From the NCBI GenBank assembly GCA_002404195.1, contig DHJF01000001.1, positions 1 through 52,542 of the forward strand: a stretch of 52,542 nucleotides of DNA, read 5' to 3'. Origin of the DNA: Candidatus Saccharibacteria bacterium UBA4727. Its GTDB lineage: Bacteria > Patescibacteriota > Saccharimonadia > Saccharimonadales > Saccharimonadaceae. Of this stretch, positions 1 to 52,542 are shown piece after piece (the first letter of the stretch is position 1; the number at the start of each line of letters is the position of its first letter). Both the position numbers and the translations under genes were made by a program. Below the pieces are notes generated by a model, which ran no database searches, had not been told where the DNA came from, and saw nothing but the letters and a program-made list of their open reading frames with translations.

Positions 1-765
1 GAAGTTAAAGAGGCGCAGGACTGCGTCTTGACCGTACATCGTCGGCACGGTCTCGACACGAAGATTCAATAGATGAGTCGCGCCGTCACGCGTAACTTCT
101 TTTTGCATGTGACCTGATTGCGGCTCGGTGGCGGCCGACGACACATTGGCGCGACTGGCCAGCTCGCCCATGATAATACGGTACCTGTCTTTATCAAGCG
201 AGGCGACGGGGTGCAAGGCACCGTCAACACGCATGCGGATGCGAATAGCATTGCGTTCATTCTCGATGTGAATGTCGCTGGCACCTAATTTATCGGCTTG
301 GTCGATGAGGTAGTCGAAGACACGATCACTACTGACAGAGTTGAGCGTTTTACTGACTTCGGTAATGGTATCGCTATCGCCTTCTTTGGCGATTTGAATA
401 TCGTCATAGATAATCTTCGTTGGTGGATCATAACGCGCCATAAAAGATTTAAAGGCACTGCCGCTAATCAGTAGGAACTGAATATTGTCACCACGATCGT
501 TATACTGCTTTTCCATGGCATGAATCAGCGACTGAGGTGTTTGGCTTGTCACACCAAAACGGTACGGCGCATCGGCAGTAGCGGCGAGCAGTGGCACGAT
601 ATAGCCTTTGTACATTTCCGGTACTTCTAAAATATGTTGCAGCAGTGGCAGTTCATTTTCGAGATCGCGCGCGTCAAGATATTGCAGACCCAAAATAGCT
701 GCACGCTGCAAGGTAGCTTTTTCGTCTTGCTCACGCCGGTGTTGCTGAATTTTGCCTTCGTCCAT
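1..765 (-). CDS. pilB: Type IV pilus / type II secretion assembly ATPase (PilB/GspE family), N-terminal 255 codons; the rest lies beyond the window start
   Basis: Own minus-strand translation; absent from the ORF track because there is no stop in the window. ATG at 765-763: MDEGKIQQHRREQDEKATLQRAAILGLQYLDARDLENELPLL..., then ...FDYLIDQADKLGASDIHIENERNAIRIRMRVDGALHPV...NLRVETVPTMYGQDAVLRLFNF. This is a GspE-type N-domain followed by the ASDIHIE entry into the ATPase core. Frame is open to nt 1. Confidence 0.8.
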   Translation of the reverse strand, partial: MDEGKIQQHRREQDEKATLQRAAILGLQYLDARDLENELPLLQHILEVPEMYKGYIVPLLAATADAPYRFGVTSQTPQSLIHAMEKQYNDRGDNIQFLLISGSAFKSFMARYDPPTKIIYDDIQIAKEGDSDTITEVSKTLNSVSSDRVFDYLIDQADKLGASDIHIENERNAIRIRMRVDGALHPVASLDKDRYRIIMGELASRANVSSAATEPQSGHMQKEVTRDGATHLLNLRVETVPTMYGQDAVLRLFNF

Positions 766-810
766 TACCCCTCACTATAGCAAAAAGCTTATGTATTTAG
801 TAGTGATACA

Positions 811-1314
811 ATGAGTGTAATGCCCGAGATTATCGTGATTGCTCATAATATCCGCTCCACCCACAATGTGGGTGCGATTTTTCGGAGTAGCGAAGGTTTT
901 GGTGTCAGTCGCATTATTCTTAGTGGTTACACCCCCTACCCCATCATAGATAACGATACTCGACTGCCTCACATTTCGCGCAAACTGACTGAACAAATTC
1001 ATAAGACTGCCCTCGGCGCCGAACAAATCGTGCCGTTTAACTATCAAGAAGTGCCAGATATTGCCACGCTGCGAGCTAGCGGCTATACCATTGTTGGACT
1101 TGAGCAAGATGAGCGCTCGGTCATGCTACCCGACTACACGCCGCCCGAAAAAATCGCACTCCTCCTTGGAGAGGAGGTCAAAGGTATTACCGACGACATG
1201 CGCGATCTTTGTGACGACCTTATTGAAATCCCTATGGTTGGCAAAAAAGAATCATTTAATGTGTCTGTCGCGACGGGCATTGCACTCTACGCTCTGACAA
1301 GCTCGAATAGTTAA
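811..1314 (+). CDS. SpoU/TrmH-family RNA 2'-O-methyltransferase
   Basis: 167 aa with IVIAHNIRSTHNVGAIFRSSEGFGV and C-terminal IPMVGKKESFNVSVATGIALY (SPOUT knot motifs). The second in-frame ATG at 820 sits 7 nt after TGaTACAAT (804-812) and may be the true leaderless start. Confidence 0.8.
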   Translation: MSVMPEIIVIAHNIRSTHNVGAIFRSSEGFGVSRIILSGYTPYPIIDNDTRLPHISRKLTEQIHKTALGAEQIVPFNYQEVPDIATLRASGYTIVGLEQDERSVMLPDYTPPEKIALLLGEEVKGITDDMRDLCDDLIEIPMVGKKESFNVSVATGIALYALTSSNS

Positions 1315-2393
1315 TTAATCTTTAACTTCTCTTTTAATTCGGTTAACGCTTCGTATGCGTCGATACTCTGAACAGCCACTCTCACCTGGTTAACATCGTC
1401 AAGAACGCTAAATTCAGCACCCGACTCTCCCATCCCCATGTATTTGTAGCGAAAGGCCAATGCCAAGCCGCGTCGACCAAGCTCCTGACGAAGCATAATA
1501 AGGAGTTGGTTATAGTCAACTTCCGACACACGCTCCGCATGACGCTTCATAGCAGCATCTTGTAAATGAGTGGCCACCTGTTCCGCCGTAAACGGCTTCA
1601 TGTACGTATTGATATTGTTTTCCTGCCAACCGCCCATATATACGGTAATATCCGCCATCCCTCCTTGCCCGGGAACAATACGTAGCTGGTTAGACTGCGG
1701 CTCGACCGCACCATTCATCACTCGTCTGACATATTCGCCAGAGACAGTTTCACCCGCGAGAGAAGCGCGGTAGTTCGCCGACATAAAACCGTCGCCACTA
1801 AACTTTGGTTTTGGCCCATACTGCAGACCGCCCGGATGCAAATCAACATACAACGCGACGTCAAGTGGAACCTCATAGATTCGGCTAGCAAGTGTGTCCT
1901 CAACTTGAATAAGCGGGTAACGGTATAGTTCACGAGCCCAGCCACTCAGTCGGCAAGCATATCGAGACTCCGATGAACAGTCTGGACACGCCCGGGTGGC
2001 AGTCATACGATTTACCGATACACCGGCGACGCTATGTAGCTCCTCCCGAATATCCGCCTCACTCGGTATACCATCGGGATGGGACCACGTGTCGTACCGC
2101 GCCAGAACATCTTCCGGCATATCGTCCATCTTCCAGGAAACATCACCAACTTTATGACTATCCCGCTTTTTGTCAGCGAGCAACTCCGGCAGACTGGCAT
2201 ACGTCGCCACTTGGGCTAATCGTTTCGTAACGATAGTTTGCTGTCGATAGCGACCCTCTATTCTTGCCGGGACTTTTACCTCATGCGTAACATTTCGGAA
2301 ATCGAGCGTGCTTACTTCGTCTGTCGTTGAAAACTTTATAATTCGATCATACTCTTGATTGATGTCTTGTAGCATCTGTCTTTCGCGGTTCAT
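1311..2393 (-). CDS. Hypothetical protein (360 aa), no motif recognised
   Basis: Long uninterrupted ORF with protein-like composition, convergent with the trmH-like gene (4-nt overlap in ttaattaa). I recognise no family signature. Confidence 0.6.
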   Translation of the reverse strand: MNRERQMLQDINQEYDRIIKFSTTDEVSTLDFRNVTHEVKVPARIEGRYRQQTIVTKRLAQVATYASLPELLADKKRDSHKVGDVSWKMDDMPEDVLARYDTWSHPDGIPSEADIREELHSVAGVSVNRMTATRACPDCSSESRYACRLSGWARELYRYPLIQVEDTLASRIYEVPLDVALYVDLHPGGLQYGPKPKFSGDGFMSANYRASLAGETVSGEYVRRVMNGAVEPQSNQLRIVPGQGGMADITVYMGGWQENNINTYMKPFTAEQVATHLQDAAMKRHAERVSEVDYNQLLIMLRQELGRRGLALAFRYKYMGMGESGAEFSVLDDVNQVRVAVQSIDAYEALTELKEKLKIN

Positions 2394-2480
2394 GATTGTA
2401 TCTCCTTTATCTACTGTCAGCTTAGCGTGCTAGTCTAGCGCCATCTAGTCGAAACATTTTACCCATGCTACTATGGAGTT

Positions 2481-3131
2481 ATGCTACATCATATTCAAAA
2501 GAGTATTATGGACAAACTTGCGACGACTGAGACGAAGCGCTACGGCGAACTAAAACCAGCTGAACTTGATGGCAATGTCTTCGGCTATCACTTAAAAGCC
2601 CTGCTGATTGAGAAATATGTTACAAAAAGTGAACAGGGTGACTATAGGCTCACTCAAAAAGGTAAGGACTATATTGTGCATCGTTATGAGAACCCGCTAC
2701 TGCAGGCTCATTCGATTTTTCTGATTGCAGTTTCACGCGACGACGCGTGGCTCATGCGTGAACGCTTAGTGCAGCCGCTGCTTGGTATGACGGGGTTTAT
2801 TCATGGTGAGCCTATAGCGAATGAGGCGATCGCCGTCACGGCGGCGCGGCGGTTACACGAAAAAACCGGCTTAGATGTCGATCTGAGCGTACAGGGTAGT
2901 GGTCTCATCTCCATCACGCGCGGCGGCGTACTGGAAAGTTATTCCCACGCAGTTGTACTCACAGGTCAAACTGACAGTGATATCTCCATCACCAAAGATT
3001 CTACTGGACATAACTTTTGGCTACCCGCCAGCGAATTAGATTCGGCGACCATCTTGCCTAGTTGTATCGATATTATTTCACGTATCGATAAACACGATTT
3101 CACCCCGTTCGATTTTCACTATAACTTGTAA
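2481..3131 (+). CDS. Winged-helix DNA-binding domain fused to a Nudix-fold domain with a degenerate Nudix box
   Basis: N-terminus KRYGELKPAELDGNVFGYHLKALLIEKYVTKSEQGDYRLTQKGKDYI looks wHTH-like. Residues 109-131, GEPIANEAIAVTAARRLHEKTGL, fit Gx5Ex7REUxEExGU except RE->RR and EE->EK. Confidence 0.65.
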   Translation: MLHHIQKSIMDKLATTETKRYGELKPAELDGNVFGYHLKALLIEKYVTKSEQGDYRLTQKGKDYIVHRYENPLLQAHSIFLIAVSRDDAWLMRERLVQPLLGMTGFIHGEPIANEAIAVTAARRLHEKTGLDVDLSVQGSGLISITRGGVLESYSHAVVLTGQTDSDISITKDSTGHNFWLPASELDSATILPSCIDIISRIDKHDFTPFDFHYNL

Positions 3132-3193
3132 ATTCGTAAACTTCGTTGTATAGTTAGCGTACTTATCCATCCCCTATGTAAGGCTGTGACGAT

Positions 3194-3661
3194 ATGCCCC
3201 TTCCAAGAGATATAACTCAGCTAGCACTCGGTCTTCATTTTAAACCAGGCCTCGTCGACACCGCTGGTCTGTGTATCTCTATTGCGGCGCGCATGCCCGA
3301 GCATTACCAACAGCCGACAGTCTTTCTGAAAGCGACGCTATGCGACGTCACGCTGGAGATTCACAAGATCCGTCTCACGACCTATCGCTTCATCGTTGAC
3401 AAGGATTCGTACGACAACGAACCAGTTCGGCGAACATTGGCGAGTGGCCGCGAACGCCTTAAGCAATCGTATCAGTCGTTTGGTGACGATGACCCAGTGA
3501 AACCACTCGTGCGCCAACAGATGGACGAAGCACCAGTCGTCTGGCTGGAGTTCGATGCATCGGAGTGGATCGCCTTAATGGGCGATCACGTCACCGTACA
3601 TTCAACCGGAGGCGGGCCCGAGCCACTTGGCGAAATCACTCAGCTGTCCGTTCTCAAGTAA
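3194..3661 (+). CDS. Hypothetical protein (155 aa)
   Basis: ORF followed by a bidirectional terminator; no recognisable motif. Confidence 0.5.
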   Translation: MPLPRDITQLALGLHFKPGLVDTAGLCISIAARMPEHYQQPTVFLKATLCDVTLEIHKIRLTTYRFIVDKDSYDNEPVRRTLASGRERLKQSYQSFGDDDPVKPLVRQQMDEAPVVWLEFDASEWIALMGDHVTVHSTGGGPEPLGEITQLSVLK

Positions 3662-3685
3662 CTCAACCTAGACGTCGATGTTTAT

Positions 3686-3719
3686 GAAAAGAAACTCCGT
3701 CTCGGCGGAGTTTCTTTTC
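3686..3719. terminator. Bidirectional intrinsic terminator between convergent genes
   Basis: 14-bp stem gaaaagaaactccg / cggagtttcttttc. The A/T-rich outer stem positions supply U-runs in both directions. It lies between the 155-aa ORF stop and the dnaE stop. Confidence 0.7.
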
Positions 3720-3739
3720 ATAATGAGACCAATACGAAG

Positions 3740-6700
3740 CTACTTTAAAACAACGCAATCTTCACCGAGCACTTTGACAAGTTCGCCGATCAGCTCAACG
3801 CTACCGTCAACCCGGAACGGCAACCTGATAGCAGATTTTTTATCAGCGCCAAGTACCAGCACGATGTCGGTGTTGCCGACAAAATTACTGCAGGTTTGCT
3901 TGAGCAGCAGCAACGCCTCGCGGTCGTCGGGGTTTTTAATATGCACAAACAATTTCTTAACAGGCGGAATATCAAGGATAGGTCGTGGCTTTTCGGCAAC
4001 TGGCGCTTCGACGGGTGATGTCGTGACTGGCGCGCTCACCTCTGGCGTCTTGCCATGCTTGGCTTTATGCTCAGCCACACGCATCGCTTTTACTTTGCTA
4101 CTCATTTTGGGCGCTTCCATCTTGCGACCAGTCGATTCGTACTCACGCATTTCTTTGTCAGTCACTTCAATCACTTCATCGGCAATCATTTTTGCCTCTG
4201 TGCCCAAGTTGCCGTCGCGGTCGCGTGCGCTCATCTTGCCGGTAATACGCACCACGGCGTCTTGGACCAACTTCGCGCCGACTTGCTCGAATAAATTAGG
4301 GAAAATAATCACTTCGCCCTCACCTGTTTTATCTTCGAGCGCCACGAAGGCCATTTTCGTACCAGATTTTGTAATAATCGTACGTACCGTACTGACGAGT
4401 CCGCCAATCGTGGCTTTTTTACCATCAACATCCGGCGTCATCCGCGAGAGCGGGATCGTTTGTTCTTCGAAATACTTGTCGTAATTATCAAGCGGATGCG
4501 CACTAATATACAGACCGAGCAGTTCACGCTCCCATAGCAGCTGTTCTTTTTCCGTAAATTTAACTGGCGCAGTTTGCATAGTCATCGTTGGCTGTAAGCT
4601 TGCCATATCGCTCAGGCCGCCAAACAAATCACCCTGGCCGCTGAGTGCGGCTTTTTGGACACGACTGGCGAAGGCCTGAATAGTCTCAAGGTTGAATAAT
4701 AAATCCGAACGATCGCCCAGCTCATCAAAGCCACCAGATTTAATCAGTGAATCCCAGGCTTTTTTATTAAACTTACTCGTGCTGACACGTTTAGCAAAAT
4801 CTTCAATATTCGCAAACTTACCCTCTTCGCGAGCTCGGAGAATTTCTTCGACAGCACCCGTACCGACACCCTTAATGGCTGCCATGCCAAAACGAATTTC
4901 ATTCTCGCCGGGCACCACCGCGAACTCCACGAATGATTCATTCACGTCTGGTGATAGCACGGTAATACCCATGTGTTTGCACTCAGAAATTTCAATCGCC
5001 AGACGATCGATGTCGTCTTGGTCGCTGGTCATCAAGGCTGCCATGAAGGCATCTGGATAGTGCGCCTTGAGATACGCCGTCCAGTAGCTAATCAGACCAT
5101 AACAAGCAGCGTGCGACTTATTAAAACAGTAGTTGGCAAACTCTTCAAGCTGGTCCCAGAACTTTTCAGCAACCTCTTTTTTCGCGCCACTGGTTTTGAT
5201 TGCACCTTCGACGAAGTCTACTTTGACTTTACGCATCAGATCAATCTTCTTTTTACCCACTGCCTTACGCAGCGTATCGGCCTGACCACCGGTAAAGCCG
5301 CACCATTCCTTGGAAATCTGCATGAATTGCTCTTGGTACACCAAGATACCGTAGGTATTTTCCAGGGAGTTTTTCATACCCTCGTGCAGATAGGTAATTT
5401 CTTCTTGGCCGTGTTTGCGCTTAATAAAGCTATCGATAAACTGCATTGGACCAGGCCGATAGAGTGCCACCATGGCGATAATATCTTCAAACACACTCGG
5501 CTTAAGTTCGCGGAGATACCGTTTCATACCAGCTGACTCGAGCTGGAAGACGCCGGTCGTGTCGCCGCGCTGGAAAAGTTCAAACGTCGCTTTGTCGTCG
5601 AGTGGAATATTAGGGAGTGTGATCTCGGTTTTATAGACCTTTTTAATAATACGTAGCGCGTTGTTGATCGTCGTTAAGTTCGACAGTCCCAAAAAGTCCA
5701 TCTTCAGCAGACCGAGCTCTTCAACCTCACCCATCGGGAACTGCGTCGTGACAACACCCTTCTGTGCCATTTCAAGCGGAAGGTATTTCACAAGATCGTC
5801 TGGCGCAATCACCACACCACAAGCATGCACACCGTGCGAGCGAATCGTACCTTCAAGGCGTACGGCGTAATCAAACACCATCTTCGCAGTCGGATTCGTG
5901 TCGTATTCCTTCTTCAGGTCAACATCTTCTTTGATACTGACTTTAAGTGGAATATGCCGCCCCTGAGCTGGCGGGGGAATCATCTTCGACAAGCGGTCTG
6001 CCTCAGCGTACGGCACCTGCAACACACGAGCCACGTCACGCACCGCGGCACGCGCAGCCATCTTGCCGAACGTCACAATGTTCGACACCCGCTCGGCACC
6101 ATATTTATCTGAACAATACTGAATAACCTCGTCGCGACGAGTATCCTGGATGTCGACATCGATATCTGGCATTGAAATACGATCCGGGTTGAGGAAACGC
6201 TCAAACAGCAAACCATATTTGAGTGGGTCTAAATCGGTAATATTCAGTGCATAGGCGATAATAGAACCCGCCGCTGAGCCACGGCCCGGTCCAAAGATAA
6301 TTCCCTGACGTTTACCCCAGTTAATAAAGTCTTGCACGATTAAGAAATAGCCGTTATACCCCATACGATCCAGCACGCCCAGCTCCATCTCAAGTCGCCC
6401 GCGCACCTCGTCACTCAGTACAGCGGACATCTCCGGTATCGACATAGTTTCGGCCTGCTCAGTGGGGATGTGATTATAGCGCTCAACGACACCTTCGTAG
6501 ACGAGTTTATCGAGAAACGTCTTTTCAGTCTGACCTTCAGGCACAGGGAACGTCGGAATCAAAATCCGGTCAAGCTCGAGCTCGACATTGCAACGCTCGG
6601 CGACAAGCCGTGTATTGCGCACGGCCTGCGGATTCGTTCGCCCCCAACGACTAATAATATCAACCGGGTCGGTGACGTGGAGTTCAAACTCTTTCAAGCT

Positions 6701-7474
6701 CATACGCTTTTCGTCGCTCAAAAACGCGCCGGTGCCGACACAGAGTAAAATCTCATGCGCATCTTGATCGTTATGTGTCACGTAGTGACCGTCGCTGGTG
6801 ACAACACAGGGGATATCGAGATCCTTCGATAGTGCTTCAAGGTGCTTGTTGATCCCCACCTGAACGTCCCACTTTGAAGGACAGTCAGGGTGGCCGTGGT
6901 CTTGCAGTTCGAGATAATAACGATCACCGAAAATAGATTTGTACCACTCGGCAATCTTCTTCGCACCTTCGTAGTCATCTTCGCGTAGTCGCTCGCCGAG
7001 CTCACCACCAGCACAAGCGGATAGTGCAATAATACCTTCATTGTATTGCTCAAGCAATTCGTGGTCGATACGTGGCTTATAGTACATACCCTCGAGGTTC
7101 GCCATCGTCGAAAGCTTCATCAAGTTATGATAGCCGACGTCATTCATAGCAAGTAAGATTAAGTGATAGCGCGCTTTGTCCTTGCCCGGGTCGCGGTCGT
7201 GACGTGACCGTGCTGCCACGTATGCTTCCATACCGATGACGGGCCGAATGTCAGCCGCCTTGGCCGCTTTGTAAAATTCGACAGCGCCGGACATGGTGCC
7301 GTGATCGGTCATCGCAACCGACTTCATACCCAGGTCTTTGACAACTTCAACTAACTCGGCAACCTTCGTAAGGCCGTCAAGCAAGCTATGATGTGTGTGA
7401 TTGTGCAGGTGCACATAATCGGCTGCGGTAAGCTGCGCAGATGGCGCCGCTTTTGTGGTAGTTTGTCCCTCCAT
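3740..7474 (-). CDS. dnaE: DNA polymerase III alpha subunit
   Basis: 1244 aa. N-terminal PHP motif YVHLHNHTHHSLLDG, a polymerase core, an OB fold, and a ~130-aa C-terminal extension. TGgTATACT sits 9 nt upstream of the ATG. Confidence 0.95.
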   Translation of the reverse strand: MEGQTTTKAAPSAQLTAADYVHLHNHTHHSLLDGLTKVAELVEVVKDLGMKSVAMTDHGTMSGAVEFYKAAKAADIRPVIGMEAYVAARSRHDRDPGKDKARYHLILLAMNDVGYHNLMKLSTMANLEGMYYKPRIDHELLEQYNEGIIALSACAGGELGERLREDDYEGAKKIAEWYKSIFGDRYYLELQDHGHPDCPSKWDVQVGINKHLEALSKDLDIPCVVTSDGHYVTHNDQDAHEILLCVGTGAFLSDEKRMSLKEFELHVTDPVDIISRWGRTNPQAVRNTRLVAERCNVELELDRILIPTFPVPEGQTEKTFLDKLVYEGVVERYNHIPTEQAETMSIPEMSAVLSDEVRGRLEMELGVLDRMGYNGYFLIVQDFINWGKRQGIIFGPGRGSAAGSIIAYALNITDLDPLKYGLLFERFLNPDRISMPDIDVDIQDTRRDEVIQYCSDKYGAERVSNIVTFGKMAARAAVRDVARVLQVPYAEADRLSKMIPPPAQGRHIPLKVSIKEDVDLKKEYDTNPTAKMVFDYAVRLEGTIRSHGVHACGVVIAPDDLVKYLPLEMAQKGVVTTQFPMGEVEELGLLKMDFLGLSNLTTINNALRIIKKVYKTEITLPNIPLDDKATFELFQRGDTTGVFQLESAGMKRYLRELKPSVFEDIIAMVALYRPGPMQFIDSFIKRKHGQEEITYLHEGMKNSLENTYGILVYQEQFMQISKEWCGFTGGQADTLRKAVGKKKIDLMRKVKVDFVEGAIKTSGAKKEVAEKFWDQLEEFANYCFNKSHAACYGLISYWTAYLKAHYPDAFMAALMTSDQDDIDRLAIEISECKHMGITVLSPDVNESFVEFAVVPGENEIRFGMAAIKGVGTGAVEEILRAREEGKFANIEDFAKRVSTSKFNKKAWDSLIKSGGFDELGDRSDLLFNLETIQAFASRVQKAALSGQGDLFGGLSDMASLQPTMTMQTAPVKFTEKEQLLWERELLGLYISAHPLDNYDKYFEEQTIPLSRMTPDVDGKKATIGGLVSTVRTIITKSGTKMAFVALEDKTGEGEVIIFPNLFEQVGAKLVQDAVVRITGKMSARDRDGNLGTEAKMIADEVIEVTDKEMREYESTGRKMEAPKMSSKVKAMRVAEHKAKHGKTPEVSAPVTTSPVEAPVAEKPRPILDIPPVKKLFVHIKNPDDREALLLLKQTCSNFVGNTDIVLVLGADKKSAIRLPFRVDGSVELIGELVKVLGEDCVVLK

Positions 7475-7525
7475 ACTATAACTAGTATACCAACTATGAC
7501 GCTGGAAAACTATCAGTTGTCGAAA

Positions 7526-7816
7526 CTACTTTTTATTATTCTCAATCGTTTGTTGAATTTGTTTGACAGAGTCGCCCAGGCCCGGAATATGTATGAACAA
7601 ACTCAGCGTCCACACCAACAGCGCCACCACAATAGTACCGCCAAGAACACTGCCAAGACCAAAGAAGATTCCGCGTATAAAATTCATTTTGTATACTTGT
7701 GCACGGCTTTTATGAAAGTCGTAGAAGAGATCTTCTAGAACGGCGCGCCGAGCACCAAGTTCATTATCGCGTTTTACTTTATCGACGGCTTTTTTTGTTG
7801 AGTGCCTCAGCAGCAT
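7526..7816 (-). CDS. Small membrane protein (DUF5665-like, tentative)
   Basis: 96 aa with a single hydrophobic span, FIRGIFFGLGSVLGGTIVVALLVWTLSLF. Confidence 0.5.
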   Translation of the reverse strand: MLLRHSTKKAVDKVKRDNELGARRAVLEDLFYDFHKSRAQVYKMNFIRGIFFGLGSVLGGTIVVALLVWTLSLFIHIPGLGDSVKQIQQTIENNKK

Positions 7817-7877
7817 AAATTCCCCTTGTCATGCAATTAGTCATTTTAGTGTGTCACGTTCACACCGACATAACAAG

Positions 7878-8135
7878 TTATTTTGTAACTTTAAAGCCTT
7901 CTTTCGCACCCTCAACCGCACCTTCGATAGCGTGTTCACCGCGCGACTTGTACTCTTCCGCCTTGTCTCGTGCGTGCTTGGCTTTTTTAAAACTCTTTTG
8001 CTTCAATTCAGATGCCTTATCTTTGATATCTGCCCGTGTCTCTTTGCCTGATTTTGGAGCAGTCAAAACACCGGCAATAACACCAGCAATGACACCAATA
8101 ACGGCACCGAATGCAAATCTACTTTTCGTTGACAT
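7878..8135 (-). CDS. YtxH-like general stress protein
   Basis: 85 aa. N-terminal glycine-zipper helix FGAVIGVIAGVIAGVLTAPKSGKETR followed by a Lys/Glu-rich helix, the typical YtxH architecture. Confidence 0.7.
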   Translation of the reverse strand: MSTKSRFAFGAVIGVIAGVIAGVLTAPKSGKETRADIKDKASELKQKSFKKAKHARDKAEEYKSRGEHAIEGAVEGAKEGFKVTK

Positions 8136-8385
8136 GTGAGTCTCCTTTCGTCTGATACTTTTTGATAAATTTTGCCACCATCTTCATAATCAGGAGTGGT
8201 GACGCCAACCCACGCACCTGTGAAATTGTCTTTTCAATGACCTTTACAGTACGTTCGGCCGAACCCGCTACCAGACGGATTTGATGCGTCACTTTAATAA
8301 GCATAATGATAAGCGTAATCCCTAAAAGGAGGAATATCCCCAGGAATACCGCCAAAATGACGACGAGCACTTGTGCCCAGTCCAC
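8119..8385 (-). CDS. DUF948/YtxG-like membrane protein
   Basis: 88 aa with an N-terminal TM helix and a coiled region. It sits directly upstream of the YtxH-like gene, the same order as Firmicutes ytxG-ytxH. Confidence 0.55.
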   Translation of the reverse strand: MDWAQVLVVILAVFLGIFLLLGITLIIMLIKVTHQIRLVAGSAERTVKVIEKTISQVRGLASPLLIMKMVAKFIKKYQTKGDSHVNEK

Positions 8386-8637
8386 TTACGCTTGCTCTCT
8401 GCGGAACACTCGAGCTATCCAAATAAGGCCGATTGCGCCAATAACGGCAACGATAAAGCTATAGATATTGAAGCCGTTAACGCCGCTGCCGCCCAATAAC
8501 TCTACGAGCCAGCCGCCGATAACACCACCAACAATACCAAGAATGATGTTTTTTAGTAGTCCGCCCGATTCTTTCATGATTGCTTTCGCAACCAGTCCAG
8601 CTAATGCACCTAGTATGATCCATCCTATCCAGCCCAT
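8386..8637 (-). CDS. GlsB/YeaQ/YmgE-family stress membrane protein
   Basis: 83 aa: MGWIGWIILGALAGLVAKAIM...ILGIVGGVIGGWL, the characteristic transglycosylase-associated (GlsB) pattern. Confidence 0.75.
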   Translation of the reverse strand: MGWIGWIILGALAGLVAKAIMKESGGLLKNIILGIVGGVIGGWLVELLGGSGVNGFNIYSFIVAVIGAIGLIWIARVFRREQA

Positions 8638-8677
8638 AAAATACCCCCTTGATATATTATCGTTTGTTGTACTCCTA

Positions 8678-9550
8678 TTATAACCTACTTCTCAGGAAAT
8701 CCGCCAGTGCCTCGCCGTACTCTTCACTCTCAAGCGCAACGTCAACGACCGCTTGAATATATTTCAGCTGATCGCCCGTGTCATGCCACGTTCCGTCAAT
8801 AAATTGCCCGTAGACTGCATCGGTCTGCGCAAGCTCGTTGATGCTATCCGCCAGTGTAATCTCACCGTTCGCACCAGGTAGCTCCCTGGCAATAATCGGT
8901 AGGATATTCGGCGTTAACAAATAGCCGCCGACCGAAGCAAAGCTACTTGGTGAGTTTACTTCACCTGGCTTCTCGACCAGTTGTTTCACGATAAAGGTGC
9001 CGCCGCCGAGGTCGTCGCCAATTGCCGCCATGCCGTATTTGTCAGCATCTTTTCTATCAACCTCGATAAGTGAAATAACCGATTTACCTGTTTTTTCATA
9101 TGCCACTTTCAATTGGACGGCGCGCGGTACAGTGCTGCGGAAAAAGTCGTCGGCAAAAAAGACAAAAAATGGCTCGTCGTCATCAATTAAGTGCTTGGCA
9201 TTCAAGATTGGACGCGCGTTACCTTTAGGCGTACCTTTTTGACGGACGTAGACAAAGTTTGCCAAATGAGCAATCGCTTCAATCTCATCCGCCTTGTCGC
9301 CCTTACCCTTTTCACGCAGCTCTTTTTCAAGCTCATCACTGCGATCGAAGTGATCCTCAATCGAGCGTTTCGTCGGACCAGTCACAATAATGACATCTGT
9401 CACCCCTGCTGCGACCGCTTCTTCGACAATCAATTGAATAACTGGTCGATCAATAATCGGTAGCATCTCTTTTGGCATTGCCTTGGTTTGTGGTAAAAAT
9501 CTCGTGCCTAAACCTGCTGCACAAATGATTGCTTTGGTTGGCTGCTTCAT
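8678..9550 (-). CDS. galU: UTP--glucose-1-phosphate uridylyltransferase
   Basis: KAIICAAGLGTRFLPQTKAMPKEMLPIIDRPVIQ N-terminal signature; 290 aa; GGAGGTG Shine-Dalgarno upstream. Confidence 0.9.
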   Translation of the reverse strand: MKQPTKAIICAAGLGTRFLPQTKAMPKEMLPIIDRPVIQLIVEEAVAAGVTDVIIVTGPTKRSIEDHFDRSDELEKELREKGKGDKADEIEAIAHLANFVYVRQKGTPKGNARPILNAKHLIDDDEPFFVFFADDFFRSTVPRAVQLKVAYEKTGKSVISLIEVDRKDADKYGMAAIGDDLGGGTFIVKQLVEKPGEVNSPSSFASVGGYLLTPNILPIIARELPGANGEITLADSINELAQTDAVYGQFIDGTWHDTGDQLKYIQAVVDVALESEEYGEALADFLRSRL

Positions 9551-9561
9551 AAACTCACCTC

Positions 9562-10110
9562 CTATGAAATAATATTATAGTGTTCGATTATTCGTTCGGC
9601 GGTTTTATCGGCTGGCGATTCGGTATTATCAATCTGCAAATGGTCGAAGTCAGGGAATGTCTCATAGCCGTAGCCACCTCTTGCGAGTAAATCACTTAAA
9701 CCCTCTACTGTAGCGACCTTTCTAAAATTCTTACGCGTCGCGCTAACAACACGACTATCAAGTTCGCTACGATCAGGTGTGAGGTGGGCAAGATATAATG
9801 GTTGATTATAATTCTTAGCTGTTTCAACAATGAAACGCATAAGATCAAGACCTCCTGGACCGCCAAAATTTACCGTCGTTACGACATCCACACCAGACTC
9901 GAAGATCGCGTTATAGATGTCTTTTCGTATCTTACGGCTCAATAGTGCTCGGCGTTCATTAAACTCAGGTTGCTCATAAGGAAAAAGATCAACCAATATA
10001 TCCTGAATTAGATGATTGTGAAATAGCTTATATCCTGTTTTCTGTGCGAATTCTGTCGCTGTCGTCAACTTGCCTGATGCGACTGGACCATAAATAACAC
10101 ATACACTCAT
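9562..10110 (-). CDS. P-loop kinase-like ATPase (AAA_33-like), function unknown
   Basis: Walker A YGPVASGKLT at the N-terminus; 182 aa; 3 nt downstream of gatB. Confidence 0.55.
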   Translation of the reverse strand: MSVCVIYGPVASGKLTTATEFAQKTGYKLFHNHLIQDILVDLFPYEQPEFNERRALLSRKIRKDIYNAIFESGVDVVTTVNFGGPGGLDLMRFIVETAKNYNQPLYLAHLTPDRSELDSRVVSATRKNFRKVATVEGLSDLLARGGYGYETFPDFDHLQIDNTESPADKTAERIIEHYNIIS

Positions 10111-10113
10111 GTT

Positions 10114-11565
10114 TTATAGCCTCTCTCGAATTAGTTTTTGCGCTAGCGCTGGGTTTGCCTTTCCTTGAGATTGCTTCATCACTTGACCGACTAAAAAGCC
10201 GATGACCTTATCATTACCATTCTTAATATCTTCGATCGCCTTGGCGCTCGTTGGGTCGGCTAATACCTCTTCAACAATAGCGATAATCGCACCTTCATCA
10301 CTCACCTGCAACAAGTTCTTTTGCTCAGCGATAGCACGTGGATTCGTCGCACCGCGTGTCAAATCAACAAAAATCTCTTTAGCGGCCGTACTTGAAAGCT
10401 GATTGTCGGCAGTCATTGTCGCCAGCTCAACTAAATCGTCACGTGTCGGTAGCGTGACTTCGGTCGCAAGATTCTCTTCATCCTTACCGCCGAGTGCACT
10501 CGCAAACCAGTTAGCGACACGCTTGGTGATAGCATCACCTGATTGCTCCTGAATGGCCGTCACCAATTCGGCATAGGCTTGGACAGAAAGCAGCGCATCG
10601 ATTACCGAACGGTCAACGTCAAGCGTTTGCCATTTGGCGCGGTATTCCGGCGGTAGTATTGGAACAGTCGCTTGAATGGTTTCAATTTCTTCGCTAGACA
10701 GTACAATTGGTGGAATATCAGCGTCGGGCATGTAACGATAATCCTGGGCGTCTTCTTTGCTGCGCTGTGAATTCGTCACCTGCTTTGTGTCGTCCCAACC
10801 ACGCGTTTCCTGAACGATCGCTTCGCCGCTCTCGAGGCGTTGCACCTGACGACGGAATTCATATTCAGCGGCTTTTTCGACACTACGGAATGAATTAAGA
10901 TTCTTCACCTCAGCACGCGTACCAAGCTCAGTCGCACCCTTGAGTGCGACTGATACGTTGACGTCAAAACGCATATTGCCATGGTACAAATCACCACGGG
11001 TGACGCCGGCGTATGTCATGAGATGATGGAGTTCAGTGGCATACGCCTTTGCACCTGCCGCCGAGTGAATATCCGGGTCAGATACAATCTCAATCAGTGG
11101 CGTCCCCGCGCGGTTCAAGTCAACCAAGCTGTAGTCACCGTAGTGCGTCAGCTTGCCGGCATCTTCTTCCATGTGGGCATGGTGAATACCGACGCGAATC
11201 GTCGTGCCGTCTTCAAGCGGTGCATCGATATGACCGGCTAGAATAATCGGATGATACATCTGCGTCGTCTGGTAGCCTTTCGGTAAATCTGGATAAAAAT
11301 AATGCTTGCGGTCAAAACGACTCACTTGGGCAATCGGCGCATTCAGGGCCTTACCGGCTTTTATAGCCAGGTTAACCGCCTCGCGATTGAGTACCGGCAA
11401 CATACCAGGAAGACCAAAATCAATGGGACTGACAACACTGTTTGGTGATTTATCACGGGCATCGTTATCGGCGCCACTGAATAACTTTGTCGCGGTCGCA
11501 AGCTGAACATGACACTCGATACCAATCGTTATGTCATATTTATTAAGAATTTCATCGCTGATCAT
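10114..11565 (-). CDS. gatB: Asp/Glu-tRNA(Asn/Gln) amidotransferase subunit B
   Basis: 483 aa. IGIECHVQL..., HYFYPDLPKGYQ, and a GatB/YqeY C-terminal tail. Confidence 0.95.
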   Translation of the reverse strand: MISDEILNKYDITIGIECHVQLATATKLFSGADNDARDKSPNSVVSPIDFGLPGMLPVLNREAVNLAIKAGKALNAPIAQVSRFDRKHYFYPDLPKGYQTTQMYHPIILAGHIDAPLEDGTTIRVGIHHAHMEEDAGKLTHYGDYSLVDLNRAGTPLIEIVSDPDIHSAAGAKAYATELHHLMTYAGVTRGDLYHGNMRFDVNVSVALKGATELGTRAEVKNLNSFRSVEKAAEYEFRRQVQRLESGEAIVQETRGWDDTKQVTNSQRSKEDAQDYRYMPDADIPPIVLSSEEIETIQATVPILPPEYRAKWQTLDVDRSVIDALLSVQAYAELVTAIQEQSGDAITKRVANWFASALGGKDEENLATEVTLPTRDDLVELATMTADNQLSSTAAKEIFVDLTRGATNPRAIAEQKNLLQVSDEGAIIAIVEEVLADPTSAKAIEDIKNGNDKVIGFLVGQVMKQSQGKANPALAQKLIRERL

Positions 11566-11984
11566 TAAATTGCTCCAACATCTTTTAGTGCTTGTTTAAA
11601 ACCGGCTAACGCCCGACGCGTTGCATCATGCGATAACTGCACGTCTGATTCATGCGCCACCTGGTTGCGTAACTTATGTGCCCCCCACACAGCATTGGCA
11701 TTTGACCATGTCGGCTGCAATACTTTCATACGCTCACCCATCGTTTCACCCTTCGTACCGCGCTCTTTCAGTGCTTGATCGAGCAGCTTATCAGCGTTTA
11801 AAACACACAGCTGGTAGCTGGCGGTATTATCTTTTTGCAATTGCTGTTCGATAGCCAGCCACTTACTACGATATTTATTAACATCGAGCTGGACGCCACC
11901 TTTTTTAGTGAAGAGAAGAATAACGGCGAGCAATCCGGCAATAACCAGAATACCAACCAAGAATGGCAATAACACACCATCCAT
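11565..11984 (-). CDS. Membrane-anchored HEPN-like (DUF4145-type) protein embedded in the gat operon
   Basis: 139 aa. N-terminal TM helix LLPFLVGILVIAGLLAVILLF. C-terminal helical domain ends AHKLRNQVAHESDVQLSHDATRRAL (Rx4H). TAATG overlaps with gatA (11984) and gatB (11565). Confidence 0.6.
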   Translation of the reverse strand: MDGVLLPFLVGILVIAGLLAVILLFTKKGGVQLDVNKYRSKWLAIEQQLQKDNTASYQLCVLNADKLLDQALKERGTKGETMGERMKVLQPTWSNANAVWGAHKLRNQVAHESDVQLSHDATRRALAGFKQALKDVGAI

Positions 11985-13366
11985 TATGCTTGATCCTCGA
12001 GTGAACCAGCGAGCGCCAGAAGCGCTGCGTCACTTTTGCGTGGACCAATCAACTGAACGCCCACGGGCAAGCCCGCTGCAGTCACACCCGCTGGGACGCT
12101 AATGGCAGGGAGACCAGCAAGACTTGGTGGCACGGTCATAATATCCGCCAGGTACATTTTGATTGGATCGGCCGTATTTTCACCCAAACCAAAGGCAGGC
12201 GTTGGCGAAACTGGACTCAGGAGGACGTCATAGTTTTTGAACAATTCATTATATGCGTTGATAAGCAACGTTCGAGCTTTTTGCGCCTGCAAATAGTAGG
12301 CGTCGAAATAACCGCTCGATAGCACGAAGCTACCAATCATAATACGACGCTTGTTTTCAGTCACGAACCCTTGGTCGCGCGTTTTACCGTAGAGTTCAGC
12401 CAGCGTCTGCACACCTTCGGCCCGGTAACCATAACGGATGCCGTCATAACGAGCTAGGTTACTACTGACTTCGGCAGGAACGATAATGTAGTACATAGCG
12501 AGCGAATGCGTGAGCATTGGGAGGTCAACCTCATCTATGGTGTGGCCAGCGGCGCGAAGTTTTGCAACGTACTCATTCATTCGCGCGCGCACTTCGCTAT
12601 CAACGTCATCGCTCATTGATTCGCGAATCAGACCAATTTTTTGACCTGCCGTAACATTAGTGGTTGGTGCAAAGAAGTTAGGGAGCGTCGTCATATCGCG
12701 CTCATCCTGCCCGGCCATAATATCCATAATGAGGGCTGCGTCAGCCGTGGTGTGGGCGAAGCAGCCAATCGTATCCGTACTGCTCGCCATCGCCACGACG
12801 CCGTAACGACTGACCGTGCCGTAGGTCGGCTTGACGCCCACGACGCCGTTAAAGCTGGCTGGCTGACGAATCGAACCACCCGTGTCGGTACCAAGCGCAA
12901 ACGACACGATATCAAGTGCGGTGACGACAGCCGAGCCGCCGCTACTTCCACCTGCAACTTTGGTGGTATCGACCGCGTTAAGCGTTGGGCCGAAGGCAGA
13001 GTTTTCGGTACTCCCACCGTGCGCAAAGGCATCAAGATTTGCTTTACCGATACAAATTGCGCCCTCAGCCTCGAGTCGCTCAACCGCCGTCGCCTGCAGT
13101 GGTGCTGTAAAATTTTCGAGCATTTTACTCGCAGCGGTTGTTGGTGCGCCAAATGCCAAAAAGTTGTCTTTCACGACAAACGGCACGCCAGCAAGACGGC
13201 CCGTAATGTCACCCCGATCAACTGCATCGGCGCGCTCAAGGGCACGTTCTTTCGTCAGGCTCAGCAGTGCGTGATAGTGTTCGTGCGCTGCCGCTTTTTC
13301 AAACGCTGCTTCAACTCGTGCGCGAGCCGAACTCGTTTGGCGTATACATTCAGAAATAGTTGTCAT
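11984..13366 (-). CDS. gatA: Glutamyl-tRNA(Gln) amidotransferase subunit A
   Basis: 460 aa with the amidase signature GGSSGGSAVVTA...GTDTGGSIRQPA. Confidence 0.95.
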   Translation of the reverse strand: MTTISECIRQTSSARARVEAAFEKAAAHEHYHALLSLTKERALERADAVDRGDITGRLAGVPFVVKDNFLAFGAPTTAASKMLENFTAPLQATAVERLEAEGAICIGKANLDAFAHGGSTENSAFGPTLNAVDTTKVAGGSSGGSAVVTALDIVSFALGTDTGGSIRQPASFNGVVGVKPTYGTVSRYGVVAMASSTDTIGCFAHTTADAALIMDIMAGQDERDMTTLPNFFAPTTNVTAGQKIGLIRESMSDDVDSEVRARMNEYVAKLRAAGHTIDEVDLPMLTHSLAMYYIIVPAEVSSNLARYDGIRYGYRAEGVQTLAELYGKTRDQGFVTENKRRIMIGSFVLSSGYFDAYYLQAQKARTLLINAYNELFKNYDVLLSPVSPTPAFGLGENTADPIKMYLADIMTVPPSLAGLPAISVPAGVTAAGLPVGVQLIGPRKSDAALLALAGSLEDQA

Positions 13367-13656
13367 TATAAAACCTTCGGTACTTTCACTTGGTTATCTT
13401 GCTGAGCTGGCGCCAGCGCTAAGAGTTGTTCGCGCGACACGCCGTAATCAATCACGGCGTCACTACGACCGATATTCTCAAGATCGGTCACCTGATAGGT
13501 TGGGTCGACACCCGTAGTGTCTAATTGGCCCAGTTGCTCGATATAGCCCAAAATATCGTTGATATCCGTCACTAGGTTGCTTACTTCGTCGTCTGCAAGT
13601 TGCAAACTACTCAGCTGTGCTAAATGTTGCACGTCGTCGCGAGAAATTACTGTCAT
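13366..13656 (-). CDS. gatC: Asp/Glu-tRNA amidotransferase subunit C
   Basis: MTVISRDDVQHLAQLSSLQLADDE... is a typical GatC of ~96 aa. I chose the internal ATG at 13656, not the track start at 13731, because TGaTATAAT (13672-13664) lies 7 nt upstream. Confidence 0.85.
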   Translation of the reverse strand: MTVISRDDVQHLAQLSSLQLADDEVSNLVTDINDILGYIEQLGQLDTTGVDPTYQVTDLENIGRSDAVIDYGVSREQLLALAPAQQDNQVKVPKVL

Positions 13657-13663
13657 ATCATCT

Positions 13664-13672
13664 ATTATATCA
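13664..13672 (-). promoter_or_regulatory. Extended -10 promoter element (TGaTATAAT) of gatCAB; predicts a leaderless transcript
   Basis: The minus strand reads cgTGaTATAATagatgatATG, with 7 nt between the hexamer and the ATG and no room for a Shine-Dalgarno. Confidence 0.5.
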
Positions 13673-13790
13673 CGAGGAAATGAGTGAAAATACGGTATAT
13701 GAACACAACCCATCAATAATGAATAAACCATTGCATCACGAAGTATATGCTACAGTGAATGTATCCAGTAACGTAGTGGAGGTAACAGCT

Positions 13791-14402
13791 ATGAAGCGGT
13801 CACTCATTATGATAATCGGGGCATCCGGTAGCGGCAAAACAACGCTCGGGCGAAATGCTGCCGAAAACCTAAGCGCGGACATGTCAGTTGAGCACATTTC
13901 AACTGGCAACTTGGTTCGCCACATCGGCACAGGTGCCATCAAGTCCACGCACTATCAAACGCTCTTGAATCACTTAAACAGCCCAAAACCGAACGAGCGC
14001 TTCACTGATGAAGTCCTTTCTACTATCATTGGCGAAGCGCTAAATCGCACCGATGCCGACCTCGTCTTACTAGACGGCGCACCGCGCACTGCCGAGCAGC
14101 TCAGCCATGTCAACGAACTCGTCGCCAGAGATAATCGCCACTTAGCCGGGGCAATATTGGCGTTCGTCGCCACGAAAGAGACAGGCATCACTCGACTTTT
14201 AAAACGACGTCCGCGTGACTTTTCGCAGCAGATGAGTTACGACCAAGCAGCCGAGCAGCTCGCTTACTCAAGCGCACCACTCGAGCAAGTGGAAGACGCA
14301 CTCACCATGGGTGGCGTCCCCCTGCGCTACGTCGACACCTCAGGTCCGAAAATACAGACAGCCGCGTATGGTACATCTGTCATATATGACTTCTTGCAGT
14401 AG
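13791..14402 (+). CDS. Adenylate/nucleoside-monophosphate kinase-like P-loop protein
   Basis: MKRSLIMIIGASGSGKTTLG (Walker A) and ...LLDGAPRTAEQ, Adk-like. Start chosen at 13791 because GGAGG lies 9 nt upstream; the track start at 13617 overlaps gatC. Confidence 0.65.
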   Translation: MKRSLIMIIGASGSGKTTLGRNAAENLSADMSVEHISTGNLVRHIGTGAIKSTHYQTLLNHLNSPKPNERFTDEVLSTIIGEALNRTDADLVLLDGAPRTAEQLSHVNELVARDNRHLAGAILAFVATKETGITRLLKRRPRDFSQQMSYDQAAEQLAYSSAPLEQVEDALTMGGVPLRYVDTSGPKIQTAAYGTSVIYDFLQ

Positions 14403-14466
14403 CCCTACTCCCATCGGAATACTTTGAAGGTAGTAGGCAAATCATGGCTTATCACGCGTGAAATAA

Positions 14467-14503
14467 AATAACCCCGCAGACAATTCTACGGAGTTATTTT
14501 TGT
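14467..14503. terminator. Bidirectional intrinsic terminator (kinase-like gene / DEAD-box helicase)
   Basis: aataaccccgcag...ctacggagttatt forms an imperfect 13-position stem (11 pairs). An A-tract precedes it and TTTTTG follows. Confidence 0.6.
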
Positions 14504-14515
14504 TTAAATCACAAC

Positions 14516-15766
14516 TTAGCGTCGTTCAATAAATGTGTGGGCGTGGCCACGAGCACCACCACGACCAGTTCGGCCGATACGGTGTGTGTAATCTTCGTAC
14601 GTTTGTGGCGTATCGAAGTTAATCACGTGTGAGACATTTGGAATATCAAGACCACGAGCGGCAACGTCAGTTGCAACCAATACTTTGACGCGGTTGTCTT
14701 TGAATTGCTTCAATGCACGCTGGCGTTGTGATTGGTTCTTGTTACCGTGAATCGCAGCTGATGGAATACCGACGTTATCAAGGTGATCAGACAAACGCTG
14801 CACACCAAACTTCGTTTCACCAAAGATAAGCACCTTATCGTAGGCAGCTGTTTTTAGCATGTCTTCGAGAAGTTCAATCTTGTGCTGTTTGTCGCGCGCT
14901 TCAATCACATCTTGTTCAACGTGTTCAGATGTTTCTGATGTACGCACCGATACAGTGATAGGATCATGTAAGAAATCGTTAACAAGTGCTGAAATCTCAG
15001 GGGTAATCGTGGCGCTAAAGAACAATGTCTGGCGCTCACGTGGCATTTCGTTGATGATCTGACGAATGTCAGGCAAAAAGCCCATGTCAAGCATACGGTC
15101 AGCTTCGTCAAGAACAAGCGTTGTCATGTTCTTCAGTTGAAGAACACCACGCTGCATCAAGTCTTTTAGACGACCTGGCGTACCGATAATAACGTGAGGG
15201 CGACGCTTAAGGTCACGAATCTGACGGTCAATGTTCACACCACCAACAACCAGTGTTGAGTAGAGGTCAAGACCACGGCTAAAGACGCGGAACTCTTCGT
15301 CAATTTGCTGAGCAAGCTCACGCGTTGGTGCCATAATAAGGACGCTTGGACGTAGGGTAATGCCACTCTGACGTTCGATAATCGGCAAAAGAAATGCTGC
15401 CGTCTTACCAGTACCAGTGTTGGCCAGACCAATAACGTCTTTGCCGTCAATAATATGTGGGATTGCTTGGTCCTGAATCGCACTTGGCGTTTCGTAACCC
15501 TTGCTTTCAATGTTGTGATGCAACTGAGCACCAAATGGAAAGTCAGCGAATTTATGCGTTGCAGCATAAGGAATTTCGTCAGCTTTCGCTATCGCTTTGT
15601 TGATAAATTTAGCTGGATTGATGTACTTTTTAGCTGGACCGCGACTACCGCCGCCACGTCGGCCACCACTGCGACCACCGCCGCCGCCGCTAAAACCGCG
15701 ACTAGCGCCTCCTTGTGGGCGACCTTGATTAGGGCGTCCGCCCCGTGAGTTTTGTTGAAATGCCAT
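14516..15766 (-). CDS. DEAD-box ATP-dependent RNA helicase with an N-terminal RGG-rich tail
   Basis: ANTGTGKTAAF, VLDEADRML, SAT and HRIGRTGRGG motifs. The first ~47 aa are Gly/Arg-rich: RGGRPNQGRPQGGASRGFSGGGGGRSGGRRGGGSRG. Confidence 0.9.
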   Translation of the reverse strand: MAFQQNSRGGRPNQGRPQGGASRGFSGGGGGRSGGRRGGGSRGPAKKYINPAKFINKAIAKADEIPYAATHKFADFPFGAQLHHNIESKGYETPSAIQDQAIPHIIDGKDVIGLANTGTGKTAAFLLPIIERQSGITLRPSVLIMAPTRELAQQIDEEFRVFSRGLDLYSTLVVGGVNIDRQIRDLKRRPHVIIGTPGRLKDLMQRGVLQLKNMTTLVLDEADRMLDMGFLPDIRQIINEMPRERQTLFFSATITPEISALVNDFLHDPITVSVRTSETSEHVEQDVIEARDKQHKIELLEDMLKTAAYDKVLIFGETKFGVQRLSDHLDNVGIPSAAIHGNKNQSQRQRALKQFKDNRVKVLVATDVAARGLDIPNVSHVINFDTPQTYEDYTHRIGRTGRGGARGHAHTFIERR

Positions 15767-15924
15767 AGAAAATAACCCTTTCGTTAGTTCTTGTTGATAG
15801 CTGTATGCAGTCTACAGGGAAACCCTGGGGAGAACAGCGAGAGTATATTTCGGTGGCCGCGCTATATATTTTTCGTGCGCTAGTCTTTGAAAGAGGCTCG
15901 ACATTCATCGAATGCAATGTGTCT

Positions 15925-15953
15925 ATTGTAGCACAAGTATGATGACTTTGCAA
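15925..15953 (-). promoter_or_regulatory. Sigma70-type promoter of the DEAD-box helicase gene (TTGCAA-17-TACAAT)
   Basis: The minus strand reads TTGCAAagtcatcatacttgtgcTACAAT. This predicts a ~150-nt structured 5' UTR before the ATG at 15766. Confidence 0.6.
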
Positions 15954-15991
15954 TAGTAATTATTGATGTCGTAATATATAAATTACTAATG

Positions 15992-17968
15992 CTATGACAG
16001 GCGCGCCTGAATATCAGCAATCATATCGCGCAGTTCGGCTGCTTTTTCAAACTCAAGATTAGCGCTAGCTAGTTCCATTTGACCCGTTAAGTCTTTCATC
16101 AAAGATCTGTACTCGTCTTTTGGAATCTTATTCAAATTAAGTTTTTTCGGCTTGTTCTTTTCTTTATCAGGGATAATCGCGCGTAAGCCTTCATCGATAG
16201 CTTTGGCAATGCTAGTTGGCCGAATGTTATGTTCGGTATTATAGGCTTCTTGAATACCGCGACGACGATTCGTCTCGTCGATTGCCGCCTGCATGGAACG
16301 CGTGATTCGATCGGCGTACATCAGCACCGTACCTTCTTCGTGACGAGCGGCACGGCCAATCGTCTGAATCAGGGCACTTTCACTGCGCAAAAAACCTTCT
16401 TTATCGGCATCCATAATTGCCACCATACTGACTTCCGGTAGGTCGAGTCCTTCACGCAATAGGTTGATCCCGACGAGTACATCGTAGACGCCCATACGCA
16501 GATCCTTTAAGATATCACCGCGCTCGAGCGTATCAACTTCACTATGGATATAGGCGACTTTCATATCAAGTTCCTGGAGATACGTCGTAAGATCTTCGGC
16601 CATTCGCTTGGTCAGCGTCGTAATCAGAACGCGCTGGTCTTTGGCGGTGCGCCCGTTGATTTCAGCAATCAGATCATCAATCTGACCTTTGGTTGGACGA
16701 ATAATAATCTCTGGGTCGAGCAGTCCAGTCGGACGAATAATCTGCTGTGCCGGCGCCGGACTATGTTCAAGTTCGTAGTCACCCGGCGTTGCCGATACGT
16801 ACACCGCCTGGTTGATGTGCGTATCAAATTCAGCAAAAGTTAGCGGGCGGTTATCGAGCGCTGACGGCAAACGAAAGCCATAGTCAACCAAGACTTCTTT
16901 ACGAGCCCGGTCACCGTTATACATACCACGTACTTGCGGTAGGGTTTGATGGCTCTCGTCGACAAGCAACAAAAAGTCATCTGGAAAATAATCCATCAAG
17001 GTCGCTGGTTGTTCGCCCGGTTCGCGGTTTGTCAGGTAACGCGAATAATTCTCAATCCCCTTTACAAAACCCGTCTCCTCAAGCATCTCAATATCATACT
17101 TCGTACGCTGCGACAGTCGCTGCGCTTCTAGTAATTTGTCGTGCTTTTCAAAATAGTCCATGCGCTCGGCAAATTCTTTTTTGATACCTTCGATTGCCTG
17201 TCCTAATTTTTCTTTTGGCGTCACGTAGTGACTACTTGGAAAGATCGTGCAGCTAGCCGGCTCACCTAAAATCTCGCCCGTCAGTGGGTCGATGCGCGTA
17301 ATTCTATCTACTTCGTCGCCAAAGAACTCAATGCGATACGCAAAGTCACTACCAGCTGGAAAAACATCGACGACATCGCCCTTGACTCGAAAAGTACCGC
17401 GATGAAAGTCAATGTCATTACGCTGATACTGAATATCGGTCAGCAGCCGCACGAATTTATCCTGCACGCGGCGCTCGCCCTTTGTGATAGTAATTGCCAT
17501 TGTTTCATATGACTCCGGCGAACCAATGCCGTAAATACAGCTGACACTGGCGATAATAATCGTGTCACGTCGCGTCAAAAGTGCTGAGGTGGCGGCGTGA
17601 CGCAATCGGTCAATCTCATCGTTAATCTTTGAGTCTTTTTCAATATAAGTATCGCTGCTTGCCATGTAGGCTTCTGGCTGATAGTAGTCAAAATAACTCA
17701 CGAAGTAATGTACTTCACTATCGGGGAAAAACGATTTGAATTCACTATACAGCTGCGCCGCCAGTGTTTTGTTGTGCGCCATGACGAGCGTCGGCACTTG
17801 ACGGTCAACAATGATATTCGCCATCGTAAAGGTCTTACCCGAACCCGTCACGCCAAGTAGTGTCTGTTCGCGCTCGCCAGCATTCAACCCAGCAATAAGC
17901 TGGGCAATCGCAGTTGGCTGATCACCGGTCGGCTGGTAGTTGGTTTGAAGACGAAATTTCTGATCCAT
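15992..17968 (-). CDS. uvrB: Excinuclease ABC subunit B
   Basis: 658 aa. [10 protein letters not shown] Walker A, helicase motifs, and a C-terminal UVR domain ([10 protein letters not shown]). TATACT lies 7 nt upstream of the ATG. Confidence 0.95.
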
Positions 17969-17992
17969 TACGTCTAGTATACGACATAGAGA

Positions 17993-18604
17993 CTAACCGC
18001 GGCCAGCGCGACTCTCGCTCACCTGAGCGTCAGTACCATCGTGTTGAAAATCAGCGTACTTTTCATCAAGCGCATCAATGACCTTTTGCACCAGGCGTGC
18101 TGGGTCAGTATCATAAATCACATCTTTTGCACCCGGGGCTTCGATGTTCTCTAGAAGAACGGGTGTATAGTCAGCTAAGCCGCCGCTGCCAAGGAGAACG
18201 CCACAAACTTTGCGACTTTCAAGCGCCGTCGATAGCTCGTGCAAGCTACCCATACGACCACCGACGGTGATGATGCCGTCACAGCTTCGTACCAGGTGAA
18301 CGTCACGGCCGACATATTCCATGCCAGTGAAGTTGATGTAGTCGAACTCTTTCGTTGGCAAGCGGTAGGTCGCTACGTGCTCGCGGAATGATGCTGCTGG
18401 CGAGAAGCCAATCGATAGACCGCGTCGCTCAGCTGGAACCGACATAACACCCATCGCCGCGTAATGCGGCAGACCGACGGTTGCGCCGGTAAGGAGTGTT
18501 TTGCCCTGCTCGGAAATCGCTTTACCAAGCTCAAAGGCGAGCTTGTGAGATGTCTGCACGGTGGAACCGCTAGCTGCACCTGAAACACAAATCTGATATT
18601 TCAC
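17993..18604 (-). CDS. LOG/TIGR00725-family Rossmann-fold protein (possible nucleotide phosphoribohydrolase)
   Basis: 203 aa. GAASG N-terminus and VGGRMGSLHE, resembling the LOG PGGxGTxxE motif. Start/stop are coupled with the upstream kinase gene at 18604. Confidence 0.6.
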   Translation of the reverse strand: MKYQICVSGAASGSTVQTSHKLAFELGKAISEQGKTLLTGATVGLPHYAAMGVMSVPAERRGLSIGFSPAASFREHVATYRLPTKEFDYINFTGMEYVGRDVHLVRSCDGIITVGGRMGSLHELSTALESRKVCGVLLGSGGLADYTPVLLENIEAPGAKDVIYDTDPARLVQKVIDALDEKYADFQHDGTDAQVSESRAGRG

Positions 18605-20073
18605 TAGGCTACGTCCTTGGTGTGGTAATCGTCGGGAGCGTCTTGTAGGTAGCCTTCGATAGCGTCACGTTGCAATAAACCAGCTTGCGCACCAAGTTGT
18701 TGTACGACGCTCATGCTGTTGATTGGCGCCCATGACAGTGCCGTTTCAAGTGACTCGCCAAGTGCCAAGGCGGCGACGATTGTTGAGGCAAAGGCATCAC
18801 CTGCGCCAGTGCGGTCGTATGGTGGCGCAGGGTCTGGGTAGTTTGGCATCATCAAGGTTCGCTGCCCATCGGACGCGTAGGCGCCATTAGGACCATCGGT
18901 AATAATCACAATTTGCGGGCCAAGCTCGTGCATCGCGCGCATGAGATCAGGCACTGATTCAGTTGATTTACCTGTTACGAGCGCGGCTTCTTCGCGGTTC
19001 ATCACCACGAGATACGTGCGGCGATAGACGCCGGCAAGCTTCTCAATACCCCACTTAAAATGGAAGGTTCCTGGCTGGAAAACTAATTTTGTATCCGGGT
19101 GCTCACATAGATACGCCAGCATGTCTTCGTGCAACTGCCACGACGCTGCACTGATCATCGAGAGATAGATCCAATCCGGCGTGCGCTCGGGCGTTTTCCA
19201 GCTGTAATCATAGTCTTCGTATTTGATCAAAATCGTGCGATCTGCACCGTAGCGCAGCGCGTAGTGGTAGTTTGATTTCATACCTTCCCCAACCGATAAT
19301 GCCGTCGTGTCGACACGCTCGCTGGCGAGATAGTTTAATGAATCTTTACCCGCTTGGTCATCACCCAGCCATGCCATCAGTCCAGCTTCAAGGCCGAGAC
19401 GTGAAAATGCCACGGCAGCATTGGCGGAGTTACCAACAGCTTGCACAATATCAACGTGGTCATATGGCGGCTTAGAACCAAATTCCATACTGAGACGCAT
19501 ACTGCCATCCGGATCAGTATCAATTCGCGCTTGGTCATCGAGTAATTTAATAAACGCATCGGTCACAATATCACCAATGCTCAGAATATAAGGTCGCGCC
19601 ACCGTGTCAGTCTCCTCTGTTTGTTCTTGCTTATGATTATCTGCAGTATACCATAGACCAGCATCGCGGGCGAACTGCTCAACCACCGCATCATCCGTTC
19701 GTGGGTGCGACACGTAACGACCCGTTAATTCACGCTGCAACGACTCATGTAAATGATCGAGAGTGTGACCACCTAGGATATCTTGGTGATTAAATGAGAT
19801 GACACCTTCGGGAAATACCAACCCCACGTAGGCCGTATTAGTAAAAAGTAGTTCGTCGTCACGATGAACAGCCAATGTGCGGCGTAGCTCTAGATAGGTT
19901 GTATCGTTTGGATCAAGCCCAATTGAACGCATCACGGTATGAGCACTGGCCATAATATCAGCGATAAGCCGCACATCAATGCCGTTTTTACCAGCCGCTT
20001 GCTCAAGTTTCTTCATTGCAAAACTAAATTGCGGCTCTTTGGCGTCTAATAAATTTCGTAAAAAAATGCTCAC
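18604..20073 (-). CDS. PfkB-family carbohydrate kinase with a ~165-aa N-terminal domain of unknown function
   Basis: C-terminal DRTGAGDAFASTIVAALALG is the PfkB signature 2. I recognise nothing in the N-terminal third. Confidence 0.75.
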   Translation of the reverse strand: MSIFLRNLLDAKEPQFSFAMKKLEQAAGKNGIDVRLIADIMASAHTVMRSIGLDPNDTTYLELRRTLAVHRDDELLFTNTAYVGLVFPEGVISFNHQDILGGHTLDHLHESLQRELTGRYVSHPRTDDAVVEQFARDAGLWYTADNHKQEQTEETDTVARPYILSIGDIVTDAFIKLLDDQARIDTDPDGSMRLSMEFGSKPPYDHVDIVQAVGNSANAAVAFSRLGLEAGLMAWLGDDQAGKDSLNYLASERVDTTALSVGEGMKSNYHYALRYGADRTILIKYEDYDYSWKTPERTPDWIYLSMISAASWQLHEDMLAYLCEHPDTKLVFQPGTFHFKWGIEKLAGVYRRTYLVVMNREEAALVTGKSTESVPDLMRAMHELGPQIVIITDGPNGAYASDGQRTLMMPNYPDPAPPYDRTGAGDAFASTIVAALALGESLETALSWAPINSMSVVQQLGAQAGLLQRDAIEGYLQDAPDDYHTKDVA

Positions 20074-20166
20074 CCTTTTCCCCTTTTTGTTGTTTGTATT
20101 GTACCACTGAATACCGCTTTTTGCTACAAAACGACAGAGGTCGAGAAAGATTATTTATAAAATAAG

Positions 20167-20195
20167 TTGACAATACGTAATAGACCTTATATAAT
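20167..20195 (+). promoter_or_regulatory. Consensus sigma70 promoter (TTGACA-17-TATAAT)
   Basis: TTGACA at 20167-20172, a 17-nt spacer, and TATAAT at 20190-20195. It lies in a 482-bp gap between two minus-strand genes. Confidence 0.75.
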
Positions 20196-20201
20196 GCGTC
20201 T

Positions 20202-20540
20202 ATCGTCACGATTACTGAGCGTATCGAGGCGACATAATGTAAGTGAGTGTTACCCCATTGGCAGAATTTTTTGTCGATGGAATATACGGGAGCCTCCTCG
20301 GAGATTCCCGCACGTGGATAGTCGCACGCTATGCATTTCATAGTGCTGCGACAGCAAGGAGTGAGTTATTTTTTCGAGCTCTTCGAGTTCACTCTCTCCT
20401 TCCAGGAAAAAGTCCGAGGTCGGTAACCTGGCGACAGCTACTCGGCACGAGTAACAAAATGTAGTCGATTGATTGCAGTCCCCGGTGGTCTTAGTGAGTA
20501 TGGAGTAATCCATGCAGATCCTAAGACCACCGGGTTTTTC
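20202..20540 (+). ncRNA. Unclassified structured RNA (~335 nt) bounded by a promoter and an intrinsic terminator
   Basis: Predicted start is ~7 nt after the -10. Hairpins at 20287-20310, 20321-20352 (13 bp), 20356-20401 and 20402-20431. Terminator at 20481-20539. No Shine-Dalgarno-led ORF. I could not assign a family. Confidence 0.55.
20481..20539 (+). terminator. Intrinsic terminator of the candidate ncRNA
   Basis: 14-bp stem cccggtggtcttag/ctaagaccaccggg enclosing an inner AUGGA-GUAA-UCCAU helix, followed by TTTTT. No U-tract in the minus orientation. Confidence 0.75.
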
Positions 20541-20555
20541 ATTTCCAGATATTTT

Positions 20556-21527
20556 TTATACCGGCTGCTCATGAATTGGCATGGCGTGTAGCTTGGTGCC
20601 TGCCTGTAAAATACCGCCCTTGGCACCAAGTTTCGTAACGACAGAGGTAGAGTTAGCACTCGCGAAGATAATCGAATCTTTCAGCGACTTGTCTTGTGCC
20701 CATTGGCTCAAGAAGCCGCTTGCGAATGCATCACCTGCACCTGTGCGGTCGATAACCTTCACGTCTTCATACATACCAGCACGCACGATTGTCTTACCGT
20801 CACTCGCCACGACGCCATTCGGACCATCGCTGACAATAGCGACAGGTACGTAGTGGAGTGCATGGCGCACTAATTCCTCGAGTGTTTCACCCTCAACGAT
20901 TTGCTGCATTTCTTCTTTATTCATACAGAGCACTTCGACACTCTCGAGCAGTGCTTTTAGCTTTGCCGGGTCAGCTAGCTCTGGACCGGCTGGGTTGAGC
21001 ATAACTTTCGTATTAGCTTTTTCGGCTGCGTCGACAATCAAACGAAGCAATTCTATGCCACCATTTGCCAGCGACGTTGGATAGACCCAATCAGCCTCAG
21101 CAATTGCATTGAAATCAAGATCGGTACCTTTGGTGTCAGTTGAAACACCACGATGATTCAAAATTGTGCGCTCACCGTTGGTTGCAATCAGGATTGTTGA
21201 GTAGCCCGCTTGATAATGTGACTTACGCGTGACACGTGCCGTAGCAACACCCTCATCGTCAAGGTCGCGTAGGACCGTTTCTGAAGCCGGGTCGTGCCCT
21301 AGCGTCCACATATATTCAGAGTGCAGGCCTTGGCGGGCAAATGTCACCGCCACATTACTGGCGTTACCGCCTGTCGCAAACGTCACGTCGCTGACTTCCA
21401 TTTTGACGCCAAGTGGCAAATGAGTGTAGAGAATTTTGCCTTCGGTATGGGGGTCGAACTCGTCACTGCGCAAAAAGACATCCTGCGTGGCTTTGCCGAT
21501 AGCTAGGATTTTCGGAACAGCGGCCAT
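20556..21527 (-). CDS. PfkB-family carbohydrate kinase (ribokinase / phosphofructokinase-2-like)
   Basis: DRTGAGDAFASGFLSQW signature. Start set at the ATG at 21527 (MAAVPKILAIGKATQD), 1 nt after the fba stop. The track start at 21578 would overlap fba by 50 nt. Confidence 0.8.
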   Translation of the reverse strand: MAAVPKILAIGKATQDVFLRSDEFDPHTEGKILYTHLPLGVKMEVSDVTFATGGNASNVAVTFARQGLHSEYMWTLGHDPASETVLRDLDDEGVATARVTRKSHYQAGYSTILIATNGERTILNHRGVSTDTKGTDLDFNAIAEADWVYPTSLANGGIELLRLIVDAAEKANTKVMLNPAGPELADPAKLKALLESVEVLCMNKEEMQQIVEGETLEELVRHALHYVPVAIVSDGPNGVVASDGKTIVRAGMYEDVKVIDRTGAGDAFASGFLSQWAQDKSLKDSIIFASANSTSVVTKLGAKGGILQAGTKLHAMPIHEQPV

Positions 21528-21528
21528 A

Positions 21529-22440
21529 TTATGCAATAGCCTTGCCTGCGCTACCGAAAGCGTTGATTTTCTCCTCAATAACCGCCTGAACCGCTTGGTA
21601 AACCGTTGGCATAAGTTTTACGACGGCATACTCTGTAGGGTTATCAGCGAGCACCTTTTCAAGTGTGTCACGAAATGCCACGCGCATGTCACTGTTGATA
21701 TTGATTTTACTGACACCGATTCTAGCCGCATCTTCAAAGTAATGCAGTGGCGTGCCACTCCCGCCGTGAAGACTAATTTGGCACGGTATCGCATCGCGTA
21801 CGCGCTGCAACAACTCAAGATCAAGTTCTTTCGGTACTGGGTATTTGCCATGCAAGTTACCGATTGCCGCGGCATACGTATCAATCCCCGTTGCTTCAAC
21901 AAACGCGAGTGCACCTTCGGGTGTACTAAAGGTCTTTTTGATTTCTTCATAGTCAATGTTCTCAGTATGGACGTTTGATGAACCACCAAAATAGTGCGGT
22001 TCGCTTTCGACGAGCGCGCCTGTAAACTTGGCGTATTCCACCACTTCTCGAGTTTTTTCGATAATCTCTTCAGTTGTCGCATCGTGATTCGCCTGCGAAA
22101 TATCGATGTGAATAAATTCGTAGCCGGCGTCAATCGCACGCTTGCAGGCCTCGACCGTCGGGCTATGGTCGAGATTGATATACATTTCAATACCGTACTC
22201 TGCCTTATAGTTATCGACAAGATCACGCACGTTATCGATACCGAGCGCTTCAACCTCACCCTGGCTCAGTTCAACCAAGACTGGCGCTTGTAGCTTTTGG
22301 GCGGCGCGACAAATTGCAATCAGCGTCTCTTGGTTATCAATGTTAAAAGCACCGACAGCGAAACCCTGGCTGCGGCTTCGTTGCATCAAGTGGCGGGCAC
22401 GCACGGTATTATCTCGGATTTGTTTGATTGATAAGCTCAT
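21529..22440 (-). CDS. fba: Class II fructose-bisphosphate aldolase
   Basis: 303 aa. FAVGAFNIDNQE, ...HLDHS-type region (NLDHSPT), and LHGGSGTP. Confidence 0.9.
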   Translation of the reverse strand: MSLSIKQIRDNTVRARHLMQRSRSQGFAVGAFNIDNQETLIAICRAAQKLQAPVLVELSQGEVEALGIDNVRDLVDNYKAEYGIEMYINLDHSPTVEACKRAIDAGYEFIHIDISQANHDATTEEIIEKTREVVEYAKFTGALVESEPHYFGGSSNVHTENIDYEEIKKTFSTPEGALAFVEATGIDTYAAAIGNLHGKYPVPKELDLELLQRVRDAIPCQISLHGGSGTPLHYFEDAARIGVSKININSDMRVAFRDTLEKVLADNPTEYAVVKLMPTVYQAVQAVIEEKINAFGSAGKAIA

Positions 22441-22455
22441 ATTTTCTCCTTAGAC

Positions 22456-23445
22456 TTACTGATGATAACGAGGCATACGCTCGATGAATTCTTTAGTTGT
22501 AGCGGCAATCGCAGCCCCGTCGAGACCGAAATGATGCAGCAATTCGTTTGGCGCACCACTCTCGCCGAAGCGATCGCGCATACCAACGCGGTAAACCGGC
22601 ATTGGTAGCTTCTCACTCAGCAGTTCGGTAATCGCCGCACCAAACCCGCCGGTGATTTGAGCTTCTTCGGCAGTAACCGCGCGACCAGTTTTACGGACAC
22701 TCGCAAGAATCGTTTCTTCGTCAAGCGGCTTGATAGTCGGAACGTGCACCACTTGCGCACTAATACCTTTGGCCTCAAGTAGCTCTGCGGCAACGAGCAT
22801 CTGGTAGGTCATCGTACCTGTCCCCAGCAAGCTGACATCGTGACCCTCGCGCAGCACGTAGGCCTTGCCGATTTCAAACGGTGACTCAGTCGTGCTAAAA
22901 ATTGGCGTTTTTTCACGAGCCAAACGCATATAGCTCGGCTTACCATTTTCGGCAATAGCCCGAGTCGCTTTTTCAGCCTCGATACTGTCGCCTGGCGCCA
23001 ACACGATCATATTCGGCAGTGCACGCATCAGGGCGATATCTTCAAGCATTTGGTGGGTTGCGCCGTCAGGCCCCACGCTGACACCTGCGTGCGAACCGAT
23101 CACTTTGACCGGCATATCATTCAGCGCAATCGTCGTCCGAATTTGCTCCCAGTTTCGCCCTGGGCTAAACGCGGCATAGCTACTGGTGAATGGTACCTTG
23201 CCAGCACGGGCCAGGCCGCTCGCGACGGTGACTAAGTTTTGCTCGGCCACGCCCATTTCAATAAAACGCTCAGGAAATGCCGCTTTGAATAAGTGCATCT
23301 GGGTACTGTCAGTCAGGTCGGCACAAAGTGCGACAACGTTCGTATCCGCTTCGCCAGCCGCCTTGAGGCCACGGCCAAAGCCAGCTCGAATCGGTTCTTG
23401 CTGCACGTCGTCATTATGTATGTCGGGGTTTAGTGGGTAGTGCAT
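22456..23445 (-). CDS. Transketolase, C-terminal (pyrimidine-binding) subunit
   Basis: 329 aa. RFIEMGVAEQNLV, GSHAGVSVGPDGATHQ. This is a split transketolase. Confidence 0.9.
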   Translation of the reverse strand: MHYPLNPDIHNDDVQQEPIRAGFGRGLKAAGEADTNVVALCADLTDSTQMHLFKAAFPERFIEMGVAEQNLVTVASGLARAGKVPFTSSYAAFSPGRNWEQIRTTIALNDMPVKVIGSHAGVSVGPDGATHQMLEDIALMRALPNMIVLAPGDSIEAEKATRAIAENGKPSYMRLAREKTPIFSTTESPFEIGKAYVLREGHDVSLLGTGTMTYQMLVAAELLEAKGISAQVVHVPTIKPLDEETILASVRKTGRAVTAEEAQITGGFGAAITELLSEKLPMPVYRVGMRDRFGESGAPNELLHHFGLDGAAIAATTKEFIERMPRYHQ

Positions 23446-24308
23446 TACGCTAAGTCTCCTGAGGTGATTTTGCCGTCAAGCGTACGTAGCTTTTTCAGGG
23501 CGACCTTGGCTTGCTCGGTATTTGGTGGCATACCATGCCATTTGTAGTCGTATTCCATAAAATCAACACCTTTGCCAGGAATAGTGTGTGTAATCACAAC
23601 GCTTGGTTTGTTGCTGATAGCTCGGGCCATACTCGCAGCGTCAATCACACTCTCGATATTATGTCCGTCAATTTCTTGAACGTGCCAGCCAAAGCTTTCC
23701 CACTTGCCACGAAGATCTTCAAGCGGCATGACATCATCGGTCGAACCGTCGATTTGAATATTATTGCGATCGACGAAAACAATCAATTGACTCAACTTGT
23801 ATTTACCAGCGAACATGGCGGCTTCCCAGATGTTACCCTCGTCAAGTTCACCATCGCCAGTAATCGCGTAGACAAAACGATGCTTGGCGTTGTCGAGATA
23901 TTGCAGACTATAAGCGTAACCGGCTGCTTGTGATAAACCACTGCCAAGTGGGCCGCTGGTATTTTCAAGACCTGGTAACTTGGTACGTTCTGGGTGACCT
24001 TGCAAACGGCTGCCAAGTTTACGGAGGGTCTGCAGTTCGCTTACTGGGAAATAACCGCGCTCAGCCATAGCGGCATATTGCACCGGCACACAGTGGCCGT
24101 TACTCAGGAAGAAGACATCACGCTCCGGCCACTCCGGCTTACTCGGGTCGATATTCATAATATTGAAGTACAACGCCGTCAGCACGTCAGCCAAGCCAAG
24201 CGGACCAGCGCTGTGGCCACTGCCAGCCTCTACGAGCATACGAATGATATCCTGACGAATATCATTCGCCTTCTTTTCCAATTGCGTGATTGTTAATTGC
24301 CCACCCAT
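23445..24308 (-). CDS. Transketolase, N-terminal (TPP-binding) subunit
   Basis: 287 aa. GSGHSAGPLG and ITGDGELDEGNIWEA (TPP motif). 1-nt overlap with the C-terminal subunit gene. Confidence 0.9.
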   Translation of the reverse strand: MGGQLTITQLEKKANDIRQDIIRMLVEAGSGHSAGPLGLADVLTALYFNIMNIDPSKPEWPERDVFFLSNGHCVPVQYAAMAERGYFPVSELQTLRKLGSRLQGHPERTKLPGLENTSGPLGSGLSQAAGYAYSLQYLDNAKHRFVYAITGDGELDEGNIWEAAMFAGKYKLSQLIVFVDRNNIQIDGSTDDVMPLEDLRGKWESFGWHVQEIDGHNIESVIDAASMARAISNKPSVVITHTIPGKGVDFMEYDYKWHGMPPNTEQAKVALKKLRTLDGKITSGDLA

Positions 24309-24312
24309 TGTT

Positions 24313-24957
24313 CTAAATTATCCCGTGTTTATTAATTTCACTTACCAGTGTATCATAAGCGACTTTCGGGTCGGGCGCCTTTTGAATAGCCCCGCCAGCG
24401 TTCAACACGTCGACGCCACCTTGCGTTAGGTTGTAAGCATTATCAACCGCGATACCACCATCCCAGCCAATTTCAACATTCGGATTAATCGCTTTAATCA
24501 GACGGATTTTTTCAAGCTGCATGAGATTCGCCGTGCCGCCGAAACGCCCCAGCGTTCCGCTAAAAATCATGACGTGATCGGCCGCTTGGATCATCGGCGC
24601 AACATCGCCCGGTACCGTTGAACGCTGCAGCGCGACGCCCGCTTTAATACCGACACTTTTGATCTTCTGAAGCATCTGGACAATATCACCCTCAGCCTCG
24701 GCGTGCAAAATAATAAGACTTGGCTTGACACTAATGAGCGCCGGTAGCTGTTCAGCTGGGCGCTGTACCATCGCATGAATGTCCACTTGCCAGTTTTCTG
24801 GCCACCACACCTGGTTGGCATCGACTAAAAACGTTGGTGTAAATTCCCCATCAGAAATATCGATATGAACTCGCTCGGCGAACGTATGAATCCGACCGAC
24901 CTGAATTTTATAGTCGTCGGTACTTTCGGCCGTCACGCAGGGAGCAATCACACTCAT
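24313..24957 (-). CDS. rpe: Ribulose-phosphate 3-epimerase
   Basis: 214 aa. HIDISDGEFTP, ILHAEA, and the overall Rpe barrel pattern. Confidence 0.8.
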   Translation of the reverse strand: MSVIAPCVTAESTDDYKIQVGRIHTFAERVHIDISDGEFTPTFLVDANQVWWPENWQVDIHAMVQRPAEQLPALISVKPSLIILHAEAEGDIVQMLQKIKSVGIKAGVALQRSTVPGDVAPMIQAADHVMIFSGTLGRFGGTANLMQLEKIRLIKAINPNVEIGWDGGIAVDNAYNLTQGGVDVLNAGGAIQKAPDPKVAYDTLVSEINKHGII

Positions 24958-25407
24958 TTACAGCTCGTCGATCTGCGCGTTACGGCGCTTGTAGCGAATT
25001 GCACTTGCAAATGGCGTCTTGAGCCAGGTATCGAGAATATCCTGCCACTCGGTTGCATCATTTTCAAGAATACGCGCTGGCAAACATAAGATATTGCTAT
25101 CGTTGTCATTGCGGGTCATCTTTGCCTCGTAGGCATCCCAGATCACACTGGCGCGGATACCGCGAAAACGATTCGCCGCCATTGCCATACCCTGGCCGCC
25201 ACCACAAATAAGAATCGCACGTGGATCTTTGCCGTCATCACCAATCACCTTTAATGCTGCCATCTGGGCAAACTCGGGGAAATCATCGACTGGGTCGAGT
25301 TCTTTACTACTCACATCTTCGACTTCATAGCCGTGTTTCGCCAAATACGCAAACACATCTGTTTTCATAGCATACCCTTGATGGTCTGCACCTAAGTAGA
25401 TCTTCAT
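24958..25407 (-). CDS. rpiB: Ribose-5-phosphate isomerase B
   Basis: MKIYLGADHQGY...ILICGGGQGMAMAANRFRGIRA. Start at 25407; the longer track ORF runs through the gap terminator and promoter. Confidence 0.85.
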   Translation of the reverse strand: MKIYLGADHQGYAMKTDVFAYLAKHGYEVEDVSSKELDPVDDFPEFAQMAALKVIGDDGKDPRAILICGGGQGMAMAANRFRGIRASVIWDAYEAKMTRNDNDSNILCLPARILENDATEWQDILDTWLKTPFASAIRYKRRNAQIDEL

Positions 25408-25413
25408 AGTGTA

Positions 25414-25442
25414 AGTATAAGCAGGATAGGTGATGATGTAAA
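25414..25442 (-). promoter_or_regulatory. Promoter of rpiB (TTTACA-17-TATACT) placed 6 nt from the ATG
   Basis: The minus strand reads TTTACAtcatcacctatcctgctTATACTtacactATG, which predicts a leaderless mRNA. Confidence 0.5.
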
Positions 25443-25464
25443 GAGATGCACCTATTACCTGAGT

Positions 25465-25494
25465 AAAAAATCGCCGAGCTGGCTCGGCGATTTT
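25465..25494 (-). terminator. Intrinsic terminator after gap (A/T tracts on both sides)
   Basis: aaaaaa-tcgccgagc-tg-gctcggcga-tttt, immediately downstream of the gap stop at 25499. Confidence 0.7.
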
Positions 25495-25498
25495 CGTA

Positions 25499-26521
25499 TT
25501 AGTTATTGTGGAGAGCGCGACCAGTGTCGGCGACGAGCTCAACGAGACGGTTACTGTAACCCCACTCGTTGTCATACCAAGCGACAACTTTCACAAGGTT
25601 ACCACTAACAACTTGCGTCAGCGGAAGGTCAACAATCGCACTGTGACTATTGCCCTTAAAGTCGCTTGAAACGAGTTCTTCTTCAGTGACATCAACGATG
25701 CCTTGGTAGAATGGCTGCTTGGCAGCTTCTCGAAAGGCATTGTTAAGTTCTTCAACTGTCGTGTCGCGCTTCAGGAGTACCGAAAAGTCGCTCATGCTAA
25801 CGACAGGAGTTGGCACGCGGACGCTGAGGCCGCCAAACCTACCCTCGAGGGCTGGTAGAGCTTTGGCTGCGGCAATGCTCGCACCCGTCGTCGTTGGGAC
25901 GATGTTTTCAGCTGCCGCACGGGCTTCGCGTAGGTCTTTGGCGGGAGCGTCTTGTAACTTTTGGCTGGCAGTATAACTGTGAACGGTAGTCATAAGGGCT
26001 TTTTCGATGCCAAAGTGACTTTCCAAAATTGCCATGACTGGTGTAATACAGTTGGTCGTACAACTAGCGTTACTCACAACGTCAGTCGAAGTTTCGATTT
26101 TATCTTCGTTGACACCAAGTACAATCGTGTCAGCGCCGTCACCCTTCGCAGGTGCAGAAAGAATAACCTTCTTTGCGCCGCCGCCGTCGATATGCGCGCG
26201 AGCTTTAGCTGGGTCAACAAAAAAGCCAGTGCTTTCAATGACAACATCAACGTTATAGTCGCGCCATGGTAACAGTGCAGGATCTTTTTCAGCCAAAACA
26301 GCAATATGCTGGCCGTCGACGATAATACCTGTTTCGTCGTGTCCGACTTCATGTTCGTACATGCCGTACGATGAATCGTGCTTAAGCAGGTGTGCTAATG
26401 TCTTTGTGTCTGTCAGGTCGTTAATAGCGACGATTTTCAAATCGCTACGGTCAAAAGCAATCTTAAAGGCATTGCGACCAATACGGCCAAATCCGTTAAT
26501 TGCTACATTCACTTGGCTCAT
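25499..26521 (-). CDS. gap: Glyceraldehyde-3-phosphate dehydrogenase
   Basis: 340 aa. VAINGFGRIGR, SNASCTTNC active site, WYDNEWGYS. AGGAG Shine-Dalgarno upstream. Confidence 0.95.
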   Translation of the reverse strand: MSQVNVAINGFGRIGRNAFKIAFDRSDLKIVAINDLTDTKTLAHLLKHDSSYGMYEHEVGHDETGIIVDGQHIAVLAEKDPALLPWRDYNVDVVIESTGFFVDPAKARAHIDGGGAKKVILSAPAKGDGADTIVLGVNEDKIETSTDVVSNASCTTNCITPVMAILESHFGIEKALMTTVHSYTASQKLQDAPAKDLREARAAAENIVPTTTGASIAAAKALPALEGRFGGLSVRVPTPVVSMSDFSVLLKRDTTVEELNNAFREAAKQPFYQGIVDVTEEELVSSDFKGNSHSAIVDLPLTQVVSGNLVKVVAWYDNEWGYSNRLVELVADTGRALHNN

Positions 26522-26713
26522 AAATTTTTGCTCCTTTTAGGGTAAGCGTTAGCATTTCTGACATCAGTATATACCTATTGCCGCATCTCTGTAAAATAAA
26601 ACAGCCGGGCGACCAACTGAGTAAAATACAGTCGGGCAATGTCTTCCTCTTCCAGGAATCCGCCACCTCTTTGCGTTCGTCGAAACACTGTATCATATAC
26701 CACTGTTTTCATC

Positions 26714-26719
26714 TATAAT
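26714..26719 (+). promoter_or_regulatory. -10 hexamer TATAAT, 7 nt upstream of the rel ATG
   Basis: tcTATAATaaccactATG with no Shine-Dalgarno, which predicts a leaderless start. No good -35 seen. Confidence 0.4.
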
Positions 26720-26726
26720 AACCACT

Positions 26727-28286
26727 ATGAAGAAACGCGAGTTACTCGATTACGCCACACCTCATTACGAAGAAAATGAGGTCTTAGAAATAGCGCATGC
26801 GATTGACTTTGCGAGCAAAGCTCACACTGGGCAAAAACGAAAAAGTGGCGAACCCTACATTATTCACCCACTGAACGTGGCGCACATCCTAGTGGAATGG
26901 GGTATGGACGTCGACACCATCCTAGCGGGCGTCCTGCACGATACCGTTGAAGATACCACAGCCACTCTTGAAGAGATTGAGAATTTATTTGGCCGTGATG
27001 TCGCCTTTTTAGTTGACGGCGTTACCAAAGTATCACAGGCGCGTGCTGGTATGCGAAATCTTGAAAGCTACTTACCTCAGACCAAAGATAACTTATCAAA
27101 ACTACTTATTGCCGTCGGGCAAGACGTGCGCGTGATTATTATCAAACTTGCCGACCGTCTCCATAACTTATCGACACTGCAACACATGTCACCTGAAAAA
27201 CAGGTAAAGATCGCCCGCGAAAGCCTGGACGTCTTTGCACCAATGGCCGATCGCCTGGGTATGGGCCGCGTGCGTATGCAAATTGAAGAGTTGGCGTTTA
27301 GCTATCTCGACCCGACCGAATTTCAGCACCTCCAGAACCTGATGAAAAAACGGCTCGGTAAAAGTACCCGTAAGCTCGGCATTGTTCGTCATGAAGTTGA
27401 AGAAGAGCTCAAGAAACATCACGTTCATTTTGACGTCAACGGCCGCGTGAAGAGTATTTACAGCCTACACAAGAAGCTAAGTAAAGTTGACGGCAACATT
27501 GATGATATCTACGACCTCATGGCCCTGCGCGTGGTAGTAGAAAACAAAGAGGATTGCTATCGTGTGCTCGGCGTACTGCACAGCATGTACCAGCCAATGA
27601 TTAGTCGTATTAAAGATTACATTGCCATTCCAAAGCCGAACGGCTACCAAAGCCTTCACACAACGGTCATTACGCCAAATAAACAAATTGTTGAATTTCA
27701 GATTCGCACCTACGGCATGCACGACTACGCCGAACGCGGACTGGCCGCCAGCTTCCATTATCACGAACAAAAAAGCAGCAAAGACTACACCCGTAAGAAA
27801 GGTGCTTCAGCCAGCCTGCCCGCCCAACTGCAATGGATCACGCAACTGCAAGAGATCGCCGCACGCTTGCGCAGTGGCGACGACATTCCGCAAGATCAAC
27901 TCAACATTGATTTGTTTGGTCGGCGTATTTTTGTCTACTCGCCAAAGGGTGATATTTATAACCTGCCCGAAGGCGCCCTGCCGCTTGATTTTGCCTACAT
28001 GGTACACACCGATATCGGCAAACACGCCTACGGCTTTCGCGTTAACGGCAGTATTCACGCCTTTGATAAACCATTAAATAACGGCGACGTTGTAGAGGTT
28101 GTCGGTCGTAAATTATCACAACCAAAACAAGCCTGGCTCGACCTGGTCATCACCGCACATGCCCGCGATAAATTACGCTCACAGCTAAAGAAGTCCGGCA
28201 CCATCGAAACGATCAGCGGTGCCGCGGCTATCATCCGCGACAAAGCCAAACGAAAATCATCCAAGAAAAATAAAACAACCAGCTAG
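26727..28286 (+). CDS. rel: Bifunctional (p)ppGpp synthetase/hydrolase, short long-RSH form (HD + synthetase + TGS only)
   Basis: 519 aa. HPLNVAHIL...LHDTVEDT (HD), YRVLGVLHSMY...PNGYQSLHTTV (synthetase), IFVYSPKGDIYNLPEGALPLDFAY (TGS). It ends in a Lys-rich tail with no ACT/RRM region. Confidence 0.9.
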   Translation: MKKRELLDYATPHYEENEVLEIAHAIDFASKAHTGQKRKSGEPYIIHPLNVAHILVEWGMDVDTILAGVLHDTVEDTTATLEEIENLFGRDVAFLVDGVTKVSQARAGMRNLESYLPQTKDNLSKLLIAVGQDVRVIIIKLADRLHNLSTLQHMSPEKQVKIARESLDVFAPMADRLGMGRVRMQIEELAFSYLDPTEFQHLQNLMKKRLGKSTRKLGIVRHEVEEELKKHHVHFDVNGRVKSIYSLHKKLSKVDGNIDDIYDLMALRVVVENKEDCYRVLGVLHSMYQPMISRIKDYIAIPKPNGYQSLHTTVITPNKQIVEFQIRTYGMHDYAERGLAASFHYHEQKSSKDYTRKKGASASLPAQLQWITQLQEIAARLRSGDDIPQDQLNIDLFGRRIFVYSPKGDIYNLPEGALPLDFAYMVHTDIGKHAYGFRVNGSIHAFDKPLNNGDVVEVVGRKLSQPKQAWLDLVITAHARDKLRSQLKKSGTIETISGAAAIIRDKAKRKSSKKNKTTS

Positions 28287-28302
28287 ATGAGCTGGTTGTT
28301 TT
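28272..28302. terminator. Bidirectional terminator (rel / IMPase-family gene)
   Basis: aaaacaaccagc-tagatga-gctggttgtttt. The rel stop codon lies in the loop. Confidence 0.7.
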
Positions 28303-28317
28303 GATTCATCTTACTAA

Positions 28318-29109
28318 TTAGACTGTGATGGCCGTTTTAATCTCATCGTAACTATTGCGAATCACTTGAGCGACGTTCGGAGAAGCAATGACAAAATTCA
28401 ACATCCTGTAGTTGTACAGCTCATCCTCAAACGGTACCACCTCAGCGCCCGCCTCCTGAGCCAGGAGTACTCCAGGTACATTATCATGCATCATCGATTT
28501 GCAACGCAATTTAGTCACCCCCTGGATACTCCCCTGGGCGAGGCGGGTATATTCGTATCCTGAAGCGCCAAGCGGCGCGTATACTCCCATCTTATGCGGC
28601 TCGAACACGTGATACAGATTTTTATACGGAAACGAACTCGCAAAAACAATTGAATCACTCAAGTCCGTGTTCTTGACATGAATCTGTGTGCCATTTCTAT
28701 ACGCGCCTTCACCTCGCAGTGCCGTAAATAATTCGTCAGTCGCAAATTGATAAATAACCGCCGCCTCTGCTACGCCGTTCACCACCAAGGCCGCCATGTT
28801 TGTACAATATGGTAGTCCGTGGATAAAGCTCGACGTCCCGTCAATCGGATCAACAATCCATAGCGCGTCCTCAGTACCAACAATGTCGTCAGTCTCCTCA
28901 CCATGAAAGCCAATCTCGGGAAACTCAGCCTGCAGGCGCGCTTTAATCGTCGTTTCGACTTTAATATCCAGTTTCGTGACTGGCGATCCATCATCTTTCG
29001 AAAGATGCTGAATCACACCGTATGATTGCATGAGCTCCTCGCGGAATCCCTTAAAAACTTCAATCACACTCTGCTGTGACGCTCGTATTGTTTCGCGTGA
29101 TAAAGACAT
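28318..29109 (-). CDS. Inositol monophosphatase / FBPase-family phosphatase
   Basis: 263 aa. WIVDPIDGTSSFIHG and EFPEIGFHGEE motifs. Confidence 0.8.
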   Translation of the reverse strand: MSLSRETIRASQQSVIEVFKGFREELMQSYGVIQHLSKDDGSPVTKLDIKVETTIKARLQAEFPEIGFHGEETDDIVGTEDALWIVDPIDGTSSFIHGLPYCTNMAALVVNGVAEAAVIYQFATDELFTALRGEGAYRNGTQIHVKNTDLSDSIVFASSFPYKNLYHVFEPHKMGVYAPLGASGYEYTRLAQGSIQGVTKLRCKSMMHDNVPGVLLAQEAGAEVVPFEDELYNYRMLNFVIASPNVAQVIRNSYDEIKTAITV

Positions 29110-29186
29110 GGTGGCTACTTTCTATACTATTGACCCGCTCATCTGCGGAGAGCGGGTCAATAGCTATTGTTTATATATTAGGAGAG

Positions 29187-29717
29187 TTATTTTTCGTTCC
29201 AACGAGTGATAGATTCGTGGATAATCGCCTTGGCCTCTTCCACGTCACCCCAGCCTTTTACAACGGTGCTACCTGGTTTTTTGAGGTCTTTATAGTGCGT
29301 AAAGTGGTGTTCAATCTGCGCAATTTTTTGTTTAGGCAAATCCGCCAGTGATGTAATGGCGTTGCCGGTATTACGGTCGTCAGCCGGCACGACCACGATC
29401 TTATCATCGATTTCGTCGTCGTCGACAAAGCGCATCACGCCAATCACACGAGCTTCAAGGAAGATACCTGTTGGCAGTGGTGCGTCGGTAATGATGAGTG
29501 CGTCGAGTTCATCGCCATCCTCGTCAAGCGTCTGTGGGATGAAGCCGTAGTTGGTAGGTTTTGCAAAAATTGCTGGGTCCACACGGTCGAGCTGCATGAC
29601 TGCAAGGTCGCGGTTCCATTCAATTTTATGTGAACTGCCTTCGGGAATTTCAACAACAACGTTAATAATACCGTCGTCAACATTGCCAGGTGTAAGAATT
29701 TGATTAAAATCAGCCAT
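29187..29717 (-). CDS. ppa: Inorganic pyrophosphatase (family I)
   Basis: 176 aa. VVVEIPEGSSHKIEWN, YGFIPQTL..DGDELDAL. GGAG Shine-Dalgarno, with TGgTACAAT upstream. Confidence 0.9.
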   Translation of the reverse strand: MADFNQILTPGNVDDGIINVVVEIPEGSSHKIEWNRDLAVMQLDRVDPAIFAKPTNYGFIPQTLDEDGDELDALIITDAPLPTGIFLEARVIGVMRFVDDDEIDDKIVVVPADDRNTGNAITSLADLPKQKIAQIEHHFTHYKDLKKPGSTVVKGWGDVEEAKAIIHESITRWNEK

Positions 29718-29776
29718 ATCGTATCTCCGTTATTTACTATAACTATTGTACCAAATTTGTTATACTAACAGTAATT

Positions 29777-30481
29777 ATGTTAGTCATTGGACACCGTGGG
29801 GCTGCTGGCGTCGCACCAGAAAATTCACTCGAAGCCCTACAAGCTGGCGTTGATGCTGATGCTGATATGCTCGAATTTGACGTCCATCTTACCAAAGACC
29901 GTATCCCGGTCTTAATTCACGACAACAACCTGATGCGCACCCACCGCAAGCGCCGTTTCGTCCGCCAATGCACGCTCGCGGAGCTACGCGACATCACTCG
30001 CGACACGCCCAGCCCCATTGTGACACTTGTAGAGGTGCTTGATACGTTCTTTGGCGTGATTACACTCAATATTGAGATTAAGCAGCGTGGCACCGCCAAA
30101 GAAATCGTTGAACTTATTGAAAAGCATTACATTAAGCGCGTCGGTGATTGGGATACGTTCGTGTTTTCGTCGTTCCACGGTGGGGAGCTCAGCACAATCC
30201 GCAAACACAGCAAACGCGCTAACCTATGGCTGCTCCATAACCGTAACCCTTTTATTTTTATTGCGTATGCTAGGCGTATTCAACTCGACGGCGTTGGCTT
30301 TCACCGCCTGTACATCAACGACTTCGCGCTCGAGATTGCCAAAAAAACCAAGCTATTCACCTACGCCTATACTGTCAATCGACCACACACCGCTCTCCTG
30401 CTGGCACGCAAAGGAATCGACGGCATCGTCACCGACTATCCGCAAAAAATCCTGAAAGAGATCAAGAAAAAAAGCGCCTAA
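29777..30481 (+). CDS. Glycerophosphodiester phosphodiesterase
   Basis: MLVIGHRGAAGVAPENSLEA...LEFDVHLTKD. TGtTATACT lies 10 nt upstream of the ATG. Confidence 0.85.
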   Translation: MLVIGHRGAAGVAPENSLEALQAGVDADADMLEFDVHLTKDRIPVLIHDNNLMRTHRKRRFVRQCTLAELRDITRDTPSPIVTLVEVLDTFFGVITLNIEIKQRGTAKEIVELIEKHYIKRVGDWDTFVFSSFHGGELSTIRKHSKRANLWLLHNRNPFIFIAYARRIQLDGVGFHRLYINDFALEIAKKTKLFTYAYTVNRPHTALLLARKGIDGIVTDYPQKILKEIKKKSA

Positions 30482-31416
30482 CCGCGCTTTTTTTCTTCAA
30501 GATATTCACGAATTGATAAGGCGGCCGTTGCGCCTTCGCCGACCGCACTGGCAATCTGCATTGTCGCACCGCTGCGCGCGTCACCGCTAGCGAACACACC
30601 AGGAACAGTTGTCTCTAAGCGTTCATTTGTTTTGACAAGGCCTAGCTCGTCAAGCTCAACGCCGCTACCCGCGAGGAACTGAGTGTTTGGCTTGAGGCCA
30701 ACGAAGACAAAGACGCCATCAGTCGGAAAACTTGTTGGCATGCCTGCTTTGACGGCAGTTACTTCCGTGACTTTACCCTCCACAGTAACAATCTCACTCG
30801 GCGTCGTTTGCAAGTGAACGGTAATTTTTCCTGATTCAATATATTGCTGCAGGTCGTGTTGCAAAATTTCACTCGCCTTAATCGTACTACGCACCAATAA
30901 ATCGATATGCGTTGAAAAACGAGTCAGAAAGATTGCTTCTTGGACGCCGGAATTACCACCGCCAACAACAACCAATCGCTTCTCGCGGTAAAAGGCACCG
31001 TCGCAGGTTGCACAGTAGTGTACGCCACGGCCATAGTATTCCGCCTCGCCCGGAATACCAAGTTTGCTGTAGTCACTACCCGTCGCAATCAGAATAGTGC
31101 GCGCTTGCACATCTTTGCCGTCGACAACCAGTGTCTTTACGTCACCGTCGTCACGAATTGCTGAAACGTCACCAAAATCAATCACCGCGCCAAAACGCTC
31201 AGCTTGCTTTTGCAACTGGTCAGCGAGTGTTAGACCAGCGATACCATCAGCAAATCCAGGATAGTTATCGATTAAGTCGGTTGTCGCAGCCAAGCCGCCA
31301 ATGACACCTTTTTCATAGAGAATCGTCTCAATATCTTCACGCGTCGTATAGACGGCGGCGGCGAGTGCACTCGGTCCAGCGCCGACCATAACAACGTCAT
31401 GTACCTTATCGGTCAT
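30478..31416 (-). CDS. trxB: Thioredoxin-disulfide reductase
   Basis: 312 aa. VMVGAGPSALAAA, the CATCDG redox centre, GGGNSGVQEA. Confidence 0.9.
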   Translation of the reverse strand: MTDKVHDVVMVGAGPSALAAAVYTTREDIETILYEKGVIGGLAATTDLIDNYPGFADGIAGLTLADQLQKQAERFGAVIDFGDVSAIRDDGDVKTLVVDGKDVQARTILIATGSDYSKLGIPGEAEYYGRGVHYCATCDGAFYREKRLVVVGGGNSGVQEAIFLTRFSTHIDLLVRSTIKASEILQHDLQQYIESGKITVHLQTTPSEIVTVEGKVTEVTAVKAGMPTSFPTDGVFVFVGLKPNTQFLAGSGVELDELGLVKTNERLETTVPGVFASGDARSGATMQIASAVGEGATAALSIREYLEEKKRG

Positions 31417-31420
31417 TACT

Positions 31421-31996
31421 TTACTTTCCGGCCTTCGTAATACTGTTAATAGTAAGAATGAAAGCTAGCGGTGTATTCGCTGGAATAATACCCGACACCT
31501 GGGCGCCGTAAGCTTTGTCAGCTGGGATCACCAGCTTTAAAGTTGAGCCGACTTTTTCCCCCGTCAATCCTTCCGTCCAACCAGTAATAACACCGGTTAG
31601 TGGCAAGTCAATTGGCGTGTTAGTATCACTTTTTTTTGAGCTGTCGAAAATCTGACCACTCGGAAGCCAGCCAAAATAGCTAACATTTATTGTATCGGTT
31701 GTCTTGACTGAATCACCCGTACCTTGCACGAGTACTGTTTTCTGTAAACTCGTCACACTGCCGCGATCAAAAGTTGCGGCTGCGTAACCATCGAGCGGCT
31801 GCGCCTTAGCGGCGCTATCTTGAGCGGCTTGCTGTTGTTGTTTCTGATAATCAGCAAGGGCTTTCGCCTGTGTTGCCTGATCAGATACTTGATTTTTGTT
31901 AGCAAGGACCATAACGGCAAACGAGCCGAGTGTGCCGATTGTCATGACAATCGCAATAATCCAAATACCAATACGTTGACTTTTTGGTGTCGCCAT
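31421..31996 (-). CDS. Membrane-anchored FKBP-type peptidyl-prolyl isomerase
   Basis: N-terminal TM helix, then VSYFGWLPSGQIFDSS...VITGWTEGLTGEKVGSTLKLVIPADKAYG. Confidence 0.8.
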   Translation of the reverse strand: MATPKSQRIGIWIIAIVMTIGTLGSFAVMVLANKNQVSDQATQAKALADYQKQQQQAAQDSAAKAQPLDGYAAATFDRGSVTSLQKTVLVQGTGDSVKTTDTINVSYFGWLPSGQIFDSSKKSDTNTPIDLPLTGVITGWTEGLTGEKVGSTLKLVIPADKAYGAQVSGIIPANTPLAFILTINSITKAGK

Positions 31997-32081
31997 ATGT
32001 AACCCCTAAACTTCCTATTTTCAATCTGTAATTGCTTTTAGTATAGCAGCTTAGCGTTATTTTCGCTAGCAACCACACTAG

Positions 32082-33866
32082 CTATCGTGCACTAATTTCA
32101 AAGCTCTTCAGTTTCTTTTCCGCCGCCTTCGTGTCACCCATTTGCAGCTGGAGCAGCTGCGCATAGATACCATCGGTGAGCGCAAGATCGTGTGGCGTGC
32201 CGACCTCGTCAATCGTACCTTTTTTGAGAGTAACAATCATATCGACATGTGCAATCGTGCTTAGTCGGTGCGCAATAATCAGCGTTGTGCGACCTTTCAT
32301 TAAACGATCGAGCGCTTGTTGTACGAGATGTTCGGCGCGGCTATCAAGACTACTCGTCGCTTCATCTAAAATCAGAATCGGTGCATTCTTTAAGATTGCC
32401 CGCGCAATAGCAATGCGCTGTTTTTGACCGCCCGAAAGCTTGATACCGCGCTCACCAATTTCACTGTCGTAACCATTATCAAGTTTTTCAATAAAATCGT
32501 GGGCGTTAGCAGCCTTTGCTGCAGCGACGATGTCTTCGTGGCTCGCCCGAGGGTGAGCGTAGGCAATATTTTCACGAATCGTCCCGCTAAACAGTGCCGG
32601 GTCTTGGAATACTGTGGCGATTTGTTCACGCAGACTACGTTGCGTCACAGTGCTGATATCAACATCGTCAATCGTAATACTACCTGTCTGCGGTTCATAG
32701 AGCCGCATCAAGAGACTAGAGAGTGTTGTCTTACCTTCACCGCTTTCGCCTACCAGCGCCACTTTTTGACCAGGCGCGATTGTAAACGAGATGTTCTTCA
32801 AGAGTGAATTCTTTTTGCTATAACTAAAACCGATATCGCTATACGTCACTGCGCCGTGCGAAACTTTCAAGTTTTCGGCACCTGGTTTATCTTGAATATC
32901 CGGTTGCAGCTCCATTGCCGTCACGTAATCTTTGCTGCCGGTAACTGCTCGTTGGAATTGATCAACGATAAAGCTCATATTAAAGATTGGCACACGCAGC
33001 GCGTTAACAAGGGTAATGAGCAGCACCATTTCCCCGATTGTAAAGTGTTTCTCGACGGTTTGTATAAAAATGTACATAAAAATCGCCAGGAAAACAACAG
33101 CTAGCACCAGTCCACGTGCTACGTCCATGCGATGCCAGTAGTTCGACTGCTCGCGCGTCAGTTCGATGGTTTTATGATAACGGACACGGAAATGACGATG
33201 TTCTAATTTTTCCTGCACGTAACTTTTTACAACTTTGATTTGGGTGACAACTTCAGCAAAGCGTCCACTGGCAATATCAGTCTCGAGGTTTTTGGCATTT
33301 TGTAATTTTTGCCATTTTTTACTCGTAATGGCGGTAAGCCACAAAAATAGTGGGTACATAATCAGGACCAAAAATGCCAGTTGCCAACTATAGAACCAGA
33401 CAATCACCAGCGTAATTACGGTCGTGAGAATCATCTGGAAAAAGTTATTAGCGAACATGTTCAAGAAGTTTGAGACTTCCGTAATCGCCCGGTTAAGTCG
33501 ATTAATAATCGTACCCGACAGTTCGCCGTCGTAATAGCTTTGTGGCAATGCAAGCAGATGTTCATAGTAACGCGTCGATAGCTGCGCTTTTAGTTTTACG
33601 CTCATAATATCGCCCAAATACCCACCGATATTACGAATAACGGTGTTGGCAATATCAAAACCGAATAGCGCCACGGCGAGCCACATCGCCCCTGTCACAT
33701 CGGCCCTGCCACCCTGAATGACCGTCACCATCAAGTTGGTTGCACTACTTAAAATAAAGGGAATCGCGACGCCAGTAAGCGCCACGAACGTCGAAGCGAT
33801 AGTAACGCCAAGATAATATGGCCACAAATGCTTCGCATACTGCAATGTTCGAACGAGAATATACAT
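32082..33866 (-). CDS. ABC exporter, fused permease/ATPase (MsbA-like)
   Basis: 594 aa. Six-TM N-domain, Walker A GESGEGKTT, signature LSGGQKQR, Walker B ILILDEATS. Confidence 0.9.
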   Translation of the reverse strand: MYILVRTLQYAKHLWPYYLGVTIASTFVALTGVAIPFILSSATNLMVTVIQGGRADVTGAMWLAVALFGFDIANTVIRNIGGYLGDIMSVKLKAQLSTRYYEHLLALPQSYYDGELSGTIINRLNRAITEVSNFLNMFANNFFQMILTTVITLVIVWFYSWQLAFLVLIMYPLFLWLTAITSKKWQKLQNAKNLETDIASGRFAEVVTQIKVVKSYVQEKLEHRHFRVRYHKTIELTREQSNYWHRMDVARGLVLAVVFLAIFMYIFIQTVEKHFTIGEMVLLITLVNALRVPIFNMSFIVDQFQRAVTGSKDYVTAMELQPDIQDKPGAENLKVSHGAVTYSDIGFSYSKKNSLLKNISFTIAPGQKVALVGESGEGKTTLSSLLMRLYEPQTGSITIDDVDISTVTQRSLREQIATVFQDPALFSGTIRENIAYAHPRASHEDIVAAAKAANAHDFIEKLDNGYDSEIGERGIKLSGGQKQRIAIARAILKNAPILILDEATSSLDSRAEHLVQQALDRLMKGRTTLIIAHRLSTIAHVDMIVTLKKGTIDEVGTPHDLALTDGIYAQLLQLQMGDTKAAEKKLKSFEISAR

Positions 33867-33996
33867 CTTTATACAGTATACACACTTGCCATCTATCCCA
33901 CACCGCTTATCTTTGACGAAGAGCTAATAAGCGACTATAACTAGGGGTAGGTTTGCGGCAATCACCGCAGGCAGTCACCTCTCCTATAGGATTAAC

Positions 33997-34764
33997 ATGA
34001 AATCACGTACGCGTACGTTTTTCACTACTACAGCTGTGGTTTGTTTTTTGCTCCTGGTAATCTGGGGTAGCCTCAGTGCATCAATTGTCGTCAGGTACAT
34101 CGCGTCGGGCTGTATGATCGTCGTCGTGATGTCATTCGTTGTTCTTGTTTACTACAATACAGTAGTGAAAGAGCAGTCGACACCAGACGCACCTCAGCCC
34201 CCTGCCATCACCGACAGGTTACCTGTGATACCACCCCACCCCGTCCGCCCACCGCGCGTACTAACGTCCGAACCCGATGATCCTGTTTTGTACGACTACC
34301 GTGCAAAGCCCATCCCAGCGATTGGCTACACCGCAGCGGTCGCCTTACTACTAACTGGAGTAATGTATATCGACGCTCAGACTCACACGAGCGGCATGTG
34401 GTATATGTCTACCGGCTTTGGACTTGTTGGTGTCATTTCGTGTTACTGGCAGTGGATAGTCTGGCGCGGTCGACGTCTCGTCATCACAAAAAGCACCAAG
34501 CAGCTTCAGCGTGTTTTGCCATGGCCGTTCGACTCTAGTACGCCCACCATGCCTAACAGGGCGGGTGCAGCGCAAGATGTCACGCAGAAAACTATCGATC
34601 GGCTGTTTGGTACGTGTCGCCTTTTTTCTAATATCAAAGCAGAAGGCGACGAGGTATTCCATAACTTAAAATGGTACCCGCACCCAGACGAGCTACGGCA
34701 TGCTCTTAGAATACCGCCACTGATAAAGAACTCGTGGTGGCTTTTTTCAAAGAGAAATTCCTAG
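33997..34764 (+). CDS. Membrane protein with a Pro-rich linker and a bacterial PH (YdbS/bPH_2-like) C-terminal domain
   Basis: Two TM pairs. RRLVITKSTKQLQRV...QKTIDRLFGTCRLF resembles the bPH_2 pattern. Confidence 0.5.
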   Translation: MKSRTRTFFTTTAVVCFLLLVIWGSLSASIVVRYIASGCMIVVVMSFVVLVYYNTVVKEQSTPDAPQPPAITDRLPVIPPHPVRPPRVLTSEPDDPVLYDYRAKPIPAIGYTAAVALLLTGVMYIDAQTHTSGMWYMSTGFGLVGVISCYWQWIVWRGRRLVITKSTKQLQRVLPWPFDSSTPTMPNRAGAAQDVTQKTIDRLFGTCRLFSNIKAEGDEVFHNLKWYPHPDELRHALRIPPLIKNSWWLFSKRNS

Positions 34765-34836
34765 CAATGAGGAGGTGATAAAAAACCGTCACATGCGCAG
34801 TAGTGCATGTGACGGTAACTATCCCAATCAATCTTA

Positions 34837-36000
34837 TTAAATCTTTTGGTTTTTCTCGCGAATCGGATGCCAAACGCCAAGTGTTTGACCAAGCGGCAAA
34901 ATATCCGAATATCCCATAAAGTCAGCAACTTTTCGAATAACCGAACCGATCCAGCCGCTAAGGCGCAGTTTATGCCATTCAAAAACAGCCCAATATTCAC
35001 CGACGGGGACAACCACCGGCGGCATAATTGCCTCGTATGTATTGAGCGTCTGTTTTTTAGCTACGCGCTTAAAATTGGCTGCAATAAACAGGGCGTCATG
35101 CAGGGCCGTCTGCGCTAAACCTGTAAATTTCGTCGCAGCATTATCGCCGATCACATAGAGATCCTTACCGGCCTGCATATACTCGTCAACGACAACGCGA
35201 CCATTCGGCGCGAATTCAAAATGGGCTTCATTGGCTTTATAGAATGGGTGATTCGCTACACCGGATGTCCAAATCACCGTATGGCTCGCTAGTGCTTCAC
35301 CGCTCACCATCACCGCCTCGGCCGTGGCTGATTCAACTTTTTTGTCAGTCTGCACGTTTACACCTAGTTTCTGTAAACGACGAGTGACTGTTGCGCTCGA
35401 CTGTTCGCTCATACGTGGCAGCACTCGTGGTGCAGCCTCGATAAGATCAATTTTAATAGCAGGATTTTTGATATCATACTTCTTACAAAGTCGTCGTAAA
35501 TACGAGCCAAGCGCAGCAGCCAGCTCGACGCCAGTTGGTCCAGCGCCAATCACGACATAGCGTTTATCAAGTTGATGATTCTCAACCACGTCAGCCCGTA
35601 TTCGCTGTGTCAATTTCGCCACTTCGTTTGCTGATTTAATGCCATAGGCGTGCGTATCAAGACCATCAATACCAAAATAGGTCGTCACAGTGCCAAGCGC
35701 TAACACGCAGGTTTCATAGCTGTAAACGACACCAGATTGGCCTTGGAGGGTTTTGGCGGCTGGGTCGAGCGTCGTTACCGTATCAAGTACAACGATCACA
35801 TTCTTTTTGCCTTGGAAAATCTCACTCAGTGGAACCCAGGATGCCAAGTGACTCCGCCCAGTTGCAGCACCGTAAAGAGCTGGGTAGTACTGAAAATCTG
35901 GCTTATCCGTAATCAGCGTAACAGTCGCGTGTGGGTCTTTGGCGCATTCTAGTGCGGTTTTTACACCGCCAAAACCACCGCCGACGATAGTAATATTCAT
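34837..36000 (-). CDS. ndh: Type II NADH dehydrogenase (NDH-2)
   Basis: 387 aa. ITIVGGGFGG and VIGAGPTGVELAA dinucleotide folds, and GDNA near the C-terminus. Confidence 0.8.
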   Translation of the reverse strand: MNITIVGGGFGGVKTALECAKDPHATVTLITDKPDFQYYPALYGAATGRSHLASWVPLSEIFQGKKNVIVVLDTVTTLDPAAKTLQGQSGVVYSYETCVLALGTVTTYFGIDGLDTHAYGIKSANEVAKLTQRIRADVVENHQLDKRYVVIGAGPTGVELAAALGSYLRRLCKKYDIKNPAIKIDLIEAAPRVLPRMSEQSSATVTRRLQKLGVNVQTDKKVESATAEAVMVSGEALASHTVIWTSGVANHPFYKANEAHFEFAPNGRVVVDEYMQAGKDLYVIGDNAATKFTGLAQTALHDALFIAANFKRVAKKQTLNTYEAIMPPVVVPVGEYWAVFEWHKLRLSGWIGSVIRKVADFMGYSDILPLGQTLGVWHPIREKNQKI

Positions 36001-36069
36001 GAAATTCGGTCCTTTTTTGTGTTATATTCGATACTTTTTCTATACTGCGTGAAACAGAGCGCATTCTCG

Positions 36070-36097
36070 GTATAGAATAAGCAAGCTGATTCTATAC
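36070..36097. promoter_or_regulatory. 9-bp inverted repeat upstream of ndh (possible operator)
   Basis: gtatagaat-N10-attctatac, located between the pheT stop and the ndh start. Confidence 0.25.
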
Positions 36098-36126
36098 ACT
36101 CTAACACTGCTGTTATAGTAACAGAA

Positions 36127-38610
36127 CTAGACGATTTTTGCGTCGATTTTTGCGGTTACTTCACTCGCGACACGCGCCACGAAATCAGTCACTTCATCGC
36201 CAGTCAGCGTTCGTTCGGCTGCTGTAAATTTCAGACGGACAGTAATATTCTTGGTCGTTCCATCCGCTGGTTCATAGACATCGACCGGCTCAACTGTTGA
36301 GCTGATGTCAATCGTATCTAAAACATTCCGAGTTACATCGATAATCTGCTGGTAGGTGACGTCATGGGCAACCTGAAAACAAATGTCACGCTCACTACTT
36401 GGGTAGCGGCTCAGCGGCGTGTATGCCGGCGCTTTATGGTTCAGCGCTATCGCAATCGCCTCTGGTAAAAGTTCAAAGCCCGCAGCGTAATTTGGCAGTT
36501 TAAAGCCACGTGCGACTGATTTCTTATATTCTCCAATAACCCCCAACGGCTGGCCGGAAGACACGTCAACAACGCGCGCTGAACGACGAGGCTCAAATGG
36601 TTTCGAGAGTGCTAGGTTGCTATCGCCTAACGGTTTATAGCTTAGTTCCATGCCAAGTAATTGGGCCATGTAGTCAAGGATTCGTTTCGCCTGATAGTAT
36701 GGCGCGCTGGCTTGGTCTTTTTTATTCACCAGTACGAAGCCAAGACGGTGCATCTCAGCCGGAACGCCTTCGACTAACTCGGCCGTTTTACTATGGACTT
36801 TATTCATCTCAAATAAGGCAAATTGATCATAGCCATTTTTGACATTCGAATTTACCAGCCCAAGCAAACTTGGGGTTAGACTTTGTCGGTAATATTGCAG
36901 ATCAGGACTAATACTATTGGTAATACGATATGAATCAGCTGGGTCTTGCCCGACTTTACGCAGGATGTCGCCATGGATAAAGCTATACGTCAACACTTCG
37001 CTCGCACCAGCCCGAACCAACGCTTTACGCATTGCCGTGCGCAGTTCGTCAAAGTCACTTGGGTGTACTGCTGTAAAATCACGGTGCGGTAGTTTCAGCG
37101 TAATGGCATCATATGAGTTAATGCGGCCAATCTCTTCAATCACATCTTCTGCAATATGGATATCCGAACGCCAGTACGGCGCCTGAACCGTGAGTGTATC
37201 GTCACTGGCCGTCGCATCGAACTCAACGTTTCGTAGCGTTTCGCGCATTTGCTCGACTGAATACGTCGTGCCAAGAGTAGCATTTACCTGCGTTGCCGTC
37301 AGTTCAATGACGGGGAGATCCCGCTTGCCTGGGTAACTGTCAGCTACATCGCTCACGCGCGTCGCGCCGGTCCATTCAGCTATCAAGCGCACTGCGTCGG
37401 CTACTACCGGCGCAGTGAGTTCGGCCGGCTGCCCTTTCGTAAAACGGGTAATCGCTTCACTAAAAATACCGTGACGCATCTGAGTAGCACGGAGGCTGTA
37501 GAGGCTGAAGGTGGCGCTTTCGATAATAATATTTTTTGTTGATTCGTCGATTTCCGTATCGGCGCCGCCCATCGCACCGGCCAGGCCAATCGCCGTCTCA
37601 CCCGCAGCAATCACGATGTCTTCCGGCGTCAGCTCAATAGTGCGATCATCAAGCAGTGTCAGCTTTTCACCAACACGACCAGAACGGACATGAATATCAG
37701 CCGCCCCACCACCGACCTTCACTAACTTGTCGTAATCAAAGGCATGAAGTGGCTGACCAGTCAGCATCATAAGATAATTCGTGACATCAACAACCGCATT
37801 AATCGGCCGCACACCCACACGAGCAAGATAGGTCTGAATATAGAGTGGTGTTTTTTTAGTGCCATCAGCACCCGAGAGTACAACCGCCTGATAACGTGCT
37901 GACAATTCAGGATCGTCAATCGTCACTGTCGGCGTCATAATATCACCCTGTTTTTCACCAAAATCTGGCGTCAGTTGTGCTAACCATTCTGGTGTATGGA
38001 ATGGTTTGCCCTGAATCGCCGCTACTTCGCGCGCAAAGCCAATAATACCGAAACAATCAGGTCGGTGTGTCAGCGACTTATTTTCAATATCAAGTAAGTA
38101 ATCATTTAACTCATAGACATCGGCGAACTTCGTACCGGGCGCAGCGTCTGTATCAAGCTCTAAGATACCGTCATGTTCGTCAAACAACGCAAGTTCACGG
38201 GCGCTGGCAATCATGCCGTTGCTCATGGCGCCACGGAGTTTACGTGCGCCTAAAACAAATGGTTCGGCGTCATCAGCCGTCTCTGGCACGATAGACTGTG
38301 GTGGTAGCCAAGCAACCAAAATACCAGCTCGTACATTGGGCGCACCACACACGACTTGCACGTAGCCATTGTCGTCACGTTCAACATTTAGCCAAACGCC
38401 ACCATCGTCTAGTTTCGTAACATTGAGGTGGTCGGAGCCCTCAAGCTCGGCACACTCAACAACCTGCGCGACAAGGACGTCTTGGTATTTTTTGCCAAGA
38501 TCAACCACTGTCTCAATTTCAACGAGACGCGCACCAATAAGCGTTGCGAGTTCATCGATTGACACATCAATGTCGGTGAATTTTTTTAACCAATTTACTG
38601 AAATAATCAT
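36127..38610 (-). CDS. pheT: Phenylalanine--tRNA ligase beta subunit
   Basis: 827 aa. MIISVNWLKKF N-terminus, tRNA-binding, B3/4 and B5 regions. 4-nt overlap with pheS. Confidence 0.95.
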   Translation of the reverse strand: MIISVNWLKKFTDIDVSIDELATLIGARLVEIETVVDLGKKYQDVLVAQVVECAELEGSDHLNVTKLDDGGVWLNVERDDNGYVQVVCGAPNVRAGILVAWLPPQSIVPETADDAEPFVLGARKLRGAMSNGMIASARELALFDEHDGILELDTDAAPGTKFADVYELNDYLLDIENKSLTHRPDCFGIIGFAREVAAIQGKPFHTPEWLAQLTPDFGEKQGDIMTPTVTIDDPELSARYQAVVLSGADGTKKTPLYIQTYLARVGVRPINAVVDVTNYLMMLTGQPLHAFDYDKLVKVGGGAADIHVRSGRVGEKLTLLDDRTIELTPEDIVIAAGETAIGLAGAMGGADTEIDESTKNIIIESATFSLYSLRATQMRHGIFSEAITRFTKGQPAELTAPVVADAVRLIAEWTGATRVSDVADSYPGKRDLPVIELTATQVNATLGTTYSVEQMRETLRNVEFDATASDDTLTVQAPYWRSDIHIAEDVIEEIGRINSYDAITLKLPHRDFTAVHPSDFDELRTAMRKALVRAGASEVLTYSFIHGDILRKVGQDPADSYRITNSISPDLQYYRQSLTPSLLGLVNSNVKNGYDQFALFEMNKVHSKTAELVEGVPAEMHRLGFVLVNKKDQASAPYYQAKRILDYMAQLLGMELSYKPLGDSNLALSKPFEPRRSARVVDVSSGQPLGVIGEYKKSVARGFKLPNYAAGFELLPEAIAIALNHKAPAYTPLSRYPSSERDICFQVAHDVTYQQIIDVTRNVLDTIDISSTVEPVDVYEPADGTTKNITVRLKFTAAERTLTGDEVTDFVARVASEVTAKIDAKIV

Positions 38611-39614
38611 GCGAACTTCCTCAAAAATGCTAACTTACCTGATTCAAAATGACGCAAATCTTCAATACCGTATTTCAACATGACAAGCCGTTCAATGCCG
38701 CCACCCCACGCGAAACCACGATATTTTTCTGGGTCGATATCAGCCGACCGTAGGACGTTTGGATGAATCATGCCGCAGCCAAGCATCTCGAGCCAGTCAC
38801 CTGGTTTGCCACCAAGCGCTGCTGGTTTTTCGATTGCAAACTCCAGACCCGGTTCGACGAACGGAAAGTAGCCAGGTTGCGTTTTAATCTTCAGTTTTTG
38901 ACCATAATAGGTTTCGAAAAAGCCCTGCAAAGTACCAAGCATTTCACCAAGTGTAGCCGTCTCACTGACATAGACACCTTCACACTGATAAAACGTGTGT
39001 TCATGCGTGGCATCAACATCCTCATTACGAAAAACACGGCCATAGCTAACGGCCGCGATATGACCGCCGGCTTCAAGCTTCGCCTTGCCCGCTTTTAAAA
39101 TACGATTTTGCATCGTGCTGGTGTGGGCTGGCGGAATAAAACCCTCTTCAGTGCGAAAGGTATCGTAGCCGTCACGCGCCGGGTGATTCGCTGGGAAATT
39201 AAGTGCGCCAAACATATGCTCGTCGTCATCAATTTGACGTGATTCAATTGCCTCAAAACCCATGCGGGTAAAAATGTCGATAACGTTTTCAAGCTCACGT
39301 GTCAGTGGATGTTGCGTACCTTGCTCGGTTGGTAAAAGCGCAGGTAACGCACTGTTTACATCCCACGGTGCGGTCACATCAAGGGGCTCGATTGTAGCAT
39401 CTTCAAGTTCATTTTCACGCGCAACAATTGCCGCTTCCAATGTAACTTTTAATTCATTAACTGCCTTGCCATACGCACCGCGCTCACTTGGATCGAGTGT
39501 CGGTAAGACTGTATAAAGTTGTTTTAATTCTGCGGCCTTCAAAATTTCACGCGGCTCATTCGTCGCGCTCACACGGGCAAAAAGTGTTTGGCGTAGATCT
39601 TCAATATTTGTCAT
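38607..39614 (-). CDS. pheS: Phenylalanine--tRNA ligase alpha subunit
   Basis: 335 aa with class II motifs (FRNEDVDATHEHTFYQCEG, GFAWGGGIERL). Confidence 0.95.
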   Translation of the reverse strand: MTNIEDLRQTLFARVSATNEPREILKAAELKQLYTVLPTLDPSERGAYGKAVNELKVTLEAAIVARENELEDATIEPLDVTAPWDVNSALPALLPTEQGTQHPLTRELENVIDIFTRMGFEAIESRQIDDDEHMFGALNFPANHPARDGYDTFRTEEGFIPPAHTSTMQNRILKAGKAKLEAGGHIAAVSYGRVFRNEDVDATHEHTFYQCEGVYVSETATLGEMLGTLQGFFETYYGQKLKIKTQPGYFPFVEPGLEFAIEKPAALGGKPGDWLEMLGCGMIHPNVLRSADIDPEKYRGFAWGGGIERLVMLKYGIEDLRHFESGKLAFLRKFA

Positions 39615-39638
39615 AACTATTTATTAGTATACGACAGT

Positions 39639-39875
39639 TTAGTGCGTCGTCACAATCAAAACAAATATACCAATCACCACCGCAACAACCACGAGAACCC
39701 AGACCCACGCGTGCTTGGTCGTTCCGACCGTCCCTTTGATATAGGCGGAATCACTCACGCCGTCCGGACGCTTGTTATCTTCTTGCGCTCGCTTGCGCGC
39801 TTTTTCTTGAAGTTCACTCGCTAGTCGTTGCTGTAGCTCGGTTCGATTGTCGTCTTGTCGAATAAATAATGCCAT
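39639..39875 (-). CDS. Small tail-anchored membrane protein
   Basis: 78 aa. Charged N-terminal half and a C-terminal TM helix, WVWVLVVVAVVIGIFVLIV. Confidence 0.45.
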   Translation of the reverse strand: MALFIRQDDNRTELQQRLASELQEKARKRAQEDNKRPDGVSDSAYIKGTVGTTKHAWVWVLVVVAVVIGIFVLIVTTH

Positions 39876-39998
39876 ACCATCATTGTAGCATTCGTTGTAC
39901 CAATCTCACATTTGTCCATCGTTATAGCACTCGTGTTTATTATCAGAAAAATATGCTATACTTACGCCATATTTCACTATATATAAGGAGGGAAATAC

Positions 39999-40838
39999 AT
40001 GGCTACTAAGAAAGCCGCTTCAAACGCAAAGAAATCGACGACCAACAGGTCGGTTGCCAAGAAGCAAAATACAACAAAAGTAACGACCGTCAAAGCCGTA
40101 GAATCACACCCGATTCACCGCGCTGCCAGTACTGGAAATGTCTCCCGACGACTTGGCTTGATGCGCACACCACTTGTTGCTGCATTGATCGCTGAGTTCA
40201 TCGGAACTTTCATTTTCGCAGGCGCAGTTATCGCTAGCTCAGGTCAGCCACTCTATGTATTATTTGCATTAGTTGGTGTTGTTCTCGCGATCGGTACAAT
40301 CTCAGGTGGCTATGCCAACCCTGCGCTTGTTATCGGTGCATGGGTAACACGTCGCATGTCGGGTATGCGTGCAATCGCTTACATCGTTGCCCAAGTTTTG
40401 GGTGCAATGCTTGCGTTGGCTCTGCTTAGCGCATTCGTGCACGCGGTACCACAAGCTACAACTGCCTACAGCAATGCGCCAGCACTGTTCAAGGTCGCGG
40501 CACTTCCTAAGGACCACGAATGGTTCATCTTCTGGAGCGAACTTGTTGGTATGGCAATCTTCGGATTTGCTGCTGCAAGCGCCCTACGTCGTGAGACAAA
40601 GCGCCTGACTGCTGCCCTCACTCTTGGCCTTGGTTTATTCCTTGGTTTGATGGTTGCCGGCTCAGCTGCCGCTTACCTTAGCGCAACGACCGTATTGAAC
40701 CCAGCTGTCGCTGTGGCTCTTCAAGGTATCAACTTCACAAGCATCTGGCCAATCGCCATTTACTTTGTTGGTACGTCTATCGGTGCAGTTATCGGATTTG
40801 TCTTGTTTGACTACCTCCGCGCTGCTGAAAAAAAATAA
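39999..40838 (+). CDS. MIP-family channel (aquaporin/glycerol facilitator) with a basic ~55-aa N-terminal extension
   Basis: Two NPA boxes (GGYANPALV, VLNPAVAV). AAGGAGGG Shine-Dalgarno 7 nt upstream supports the long start. TGcTATACT promoter element upstream. Confidence 0.85.
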   Translation: MATKKAASNAKKSTTNRSVAKKQNTTKVTTVKAVESHPIHRAASTGNVSRRLGLMRTPLVAALIAEFIGTFIFAGAVIASSGQPLYVLFALVGVVLAIGTISGGYANPALVIGAWVTRRMSGMRAIAYIVAQVLGAMLALALLSAFVHAVPQATTAYSNAPALFKVAALPKDHEWFIFWSELVGMAIFGFAAASALRRETKRLTAALTLGLGLFLGLMVAGSAAAYLSATTVLNPAVAVALQGINFTSIWPIAIYFVGTSIGAVIGFVLFDYLRAAEKK

Positions 40839-40866
40839 TCGCTTCGTAGATTATTTCGATTTAAAA

Positions 40867-40894
40867 CTCCCCGTCACCACGACGGGGAGTTTTT
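40867..40894 (+). terminator. Intrinsic terminator of the MIP channel gene
   Basis: ctccccgtc-accac-gacggggag followed by TTTTT. Confidence 0.8.
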
Positions 40895-40904
40895 GTATAC
40901 AACC

Positions 40905-41376
40905 GTCATTCTAGACCTGATCCAGAATCCAGTAATTACTTCATCAGCTGAACTTCCTTCATCCTTTCTTCCTGGAAAGAAACAAAGCCCTTGTACTTTT
41001 TGCTTCAAAAGTACCAAAACCGTTTTAATTGAAAAAGACACGTCCTCGCGAACGATTCGACGAAAGTGGCTGGTTGCTTCTCGGGGTCGCTCACAGCCCC
41101 TGGCTCGGCACGAGGAGTGCGCGGCTCATGGCAAAGGGATTCTATTGATGACACTATGTGCTGTAGCTAGCGTGAGCCAGCCCTTCGGACTCTTCTGTCC
41201 GAGTGGAACTTGTCGCGGAGCGAGCCAAACGCCATGGGCGAGCTTATAGCTCCCCATAGAGTGCGCCCGAGAGAAGAACGGGTGCGGAGGGGTGGGTGGT
41301 AAGAAGTGTGGAGATTAAAACAGGGCGCAAGATACTAATCTATCACGACTGAATTCTGGATTGAGTCCAGAATGAC
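40905..41376. mobile_element. 472-bp non-coding element bounded by 28-bp imperfect terminal inverted repeats (MITE-like), G+C-rich and highly structured inside
   Basis: Left end is gtcattctagacctgatccagaatccag (40905-40932). The reverse complement of the right end (41349-41376) is gtcattctggactcaatccagaattcag, 23/28 identical. Each end is itself an 8-bp hairpin (ATTCTGGA-N5-TCCAGAAT). No credible ORF and no obvious target-site duplication. Confidence 0.35.
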
Positions 41377-41395
41377 ATTGCGACAAGCTTATCGT

Positions 41396-42475
41396 CTATT
41401 CATCGCTCTGTGGCTTGTCGATAAGCAGTGGCTCGACACCCGGCTCATTGCCGGCAATCTTCACCACGTCTTTATCGATCTTTTTAAGCTCTTTATGAGC
41501 ATTGTTATAATGATTCACCGTCGTGCCGAGACTACTACCGAGTTTCTGCATAAAGCTATCGTAGGCGCTGATATGCCGCCCAAGCTGACCAACACGCACC
41601 TGAATCTCTTTGGCTTGCTCTTCGATTTGCAGGCTGCGCAGGCCCTGCAGCACGGTCTGTAGGTACGCCATGAAGCTGGTTGGGCTAACGATAATCACCT
41701 TCTTATCACGAAAGGCATATTCAATTAAGTCACGCGCACTACTCCCCGTACCGACATCACCAATCAGCAGATCATAATAAAGCGACTCACTCGGAATAAA
41801 CATAAAGGCAAAGTCCATCGTATTTTCACTCGGTCGAATATATTTGCTGGTCTCGTCAATGCGGCCTTTAAGATCATTGCGTACCAGCGCCAGTAGTTGC
41901 GCTTTTTTCACCTTGTCGTTTTCGCCCACCATGCGATTGTAGTTTTCTAGGCTAAACTTGCTATCAATCGGCAGCACTTGGTCTTTTTCTAAAAACACCA
42001 CAGCATCAACAATATCTCCGTTGGTAAATTTATACTGCATCTGGAATTGCTTTGGCGGCAGAATATTATCGAGGACTGACTCTAAATAATACTCACCGAA
42101 TACGCCGCGTTGCTTTGGATTTTGCAGGACATTTTGCAATGTCTTCAATTCGTCGGCGACATCAATTACTCGCCGGTTTGTTTCATCGAGTTTTGCCAGG
42201 CGCTGCGTGACGTCACTCACCAATTTCGCACTTTCACTCAGTTGTTTTTGCATCGAGGTCTGCATGGCAACATTGCTCCGCTCCATTTTGTCGCCCATGT
42301 TTTGTTGTAGCAGCGCAATCGTGCGCGACAGCTCCGTGACATCGGCCTTCATCATATCAACCGAGCCGCTATTTTTTAGCTCACGCAGGCGTTGGTTCAA
42401 CACCACAACGATAAGGCAAAAACCAACGACAACAACCACCAGTACACAAATAAGGATAATCAGATTCATGTTCAT
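41396..42475 (-). CDS. rmuC: DNA recombination protein RmuC
   Basis: 359 aa. N-terminal TM helix, a long coiled coil, then a C-terminal nuclease-like region (FAFMFIPSESLYYD...VIIVSPTSFMAYL). Confidence 0.85.
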   Translation of the reverse strand: MNMNLIILICVLVVVVVGFCLIVVVLNQRLRELKNSGSVDMMKADVTELSRTIALLQQNMGDKMERSNVAMQTSMQKQLSESAKLVSDVTQRLAKLDETNRRVIDVADELKTLQNVLQNPKQRGVFGEYYLESVLDNILPPKQFQMQYKFTNGDIVDAVVFLEKDQVLPIDSKFSLENYNRMVGENDKVKKAQLLALVRNDLKGRIDETSKYIRPSENTMDFAFMFIPSESLYYDLLIGDVGTGSSARDLIEYAFRDKKVIIVSPTSFMAYLQTVLQGLRSLQIEEQAKEIQVRVGQLGRHISAYDSFMQKLGSSLGTTVNHYNNAHKELKKIDKDVVKIAGNEPGVEPLLIDKPQSDE

Positions 42476-42505
42476 AGTATAGCATCCGTTACTCGGCGCG
42501 TAACA

Positions 42506-42991
42506 CTATGCAACAATTGTCATACGAACAATCACGACGAGGACAATCACAACCACCATTGCAAACAGGAATGAGCGGATACGCACCGCCCAGCCGAACA
42601 AGGCATACGCTAGTCCGTATAAAATAGCTGTAGCGAGAGCTGCGCCGAGCCATGACAGTGGTGCTGTTAAAAGCAACAGCCCCCATAGCGAGATGAGTGC
42701 AGCAATTGCAATGGGTAGTGGACGGAAAATTTGCAACCTAGCAAGGGCAAATAGACCAATTCCGGCCGCAATAATGCCGGCCGTTACTTCGGCGTACTGT
42801 GGTGCCGAGGTGCACTTTGCGACTAAATCACCACGACAGAGAACAATGGTATATAAATACGTATCAAACAGCCACGCTATGCCCCAAGCGATCAATCCGA
42901 CAATCACGCCGACGAGTGCCGTCTGCCACATTCGCCTCGGACTCGTCATTAGTATTGCCGACGGTCTTGTTTCGCTGTATACCTTTGCCAT
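42506..42991 (-). CDS. Hypothetical integral membrane protein (about 4 TM)
   Basis: 161 aa, strongly hydrophobic, no motif recognised. Confidence 0.5.
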   Translation of the reverse strand: MAKVYSETRPSAILMTSPRRMWQTALVGVIVGLIAWGIAWLFDTYLYTIVLCRGDLVAKCTSAPQYAEVTAGIIAAGIGLFALARLQIFRPLPIAIAALISLWGLLLLTAPLSWLGAALATAILYGLAYALFGWAVRIRSFLFAMVVVIVLVVIVRMTIVA

Positions 42992-43026
42992 ATTCTCAAC
43001 TCCTCGTTTGTATTGGCATCATTGTA

Positions 43027-43527
43027 CTAGCTTTTTGCAGTTTTGGCGAGTGGCTGTTGTACCTGCTTTTGCTTAGTCTGCAAGTACCATAATGTGCCAA
43101 CGCACGCCACGAGCACTCCGCCGATCACATCGAGTGGCGTATGCACCAGGGCGAGCACGCGGCCAATACACACAATCACGGTGAGACTTGCCAAGATAAT
43201 CGTCAGTCCTTTTCGTCGCGTCTCAAACCAAACGGCGAGCGTCAAAAAGGCGCTAAATAAGGCGTGGTCCGACGGAAAACCAGCATTTTGCAGGTAGAGC
43301 GCACCTGGTTTGACGCCCAGTATCTCGAACGGTCGTTCGCCGCTTGGCTGATACACAGCCGCAAGTAGTTTCGCGACTAGATAGGCTGTCATGCCCGCCA
43401 TAAGAATACGGGTATAAGCTTCGAATCGATGACCTTTTGGCACAAGAAAAAGAAGCGCGTAGCCAGCAATGGCTATAATTGGTAGGAGCGCACCATCAGC
43501 GCAGAGCTTAATAATCGTCTGTATCAT
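43027..43527 (-). CDS. PAP2-family phosphatase (undecaprenyl-diphosphatase-like)
   Basis: 166 aa. GERPF, GFPSDHA and LVHTPLDVIGG match the three PAP2 motifs. Confidence 0.75.
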   Translation of the reverse strand: MIQTIIKLCADGALLPIIAIAGYALLFLVPKGHRFEAYTRILMAGMTAYLVAKLLAAVYQPSGERPFEILGVKPGALYLQNAGFPSDHALFSAFLTLAVWFETRRKGLTIILASLTVIVCIGRVLALVHTPLDVIGGVLVACVGTLWYLQTKQKQVQQPLAKTAKS

Positions 43528-43561
43528 ACAGCCAGTATACTACGCCCCGTGTCGTATTTCA

Positions 43562-43927
43562 TTAACCAATTCGGCCACTGCGCATTGTCATATATTGTTC
43601 GATCCGGTGTGTCGTCCAGCCACGCTGATGGAGTTCGTTTTTTAGTTTACCAAGTAGCGCCATACGAAAGGCACGTGCATTCCCAAAGCCACGCTTTTTA
43701 GCAATCTCTTCAAAGGTCAACTTTTTCTGTAGGGTTCGAAACGCTTGAGCATCAATCCCAAGTACATCAGCGCGCAATTCACCCTTGCGGTCGTGACGCT
43801 GCAACAAACGGTCGAATTGCGACTCCTGACGGCGCTTGCTGCCTGGTATCCGACTAATACCCGGTACTGCTGCTGCTACTGCTGTAACCAGTAGTAGTGA
43901 CGCAAGCGTTTTTGTTGACATTCGCAT
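43562..43927 (-). CDS. Small secreted basic protein, function unknown
   Basis: 121 aa with signal-peptide-like MRMSTKTLASLLLVTAVAAAVPG. GGGGG Shine-Dalgarno upstream. Confidence 0.5.
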   Translation of the reverse strand: MRMSTKTLASLLLVTAVAAAVPGISRIPGSKRRQESQFDRLLQRHDRKGELRADVLGIDAQAFRTLQKKLTFEEIAKKRGFGNARAFRMALLGKLKNELHQRGWTTHRIEQYMTMRSGRIG

Positions 43928-44020
43928 AGGAAGCCCCCTTGTAAGCGTTTATTAGAGTCGCTTATGGTTCTACTATACGCCGTGAAAATATGTGAAAAGA
44001 ATGTGGATTTTGCAACGTTT

Positions 44021-44260
44021 TTATTGCAAGATGCCAATAGCCCGCGCTGCGGCCAGTACCACCGTCGCAAGTGATGCCAATGCCTGAATCATCATCAAGA
44101 GTTTCGCACGGTGTGAAATCGGAATAGTATCGGCTGAGGAAAAATTCGTCACATTGGTCGTCGACAGACACATATAGTCCATAAAGCCCGGCAGCCAATC
44201 AGCTTCGGCGGCACCAAACCGTAACGCTTGTGCTAGAATAAAAGCACTATGCGAAAGCCT
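44021..44260 (-). pseudogene. Possible 3' remnant of a DUF1345/pore-loop-like membrane protein gene, truncated where the cyoA promoter region begins
   Basis: Own translation: 79 open codons, ...AEADWLPGFMDYMCLSTTNVTNFSSADTIPISHRAKLLMMIQALASLATVVLAAARAIGILQ*. The first ATG leaves only 53 aa, and there is no Shine-Dalgarno. Family assignment is from memory of the pattern DYxxxS..T....SD....S.R....L....LS.....VLA. Confidence 0.3.
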
Positions 44261-44264
44261 TTAT

Positions 44265-45227
44265 ATGCGTAAATATAGCAAAGTCATTTTAGCCAGTCTT
44301 GTCGTCATTATTTTGACTGTCGTCATCGTGCGTTACGTCGGCAGCCTCCATATCCCAATGCTCGACCCCAAAGGCATCGTCGCCCTCAAAGAGCGTAATC
44401 TAATGGCGTTCACGCTTCTATTCGGTTTTTTCGTTATGATACCGGTTTTCGGGATGACCATCGCCATCGCCTGGCGCTACCGCGAGGGCAACACCAAGGC
44501 CCGCTATACGCCAAATGCCGGCACTAATCGCATCGCCGAGACGGTCTGGTGGGGTATTCCAATTGTCATTATTCTCATCCTATCGATCGTCACCTGGGTC
44601 AGCACCAAAGACATCGACCCATTCAAGCCACTCGACCCTCACGCCAAATCAATGACCATCAAGGTTGTAGCGCTGAACTGGAAATGGCTCTTTATCTACC
44701 CCGACGCAGGCAATATCGCCACTGTTAATTATGTACAGTTCCCCGTCAACACCCCGGTCACCTTTGAACTGACAGCCGACGCGCCGATGAACTCGTTCTG
44801 GATTCCACAGCTCGGTGGTCAACTCTACGCCATGCCAGGCATGATTACCAAACTAAATTTAAATGCTACCGAAGTTGGTGAATACAAAGGCTCATCAGCC
44901 AATATCAGTGGCGCGGGTTTTGCCGGCATGAAGTTTATCGCTAAAGCTAGTTCACAGCATGATTTTGACACCTGGGTTGCAAAAACCCAAAAAGCGCCGC
45001 AGCAGCTCGACCACGCTACGTACGCCGAGCTAGCGAAAGATAGCACCAACAACCCCGTCGCCTCCTATGGTACTACTTCGAGTGACCTGTATGATACGAT
45101 TGTTATGAAATACATGATGCCGACAACATCGGCGACGAAATCAACAACCGACACTAAGGCAGCACAGATGGACCACATGCACATGGAAGGTATGGATATG
45201 AGCACAATGAATATGGGAACAAATTAA
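44265..45227 (+). CDS. cyoA: Cytochrome bo3-type quinol oxidase subunit II
   Basis: 320 aa. MNSFWIPQLGGQLYAMPGMITKLNL...SGAGFAGMKF is the quinol-oxidase type with no CuA Cys ligands. Met/His-rich C-terminal tail. TGcTAGAAT at 44231-44239. Confidence 0.9.
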   Translation: MRKYSKVILASLVVIILTVVIVRYVGSLHIPMLDPKGIVALKERNLMAFTLLFGFFVMIPVFGMTIAIAWRYREGNTKARYTPNAGTNRIAETVWWGIPIVIILILSIVTWVSTKDIDPFKPLDPHAKSMTIKVVALNWKWLFIYPDAGNIATVNYVQFPVNTPVTFELTADAPMNSFWIPQLGGQLYAMPGMITKLNLNATEVGEYKGSSANISGAGFAGMKFIAKASSQHDFDTWVAKTQKAPQQLDHATYAELAKDSTNNPVASYGTTSSDLYDTIVMKYMMPTTSATKSTTDTKAAQMDHMHMEGMDMSTMNMGTN

Positions 45228-47212
45228 TGAACGACCTACTGCATTTTATTTTTGGAAAATTATCCTTGAATGCTATCCCGCACGTGCCCATGACCCTTGG
45301 CGCCGGTATAGGCATGCTTCTTGCCCTCGGCAGCCTGATTGGCTTCGTTACTTACCTCAAGCGCTGGAAATGGCTGTGGGCGGAGTGGTTTACCTCACTC
45401 GACCCGAAGAAGATTGGTACCATGTACTTAATCGTGGCAACTATTATGTTGCTTCGTGGTTTTTCCGATGTCATGCTGATGCGTGTCCAGCAGGCGTTAT
45501 CGGTTGGTTCGTCGCACGGTATCGTCGACGCCGCTACCTTCCAGCAGATTTTCTCCGCCCACGGCTCAATCATGATCTTCTTCGTTGCCATGGGTTTGAT
45601 GTTCGGCCTGATTAACCTTGTAGTGCCACTACAAATTGGTGCCCGCGACGTCGCTTTTCCATTCCTAAACTCAATCAGCTTCTGGCTGTTTACCGCCGGT
45701 ATGATTATCATTAACTGTCCCATGGTACTCGGTGAATTCTCGGCGGCTGGCTGGCTGGCATACCCACCACTTTCAGAACTGGCCTACAGTCCGGGTGTCG
45801 GCGTTGACTACTGGATTTGGAGCCTGCAAATTGCCGGTGTCGGCAGCTTGCTCTCTGGCGTTAACTTCCTGGTCACGATTATTAAAATGCGTGCGCCAGG
45901 CATGAAAATGATGCGTCTGCCAATTTTTTCTTGGAGTGTTTTAATTACGATGGTGATGGTGATTTTCGCCTTTCCTATTCTGACCGCCACCCTTGGCATG
46001 CTCTACCTTGATCGCTCAATGGGTATGCATTTCTTTACCGCTGACGGTGGTGGCAATATGATGATGTACGTTAACTTAATTTGGGCCTGGGGCCACCCTG
46101 AAGTCTACATTCTGGTGTTGCCGGCGTTTGGCGTCTTTTCAGAGATCGTGGCGACATTCTCGCGCAAACGACTATTCGGCTATGCATCTATGGTCGGCGC
46201 ACTCAGCGCAATTGCTTTCTTCTCGTTTATCGTCTGGCTCCACCACTTTTTCACCATGGGTGCCGGTTCAGACGTCAACGCTTTCTTTGGCATTATGACG
46301 ATGATTATCGGCATTCCGACTGGGGTAAAAATCTTCAACTGGCTCTTCACGATGTTCCGCGGACGCATCAAGTTCACTAGCCCGATGATTTGGTTCCTCG
46401 GCTTTGTCTTCTTGTTTACCACCGGTGGCATGAGTGGCGTCATGCTGGCGATTCCCGGCATCGACTATCAAGTCCACAACAGCCTCTTTTTGGTCGCCCA
46501 CTTCCATACGATGATTATTAGCGGCGTAGTCTTTGGTCTGTTCGCCGGCGTCACCTACTGGTTCCCAAAGATTTTCGGCTTTAGTCTACACGAAGGCCTC
46601 GGCAAAGCGGCCGCCTGGTGCTGGATTATCGGCTTTATCTTTGCGTTCGGACCGCTCTATATTCTTGGTCTGATGGGTGCTACTCGACGACTTGATCACT
46701 ACGATTCGATTCACGGCTGGCAAACACTCTTTATCGTTGCCGGCGTTGGTGCGATGATTGTCGGTCTCGGTATCGTCTGTCAATTATTGCAAATTTTCTT
46801 CAGTATCAAGAATCGTAAAAAGAATCTTGATACCACCGGTGACCCTTGGAATGGTCGTACCCTTGAATGGTCGACCGTCTCACCAGCACCGTTCTACAAC
46901 TACGCTGTCATTCCGACAATTACCGACCGTGACCAATTCTGGGAAGATAAGCAATCGGGCAAAATCCACGAGCCGAAGCAGTATGCCGACATCAAACTAC
47001 CAAAGAACACTGGCGTCGGTGTGATTGTTGGTGGCCTCAGCTTCTTAGTTGGCTTCGCGGCCGTCTGGCACCTGGCATGGCTCGCCATTGCTGGCGTCCT
47101 CGCAACTATTATCATCTTGATTATTCATTTATCACGTGATGATAACGAATACACTATTTCAGCCGAAGAACTTAAAAAACTTGATACGCCCAGAAAGGAG
47201 CAACTAGCATGA
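45227..47212 (+). CDS. cyoB: Cytochrome bo3-type quinol oxidase subunit I
   Basis: 661 aa heme-copper oxidase core (WAWGHPEVYILVLPAFG, HHFFTMG, VAHFHTM). TAATG overlap with cyoA. Confidence 0.95.
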   Translation: MNDLLHFIFGKLSLNAIPHVPMTLGAGIGMLLALGSLIGFVTYLKRWKWLWAEWFTSLDPKKIGTMYLIVATIMLLRGFSDVMLMRVQQALSVGSSHGIVDAATFQQIFSAHGSIMIFFVAMGLMFGLINLVVPLQIGARDVAFPFLNSISFWLFTAGMIIINCPMVLGEFSAAGWLAYPPLSELAYSPGVGVDYWIWSLQIAGVGSLLSGVNFLVTIIKMRAPGMKMMRLPIFSWSVLITMVMVIFAFPILTATLGMLYLDRSMGMHFFTADGGGNMMMYVNLIWAWGHPEVYILVLPAFGVFSEIVATFSRKRLFGYASMVGALSAIAFFSFIVWLHHFFTMGAGSDVNAFFGIMTMIIGIPTGVKIFNWLFTMFRGRIKFTSPMIWFLGFVFLFTTGGMSGVMLAIPGIDYQVHNSLFLVAHFHTMIISGVVFGLFAGVTYWFPKIFGFSLHEGLGKAAAWCWIIGFIFAFGPLYILGLMGATRRLDHYDSIHGWQTLFIVAGVGAMIVGLGIVCQLLQIFFSIKNRKKNLDTTGDPWNGRTLEWSTVSPAPFYNYAVIPTITDRDQFWEDKQSGKIHEPKQYADIKLPKNTGVGVIVGGLSFLVGFAAVWHLAWLAIAGVLATIIILIIHLSRDDNEYTISAEELKKLDTPRKEQLA

Positions 47213-47808
47213 ACGACACCGCCGCCATACCCCCCCTCGACCATGCCGCCAAAGAAAAAACACTGTTCGGCTTTTGGGTCTATCTCATGACCGACTGTCT
47301 CTTATTCGGTAGCTTGTTTGCTACCTACGCCGTCCTACACGGCAATACGTTTGGCGGTCTGGCGGCGGGTGACCTTTTCAACATGCCCGTTGCGCTGGCC
47401 GAAACACTTATCCTGCTGACAAGTAGCTTCTGCTGCGGCCTGGCAATGCTCGCCGTTCAAGCCGGCCGCAAACGCCAGGCACTCCTCTGGCTTGGGTTCA
47501 CTGCCGCTCTTGGCCTCACCTTCTTAACCTTTGAGATTCGTGAATTCGCCCAGCTCGTCGCTGACGGCGATAGCTGGGCGCGCAGCGGTTTTTTGTCTGC
47601 CTTCTTTACACTCGTTGGTACGCACGGACTGCACATCACCATCGGTCTGCTTTGGCTAGGAGTCCTTGTCTGGCAAGTCATCCACCGCGGCTTTACGAAG
47701 CACGTCGTACGCCGCCTCACGCTGTTTAGTATGTTCTGGCACTTCCTCGATGTTATTTGGATTTTTATCTTTACCGTCGTTTACCTCATGGGGGCACTCC
47801 GTATATGA
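47209..47808 (+). CDS. cyoC: Cytochrome bo3-type quinol oxidase subunit III
   Basis: 199 aa. LFGFWVYLMTDCLLFGSLFATYAVL closely parallels E. coli CyoC. Confidence 0.9.
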   Translation: MNDTAAIPPLDHAAKEKTLFGFWVYLMTDCLLFGSLFATYAVLHGNTFGGLAAGDLFNMPVALAETLILLTSSFCCGLAMLAVQAGRKRQALLWLGFTAALGLTFLTFEIREFAQLVADGDSWARSGFLSAFFTLVGTHGLHITIGLLWLGVLVWQVIHRGFTKHVVRRLTLFSMFWHFLDVIWIFIFTVVYLMGALRI

Positions 47809-48152
47809 AAAATAATCGCACACTCATTTCGTATGCCGTTGGATTTTTATCGTCAATCGGCCTGACACTTTTCGCCTTTTGGGTGGTGACCTACCATATC
47901 CTCGATGGCTGGTCGGCTGTATGGACAATTCTTGCGCTGGCTCTCGTGCAATGTGCCATTCAGCTCTTCTTCTTCCTCCACCTCGGCTCCGATACACGCC
48001 CGCGCTGGAAGTTTTTGTCGATGATTTTTATGCTCGTCATTCTGACTATCGTCGTTGTTGGCTCGCTCTGGATAATGAATAGTCTAAACGACCGTATGAT
48101 GATGACTCCCAAGCAAATGACCAAATACATGGACAACCAAGCAGGACTATAA
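47805..48152 (+). CDS. cyoD: Cytochrome bo3-type quinol oxidase subunit IV
   Basis: MKNNRTLISYAVGFLSSIGLTLFAFWVV. Start at 47805 (ATGA overlap with cyoC) rather than the track start at 47757. Confidence 0.8.
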   Translation: MKNNRTLISYAVGFLSSIGLTLFAFWVVTYHILDGWSAVWTILALALVQCAIQLFFFLHLGSDTRPRWKFLSMIFMLVILTIVVVGSLWIMNSLNDRMMMTPKQMTKYMDNQAGL

Positions 48153-49024
48153 TGGAGACGGTAAAGCGTTACTATTCGCTCACGAAGCCTGGTGTCTTGT
48201 ACGGCAACGCCCTCACGGCCGTTGCCGGATTCCTTCTGGCGAGCTTTAGTATCACCCGTCATGTTGACTGGTGGCTGTTTGTCAGTTTGACTATCGGCAC
48301 AACTCTCATTATTGCCGCTGCCTGCGTCCTCAATAACTACCTCGACCAAGATATTGATCGTCTGATGGAGCGTACTAAAACGCGCGTATCGGTACTCGGC
48401 AGTATTCCTGGTCCGCATATCGTATGGTTTGCGGTCATTTTAGGTACTATCGGTACCCTCATCCTCATTCTTTGGACAAACTGGTTAGTAGTCGGTATTG
48501 GCCTCGCCGGCTTTGTGACCTATGTCTGGCTGTACGGTGCCTTATCTAAACGGCGTTCGATTCACGGCACGCTGGTAGGTAGTATCTCTGGTGCCATGCC
48601 AATTCTGGCTGGCTACTGTGCTGTCAGTGGCCGGTTGGACATTGGTGCGCTCGTCGTGTTCGTCATTCTCTTTGCCTGGCAGTTCCCCGAGTTCTACTCG
48701 ATTGCCATTTATCGTTACAAGGAATACAAAACCGCTCACATCCCACTTCTCCCTATCGTCAAAGGCATCCCACGTACCAAACGTGACATTTTGCTATATA
48801 CCATCGTCTACGTCATCGCCACGCTTAGCCTGACTCCGCTCGGATACACCGGCATCACTTACCTTGTCGTTATGGCACTCCTCGGTGGTTACTGGCTATA
48901 TCTTGCCATTATCGGCCAACGCGCGCGTGACGACGACGCTTGGGCGCGGCGCATGTTCAAATTCTCTATGACCACCATTCTCGCACTCTGTATTATGCTC
49001 TCCGTCGGCCCACTGCTACCGTAA
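48152..49024 (+). CDS. cyoE: Protoheme IX farnesyltransferase (heme O synthase)
   Basis: 290 aa UbiA-family protein (NNYLDQDIDRLMERTKTR). 1-nt overlap with cyoD. Confidence 0.9.
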   Translation: METVKRYYSLTKPGVLYGNALTAVAGFLLASFSITRHVDWWLFVSLTIGTTLIIAAACVLNNYLDQDIDRLMERTKTRVSVLGSIPGPHIVWFAVILGTIGTLILILWTNWLVVGIGLAGFVTYVWLYGALSKRRSIHGTLVGSISGAMPILAGYCAVSGRLDIGALVVFVILFAWQFPEFYSIAIYRYKEYKTAHIPLLPIVKGIPRTKRDILLYTIVYVIATLSLTPLGYTGITYLVVMALLGGYWLYLAIIGQRARDDDAWARRMFKFSMTTILALCIMLSVGPLLP

Positions 49025-49044
49025 CTAGGGCGTATACTACCTAC

Positions 49045-50409
49045 ATGACCAAACAACAAAAATTGATTCTCTTTATCGCTATCCTGGCATCATTTGTCAC
49101 TTTTTTAGACGGTTCGGTCGTTGGCGTAGCATTGCCGGCTATCAGCAGGCAACTTGGTGGCGGTCTCCTTACTCAACAATGGGTGAATGACGCTTACCTC
49201 ATTACACTCGGAACGCTCATTTTAGCAGCCGGCTCACTGTCGGATATTTTTGGTCGCAAAAAGATTCTCACTATTGGGCTGTACGGTTTTTTAATAACGT
49301 CACTTGCCTGCGCGATTGCACCATCGAGCCTCATTCTTATTATCGCTCGTGGCCTACAGGGTGTTACCGGTGCCTTACTCGTCCCCAGCTCGCTGGCACT
49401 TATCATTAGTGCTTTCTCGGGCAAGGCTCAAGCAAAAGCAATTGGTAGCTGGACCGCCTGGACTGGGATCGCCTTTGTCGTCGGGCCACTCATCGGCGGC
49501 CTGATGGTCGATTTCATGTCATGGCGCCTTGTCTTTGCTATCAATGTCATTCCCATCGCTGTCGCACTCTGGCTACTCCGCACCGTCGTTACCGCGCGCA
49601 CGACAACACGCGAAAAGATTGATACTCATGGCATTTGGCTCGGTATTGTCGCACTCGGTGGCATTGTCTACGCGCTCATCGAACAAGGCCGTTACGGCTG
49701 GGGCAGTCCGCTGATTTACGCCACATTCGGCCTGGGCGCGCTCGCCCTGGCGAGCTTCATTGTCCACGAACGCCGCACTCCGCAGCCAATGCTACCATTA
49801 TCGCTTTTTCACACGCGTAATTTTGGCGTCGGCAATGTTGCCACCTTCTTTATCTATGGGGCGTTATCGCTCCAGGGCTTTTTGCTCGTTATCTTCTTGC
49901 AGCAAACCGCCCATTACTCAGCCCTTGCGGCTGGCATGAGCTCAATTCCCGTCACGATTCTCCTGTTCTTCCTATCGTCGCGCTTTGGGGCATTGTCTGG
50001 CACGTATGGACCACGCCTATTTATGACACTCGGGCCAATTATTAGTGGCCTGGGCACACTTCTCATGCTATCGGTCCGACTGCCAACCGATTACCTCACG
50101 CAGCTACTGCCGGGTATTCTCGTCTTTGGCCTTGGCCTGGCTATAACCGTTGCGCCACTCACCTCAGCCATTCTTGGCTCTATCGAACAGGCTCAAGCCG
50201 GCATCGGTTCAGCCATCAACAATGCCATTGCTCGTATCGCTGGCCTATTGGCGATTGCCGCTATTGGTATTTTTATCGGCAACAGCATTACGCTCGCCGG
50301 CTTTCATGTCGGTATGATTATCTGCGCAGCCTTACTTATATTCGGTGGTATATTATCTGCAATCGGCATAGAAAATAAGTCCGCCTCCGCGCCAACATCA
50401 TCCTCATAG
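49045..50409 (+). CDS. MFS transporter (DHA2/EmrB-like, 14 TM)
   Basis: MTKQQKLILFIAILASFVTFLDGSVVGVALPAI..., LSDIFGRKK. Start at 49045; the track start at 48940 overlaps cyoE. Confidence 0.85.
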   Translation: MTKQQKLILFIAILASFVTFLDGSVVGVALPAISRQLGGGLLTQQWVNDAYLITLGTLILAAGSLSDIFGRKKILTIGLYGFLITSLACAIAPSSLILIIARGLQGVTGALLVPSSLALIISAFSGKAQAKAIGSWTAWTGIAFVVGPLIGGLMVDFMSWRLVFAINVIPIAVALWLLRTVVTARTTTREKIDTHGIWLGIVALGGIVYALIEQGRYGWGSPLIYATFGLGALALASFIVHERRTPQPMLPLSLFHTRNFGVGNVATFFIYGALSLQGFLLVIFLQQTAHYSALAAGMSSIPVTILLFFLSSRFGALSGTYGPRLFMTLGPIISGLGTLLMLSVRLPTDYLTQLLPGILVFGLGLAITVAPLTSAILGSIEQAQAGIGSAINNAIARIAGLLAIAAIGIFIGNSITLAGFHVGMIICAALLIFGGILSAIGIENKSASAPTSSS

Positions 50410-50420
50410 TAGTGACGCCC

Positions 50421-50449
50421 TTGAGCCAGTACAGAGAAAATGGTACAAT
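50421..50449 (+). promoter_or_regulatory. Promoter of tRNA-Gln (TTGAGC-17-TACAAT with TGn extension)
   Basis: TTGAGC at 50421-26 and TGgTACAAT at 50441-49, ~34 nt upstream of the tRNA 5' end. Confidence 0.6.
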
Positions 50450-50482
50450 TCGTAATGCTGGCACGCGCAGCACCGACACTAT

Positions 50483-50557
50483 TGGGGTGTCGCCAAGTGG
50501 TAAGGCACTGGTTTCTGGTACCAGCATTCGGGGGTTCGAATCCCTCCACCCCAGCCA
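50483..50557 (+). tRNA. tRNA-Gln (anticodon CUG), CCA encoded
   Basis: Hand-folded cloverleaf. Acceptor UGGGGUG/CACCCCA with U1-A72 and G73. Anticodon stem CUGGU/ACCAG with loop UUCUGGU. T arm GGGGG-UUCGAAU-CCCUC. Near-identical in layout to E. coli tRNA-Gln. Confidence 0.9.
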
Positions 50558-50571
50558 AGATGATTATGCTT

Positions 50572-50598
50572 AAAATGACCTCTTTTGAGGTCATTTTT
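50572..50598 (+). terminator. Intrinsic terminator after tRNA-Gln
   Basis: aaaatgacctc-tttt-gaggtcatttt(t). Confidence 0.75.
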
Positions 50599-50646
50599 GC
50601 TTATGCTTGCGTAACTCACTATCATCAAACATAATGCTCCCATACT

Positions 50647-51651
50647 ATGGGAAAGATATTCAGCCCTGAGACAGTCGAGAAGAATGACGTACCTGAACCT
50701 GGAGCGCATCGTGCTGCGGGGAGATTTATACTTGATAAGTTTAGAAATGATGCTTTAAGTTACTCAATCGGTGGTGTTATGGTATATGGTTCAACTGCAC
50801 TTGGCACGGCAAATATACGTAGCGATGTCGACGTTCTTTTTACTTATTATCCAAGCCATTCTAAAGGCCTTGATGAGATTCGAGACGTTTTTTTGGAAGC
50901 AGAAAACGACTACAGGGTTCCCGTCGAACCGAATCCACAAAGTGTAGGAGCATTATTTGATCCACTCCAACATACAATCGATCCCGCGTTTGCGGCTCAC
51001 CTTTATCATGTTCAAGATAATCCAGAATGGAGCTACAACTTTCCTGCCACAGGATTATACATGAGTCATGAGGATAGACAGCTCCAGGAGAGGCTCCGCC
51101 CTTCTGCTCTTCGTTTTTCGGCGGGAAAGCGAAGACTATTTGCGAAATCAATCGTTAATTATCGAGGTGAAACTGAATGCAATGCGTTTCAACGCGCGCT
51201 TGAATTGCCGAATGCTATCGGTAGAAAAGTCCTCAGTTTCGAAGCAAAGATAGACGATAGCATATCCGCCGAGATTAGCAGCGATAAAAATGGCACGATT
51301 GATAAAACACACCGACGCATGTTAGAGCTTGATGCCGCATGGAGTATAGTCGCGAATGCCCCGAAAGCGTACATGCAACTAGCCGAACTTGACGAGGAGT
51401 ATACAAGCTTATTGGAAAATACACTTAACCACACGGTTAGTATCGCATCTTATAAGCAATGGCTACAGGAAAACTATATGCCCGCTTTGAAGATGGCGCA
51501 TGACGCTAGCGATTTTTGGGTGCAGGTTATTGACAGGGACTTTGATACGCGCGATAAGAAAAAAGAAGAAGCAGAGATAGAAGAACTACGTGCTCAATGG
51601 GAAAAACAACGTGAAGCTATGGGCGATACCTTGCCCGATTATGATTATTGA
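50647..51651 (+). CDS. Pol-beta-superfamily nucleotidyltransferase with a helical C-terminal domain (ANT/AadA-like motif)
   Basis: 334 aa. GGVMVYGSTALGTANIRSDVDVLF is the GS...D.D NTase motif. TTGCGT-17-CATAAT promoter at 50607-50635. AGA/TTA-rich codons and visibly lower G+C than neighbours. Confidence 0.7.
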   Translation: MGKIFSPETVEKNDVPEPGAHRAAGRFILDKFRNDALSYSIGGVMVYGSTALGTANIRSDVDVLFTYYPSHSKGLDEIRDVFLEAENDYRVPVEPNPQSVGALFDPLQHTIDPAFAAHLYHVQDNPEWSYNFPATGLYMSHEDRQLQERLRPSALRFSAGKRRLFAKSIVNYRGETECNAFQRALELPNAIGRKVLSFEAKIDDSISAEISSDKNGTIDKTHRRMLELDAAWSIVANAPKAYMQLAELDEEYTSLLENTLNHTVSIASYKQWLQENYMPALKMAHDASDFWVQVIDRDFDTRDKKKEEAEIEELRAQWEKQREAMGDTLPDYDY

Positions 51652-51691
51652 GGCGTCGACTAACACTAACTAAATCAAATCACTCTACGCA

Positions 51692-51767
51692 CAGCATTTC
51701 CTGAAACACATCCACTAACCCCAGCCAGATACGACATATTGAAATGAGACCCATGTGGGTCTCATTT
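51692..51767 (+). repeat. Decayed direct copy of the tRNA-Gln 3' half plus a terminator hairpin (repeat R2)
   Basis: gcatttcctgaaacacatccactaaccccagcca versus tRNA gcattcgggggttcgaatccctccaccccagcca gives 21/34 ungapped identity, including the terminal ACCCCAGCCA 10-mer. GAT follows, then hairpin aaatgagaccc-atgt-gggtctcattt (51742-51767). Confidence 0.5.
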
Positions 51768-51781
51768 GTTATACTACAATC

Positions 51782-52402
51782 ATGACTAATATACATCCCG
51801 AAACTCTCACGTACGACGAAGACACGGCAGAGGCCGGATGGGATTCGCCCGAGCGTGCCCAGCGTCTTGTAGAAGGCTTCGTTGTATCTGGATCACTCGT
51901 TCTTGATGTCGGGATTGGTACAGGCCAGGCTGTAAAAGGATATCAAGAAAAAGGCGCTTCGGTGGTTGGAATTGACCACGACCCCGCAATGATTGAGGTA
52001 GCACGCGCCGCCACTGGCGCAAGTGACGTACGATTGGGTGACATAAATGAGGCGCTTCCTACCGAAGACCTGACGCGTAGTGTGGATGTTATTCAGGCGA
52101 TAGGCGTGCTTGAATTTGCAACAAACCTACGCGGCACGATTACAGAGCTTGCTGCGAGCCTAAAAGATAGAGGGGTTATTGTCTTTACCATCGAAGTAGC
52201 CCAGGATGAATCCGAGACTAAAGTGATTGAGTATTTTCCAGACTCTGGTATCACAGTATTCCGCCATTCTCTTGAAGAGGTTTCGACGATACTGGAGGGT
52301 TTAGGCTTAAAACTATTACATTGTGAAGCATACAGAGGATATACTCGTGGCAATAAGAGTGTACCGTACGCTGTCTTTTTGGCGCAGAAATCGAATAAAT
52401 AG
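51782..52402 (+). CDS. Class I SAM-dependent methyltransferase
   Basis: MTNIHPETL... with motif I VLDVGIGTGQ. Start at 51782, 6 nt after TGtTATACT (51767-51775). The track start at 51755 lies inside the preceding terminator. Confidence 0.8.
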   Translation: MTNIHPETLTYDEDTAEAGWDSPERAQRLVEGFVVSGSLVLDVGIGTGQAVKGYQEKGASVVGIDHDPAMIEVARAATGASDVRLGDINEALPTEDLTRSVDVIQAIGVLEFATNLRGTITELAASLKDRGVIVFTIEVAQDESETKVIEYFPDSGITVFRHSLEEVSTILEGLGLKLLHCEAYRGYTRGNKSVPYAVFLAQKSNK

Positions 52403-52412
52403 ACGTGTCTTT

Positions 52413-52475
52413 GCGTACCTAACTCACACGCTCAACCAAGATTATTGCAAAAAGATCTCTTCGGAGGTCTTTTTT
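52413..52475 (+). repeat. Third, weaker copy of the tRNA-3'-end/terminator module (repeat R3); also a bidirectional terminator
   Basis: caaccaagat versus tRNA-flank cagccaagat (9/10). It is followed by aaaagatctc-ttcg-gaggtctttttt, which parallels aaaatgacctc-tttt-gaggtcattttt. Confidence 0.35.
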
Positions 52476-52542
52476 GTTTGCCATTAGGTTCTCCAGGGTG
52501 ACTGTGCGGTAGGCTCTAATGGTCGACCCACTAAACATATAG

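Follow-up and report, generated by a model that had tools for sequence, protein, structure and literature searches.

A putative accessory structured RNA gene lies between two PfkB-family kinase genes in a metabolic operon of Saccharibacteria

The genomes of Saccharibacteria and other CPR bacteria are tiny and contain very little non-coding DNA, and in the literature searched we found no regulatory or structural RNA specific to Saccharibacteria or CPR lineages. The closest described systems to the element reported here are the orphan structured noncoding RNAs, e.g., raiA, ROOL, GOLLD, OLE, and HEARO. Like these, the putative RNA is medium-sized and stand-alone with many covarying helices, and it shares with them its own promoter and terminator, its non-coding nature, its patchy occurrence, and the lack of an assigned function at discovery. 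Unlike them, it has no covariance-model match and occurs in two lineages of a single Saccharibacteria clade only, and the copy studied here has no associated protein genes and lies neither in a prophage nor near tRNA genes.

Two other groups of bacterial RNAs bear comparison. The small RNAs of enterobacterial islands (the Salmonella Isr RNAs and InvR) are mostly 80-200 nt long and act by base-pairing through single-stranded seeds, often with dependence on Hfq. The present element resembles them in being a discrete promoter-to-terminator gene on a small accessory insert that is present or absent among close relatives, but its RNA would be ~340 nt long and almost fully paired, with no evident seed or target. 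With 6S RNA and CsrB/RsmZ it would share high expression, expected from a strong promoter, as well as a stable fold and a shape-dependent role. In contrast to those RNAs, it shows neither the long irregular 6S duplex with its central bubble nor repeated GGA loops, and it gives no model match.

The window, i.e., the whole 52,542-nt (52.5-kb) stretch of DNA that was analyzed, comes from a Saccharibacteria (TM7) genome and contains a pentose-phosphate/glycolysis operon that is otherwise tightly packed. A first-pass annotation, made by reading the sequence without database searches, had described a 482-bp gap between two minus-strand kinase genes, and within it a promoter, a terminator, several hairpins, an ORF, and two strings resembling helix P4 of RNase P. 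The gap is indeed there, at 20074-20555 between PfkB-family genes at 18604-20073 and 20556-21527, and all of the listed features were found at the coordinates given for them. The predicted RNA gene is on the plus strand and converges with the upstream kinase gene, its terminator ending 16 nt from the stop codon of that gene. The predicted transcript (20202-20540) overlaps the coding region of neither kinase. Transcription in this direction is antisense to the upstream kinase/aldolase/transketolase operon, and 3' of the RNA gene no gene is encoded on the plus strand, which there is just antisense to the kinase gene.

Among 72 Saccharibacteria species loci, 69 have the two kinase genes side by side, separated by -4 to 70 bp. 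Our synteny search took in 80 species-level loci and 12 look-ups of close kinase relatives, and the element was found in only one of them, L093, which among the Saccharibacteria loci examined is the sole other lineage with a homologous insert, at the identical site. The empty site was also seen in ten close relatives (loci with an empty site include L006, L090-L092, L094-L097, and L150-L152), and the distribution is patchy in that the nearest relatives of each carrier are without the element. The contig of L006 is 100% identical to the window over 4.55 kb upstream, yet it does not have the insert; the 333 nt leading up to the junction contain 13 mismatches, and identity drops to 87% past it. 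Compared with the empty site, the filled site replaces 12 nt, and both filled alleles have the same junctions and the same GTG AGC start for the downstream kinase gene, which the junction comparison shows to be supplied by the cassette (20073-20068, minus strand). Judged from these sequence comparisons, the gap is an insertion, an accessory cassette that occupies 20074-20555.

The cassette also bears a predicted extended -10 promoter for the downstream kinase gene, TGGTACAAT, at 20098-20106 on the minus strand. The same 9-mer is found upstream of tRNA-Gln (50441) and at 29753, and the equivalent position in L093 reads TGATACAAT. This promoter is of the native type.

The promoter predicted for the RNA gene itself is a 12/12 match to the sigma-70 consensus, TTGACA-17-TATAAT, at 20167-20195 on the plus strand, which would place the start near A20202. 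It had been singled out as the best promoter match in the window, and in fact no other site on the two strands of all 52.5 kb reaches 11/12, under E. coli-like promoter rules that are assumed to hold for Saccharibacteria. A point against it is that the other recognizable promoters in the window belong to the extended -10 type. At about -40 to -56 of this promoter lies an A/T-rich, UP-element-like block, AAAGATTATTTATAAAA (20146-20162, plus strand), which is unique within the window and 100% identical in L093 despite the RNA body being only ~55% identical. The promoter block as a whole is almost exactly common to the two elements, with the L093 promoter reading TTGACA-17-TATTAT with a TG (11/12, and the best promoter match of its locus). 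These consensus matches point to transcription of the RNA gene, and from promoter quality alone we infer that its expression may be high.

At the other end, a strong plus-oriented intrinsic terminator, likewise described at first pass, is compound in form (20481-20540, plus strand). Its perfect 14-bp outer arms (20481-20494 and 20521-20534) enclose an inner AUGGA-GUAA-UCCAU helix (in general form UGGA-N4-UCCA) along with a conserved AGA bulge, and UUUUU follows. The minimum free energy is -38.1 kcal/mol (z = -8.8), against -41 kcal/mol for the L093 counterpart. In both homologues the outer stem is 14 bp long, with 11 of the 14 pairs changed on both sides, and the terminator has its U-tract on the plus strand only. 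We also considered whether UAUGG/CCUAAG might form an 11-nt tetraloop receptor; this reading was rejected by eye, since these bases are already taken up by the two stems (inner and outer) and lack conservation in L093.

Between these signals the sequence is predicted to fold tightly. The 339 nt of the plus strand reach -139 kcal/mol (z = -7.4); of 100 shuffles, 0 folded equally well. The L093 element gives z = -10.7. All of the hairpins named earlier (20287-20310, 20321-20352, ~20357-20400, and CCAGG...CCUGG at 20402-20431) appear in the minimum-energy fold, along with two that had not been listed. The first of these additions, H1 (20203-20232), stands directly 3' of the predicted start site and has a conserved 5' strand, YCGUCA; its 5 homologous pairs are all kept, 1 of them via changes on both sides. 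The second, H2 (20255-20280), has a conserved 3' strand, UUUGUCG, and 9 homologous pairs, with 2 changed on both sides and 4 changed on one side through G·U. H3 (20287-20310) has a GGGA/UCCC core. H4 (20321-20352) has 13 bp and, in both homologues, one bulged C. Of its 13 pairs, 8 show changes on both sides and all remain intact; the window version has a minimum free energy of -16.2 kcal/mol, the L093 version one of -19.8 kcal/mol. H5 (20357-20400) is a two-tier hairpin with conserved CAAGG...CCUU flanks. The 44-nt segment that follows (20402-20446), with the CCAGG...CCUGG hairpin and the P4-like strings, is window-specific, being missing from L093 in every alignment, and the 3' joining region (20447-20480) carries conserved CACG, AACAA, and AUGUA motifs. 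In the window fold, 20229-20255 pairs at long range with the window-specific segment, which forms the 3' strand of the helix, whereas in L093 the 3' strand of the closing helix is the stretch homologous to 20447-20480, so that the two RNAs appear to be closed by non-homologous segments. The few conserved motifs are located at the bases of helices and in the apical portion of the 3' hairpin, while the stems covary freely. Both ends of the RNA are locked in hairpins, few bases are unpaired in the predicted fold, and no tandem or dispersed repeats of the kind seen in type III antitoxin, CsrB-like, or TIGR-like arrays were found among the hairpins.

The comparison with relatives carries most of the case for a structured RNA. 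In L093 the promoter, the terminator, and six helices are retained. In the pair table of these two sequences, each of the 65 homologous pairs is a standard one in both, with 29 changed on both sides and 7 on one; 18 of the double compensatory changes fall in the five internal helices. Because MAFFT misaligns the hairpins of the two RNAs, a CM-guided alignment and a manual pair table were used. The CM-derived alignment has 96.6% of its cells paired and 17 of 48 pairs doubly changed, compared with at most 3 in slid-partner controls. This covariation evidence comes from just two sequences, which are too few for phylogeny-aware statistics and are not independent in location. Folding energy was dropped as a guide to the strand, since the homologues are inconsistent (in L093 the minus strand folds slightly better, at -132.7 kcal/mol versus -127.4 kcal/mol for the plus strand), and counts of G·U versus A·C were used instead. 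Read on the plus strand, the homologous pairs include 11 G·U and 0 A·C, which argues for the plus-strand RNA as the functional form. The sequence of the RNA has evolved unusually fast relative to the flanking genes.

Taken as a whole, the core claim of the first-pass annotation, an independently transcribed, structured, unclassified plus-strand RNA gene, is supported: there is no match to a known family, no conserved ORF, and a homologue that keeps the promoter, the terminator, and six helices, with transcription itself predicted from sequence. It is very probable that the structured RNA gene is real. The family to which it belongs would appear to be new, fast-evolving, and accessory, with two members.

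How might such a gene work? In the reading that we favor, a transcript would run from about 20202 to about 20540, driven by the consensus sigma-70 promoter with its UP-like block and ended by the very stable intrinsic terminator. The RNA would consist of a 5' hairpin, then H2-H5, apparently closed by the long-range helix, and then the large 3' terminator hairpin. The extended -10 promoter and new GTG start brought by the cassette would keep the downstream kinase gene expressed. The RNA would be long-lived, abundant, and trans-acting, with its shape counting for more than its sequence, and the cassette, present or absent among near-identical strains, would be exchanged between related populations via the flanking kinase genes rather than by transposition. 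This whole reading, a stand-alone ~340-nt plus-strand RNA on an accessory cassette that acts in trans through its shape and spreads by recombination, is one that on balance we lean towards. As to mode, the anatomy of the RNA tentatively suggests a protein-binding scaffold or decoy rather than a base-pairing regulator or a cis element.

The strongest alternative, which we nevertheless regard as unlikely, is that the cassette is a cis-acting operon insulator and that its RNA has no function in trans. Here, the hairpin just after the stop codon of the upstream kinase, strong convergent transcription, and perhaps antisense pairing with read-through transcripts would decouple the kinase, SLOG, and uvrB genes on the downstream side from the operon that precedes them; these genes would then be driven by the extended -10 promoter of the cassette. 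The position of the insert is consistent with such a role, as it separates genes that elsewhere are adjacent and possibly translationally coupled, gives the downstream gene both the TGGTACAAT promoter and a new start codon, and places an RNA gene that converges on the upstream kinase with its terminator close behind the stop codon. However, a promoter and a terminator would suffice for insulation, which leaves the five internal helices and their double compensatory changes unexplained, and the transcript stops short of both coding regions. In addition, GGGGACUGC rather than a U-tract comes after the hairpin in the direction of the operon, which makes the hairpin a poor terminator for read-through.

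A second alternative is that the insert is a non-autonomous mobile DNA element, either a MITE or a PATE-like derivative of IS200/605, whose hairpins act as DNA and whose promoter is an outward-reading by-product. It is hairpin-rich and patchily distributed, and it differs in presence among very close relatives; similar to Correia/CREE, REP/BIME, BOX, and MITE sequences, it is a short insert between operon genes that brings a promoter and may alter the expression of its neighbors. Unlike those sequences, it is single copy in the window and contains a complete RNA gene with a terminator. No terminal inverted repeats past a 9-nt A/T-rich match and no target-site duplication were found at its ends, and the replacement of 12 nt at the junction is not a clean insertion. 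Searches with covariance model R1 and nhmmer recovered no extra copies in the 52.5-kb window, the Saccharibacteria loci (520 kb), or the other loci searched (480 kb); a 13-bit match in L080 was rejected as a copy, as it falls within a 372-aa ORF. The scanned regions of the window contain no gene for a transposase, TnpB, or IscB. Similar DNA was not found in phages and plasmids, and patterns for the promoter block and for the terminator had 0 matches among viral contigs. A looser terminator-apex pattern gave 45 matches, none with the H2-H5 domain, and the promoter-block pattern retrieved 7 unrelated promoters from metagenome contigs, in a scan that also missed the window's own JGI contig and so seems to say little about this organism. 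The bias towards G·U over A·C favors pairing at the RNA level on one strand. Since both carriers have the same site and identical junction logic, recombinational transfer fits better than transposition; the element has probably spread by homologous recombination, and a sliding-identity comparison of the window with L093 gave no clear signal of recombination tracts. Altogether, we consider a mobile element quite improbable. Elsewhere in the window, at 40906-41379, there is a separate MITE-like element with 28-bp terminal repeats, which looks unlike the RNA cassette.

The insert might also be imagined as a conditional, riboswitch-like element, in which a multi-stem domain that senses a ligand or signal controls the terminator and read-through yields an antisense RNA over the upstream kinase/aldolase/transketolase operon. 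A closed multi-helix junction followed by a terminator does resemble an aptamer with its expression platform, and the direction of transcription is antisense to an operon of central metabolism. Nevertheless, this is very improbable: nothing 5' of the terminator is able to compete for its 5' strand, as the best duplexes reach -17 kcal/mol where shuffled sequences average -21 and -22 kcal/mol, and the terminator is very stable in both homologues; the core is poorly conserved for a ligand pocket and has no Rfam riboswitch match, and there is no regulated gene 3' of it on the plus strand.

A coding function is less probable still. The 73-codon GTG frame reported at first pass is present on the plus strand (20243-20464) but is not conserved in L093, and in several assemblies gene callers place an 87-aa ORF on the minus strand at 20250-20513, so that one or more small proteins might be proposed. 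Among 5.8 billion proteins, however, the 87-aa product has no homologue but itself. No gene is called in the L093 element, the two elements have no ORF in common, and a six-frame comparison of them gives only short matches, in mixed frames, over conserved promoter and terminator DNA. The pattern of substitution is one of paired-stem compensation rather than codon-wise change. The 87-aa annotation over the RNA is spurious.

There remains the possibility of a housekeeping RNA in divergent or minimal form (RNase P RNA, tmRNA, SRP RNA, or 6S RNA). The length is in the range of RNase P RNA and tmRNA, two strings, GGAAAAAGUCCGAGG and ACAGCUACUCGGC, located at about 20405-20418 and 20434-20447, look like CR-I and CR-V of helix P4, and the window copy also has a P8-like CCAGG..GGUAAC..CCUGG. 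CR-I and CR-V of RNase P RNA are conserved in all homologues and lie near the two ends, where they enclose the specificity domain, and the gene is essential and found in every genome. In the window, by contrast, 20 nt separate the two strands, at a distance of ~200 nt from the start site, and the gene is accessory, not universal. The first-pass annotation had doubted the resemblance for reasons of layout, rightly so: the strings fall in the window-specific segment, and as this is absent from the only homologue, the resemblance is due to chance. At the gathering score, Rfam returned only tRNA-Gln and noise for the whole window, with no family match in the element, and at E values up to 10 only noise (e.g., traJ_5, CopA, and miRNA hairpins) for 20050-20650 and the L093 element, with no match to the RNase P (RF00010/RF00011), tmRNA, SRP, or 6S models in either homologue. 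ARAGORN detected only tRNA-Gln at 50483 and no tmRNA. The first-pass annotation had likewise reported no tmRNA ends, SRP domain IV, or 6S-like closing stem. With an insert that is absent from almost all relatives, a near-identical strain included, which is unfit for an essential single-copy gene unless all the others keep it elsewhere and just these two relocated it to one common site, an RNase P identity is refuted and a housekeeping RNA of any kind is extremely improbable.

Returning to the favored reading, a trans-acting structured RNA on a recombining cassette, we can offer one extension as speculation that is itself doubtful: the two elements could be the founding members of a new accessory class of structured RNA in ultra-small episymbiotic (CPR/Saccharibacteria) bacteria, very highly expressed, quick to change in sequence yet rigid in shape, and traded between populations by homologous recombination, with a role in genetic conflict instead of housekeeping, for example, as a decoy or inhibitor of a phage- or host-derived RNA-binding protein or nuclease. 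The family is small, so its significance is modest for now. The spurious 87-aa protein annotation over the RNA merits correction. The locus would also be a clean natural example of the exchange of a gene-sized indel by homologous recombination, and window-type and L006-type strains in sister samples would make a natural comparison for metatranscriptomics. A well-supported RNA gene with a promoter of maximal strength, located in an operon of core metabolism and retained by some near-identical strains but lost from others, would, if so, be a rare handle on accessory RNA biology.

The 482-bp spacer between two minus-strand kinase genes, k2 (a 323-aa PfkB kinase, 20556-21527) and k1 (a 489-aa PfkB-family protein with a long N-terminal extension, 18604-20073), spans 20074-20555 and has the length given in the first-pass annotation. 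The plus-strand promoter named there as the best in the window, TTGACA-17-TATAAT at 20167-20195, scores 12/12, and no other site on either strand of the window reaches 11/12. The terminator likewise has the architecture described, i.e., perfect 14-nt arms (20481-20494 and 20521-20534), an inner AUGGA-GUAA-UCCAU helix and then UUUUU, and it folds at -38.1 kcal/mol (z = -8.8). The predicted RNA, 20202-20540, has a minimum free energy of -139 kcal/mol, whereas dinucleotide shuffles give -97 ± 6 (z = -7.4), and this fold recovers every hairpin previously listed, as well as two that had been missed: H1 (20203-20232), directly 3' of the predicted start site, and H2 (20255-20280). The 73-codon ORF with a GTG start that had been pointed out also exists.

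A homologous insert of 423 bp was found on a single further contig, L093, whose k1 and k2 genes are 71% and 89% identical to those of the window. It lies at exactly the same site, and its junctions follow an identical logic down to the GTG AGC start. The homology of the two inserts is supported both by nhmmer (E = 7e-9) and by a covariance model based solely on H2-H5 of the window, which finds L093 at 18.8 bits (E about 0.002). The two share a near-invariant block 5' of the RNA, with AAAGATTATTTATAAAA at the UP-element position followed by GTTGACAATA-N-GTAATA, and they keep the start-site context TCTAYCGTCA. The L093 promoter, TTGACA-17-TATTAT with an upstream TG, is also the best match in its own locus. 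A promoter-to-terminator unit on the plus strand is conserved across two diverged lineages. If E. coli-type promoter rules hold, the consensus -35/-10 and the UP-like block would drive strong transcription of the RNA.

Between the two, the RNA body retains only about 55% identity, with indels, versus about 80% for the flanking coding DNA, and the architecture (H1, H2, H3, H4, a two-tier H5 and the compound terminator) is common to both. In a manual pair table, every one of the 65 homologous pairs is either Watson-Crick or G·U in each sequence; both sides have changed in 29 of these, one side in 7, and 29 are identical. H4 has 13 bp and one bulged C in each sequence, with 8 double changes, and the outer stem of the terminator is exactly 14 bp in each, with 11 double changes. 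A model-guided alignment, which is fitted to its model and, with two sequences, allows no phylogenetic correction, has 96.6% of cells paired and shows double changes in 17 of 48 pairs, versus 3 or fewer after the 3' partners are shifted by 1-3 columns; the observed values were not reached in any of 500 column shuffles. The helices are thus maintained by compensatory change. On the plus strand they contain 11 G·U and no A·C pairs, which points to pairing in the plus-strand RNA rather than in DNA or a minus-strand transcript; this agrees with the orientation of the promoter and U-tract, while folding energies alone leave the strand unsettled for L093. Within the RNA, conserved sequence clusters at the bases of helices (GUCG/CGAC, CAAGG/CCUU, GGGA/UCCC), in the 3' joining region (CACG, AACAA, AUGUA) and towards the apex of the 3' hairpin (UGGA-N4-UCCA, CCUA and an AGA bulge).

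In the window's minimum-free-energy fold, 20402-20446 pairs over a long range with 20229-20255 and forms the 3' strand of the resulting helix (GUUACC/GGUAAC and others), and L093 closes its H2-H5 domain by a different, non-homologous pairing (CCGC, UGAG, AUAU / AUGU, CUCA, GCGG). The closed multi-helix topology looks conserved in these predicted folds; the closing helix as such is not established. The same 44-nt segment holds the strings that had been noted to resemble helix P4 of RNase P. This resemblance is coincidental, because L093 lacks an equivalent of the segment, none of the RNase P models matches, the gene is dispensable and the layout is wrong, as had already been suspected.

A search of the whole window against Rfam 15 at the gathering threshold returned only tRNA-Gln, and a permissive scan of 20050-20650 (E up to 10) gave only noise far below threshold (traJ_5, CopA, JUMPstart). 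ARAGORN found no tmRNA, as claimed. With a conserved plus-strand unit, compensated helices and no Rfam 15 match, the original proposal of an independently transcribed structured RNA outside the known classes is supported; this is a new RNA family, and we found no published description of it in the literature. No similar DNA was found in phage and plasmid collections. The covariance model and nhmmer detected no second copy in the window, in 480 kb of pattern-selected viral and metagenome loci, or in 520 kb of Saccharibacteria loci; a single weak hit in the last set (L080) falls inside a 372-aa ORF. No tandem or internal repeats were found in the element.

Automated annotation of several public assemblies calls an 87-aa hypothetical protein across the RNA at 20250-20513 (-). 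Among 5.8 billion proteins it has no homologue but itself, no gene is called within the L093 insert, and a six-frame comparison of the two inserts gave only short matches in mixed frames from the conserved promoter and terminator DNA. The call is almost certainly spurious.

The window belongs to the core chromosome of a metagenome-assembled Saccharibacteria genome (TM7, Candidatus Saccharimonadales). An identical k1 sequence occurs on DIZS01000043.1 (GCA_002429445.1) and several metagenome contigs, and k1 homologues carry Saccharimonadales/Saccharibacteria source labels. The local operon, all on the minus strand, reads rpiB, rpe, split transketolase, class II aldolase, k2, k1, SLOG-cluster4 protein and uvrB. 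The PfkB domain of k1 is confined to residues 214-466; its N-terminal ~200 residues have no Pfam match, yet are conserved across Saccharibacteria, and its gene overlaps the SLOG-cluster4 gene (17993-18604) by one base, a conserved pairing. The products of the remaining window are housekeeping proteins, namely DnaE, GatA/B, PheS/T, RelA/SpoT, a DEAD-box helicase, an ABC transporter and a heme-copper oxidase subunit. The last of these, subunit I (COX1, E = 3e-143; 45227-47212, +), implies that oxygen can be used or detoxified to some extent. None of the window ORFs scanned was seen to encode a reverse transcriptase, a transposase or a Cas protein. Elsewhere, 7475-8677 is a 1.2-kb stretch with no ORF of at least 130 aa (longest stop-free runs ~100 codons). 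The gap separating ORF 39999-40838 (+) from ORF 41396-42475 (-) contains a ~475-bp stretch, 40906-41379, that begins and ends in 28-bp terminal inverted repeats (GTCATTCTAGACCTGATCCAGAATCCAG, 40906-40933; CTGAATTCTGGATTGAGTCCAGAATGAC, 41352-41379). This stretch has a strong fold on either strand (MFE/nt -0.36) and looks like a MITE-type non-autonomous element.

The RNA gene unit is an accessory insert. Among 80 species-representative Saccharibacteria loci, 72 were evaluable at the k2-k1 junction, and the spacing is -4 to 70 bp in 69. The other three have gaps of 552-734 bp filled with unrelated sequence that by eye appears to be protein-coding, on the opposite strand in L038 (1766-2501) and L073 (1777-2501) and on the same strand in L075 (1858-2411), and insertions seem to be readily tolerated at this junction. 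Ten closer relatives (L006, L090, L091, L092, L094, L095, L096/L097, L150, L151, L152), with 68-90% identity to the window in k1 or 92-97% in k2, lack the insert and have gaps of 5-17 bp. The empty site reads ...CCGGTATAG GGACT ATGTCA ATATTTTTACG and the filled site ...CCGGTATAA [insert ... GGGGAAAAGG GTGAGC] ATTTTTTTACG; 12 nt are thus lost in exchange for the insert, which supplies the k1 start codon. Neither a target duplication nor a terminal inverted repeat was found at its junctions. The empty state is ancestral and the nearest relatives of both the window and L093 (L094-L097 for the latter) lack the insert. Two lineages have therefore acquired it, and the simplest route is homologous recombination via the conserved genes on either side. 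Such exchange is common here, as the mosaic identity profiles of the kinase genes show.

One such relative, L006 (JGI 3300012001, Ga0120167_1002351), comes from a sister sample of one that yielded the window sequence. Compared with window 20556-25400, it is 100% identical over 4.55 kb upstream and then has 13 mismatches in the final 333 nt of k2; past the junction it lacks the cassette, drops to 87% identity and switches to an L090-like allele. L006 may be a genuine recombinant strain, or else its assembly may have fused two co-occurring populations into a chimera. Unless it is a chimera, the pair would represent a presence/absence polymorphism within a single population, and the breakpoint bears the signature of a recombination boundary.

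The RNA would be stable, because both ends are locked in hairpins, and may act in trans through its shape. Judging from its anatomy, we favor a protein-binding scaffold or decoy, since the stems evolve freely with their geometry fixed, there is little single-stranded RNA and no evident seed, and the transcript overlaps no gene. Accessory status and rapid evolution suggest a conflict-type function. The chief competing reading is a role for the cassette in cis, as an operon insulator giving k1 its own promoter. Opposite the RNA promoter, the cassette carries an extended -10 motif, TGGTACAAT at 20098-20106 (-), with TGATACAAT as the L093 counterpart. The motif occurs three times in the window, here before k1, at 29745-29753 (-) before the ORF starting at 29717 (-), and at 50441-50449 (+) before tRNA-Gln; because it also precedes the tRNA, it is presumably the native promoter type and drives k1. 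An extended -10 without a good -35 element may be this organism's usual promoter type, in which case the RNA's consensus promoter stands out even more. Insulation accounts for the location of the cassette but fails to explain why five internal helices have been preserved. The idea of a riboswitch-like conditional terminator that would send antisense transcription into the operon finds no support, as no antiterminator beats shuffled controls and the terminators are very stable (-38 and -41 kcal/mol). A MITE-like or IS-derived element is unlikely given the lack of defined ends, the single copy and the same site in both carriers.

As a stand-alone structured bacterial noncoding RNA on a small accessory insert, the element is of a kind already familiar, and a family of two members only limits its significance. 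It is nevertheless of above-average interest for its maximal promoter, its apparently clean within-population presence/absence, and its occurrence in a CPR host with almost no spare DNA.

Follow-up and report, generated by a model that had tools for sequence, protein, structure and literature searches.

Within the window, the 52,542-nucleotide stretch that makes up contig C6 of a Candidatus Saccharibacteria assembly (UBA4727; 880 kb, 47 contigs, 92% complete), a 472-bp insert lies between two convergent genes, identified with Pfam as MIP (aquaporin) and RmuC. The insert is situated 3′ of the MIP terminator and directly ahead of the rmuC stop codon. Runs of N occur within several contigs of this genome. 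The locus contains the following features.

40863–40893, plus strand: intrinsic terminator of MIP, outside the insert; a 13-bp perfect stem (100% complementary), then a T-run.
40904–40931, plus strand: left REP-type hairpin; tag CGTC at 40904–40907, 8-bp stem ATTCTAGA/TCCAGAAT, 5-nt loop CCTGA, tail CCA.
40932–41036, no strand assigned: left interior, A+T/C+T-rich, with no similarity to the other two copies in the genome.
40993–41014, inside the left interior: local hairpin GTACTTTT-N6-AAAAGTAC.
41037–41172, plus strand: upstream module, of which 41058–41172 is common to the copy on contig C11.
41173–41300, plus strand: hairpin element; long stem P1, in which CCAGCCCUUCG... pairs with ...CGGAGGGGUGG, capped by a conserved three-way-junction tip.
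41218–41267, plus strand: conserved tip core; junction GAGCCAAA, then P4 (in the window CGC-C-AUGGG-C-GAGCU, loop UAU, AGCUC-CCCAU-AGA-GUG); tip model R1, 66.8 bits, E = 1.9e-11.
41301–41349, plus strand: spacer from the hairpin element to the right REP, homologous in all three copies (AGA..GAGATTAAAA..CACGACTG).
41350–41377, minus strand: right REP-type hairpin; tag TGTC (a CGTC variant), stem ATTCTGGA/TCCAGAAT, 5-nt loop, tail TCA.

We consider it likely that the insert is composed of two parts, an outer pair of REP-type hairpins and a core that is a copy of a long hairpin-repeat family of Saccharibacteria. A second, degenerate tip was sought in the left halves of the inserts, and none was found. 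The 22-nt motif GACACGTCCTCGCGAACGATTC (GACACGTCCTCGCGAAYGATTC) at 41037–41058 lies 135–175 nt upstream of the hairpin in the window and in the same-genus genome G147 (L149, G147:C3; about 175 nt in this genome), and may belong to a larger common unit or to a promoter region.

The first-pass annotation had described the 472 bp as a G+C-rich, highly structured, non-coding element, and these properties were confirmed. The G+C content is 0.605 at 41100–41299, compared to 0.41–0.45 in the flanks, and on either strand the 472 nt fold better than dinucleotide-shuffled sequences (z = -4.1 and -5.3). The 118-codon ORF, the composition of which had been called implausible, is present, with no support for coding. 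As had also been stated, no target-site duplication is visible at the insert, and no transposase was found with the insert or with such ends. The five helices that had been listed are all present in the sequence, whereas the position given for UUCGGAC/GUCCGAG was one base off (41184–41203). Among them, only GAGCU-UAU-AGCUC is part of the conserved fold; UUCGGAC/GUCCGAG and GCGCCCG/CGGGUGC are not preserved in the two paralogues and are rival pairings to the conserved long stem, and the GGCUCAUG...CGUGAGCC helix is affected by a partial deletion in the C11 copy. A consensus promoter and terminator scan of the insert revealed no convincing internal promoter and did not pick up the proposed TTGCTT-18-TTTAAT.

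A scan against Rfam 15 assigned the insert to no known RNA family: nothing reached the gathering threshold over the insert, and the best E-values of a permissive scan were 1.3–5.4, for unrelated families. The loose resemblance to RNase P that had been pointed out is spurious; RNase P RNA gave no match in the insert, and the genuine gene is located on another contig (C24:15585–15918, 254.7 bits). An identity as SRP RNA or 6S RNA is unsupported, as their Rfam models matched neither the insert nor anything else in the genome, and three copies per genome and a patchy distribution also oppose such an identity. In the genome-wide search, the small and large bacterial SRP RNA models and the 6S model gave nothing at E <= 1, and RNase P RNA was readily found. 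The insert is not one RNA gene, and it is not RNase P-like.

For the ends of the insert, the comparison of 40905–40932 with the reverse complement of 41349–41376 gave 23/28 matches, as claimed, and a repeat search stretched the arms to 29 nt at 83% identity. Each end is itself a hairpin, as had been noted (left, ATTCTAGA-N5-TCCAGAAT; right, ATTCTGGA-N5-TCCAGAAT), so the two ends score as a direct and as an inverted repeat. The similarity is beyond chance, since the pattern was found 5 times in the forward and 4 times in the reverse direction in the 0.88-Mb genome, and 0 times in a backwards-read control.

CGTC-tagged REPs are defined by a terminal CGTC at one end, with TGTC and CCTC variants allowed, an 8–9-bp stem with complementary A/T at positions 1 and 2, a loop of 4–5 nt, and a short unpaired tail, mostly CCA, at the untagged end (PMC3733652). 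The end hairpins have the same build: a CGTC tag, an 8-bp stem ATTCTGGA/TCCAGAAT starting A-T, T-A, a 5-nt loop, and a CCA tail. The stem and loop ATTCTGGA-N5-TCCAGAAT were found in all end-hairpin copies. The tag is CGTC in 6/8 genomic copies, CGCA in one copy, and TGTC at the right end of the insert. The tail is CCA at the left end of the insert, in the C16 copy, and at the right ends of the C10 and C11 inserts; TCA at the right end of the insert; and CTA at the left end of the C10 insert, and two solo copies are fully symmetric. According to Di Nocera et al. (2013), CGTC-tagged REPs are located mostly 3′ of genes, have no dedicated transposase, and can, as inverted dimers, carry DNA between the partners; some of the Rickettsia palindromic elements (RPEs) were counted among them (PMC3733652). 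The end hairpins of this genome resemble such REPs and BIMEs in location also, being found 3′ of genes, solo (three copies, behind genes) and in inverted pairs, without a transposase. The REP build and the outward-facing tagged ends indicate that the apparent terminal inverted repeats are a REP pair, not transposon ends. The strict end-hairpin pattern was detected in 3 of the 151 sampled genomes of the same family, namely this genome (about 8 copies in 0.88 Mb), G075 (twice), and G144 (once), and was not found in three same-genus genomes. The end hairpins differ from described CGTC-tagged REPs in copy number, about 8 here and 2 in one other sampled genome, and in host, the described REPs having been reported so far from five other phyla. 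They also differ from REP dimers and BIMEs in that the pair around the insert is 414 bp apart and not adjacent. With the end hairpins, CGTC-type REPs would be extended to a new phylum.

BLAST and the tip covariance model each identified exactly three copies of the core in this genome, which are 74–77% identical.

C6 (window): hairpin 41173–41300, tip 41218–41267, 66.8 bits.
C10: hairpin 31069–31199, tip 31113–31162, 64.9 bits.
C11: hairpin 13716–13836, tip 13751–13800, 47.0 bits.

All three copies are intergenic and lie between convergent genes, and all three have the hairpin, the spacer, and the right-hand end hairpin in common. C6 and C11 also have about 115 nt upstream in common, in a match that is 74% identical and continues from the upstream module through the hairpin element to 41301. 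The left-hand end hairpin is present in both C6 and C10, the total lengths of which are 472 and 464 bp, respectively.

The corresponding junctions in same-genus relatives are much shorter. The MIP/RmuC gap is about 60–75 bp, with one bidirectional terminator, in G010, G100, and G147, compared to 557 bp here. At the C10 site, the convergent flanking genes abut in G147 and G100, compared to 506 bp here, and at the C11 site the gap is 135–150 bp in the same two genomes, compared to 385 bp here. These shorter gaps indicate either that this lineage gained the inserts or that the others lost them. The insert is fixed in the species and shows no strain polymorphism at the four places compared, from four samples, all of which have the 557-bp gap with 0–1 differences; an identical RmuC is encoded on 13 contigs. 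No target-site duplication was found at C6, C10, or C11 or at the three copies of G075, and no exact insertion boundary was found, because the nearest genomes have diverged too far in their intergenic DNA. The C10 insert is preceded by a 6-nt inverted copy of the end of the host gene. Taken together, the 472 bp between MIP and rmuC probably represent a non-coding, non-autonomous, and lineage-specific insertion. In a genome of another genus (L161, G009:C6), the RmuC-MIP junction is about 740 bp long and contains an open frame on the RmuC strand and no hairpin insert, so different lineages have acquired different DNA at this junction.

The proposal that the insert is MITE-like was borne out in essence. 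MITEs keep terminal inverted repeats and make direct target duplications. The insert has three genomic copies, none of which is present at the corresponding site of same-genus genomes, and lacks a transposase, as would a MITE. In contrast, its "TIRs" are two self-palindromic REP copies that are not transposon ends and also occur solo, none were found that are shared with an autonomous IS, and no target-site duplication was found. The core resembles MITEs and ERIC, Correia/NEMIS, BOX, and RUP elements in being small, non-coding, multicopy, and a hairpin when transcribed, and in being present or absent between relatives and sometimes intragenic. Unlike MITEs, it has variable termini around a conserved centre, and no duplication was observed.

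Every copy of the core family consists of a near-perfect 15–30-bp stem, the sequence of which is unrelated between loci, capped by the conserved tip. Most hairpins are 105–135 nt long, and that in the window is 128 nt. The tip, of about 70 nt, is a three-way junction in which P1b, a YUGU linker, P3, the junction (CG)AGCCRAR, P4, and a one-base linker follow one another, and the isolated segment 41173–41302 folds as the family rod. Across 56 model-aligned tips, the inner part of P4 is 100% paired, and 7 of the 12 P4 pairs change on both sides (e.g., AUGGG/CCCAU, ACGGG/CCCGU, and ACAGG/CCUGU). The observed covariation score was reached by 0/500 shuffles, and slid controls collapsed. The three-way junction is supported by 35 collinear tips, in which 4 of the 5 P1b pairs change on both sides. 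The tip is conserved both by sequence and by compensatory change, and the junction nucleotides are kept though unpaired. The modelled strand is the more stable in 43/54 copies, with a mean difference of -5.5 kcal/mol, an excess that is weak evidence because the copies are related and the regions were picked on the modelled strand. Some copies have a U-run after the stem. In one copy (L085:180–300), GGGCGAGCCAAACGCCATGGGCGAGCC is tandemly duplicated inside the tip. The motif GTAG, up to 16 nt upstream of the stem, was considered as a conserved foot motif and rejected: it occurs in just 13/75 copies, against a background of 3.8%, and is thus a subfamily trait and not a family signature. The explanation that all of this is chance similarity in an ordinary intergenic spacer has nothing to recommend it beyond the lack of annotation; given model matches at E = 1e-11 to 1e-12, 0 matches in the backwards-read control, and the covariation, its probability is negligible.

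Model R1 was positive in 14/151 sampled genomes of the same family, with 1–4 copies each, and in 1/3 same-genus genomes, whereas the improved model R2 gave no match in 146 genomes sampled from the phylum outside the family. When one genome of each prokaryote species was scanned with the pattern, 107 matches were obtained, about 22 of which have the full motif and the hairpin. These full-motif matches are in Saccharibacteria MAGs and in a few records labelled just "bacterium", and the remaining matches are due to chance, in G+C-rich coding DNA. The named relatives with the element are all Saccharibacteria MAGs, labelled Candidatus Saccharimonadales or Microsaccharimonas, and the element was found on at least 120 metagenome contigs. 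The copy counts given here take in orthologues and are not independent. For a phage or plasmid origin, blastn gave no match and viral contigs contained no match to the pattern, and nothing was found when viral contigs, phage records, and plasmid records were scanned for the family. A search of the literature for work linking Saccharibacteria to palindromic elements, MITEs, or structured RNA of this kind found none. The core hairpin family is undescribed, restricted to Saccharibacteria among the genomes sampled, and absent from Rfam.

Among 163 distinct tips, 32 lie in sense and 10 in antisense orientation within frames that extend without a stop for 80 codons or more to either side. The screen kept open frames only, so openness is weak evidence for translation. 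The in-frame hosts, identified with Pfam, are TsaD, Dus, SucC-SucD, TopA, a methyltransferase, MnmA, PolA, an ABC-F ATPase, RecG, and TruB, and in several of them the Pfam domain is split in two by the insert. In tsaD, the insertion site lies between HHVEAH and PLLALIVSGGH and adds 40–100 residues (L200, L210, L241, and L254); in dus, it follows GRGIFxxPFxF and adds about 40 residues (L185, L190, L192, and L231). L139 (G091) and L140 (G020) are also among the tsaD and dus copies. The tsaD and dus copies contain the same tip in the same reading frame, read in most of them as EEAVTG..SRTPRAGEATRKEYSE. The dus and tsaD genes of this genome have no insert, and in-frame insertion is found in family members elsewhere and not in the three copies of this genome. 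Copies thus land at the ends of genes as well as in frame within essential ones, in which they appear to be translated through.

In three methyltransferase orthologues, copies occupy the same site, between PKLAQIM and LDPFCGTG, in sense (L195 and L228) and antisense (L218) orientation; the opposite orientations suggest repeated insertion or inversion of the tip between the arms.

The intragenic copies could also be accounted for by an intron-like intervening sequence, in which the stem joins the borders, the element is cut from transcripts, and the ends are rejoined, so that insertions are harmless. Copies inside essential genes fit this account, as do arms that stay complementary though coding and diverged (the dus copies L185 and L190). 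We nevertheless regard it as highly improbable: no ribozyme or intron family was matched, and the 42 open-frame copies (32 sense and 10 antisense) speak against it, weakly, as the screen kept open frames only. An in-silico excision of the hairpin produced 34 apparent gene restorations, but the procedure was too permissive and included artefacts such as map-ftsA. A related idea, that the tip is an active nucleic-acid module, either an RNA removed from host transcripts or a structure driving its own hairpin copying with arms taken from the target, seems to us improbable as well, though a little less so. If true, its removed-RNA version would be a new kind of bacterial intervening sequence tolerated inside essential genes.

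With respect to neighbouring genes, 23 copies lie between convergent and 14 between divergent genes, and the orientation of copies between tandem genes is unbiased (24 sense vs 28 antisense). Orthologous copies across genera are found at map-ftsA (often as a mirror pair), beside a ROK gene (ROK-144 aa), and after RNase J. The tips of such same-position copies are about 95% alike, far more alike than the arms. Their persistence across genera, in sub-megabase genomes, suggests that a cellular role is under selection or that gene conversion has recurred.

These observations bear on the alternative that the element is a structured small RNA or a cis-acting 3′-UTR RNA, the tip of which binds a conserved protein or ligand and the stem of which provides stability or termination; the copies would then be paralogous genes, and the intragenic copies a by-product. 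This alternative is consistent with the strong covariation in P4 and P1b, the conserved unpaired junction nucleotides, the greater stability of the modelled strand, the U-run of some copies, and the persistence of copies at one position across genera. Because the element has been retained in genomes this small, a functional RNA stays a live possibility. Conversely, just 14/151 family genomes are positive and the element was not found in 2/3 same-genus genomes, its orientation relative to neighbouring genes is unbiased, it has no consistent neighbour gene and no convincing promoter in the consensus scan, and open-frame copies occur inside ORFs in both orientations. On balance, we hold this alternative to be possible but unlikely. 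Similarly, the suggestion of a novel structured RNA locus framed by REP-like hairpins was right in that the hairpins are REP-like (CGTC type) and the core is conserved, covarying, and outside Rfam, whereas the core family also inserts in frame into protein genes, which points less to an ordinary RNA gene than to a mobile hairpin element. Like the large, ornate structured RNAs of comparative genomics, the family has a conserved junction and covarying helices and is lineage-restricted and multicopy; its patchy presence, random orientation, and in-frame intragenic copies are unlike RNA genes.

Copies are gained and lost between close relatives, and they multiply within genomes as whole hairpins. 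In G075 and in G147, three near-identical copies each were found, the similarity of which ends at the stem foot, indicating that the whole hairpin is the copied unit. In the genome analysed here the copied unit is larger than the hairpin, as it includes the spacer and the right REP and, in C11, also the upstream module. In G028 (L150 and L157), the 72-nt tips differ at one base and the 25-bp arms are unrelated, which would be explained by movement of the tip alone or by gene conversion that makes the tips uniform. Chimeric contigs, represented by L266, carry the 5′ arm of dus followed by the 3′ flank of tsaD; in L266:7838–9670, one open frame runs from the N-terminal part of Dus across the tip to TsaD (profile positions 102–263). 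This frame is due either to two copies having recombined at the tip or to misassembly at the repeat. Gene conversion between copies could explain the identity of the tips, and such chimeras are in keeping with it.

In the dus copy of G020 (L140:1409–1630), the host codons ETTA form part of the 5′ arm, and their reverse complement makes up the outer 10 nt of the 3′ arm (TGCTGTTGTC), after which comes a partial direct repeat, GAACAAC. At least the outer arm therefore seems to have been made by inverted copying of host sequence, which hints that arms are built from the target in this way.

No mobilising enzyme for the element was found. In this genome (92% complete), no Y1 transposase (PF01797) was detected, and the best match to the TnpB domain (PF07282) was 12.8 bits, below the cut-off. 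Across the family, Y1-like genes (about 200 aa, MPxRN..YYHVYNRG) occur in 28/151 genomes and are weakly correlated with the element, being present in 6/14 element-positive and 22/137 element-negative genomes. No Y1 gene was found in the element carriers G075, which has three fresh copies, and G009, and the Y1 genes examined (L303–L310: G073, G135, G147, G027, G034, and G028) have unrelated palindromes of their own on their flanks, several of them lying between these like REPtrons. The first-pass annotation had also proposed an IS200/IS605-style remnant with a guide-like RNA, and an IS200/IS605-type (PATE) remnant with a guide-type (omega-like) RNA interior would account for the hairpin ends, the structured interior, and the Y1-like genes of the family. 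This proposal is largely refuted by the missing Y1 and TnpB domains, the Y1-free carriers, the unrelated palindromes of the Y1 genes, the end hairpins, which are inverted and not direct, and the lack of an Rfam match, and we give it very little probability.

The explanation that we favour, with moderate confidence, is that the core is an RPE-like non-autonomous mobile hairpin, nested here between REPs. RPEs are hairpin repeats of about 100–150 bp without a transposase of their own, found in intergenic DNA and in frame in housekeeping genes, where they are translated (PMC10969869). The Saccharibacteria family is likewise a set of transposase-less hairpin repeats of about 100–150 bp without coding capacity of their own, scattered in a reduced genome in intergenic DNA and in frame in unrelated housekeeping genes. 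It differs from RPEs in its host phylum, Saccharibacteria, and the likeness is one of behaviour only. In addition, RPE copies share their whole sequence, whereas conservation in the present family is limited to the tip, each copy having arms of its own, and the window copy is intergenic, between two REPs. We infer that the element would spread as a folded single strand, of which the tip, and not the ends, would be recognised by an enzyme supplied in trans and not encoded in this assembly. The arms may be renewed or extended by inverted copying of neighbouring host sequence, through template switching on the hairpin. This explanation is weakened by the failure to find an enzyme, a target-site duplication, or an exact boundary, by the copies at one position across genera, by the greater stability of the modelled strand, and by the larger copied unit of this genome. 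Moreover, an identity of about 75% marks the three copies as old, at least 4 samples have the identical insert, and nothing shows current mobility in this species. The window copy is probably neutral and would at most contribute a strong hairpin between the convergent MIP and rmuC.

Saccharibacteria and other CPR bacteria have sub-megabase genomes that are assumed to be poor in repetitive or selfish DNA. The family described here explains odd insertions in conserved CPR proteins as well as structured intergenic "RNA candidates" in these genomes, and its conserved centre and variable ends represent an unusual architecture that asks for a new mobilisation mechanism. As a family gained and lost between congeners, it would provide a second example, independent of that in Rickettsia, of "selfish DNA in protein-coding genes".
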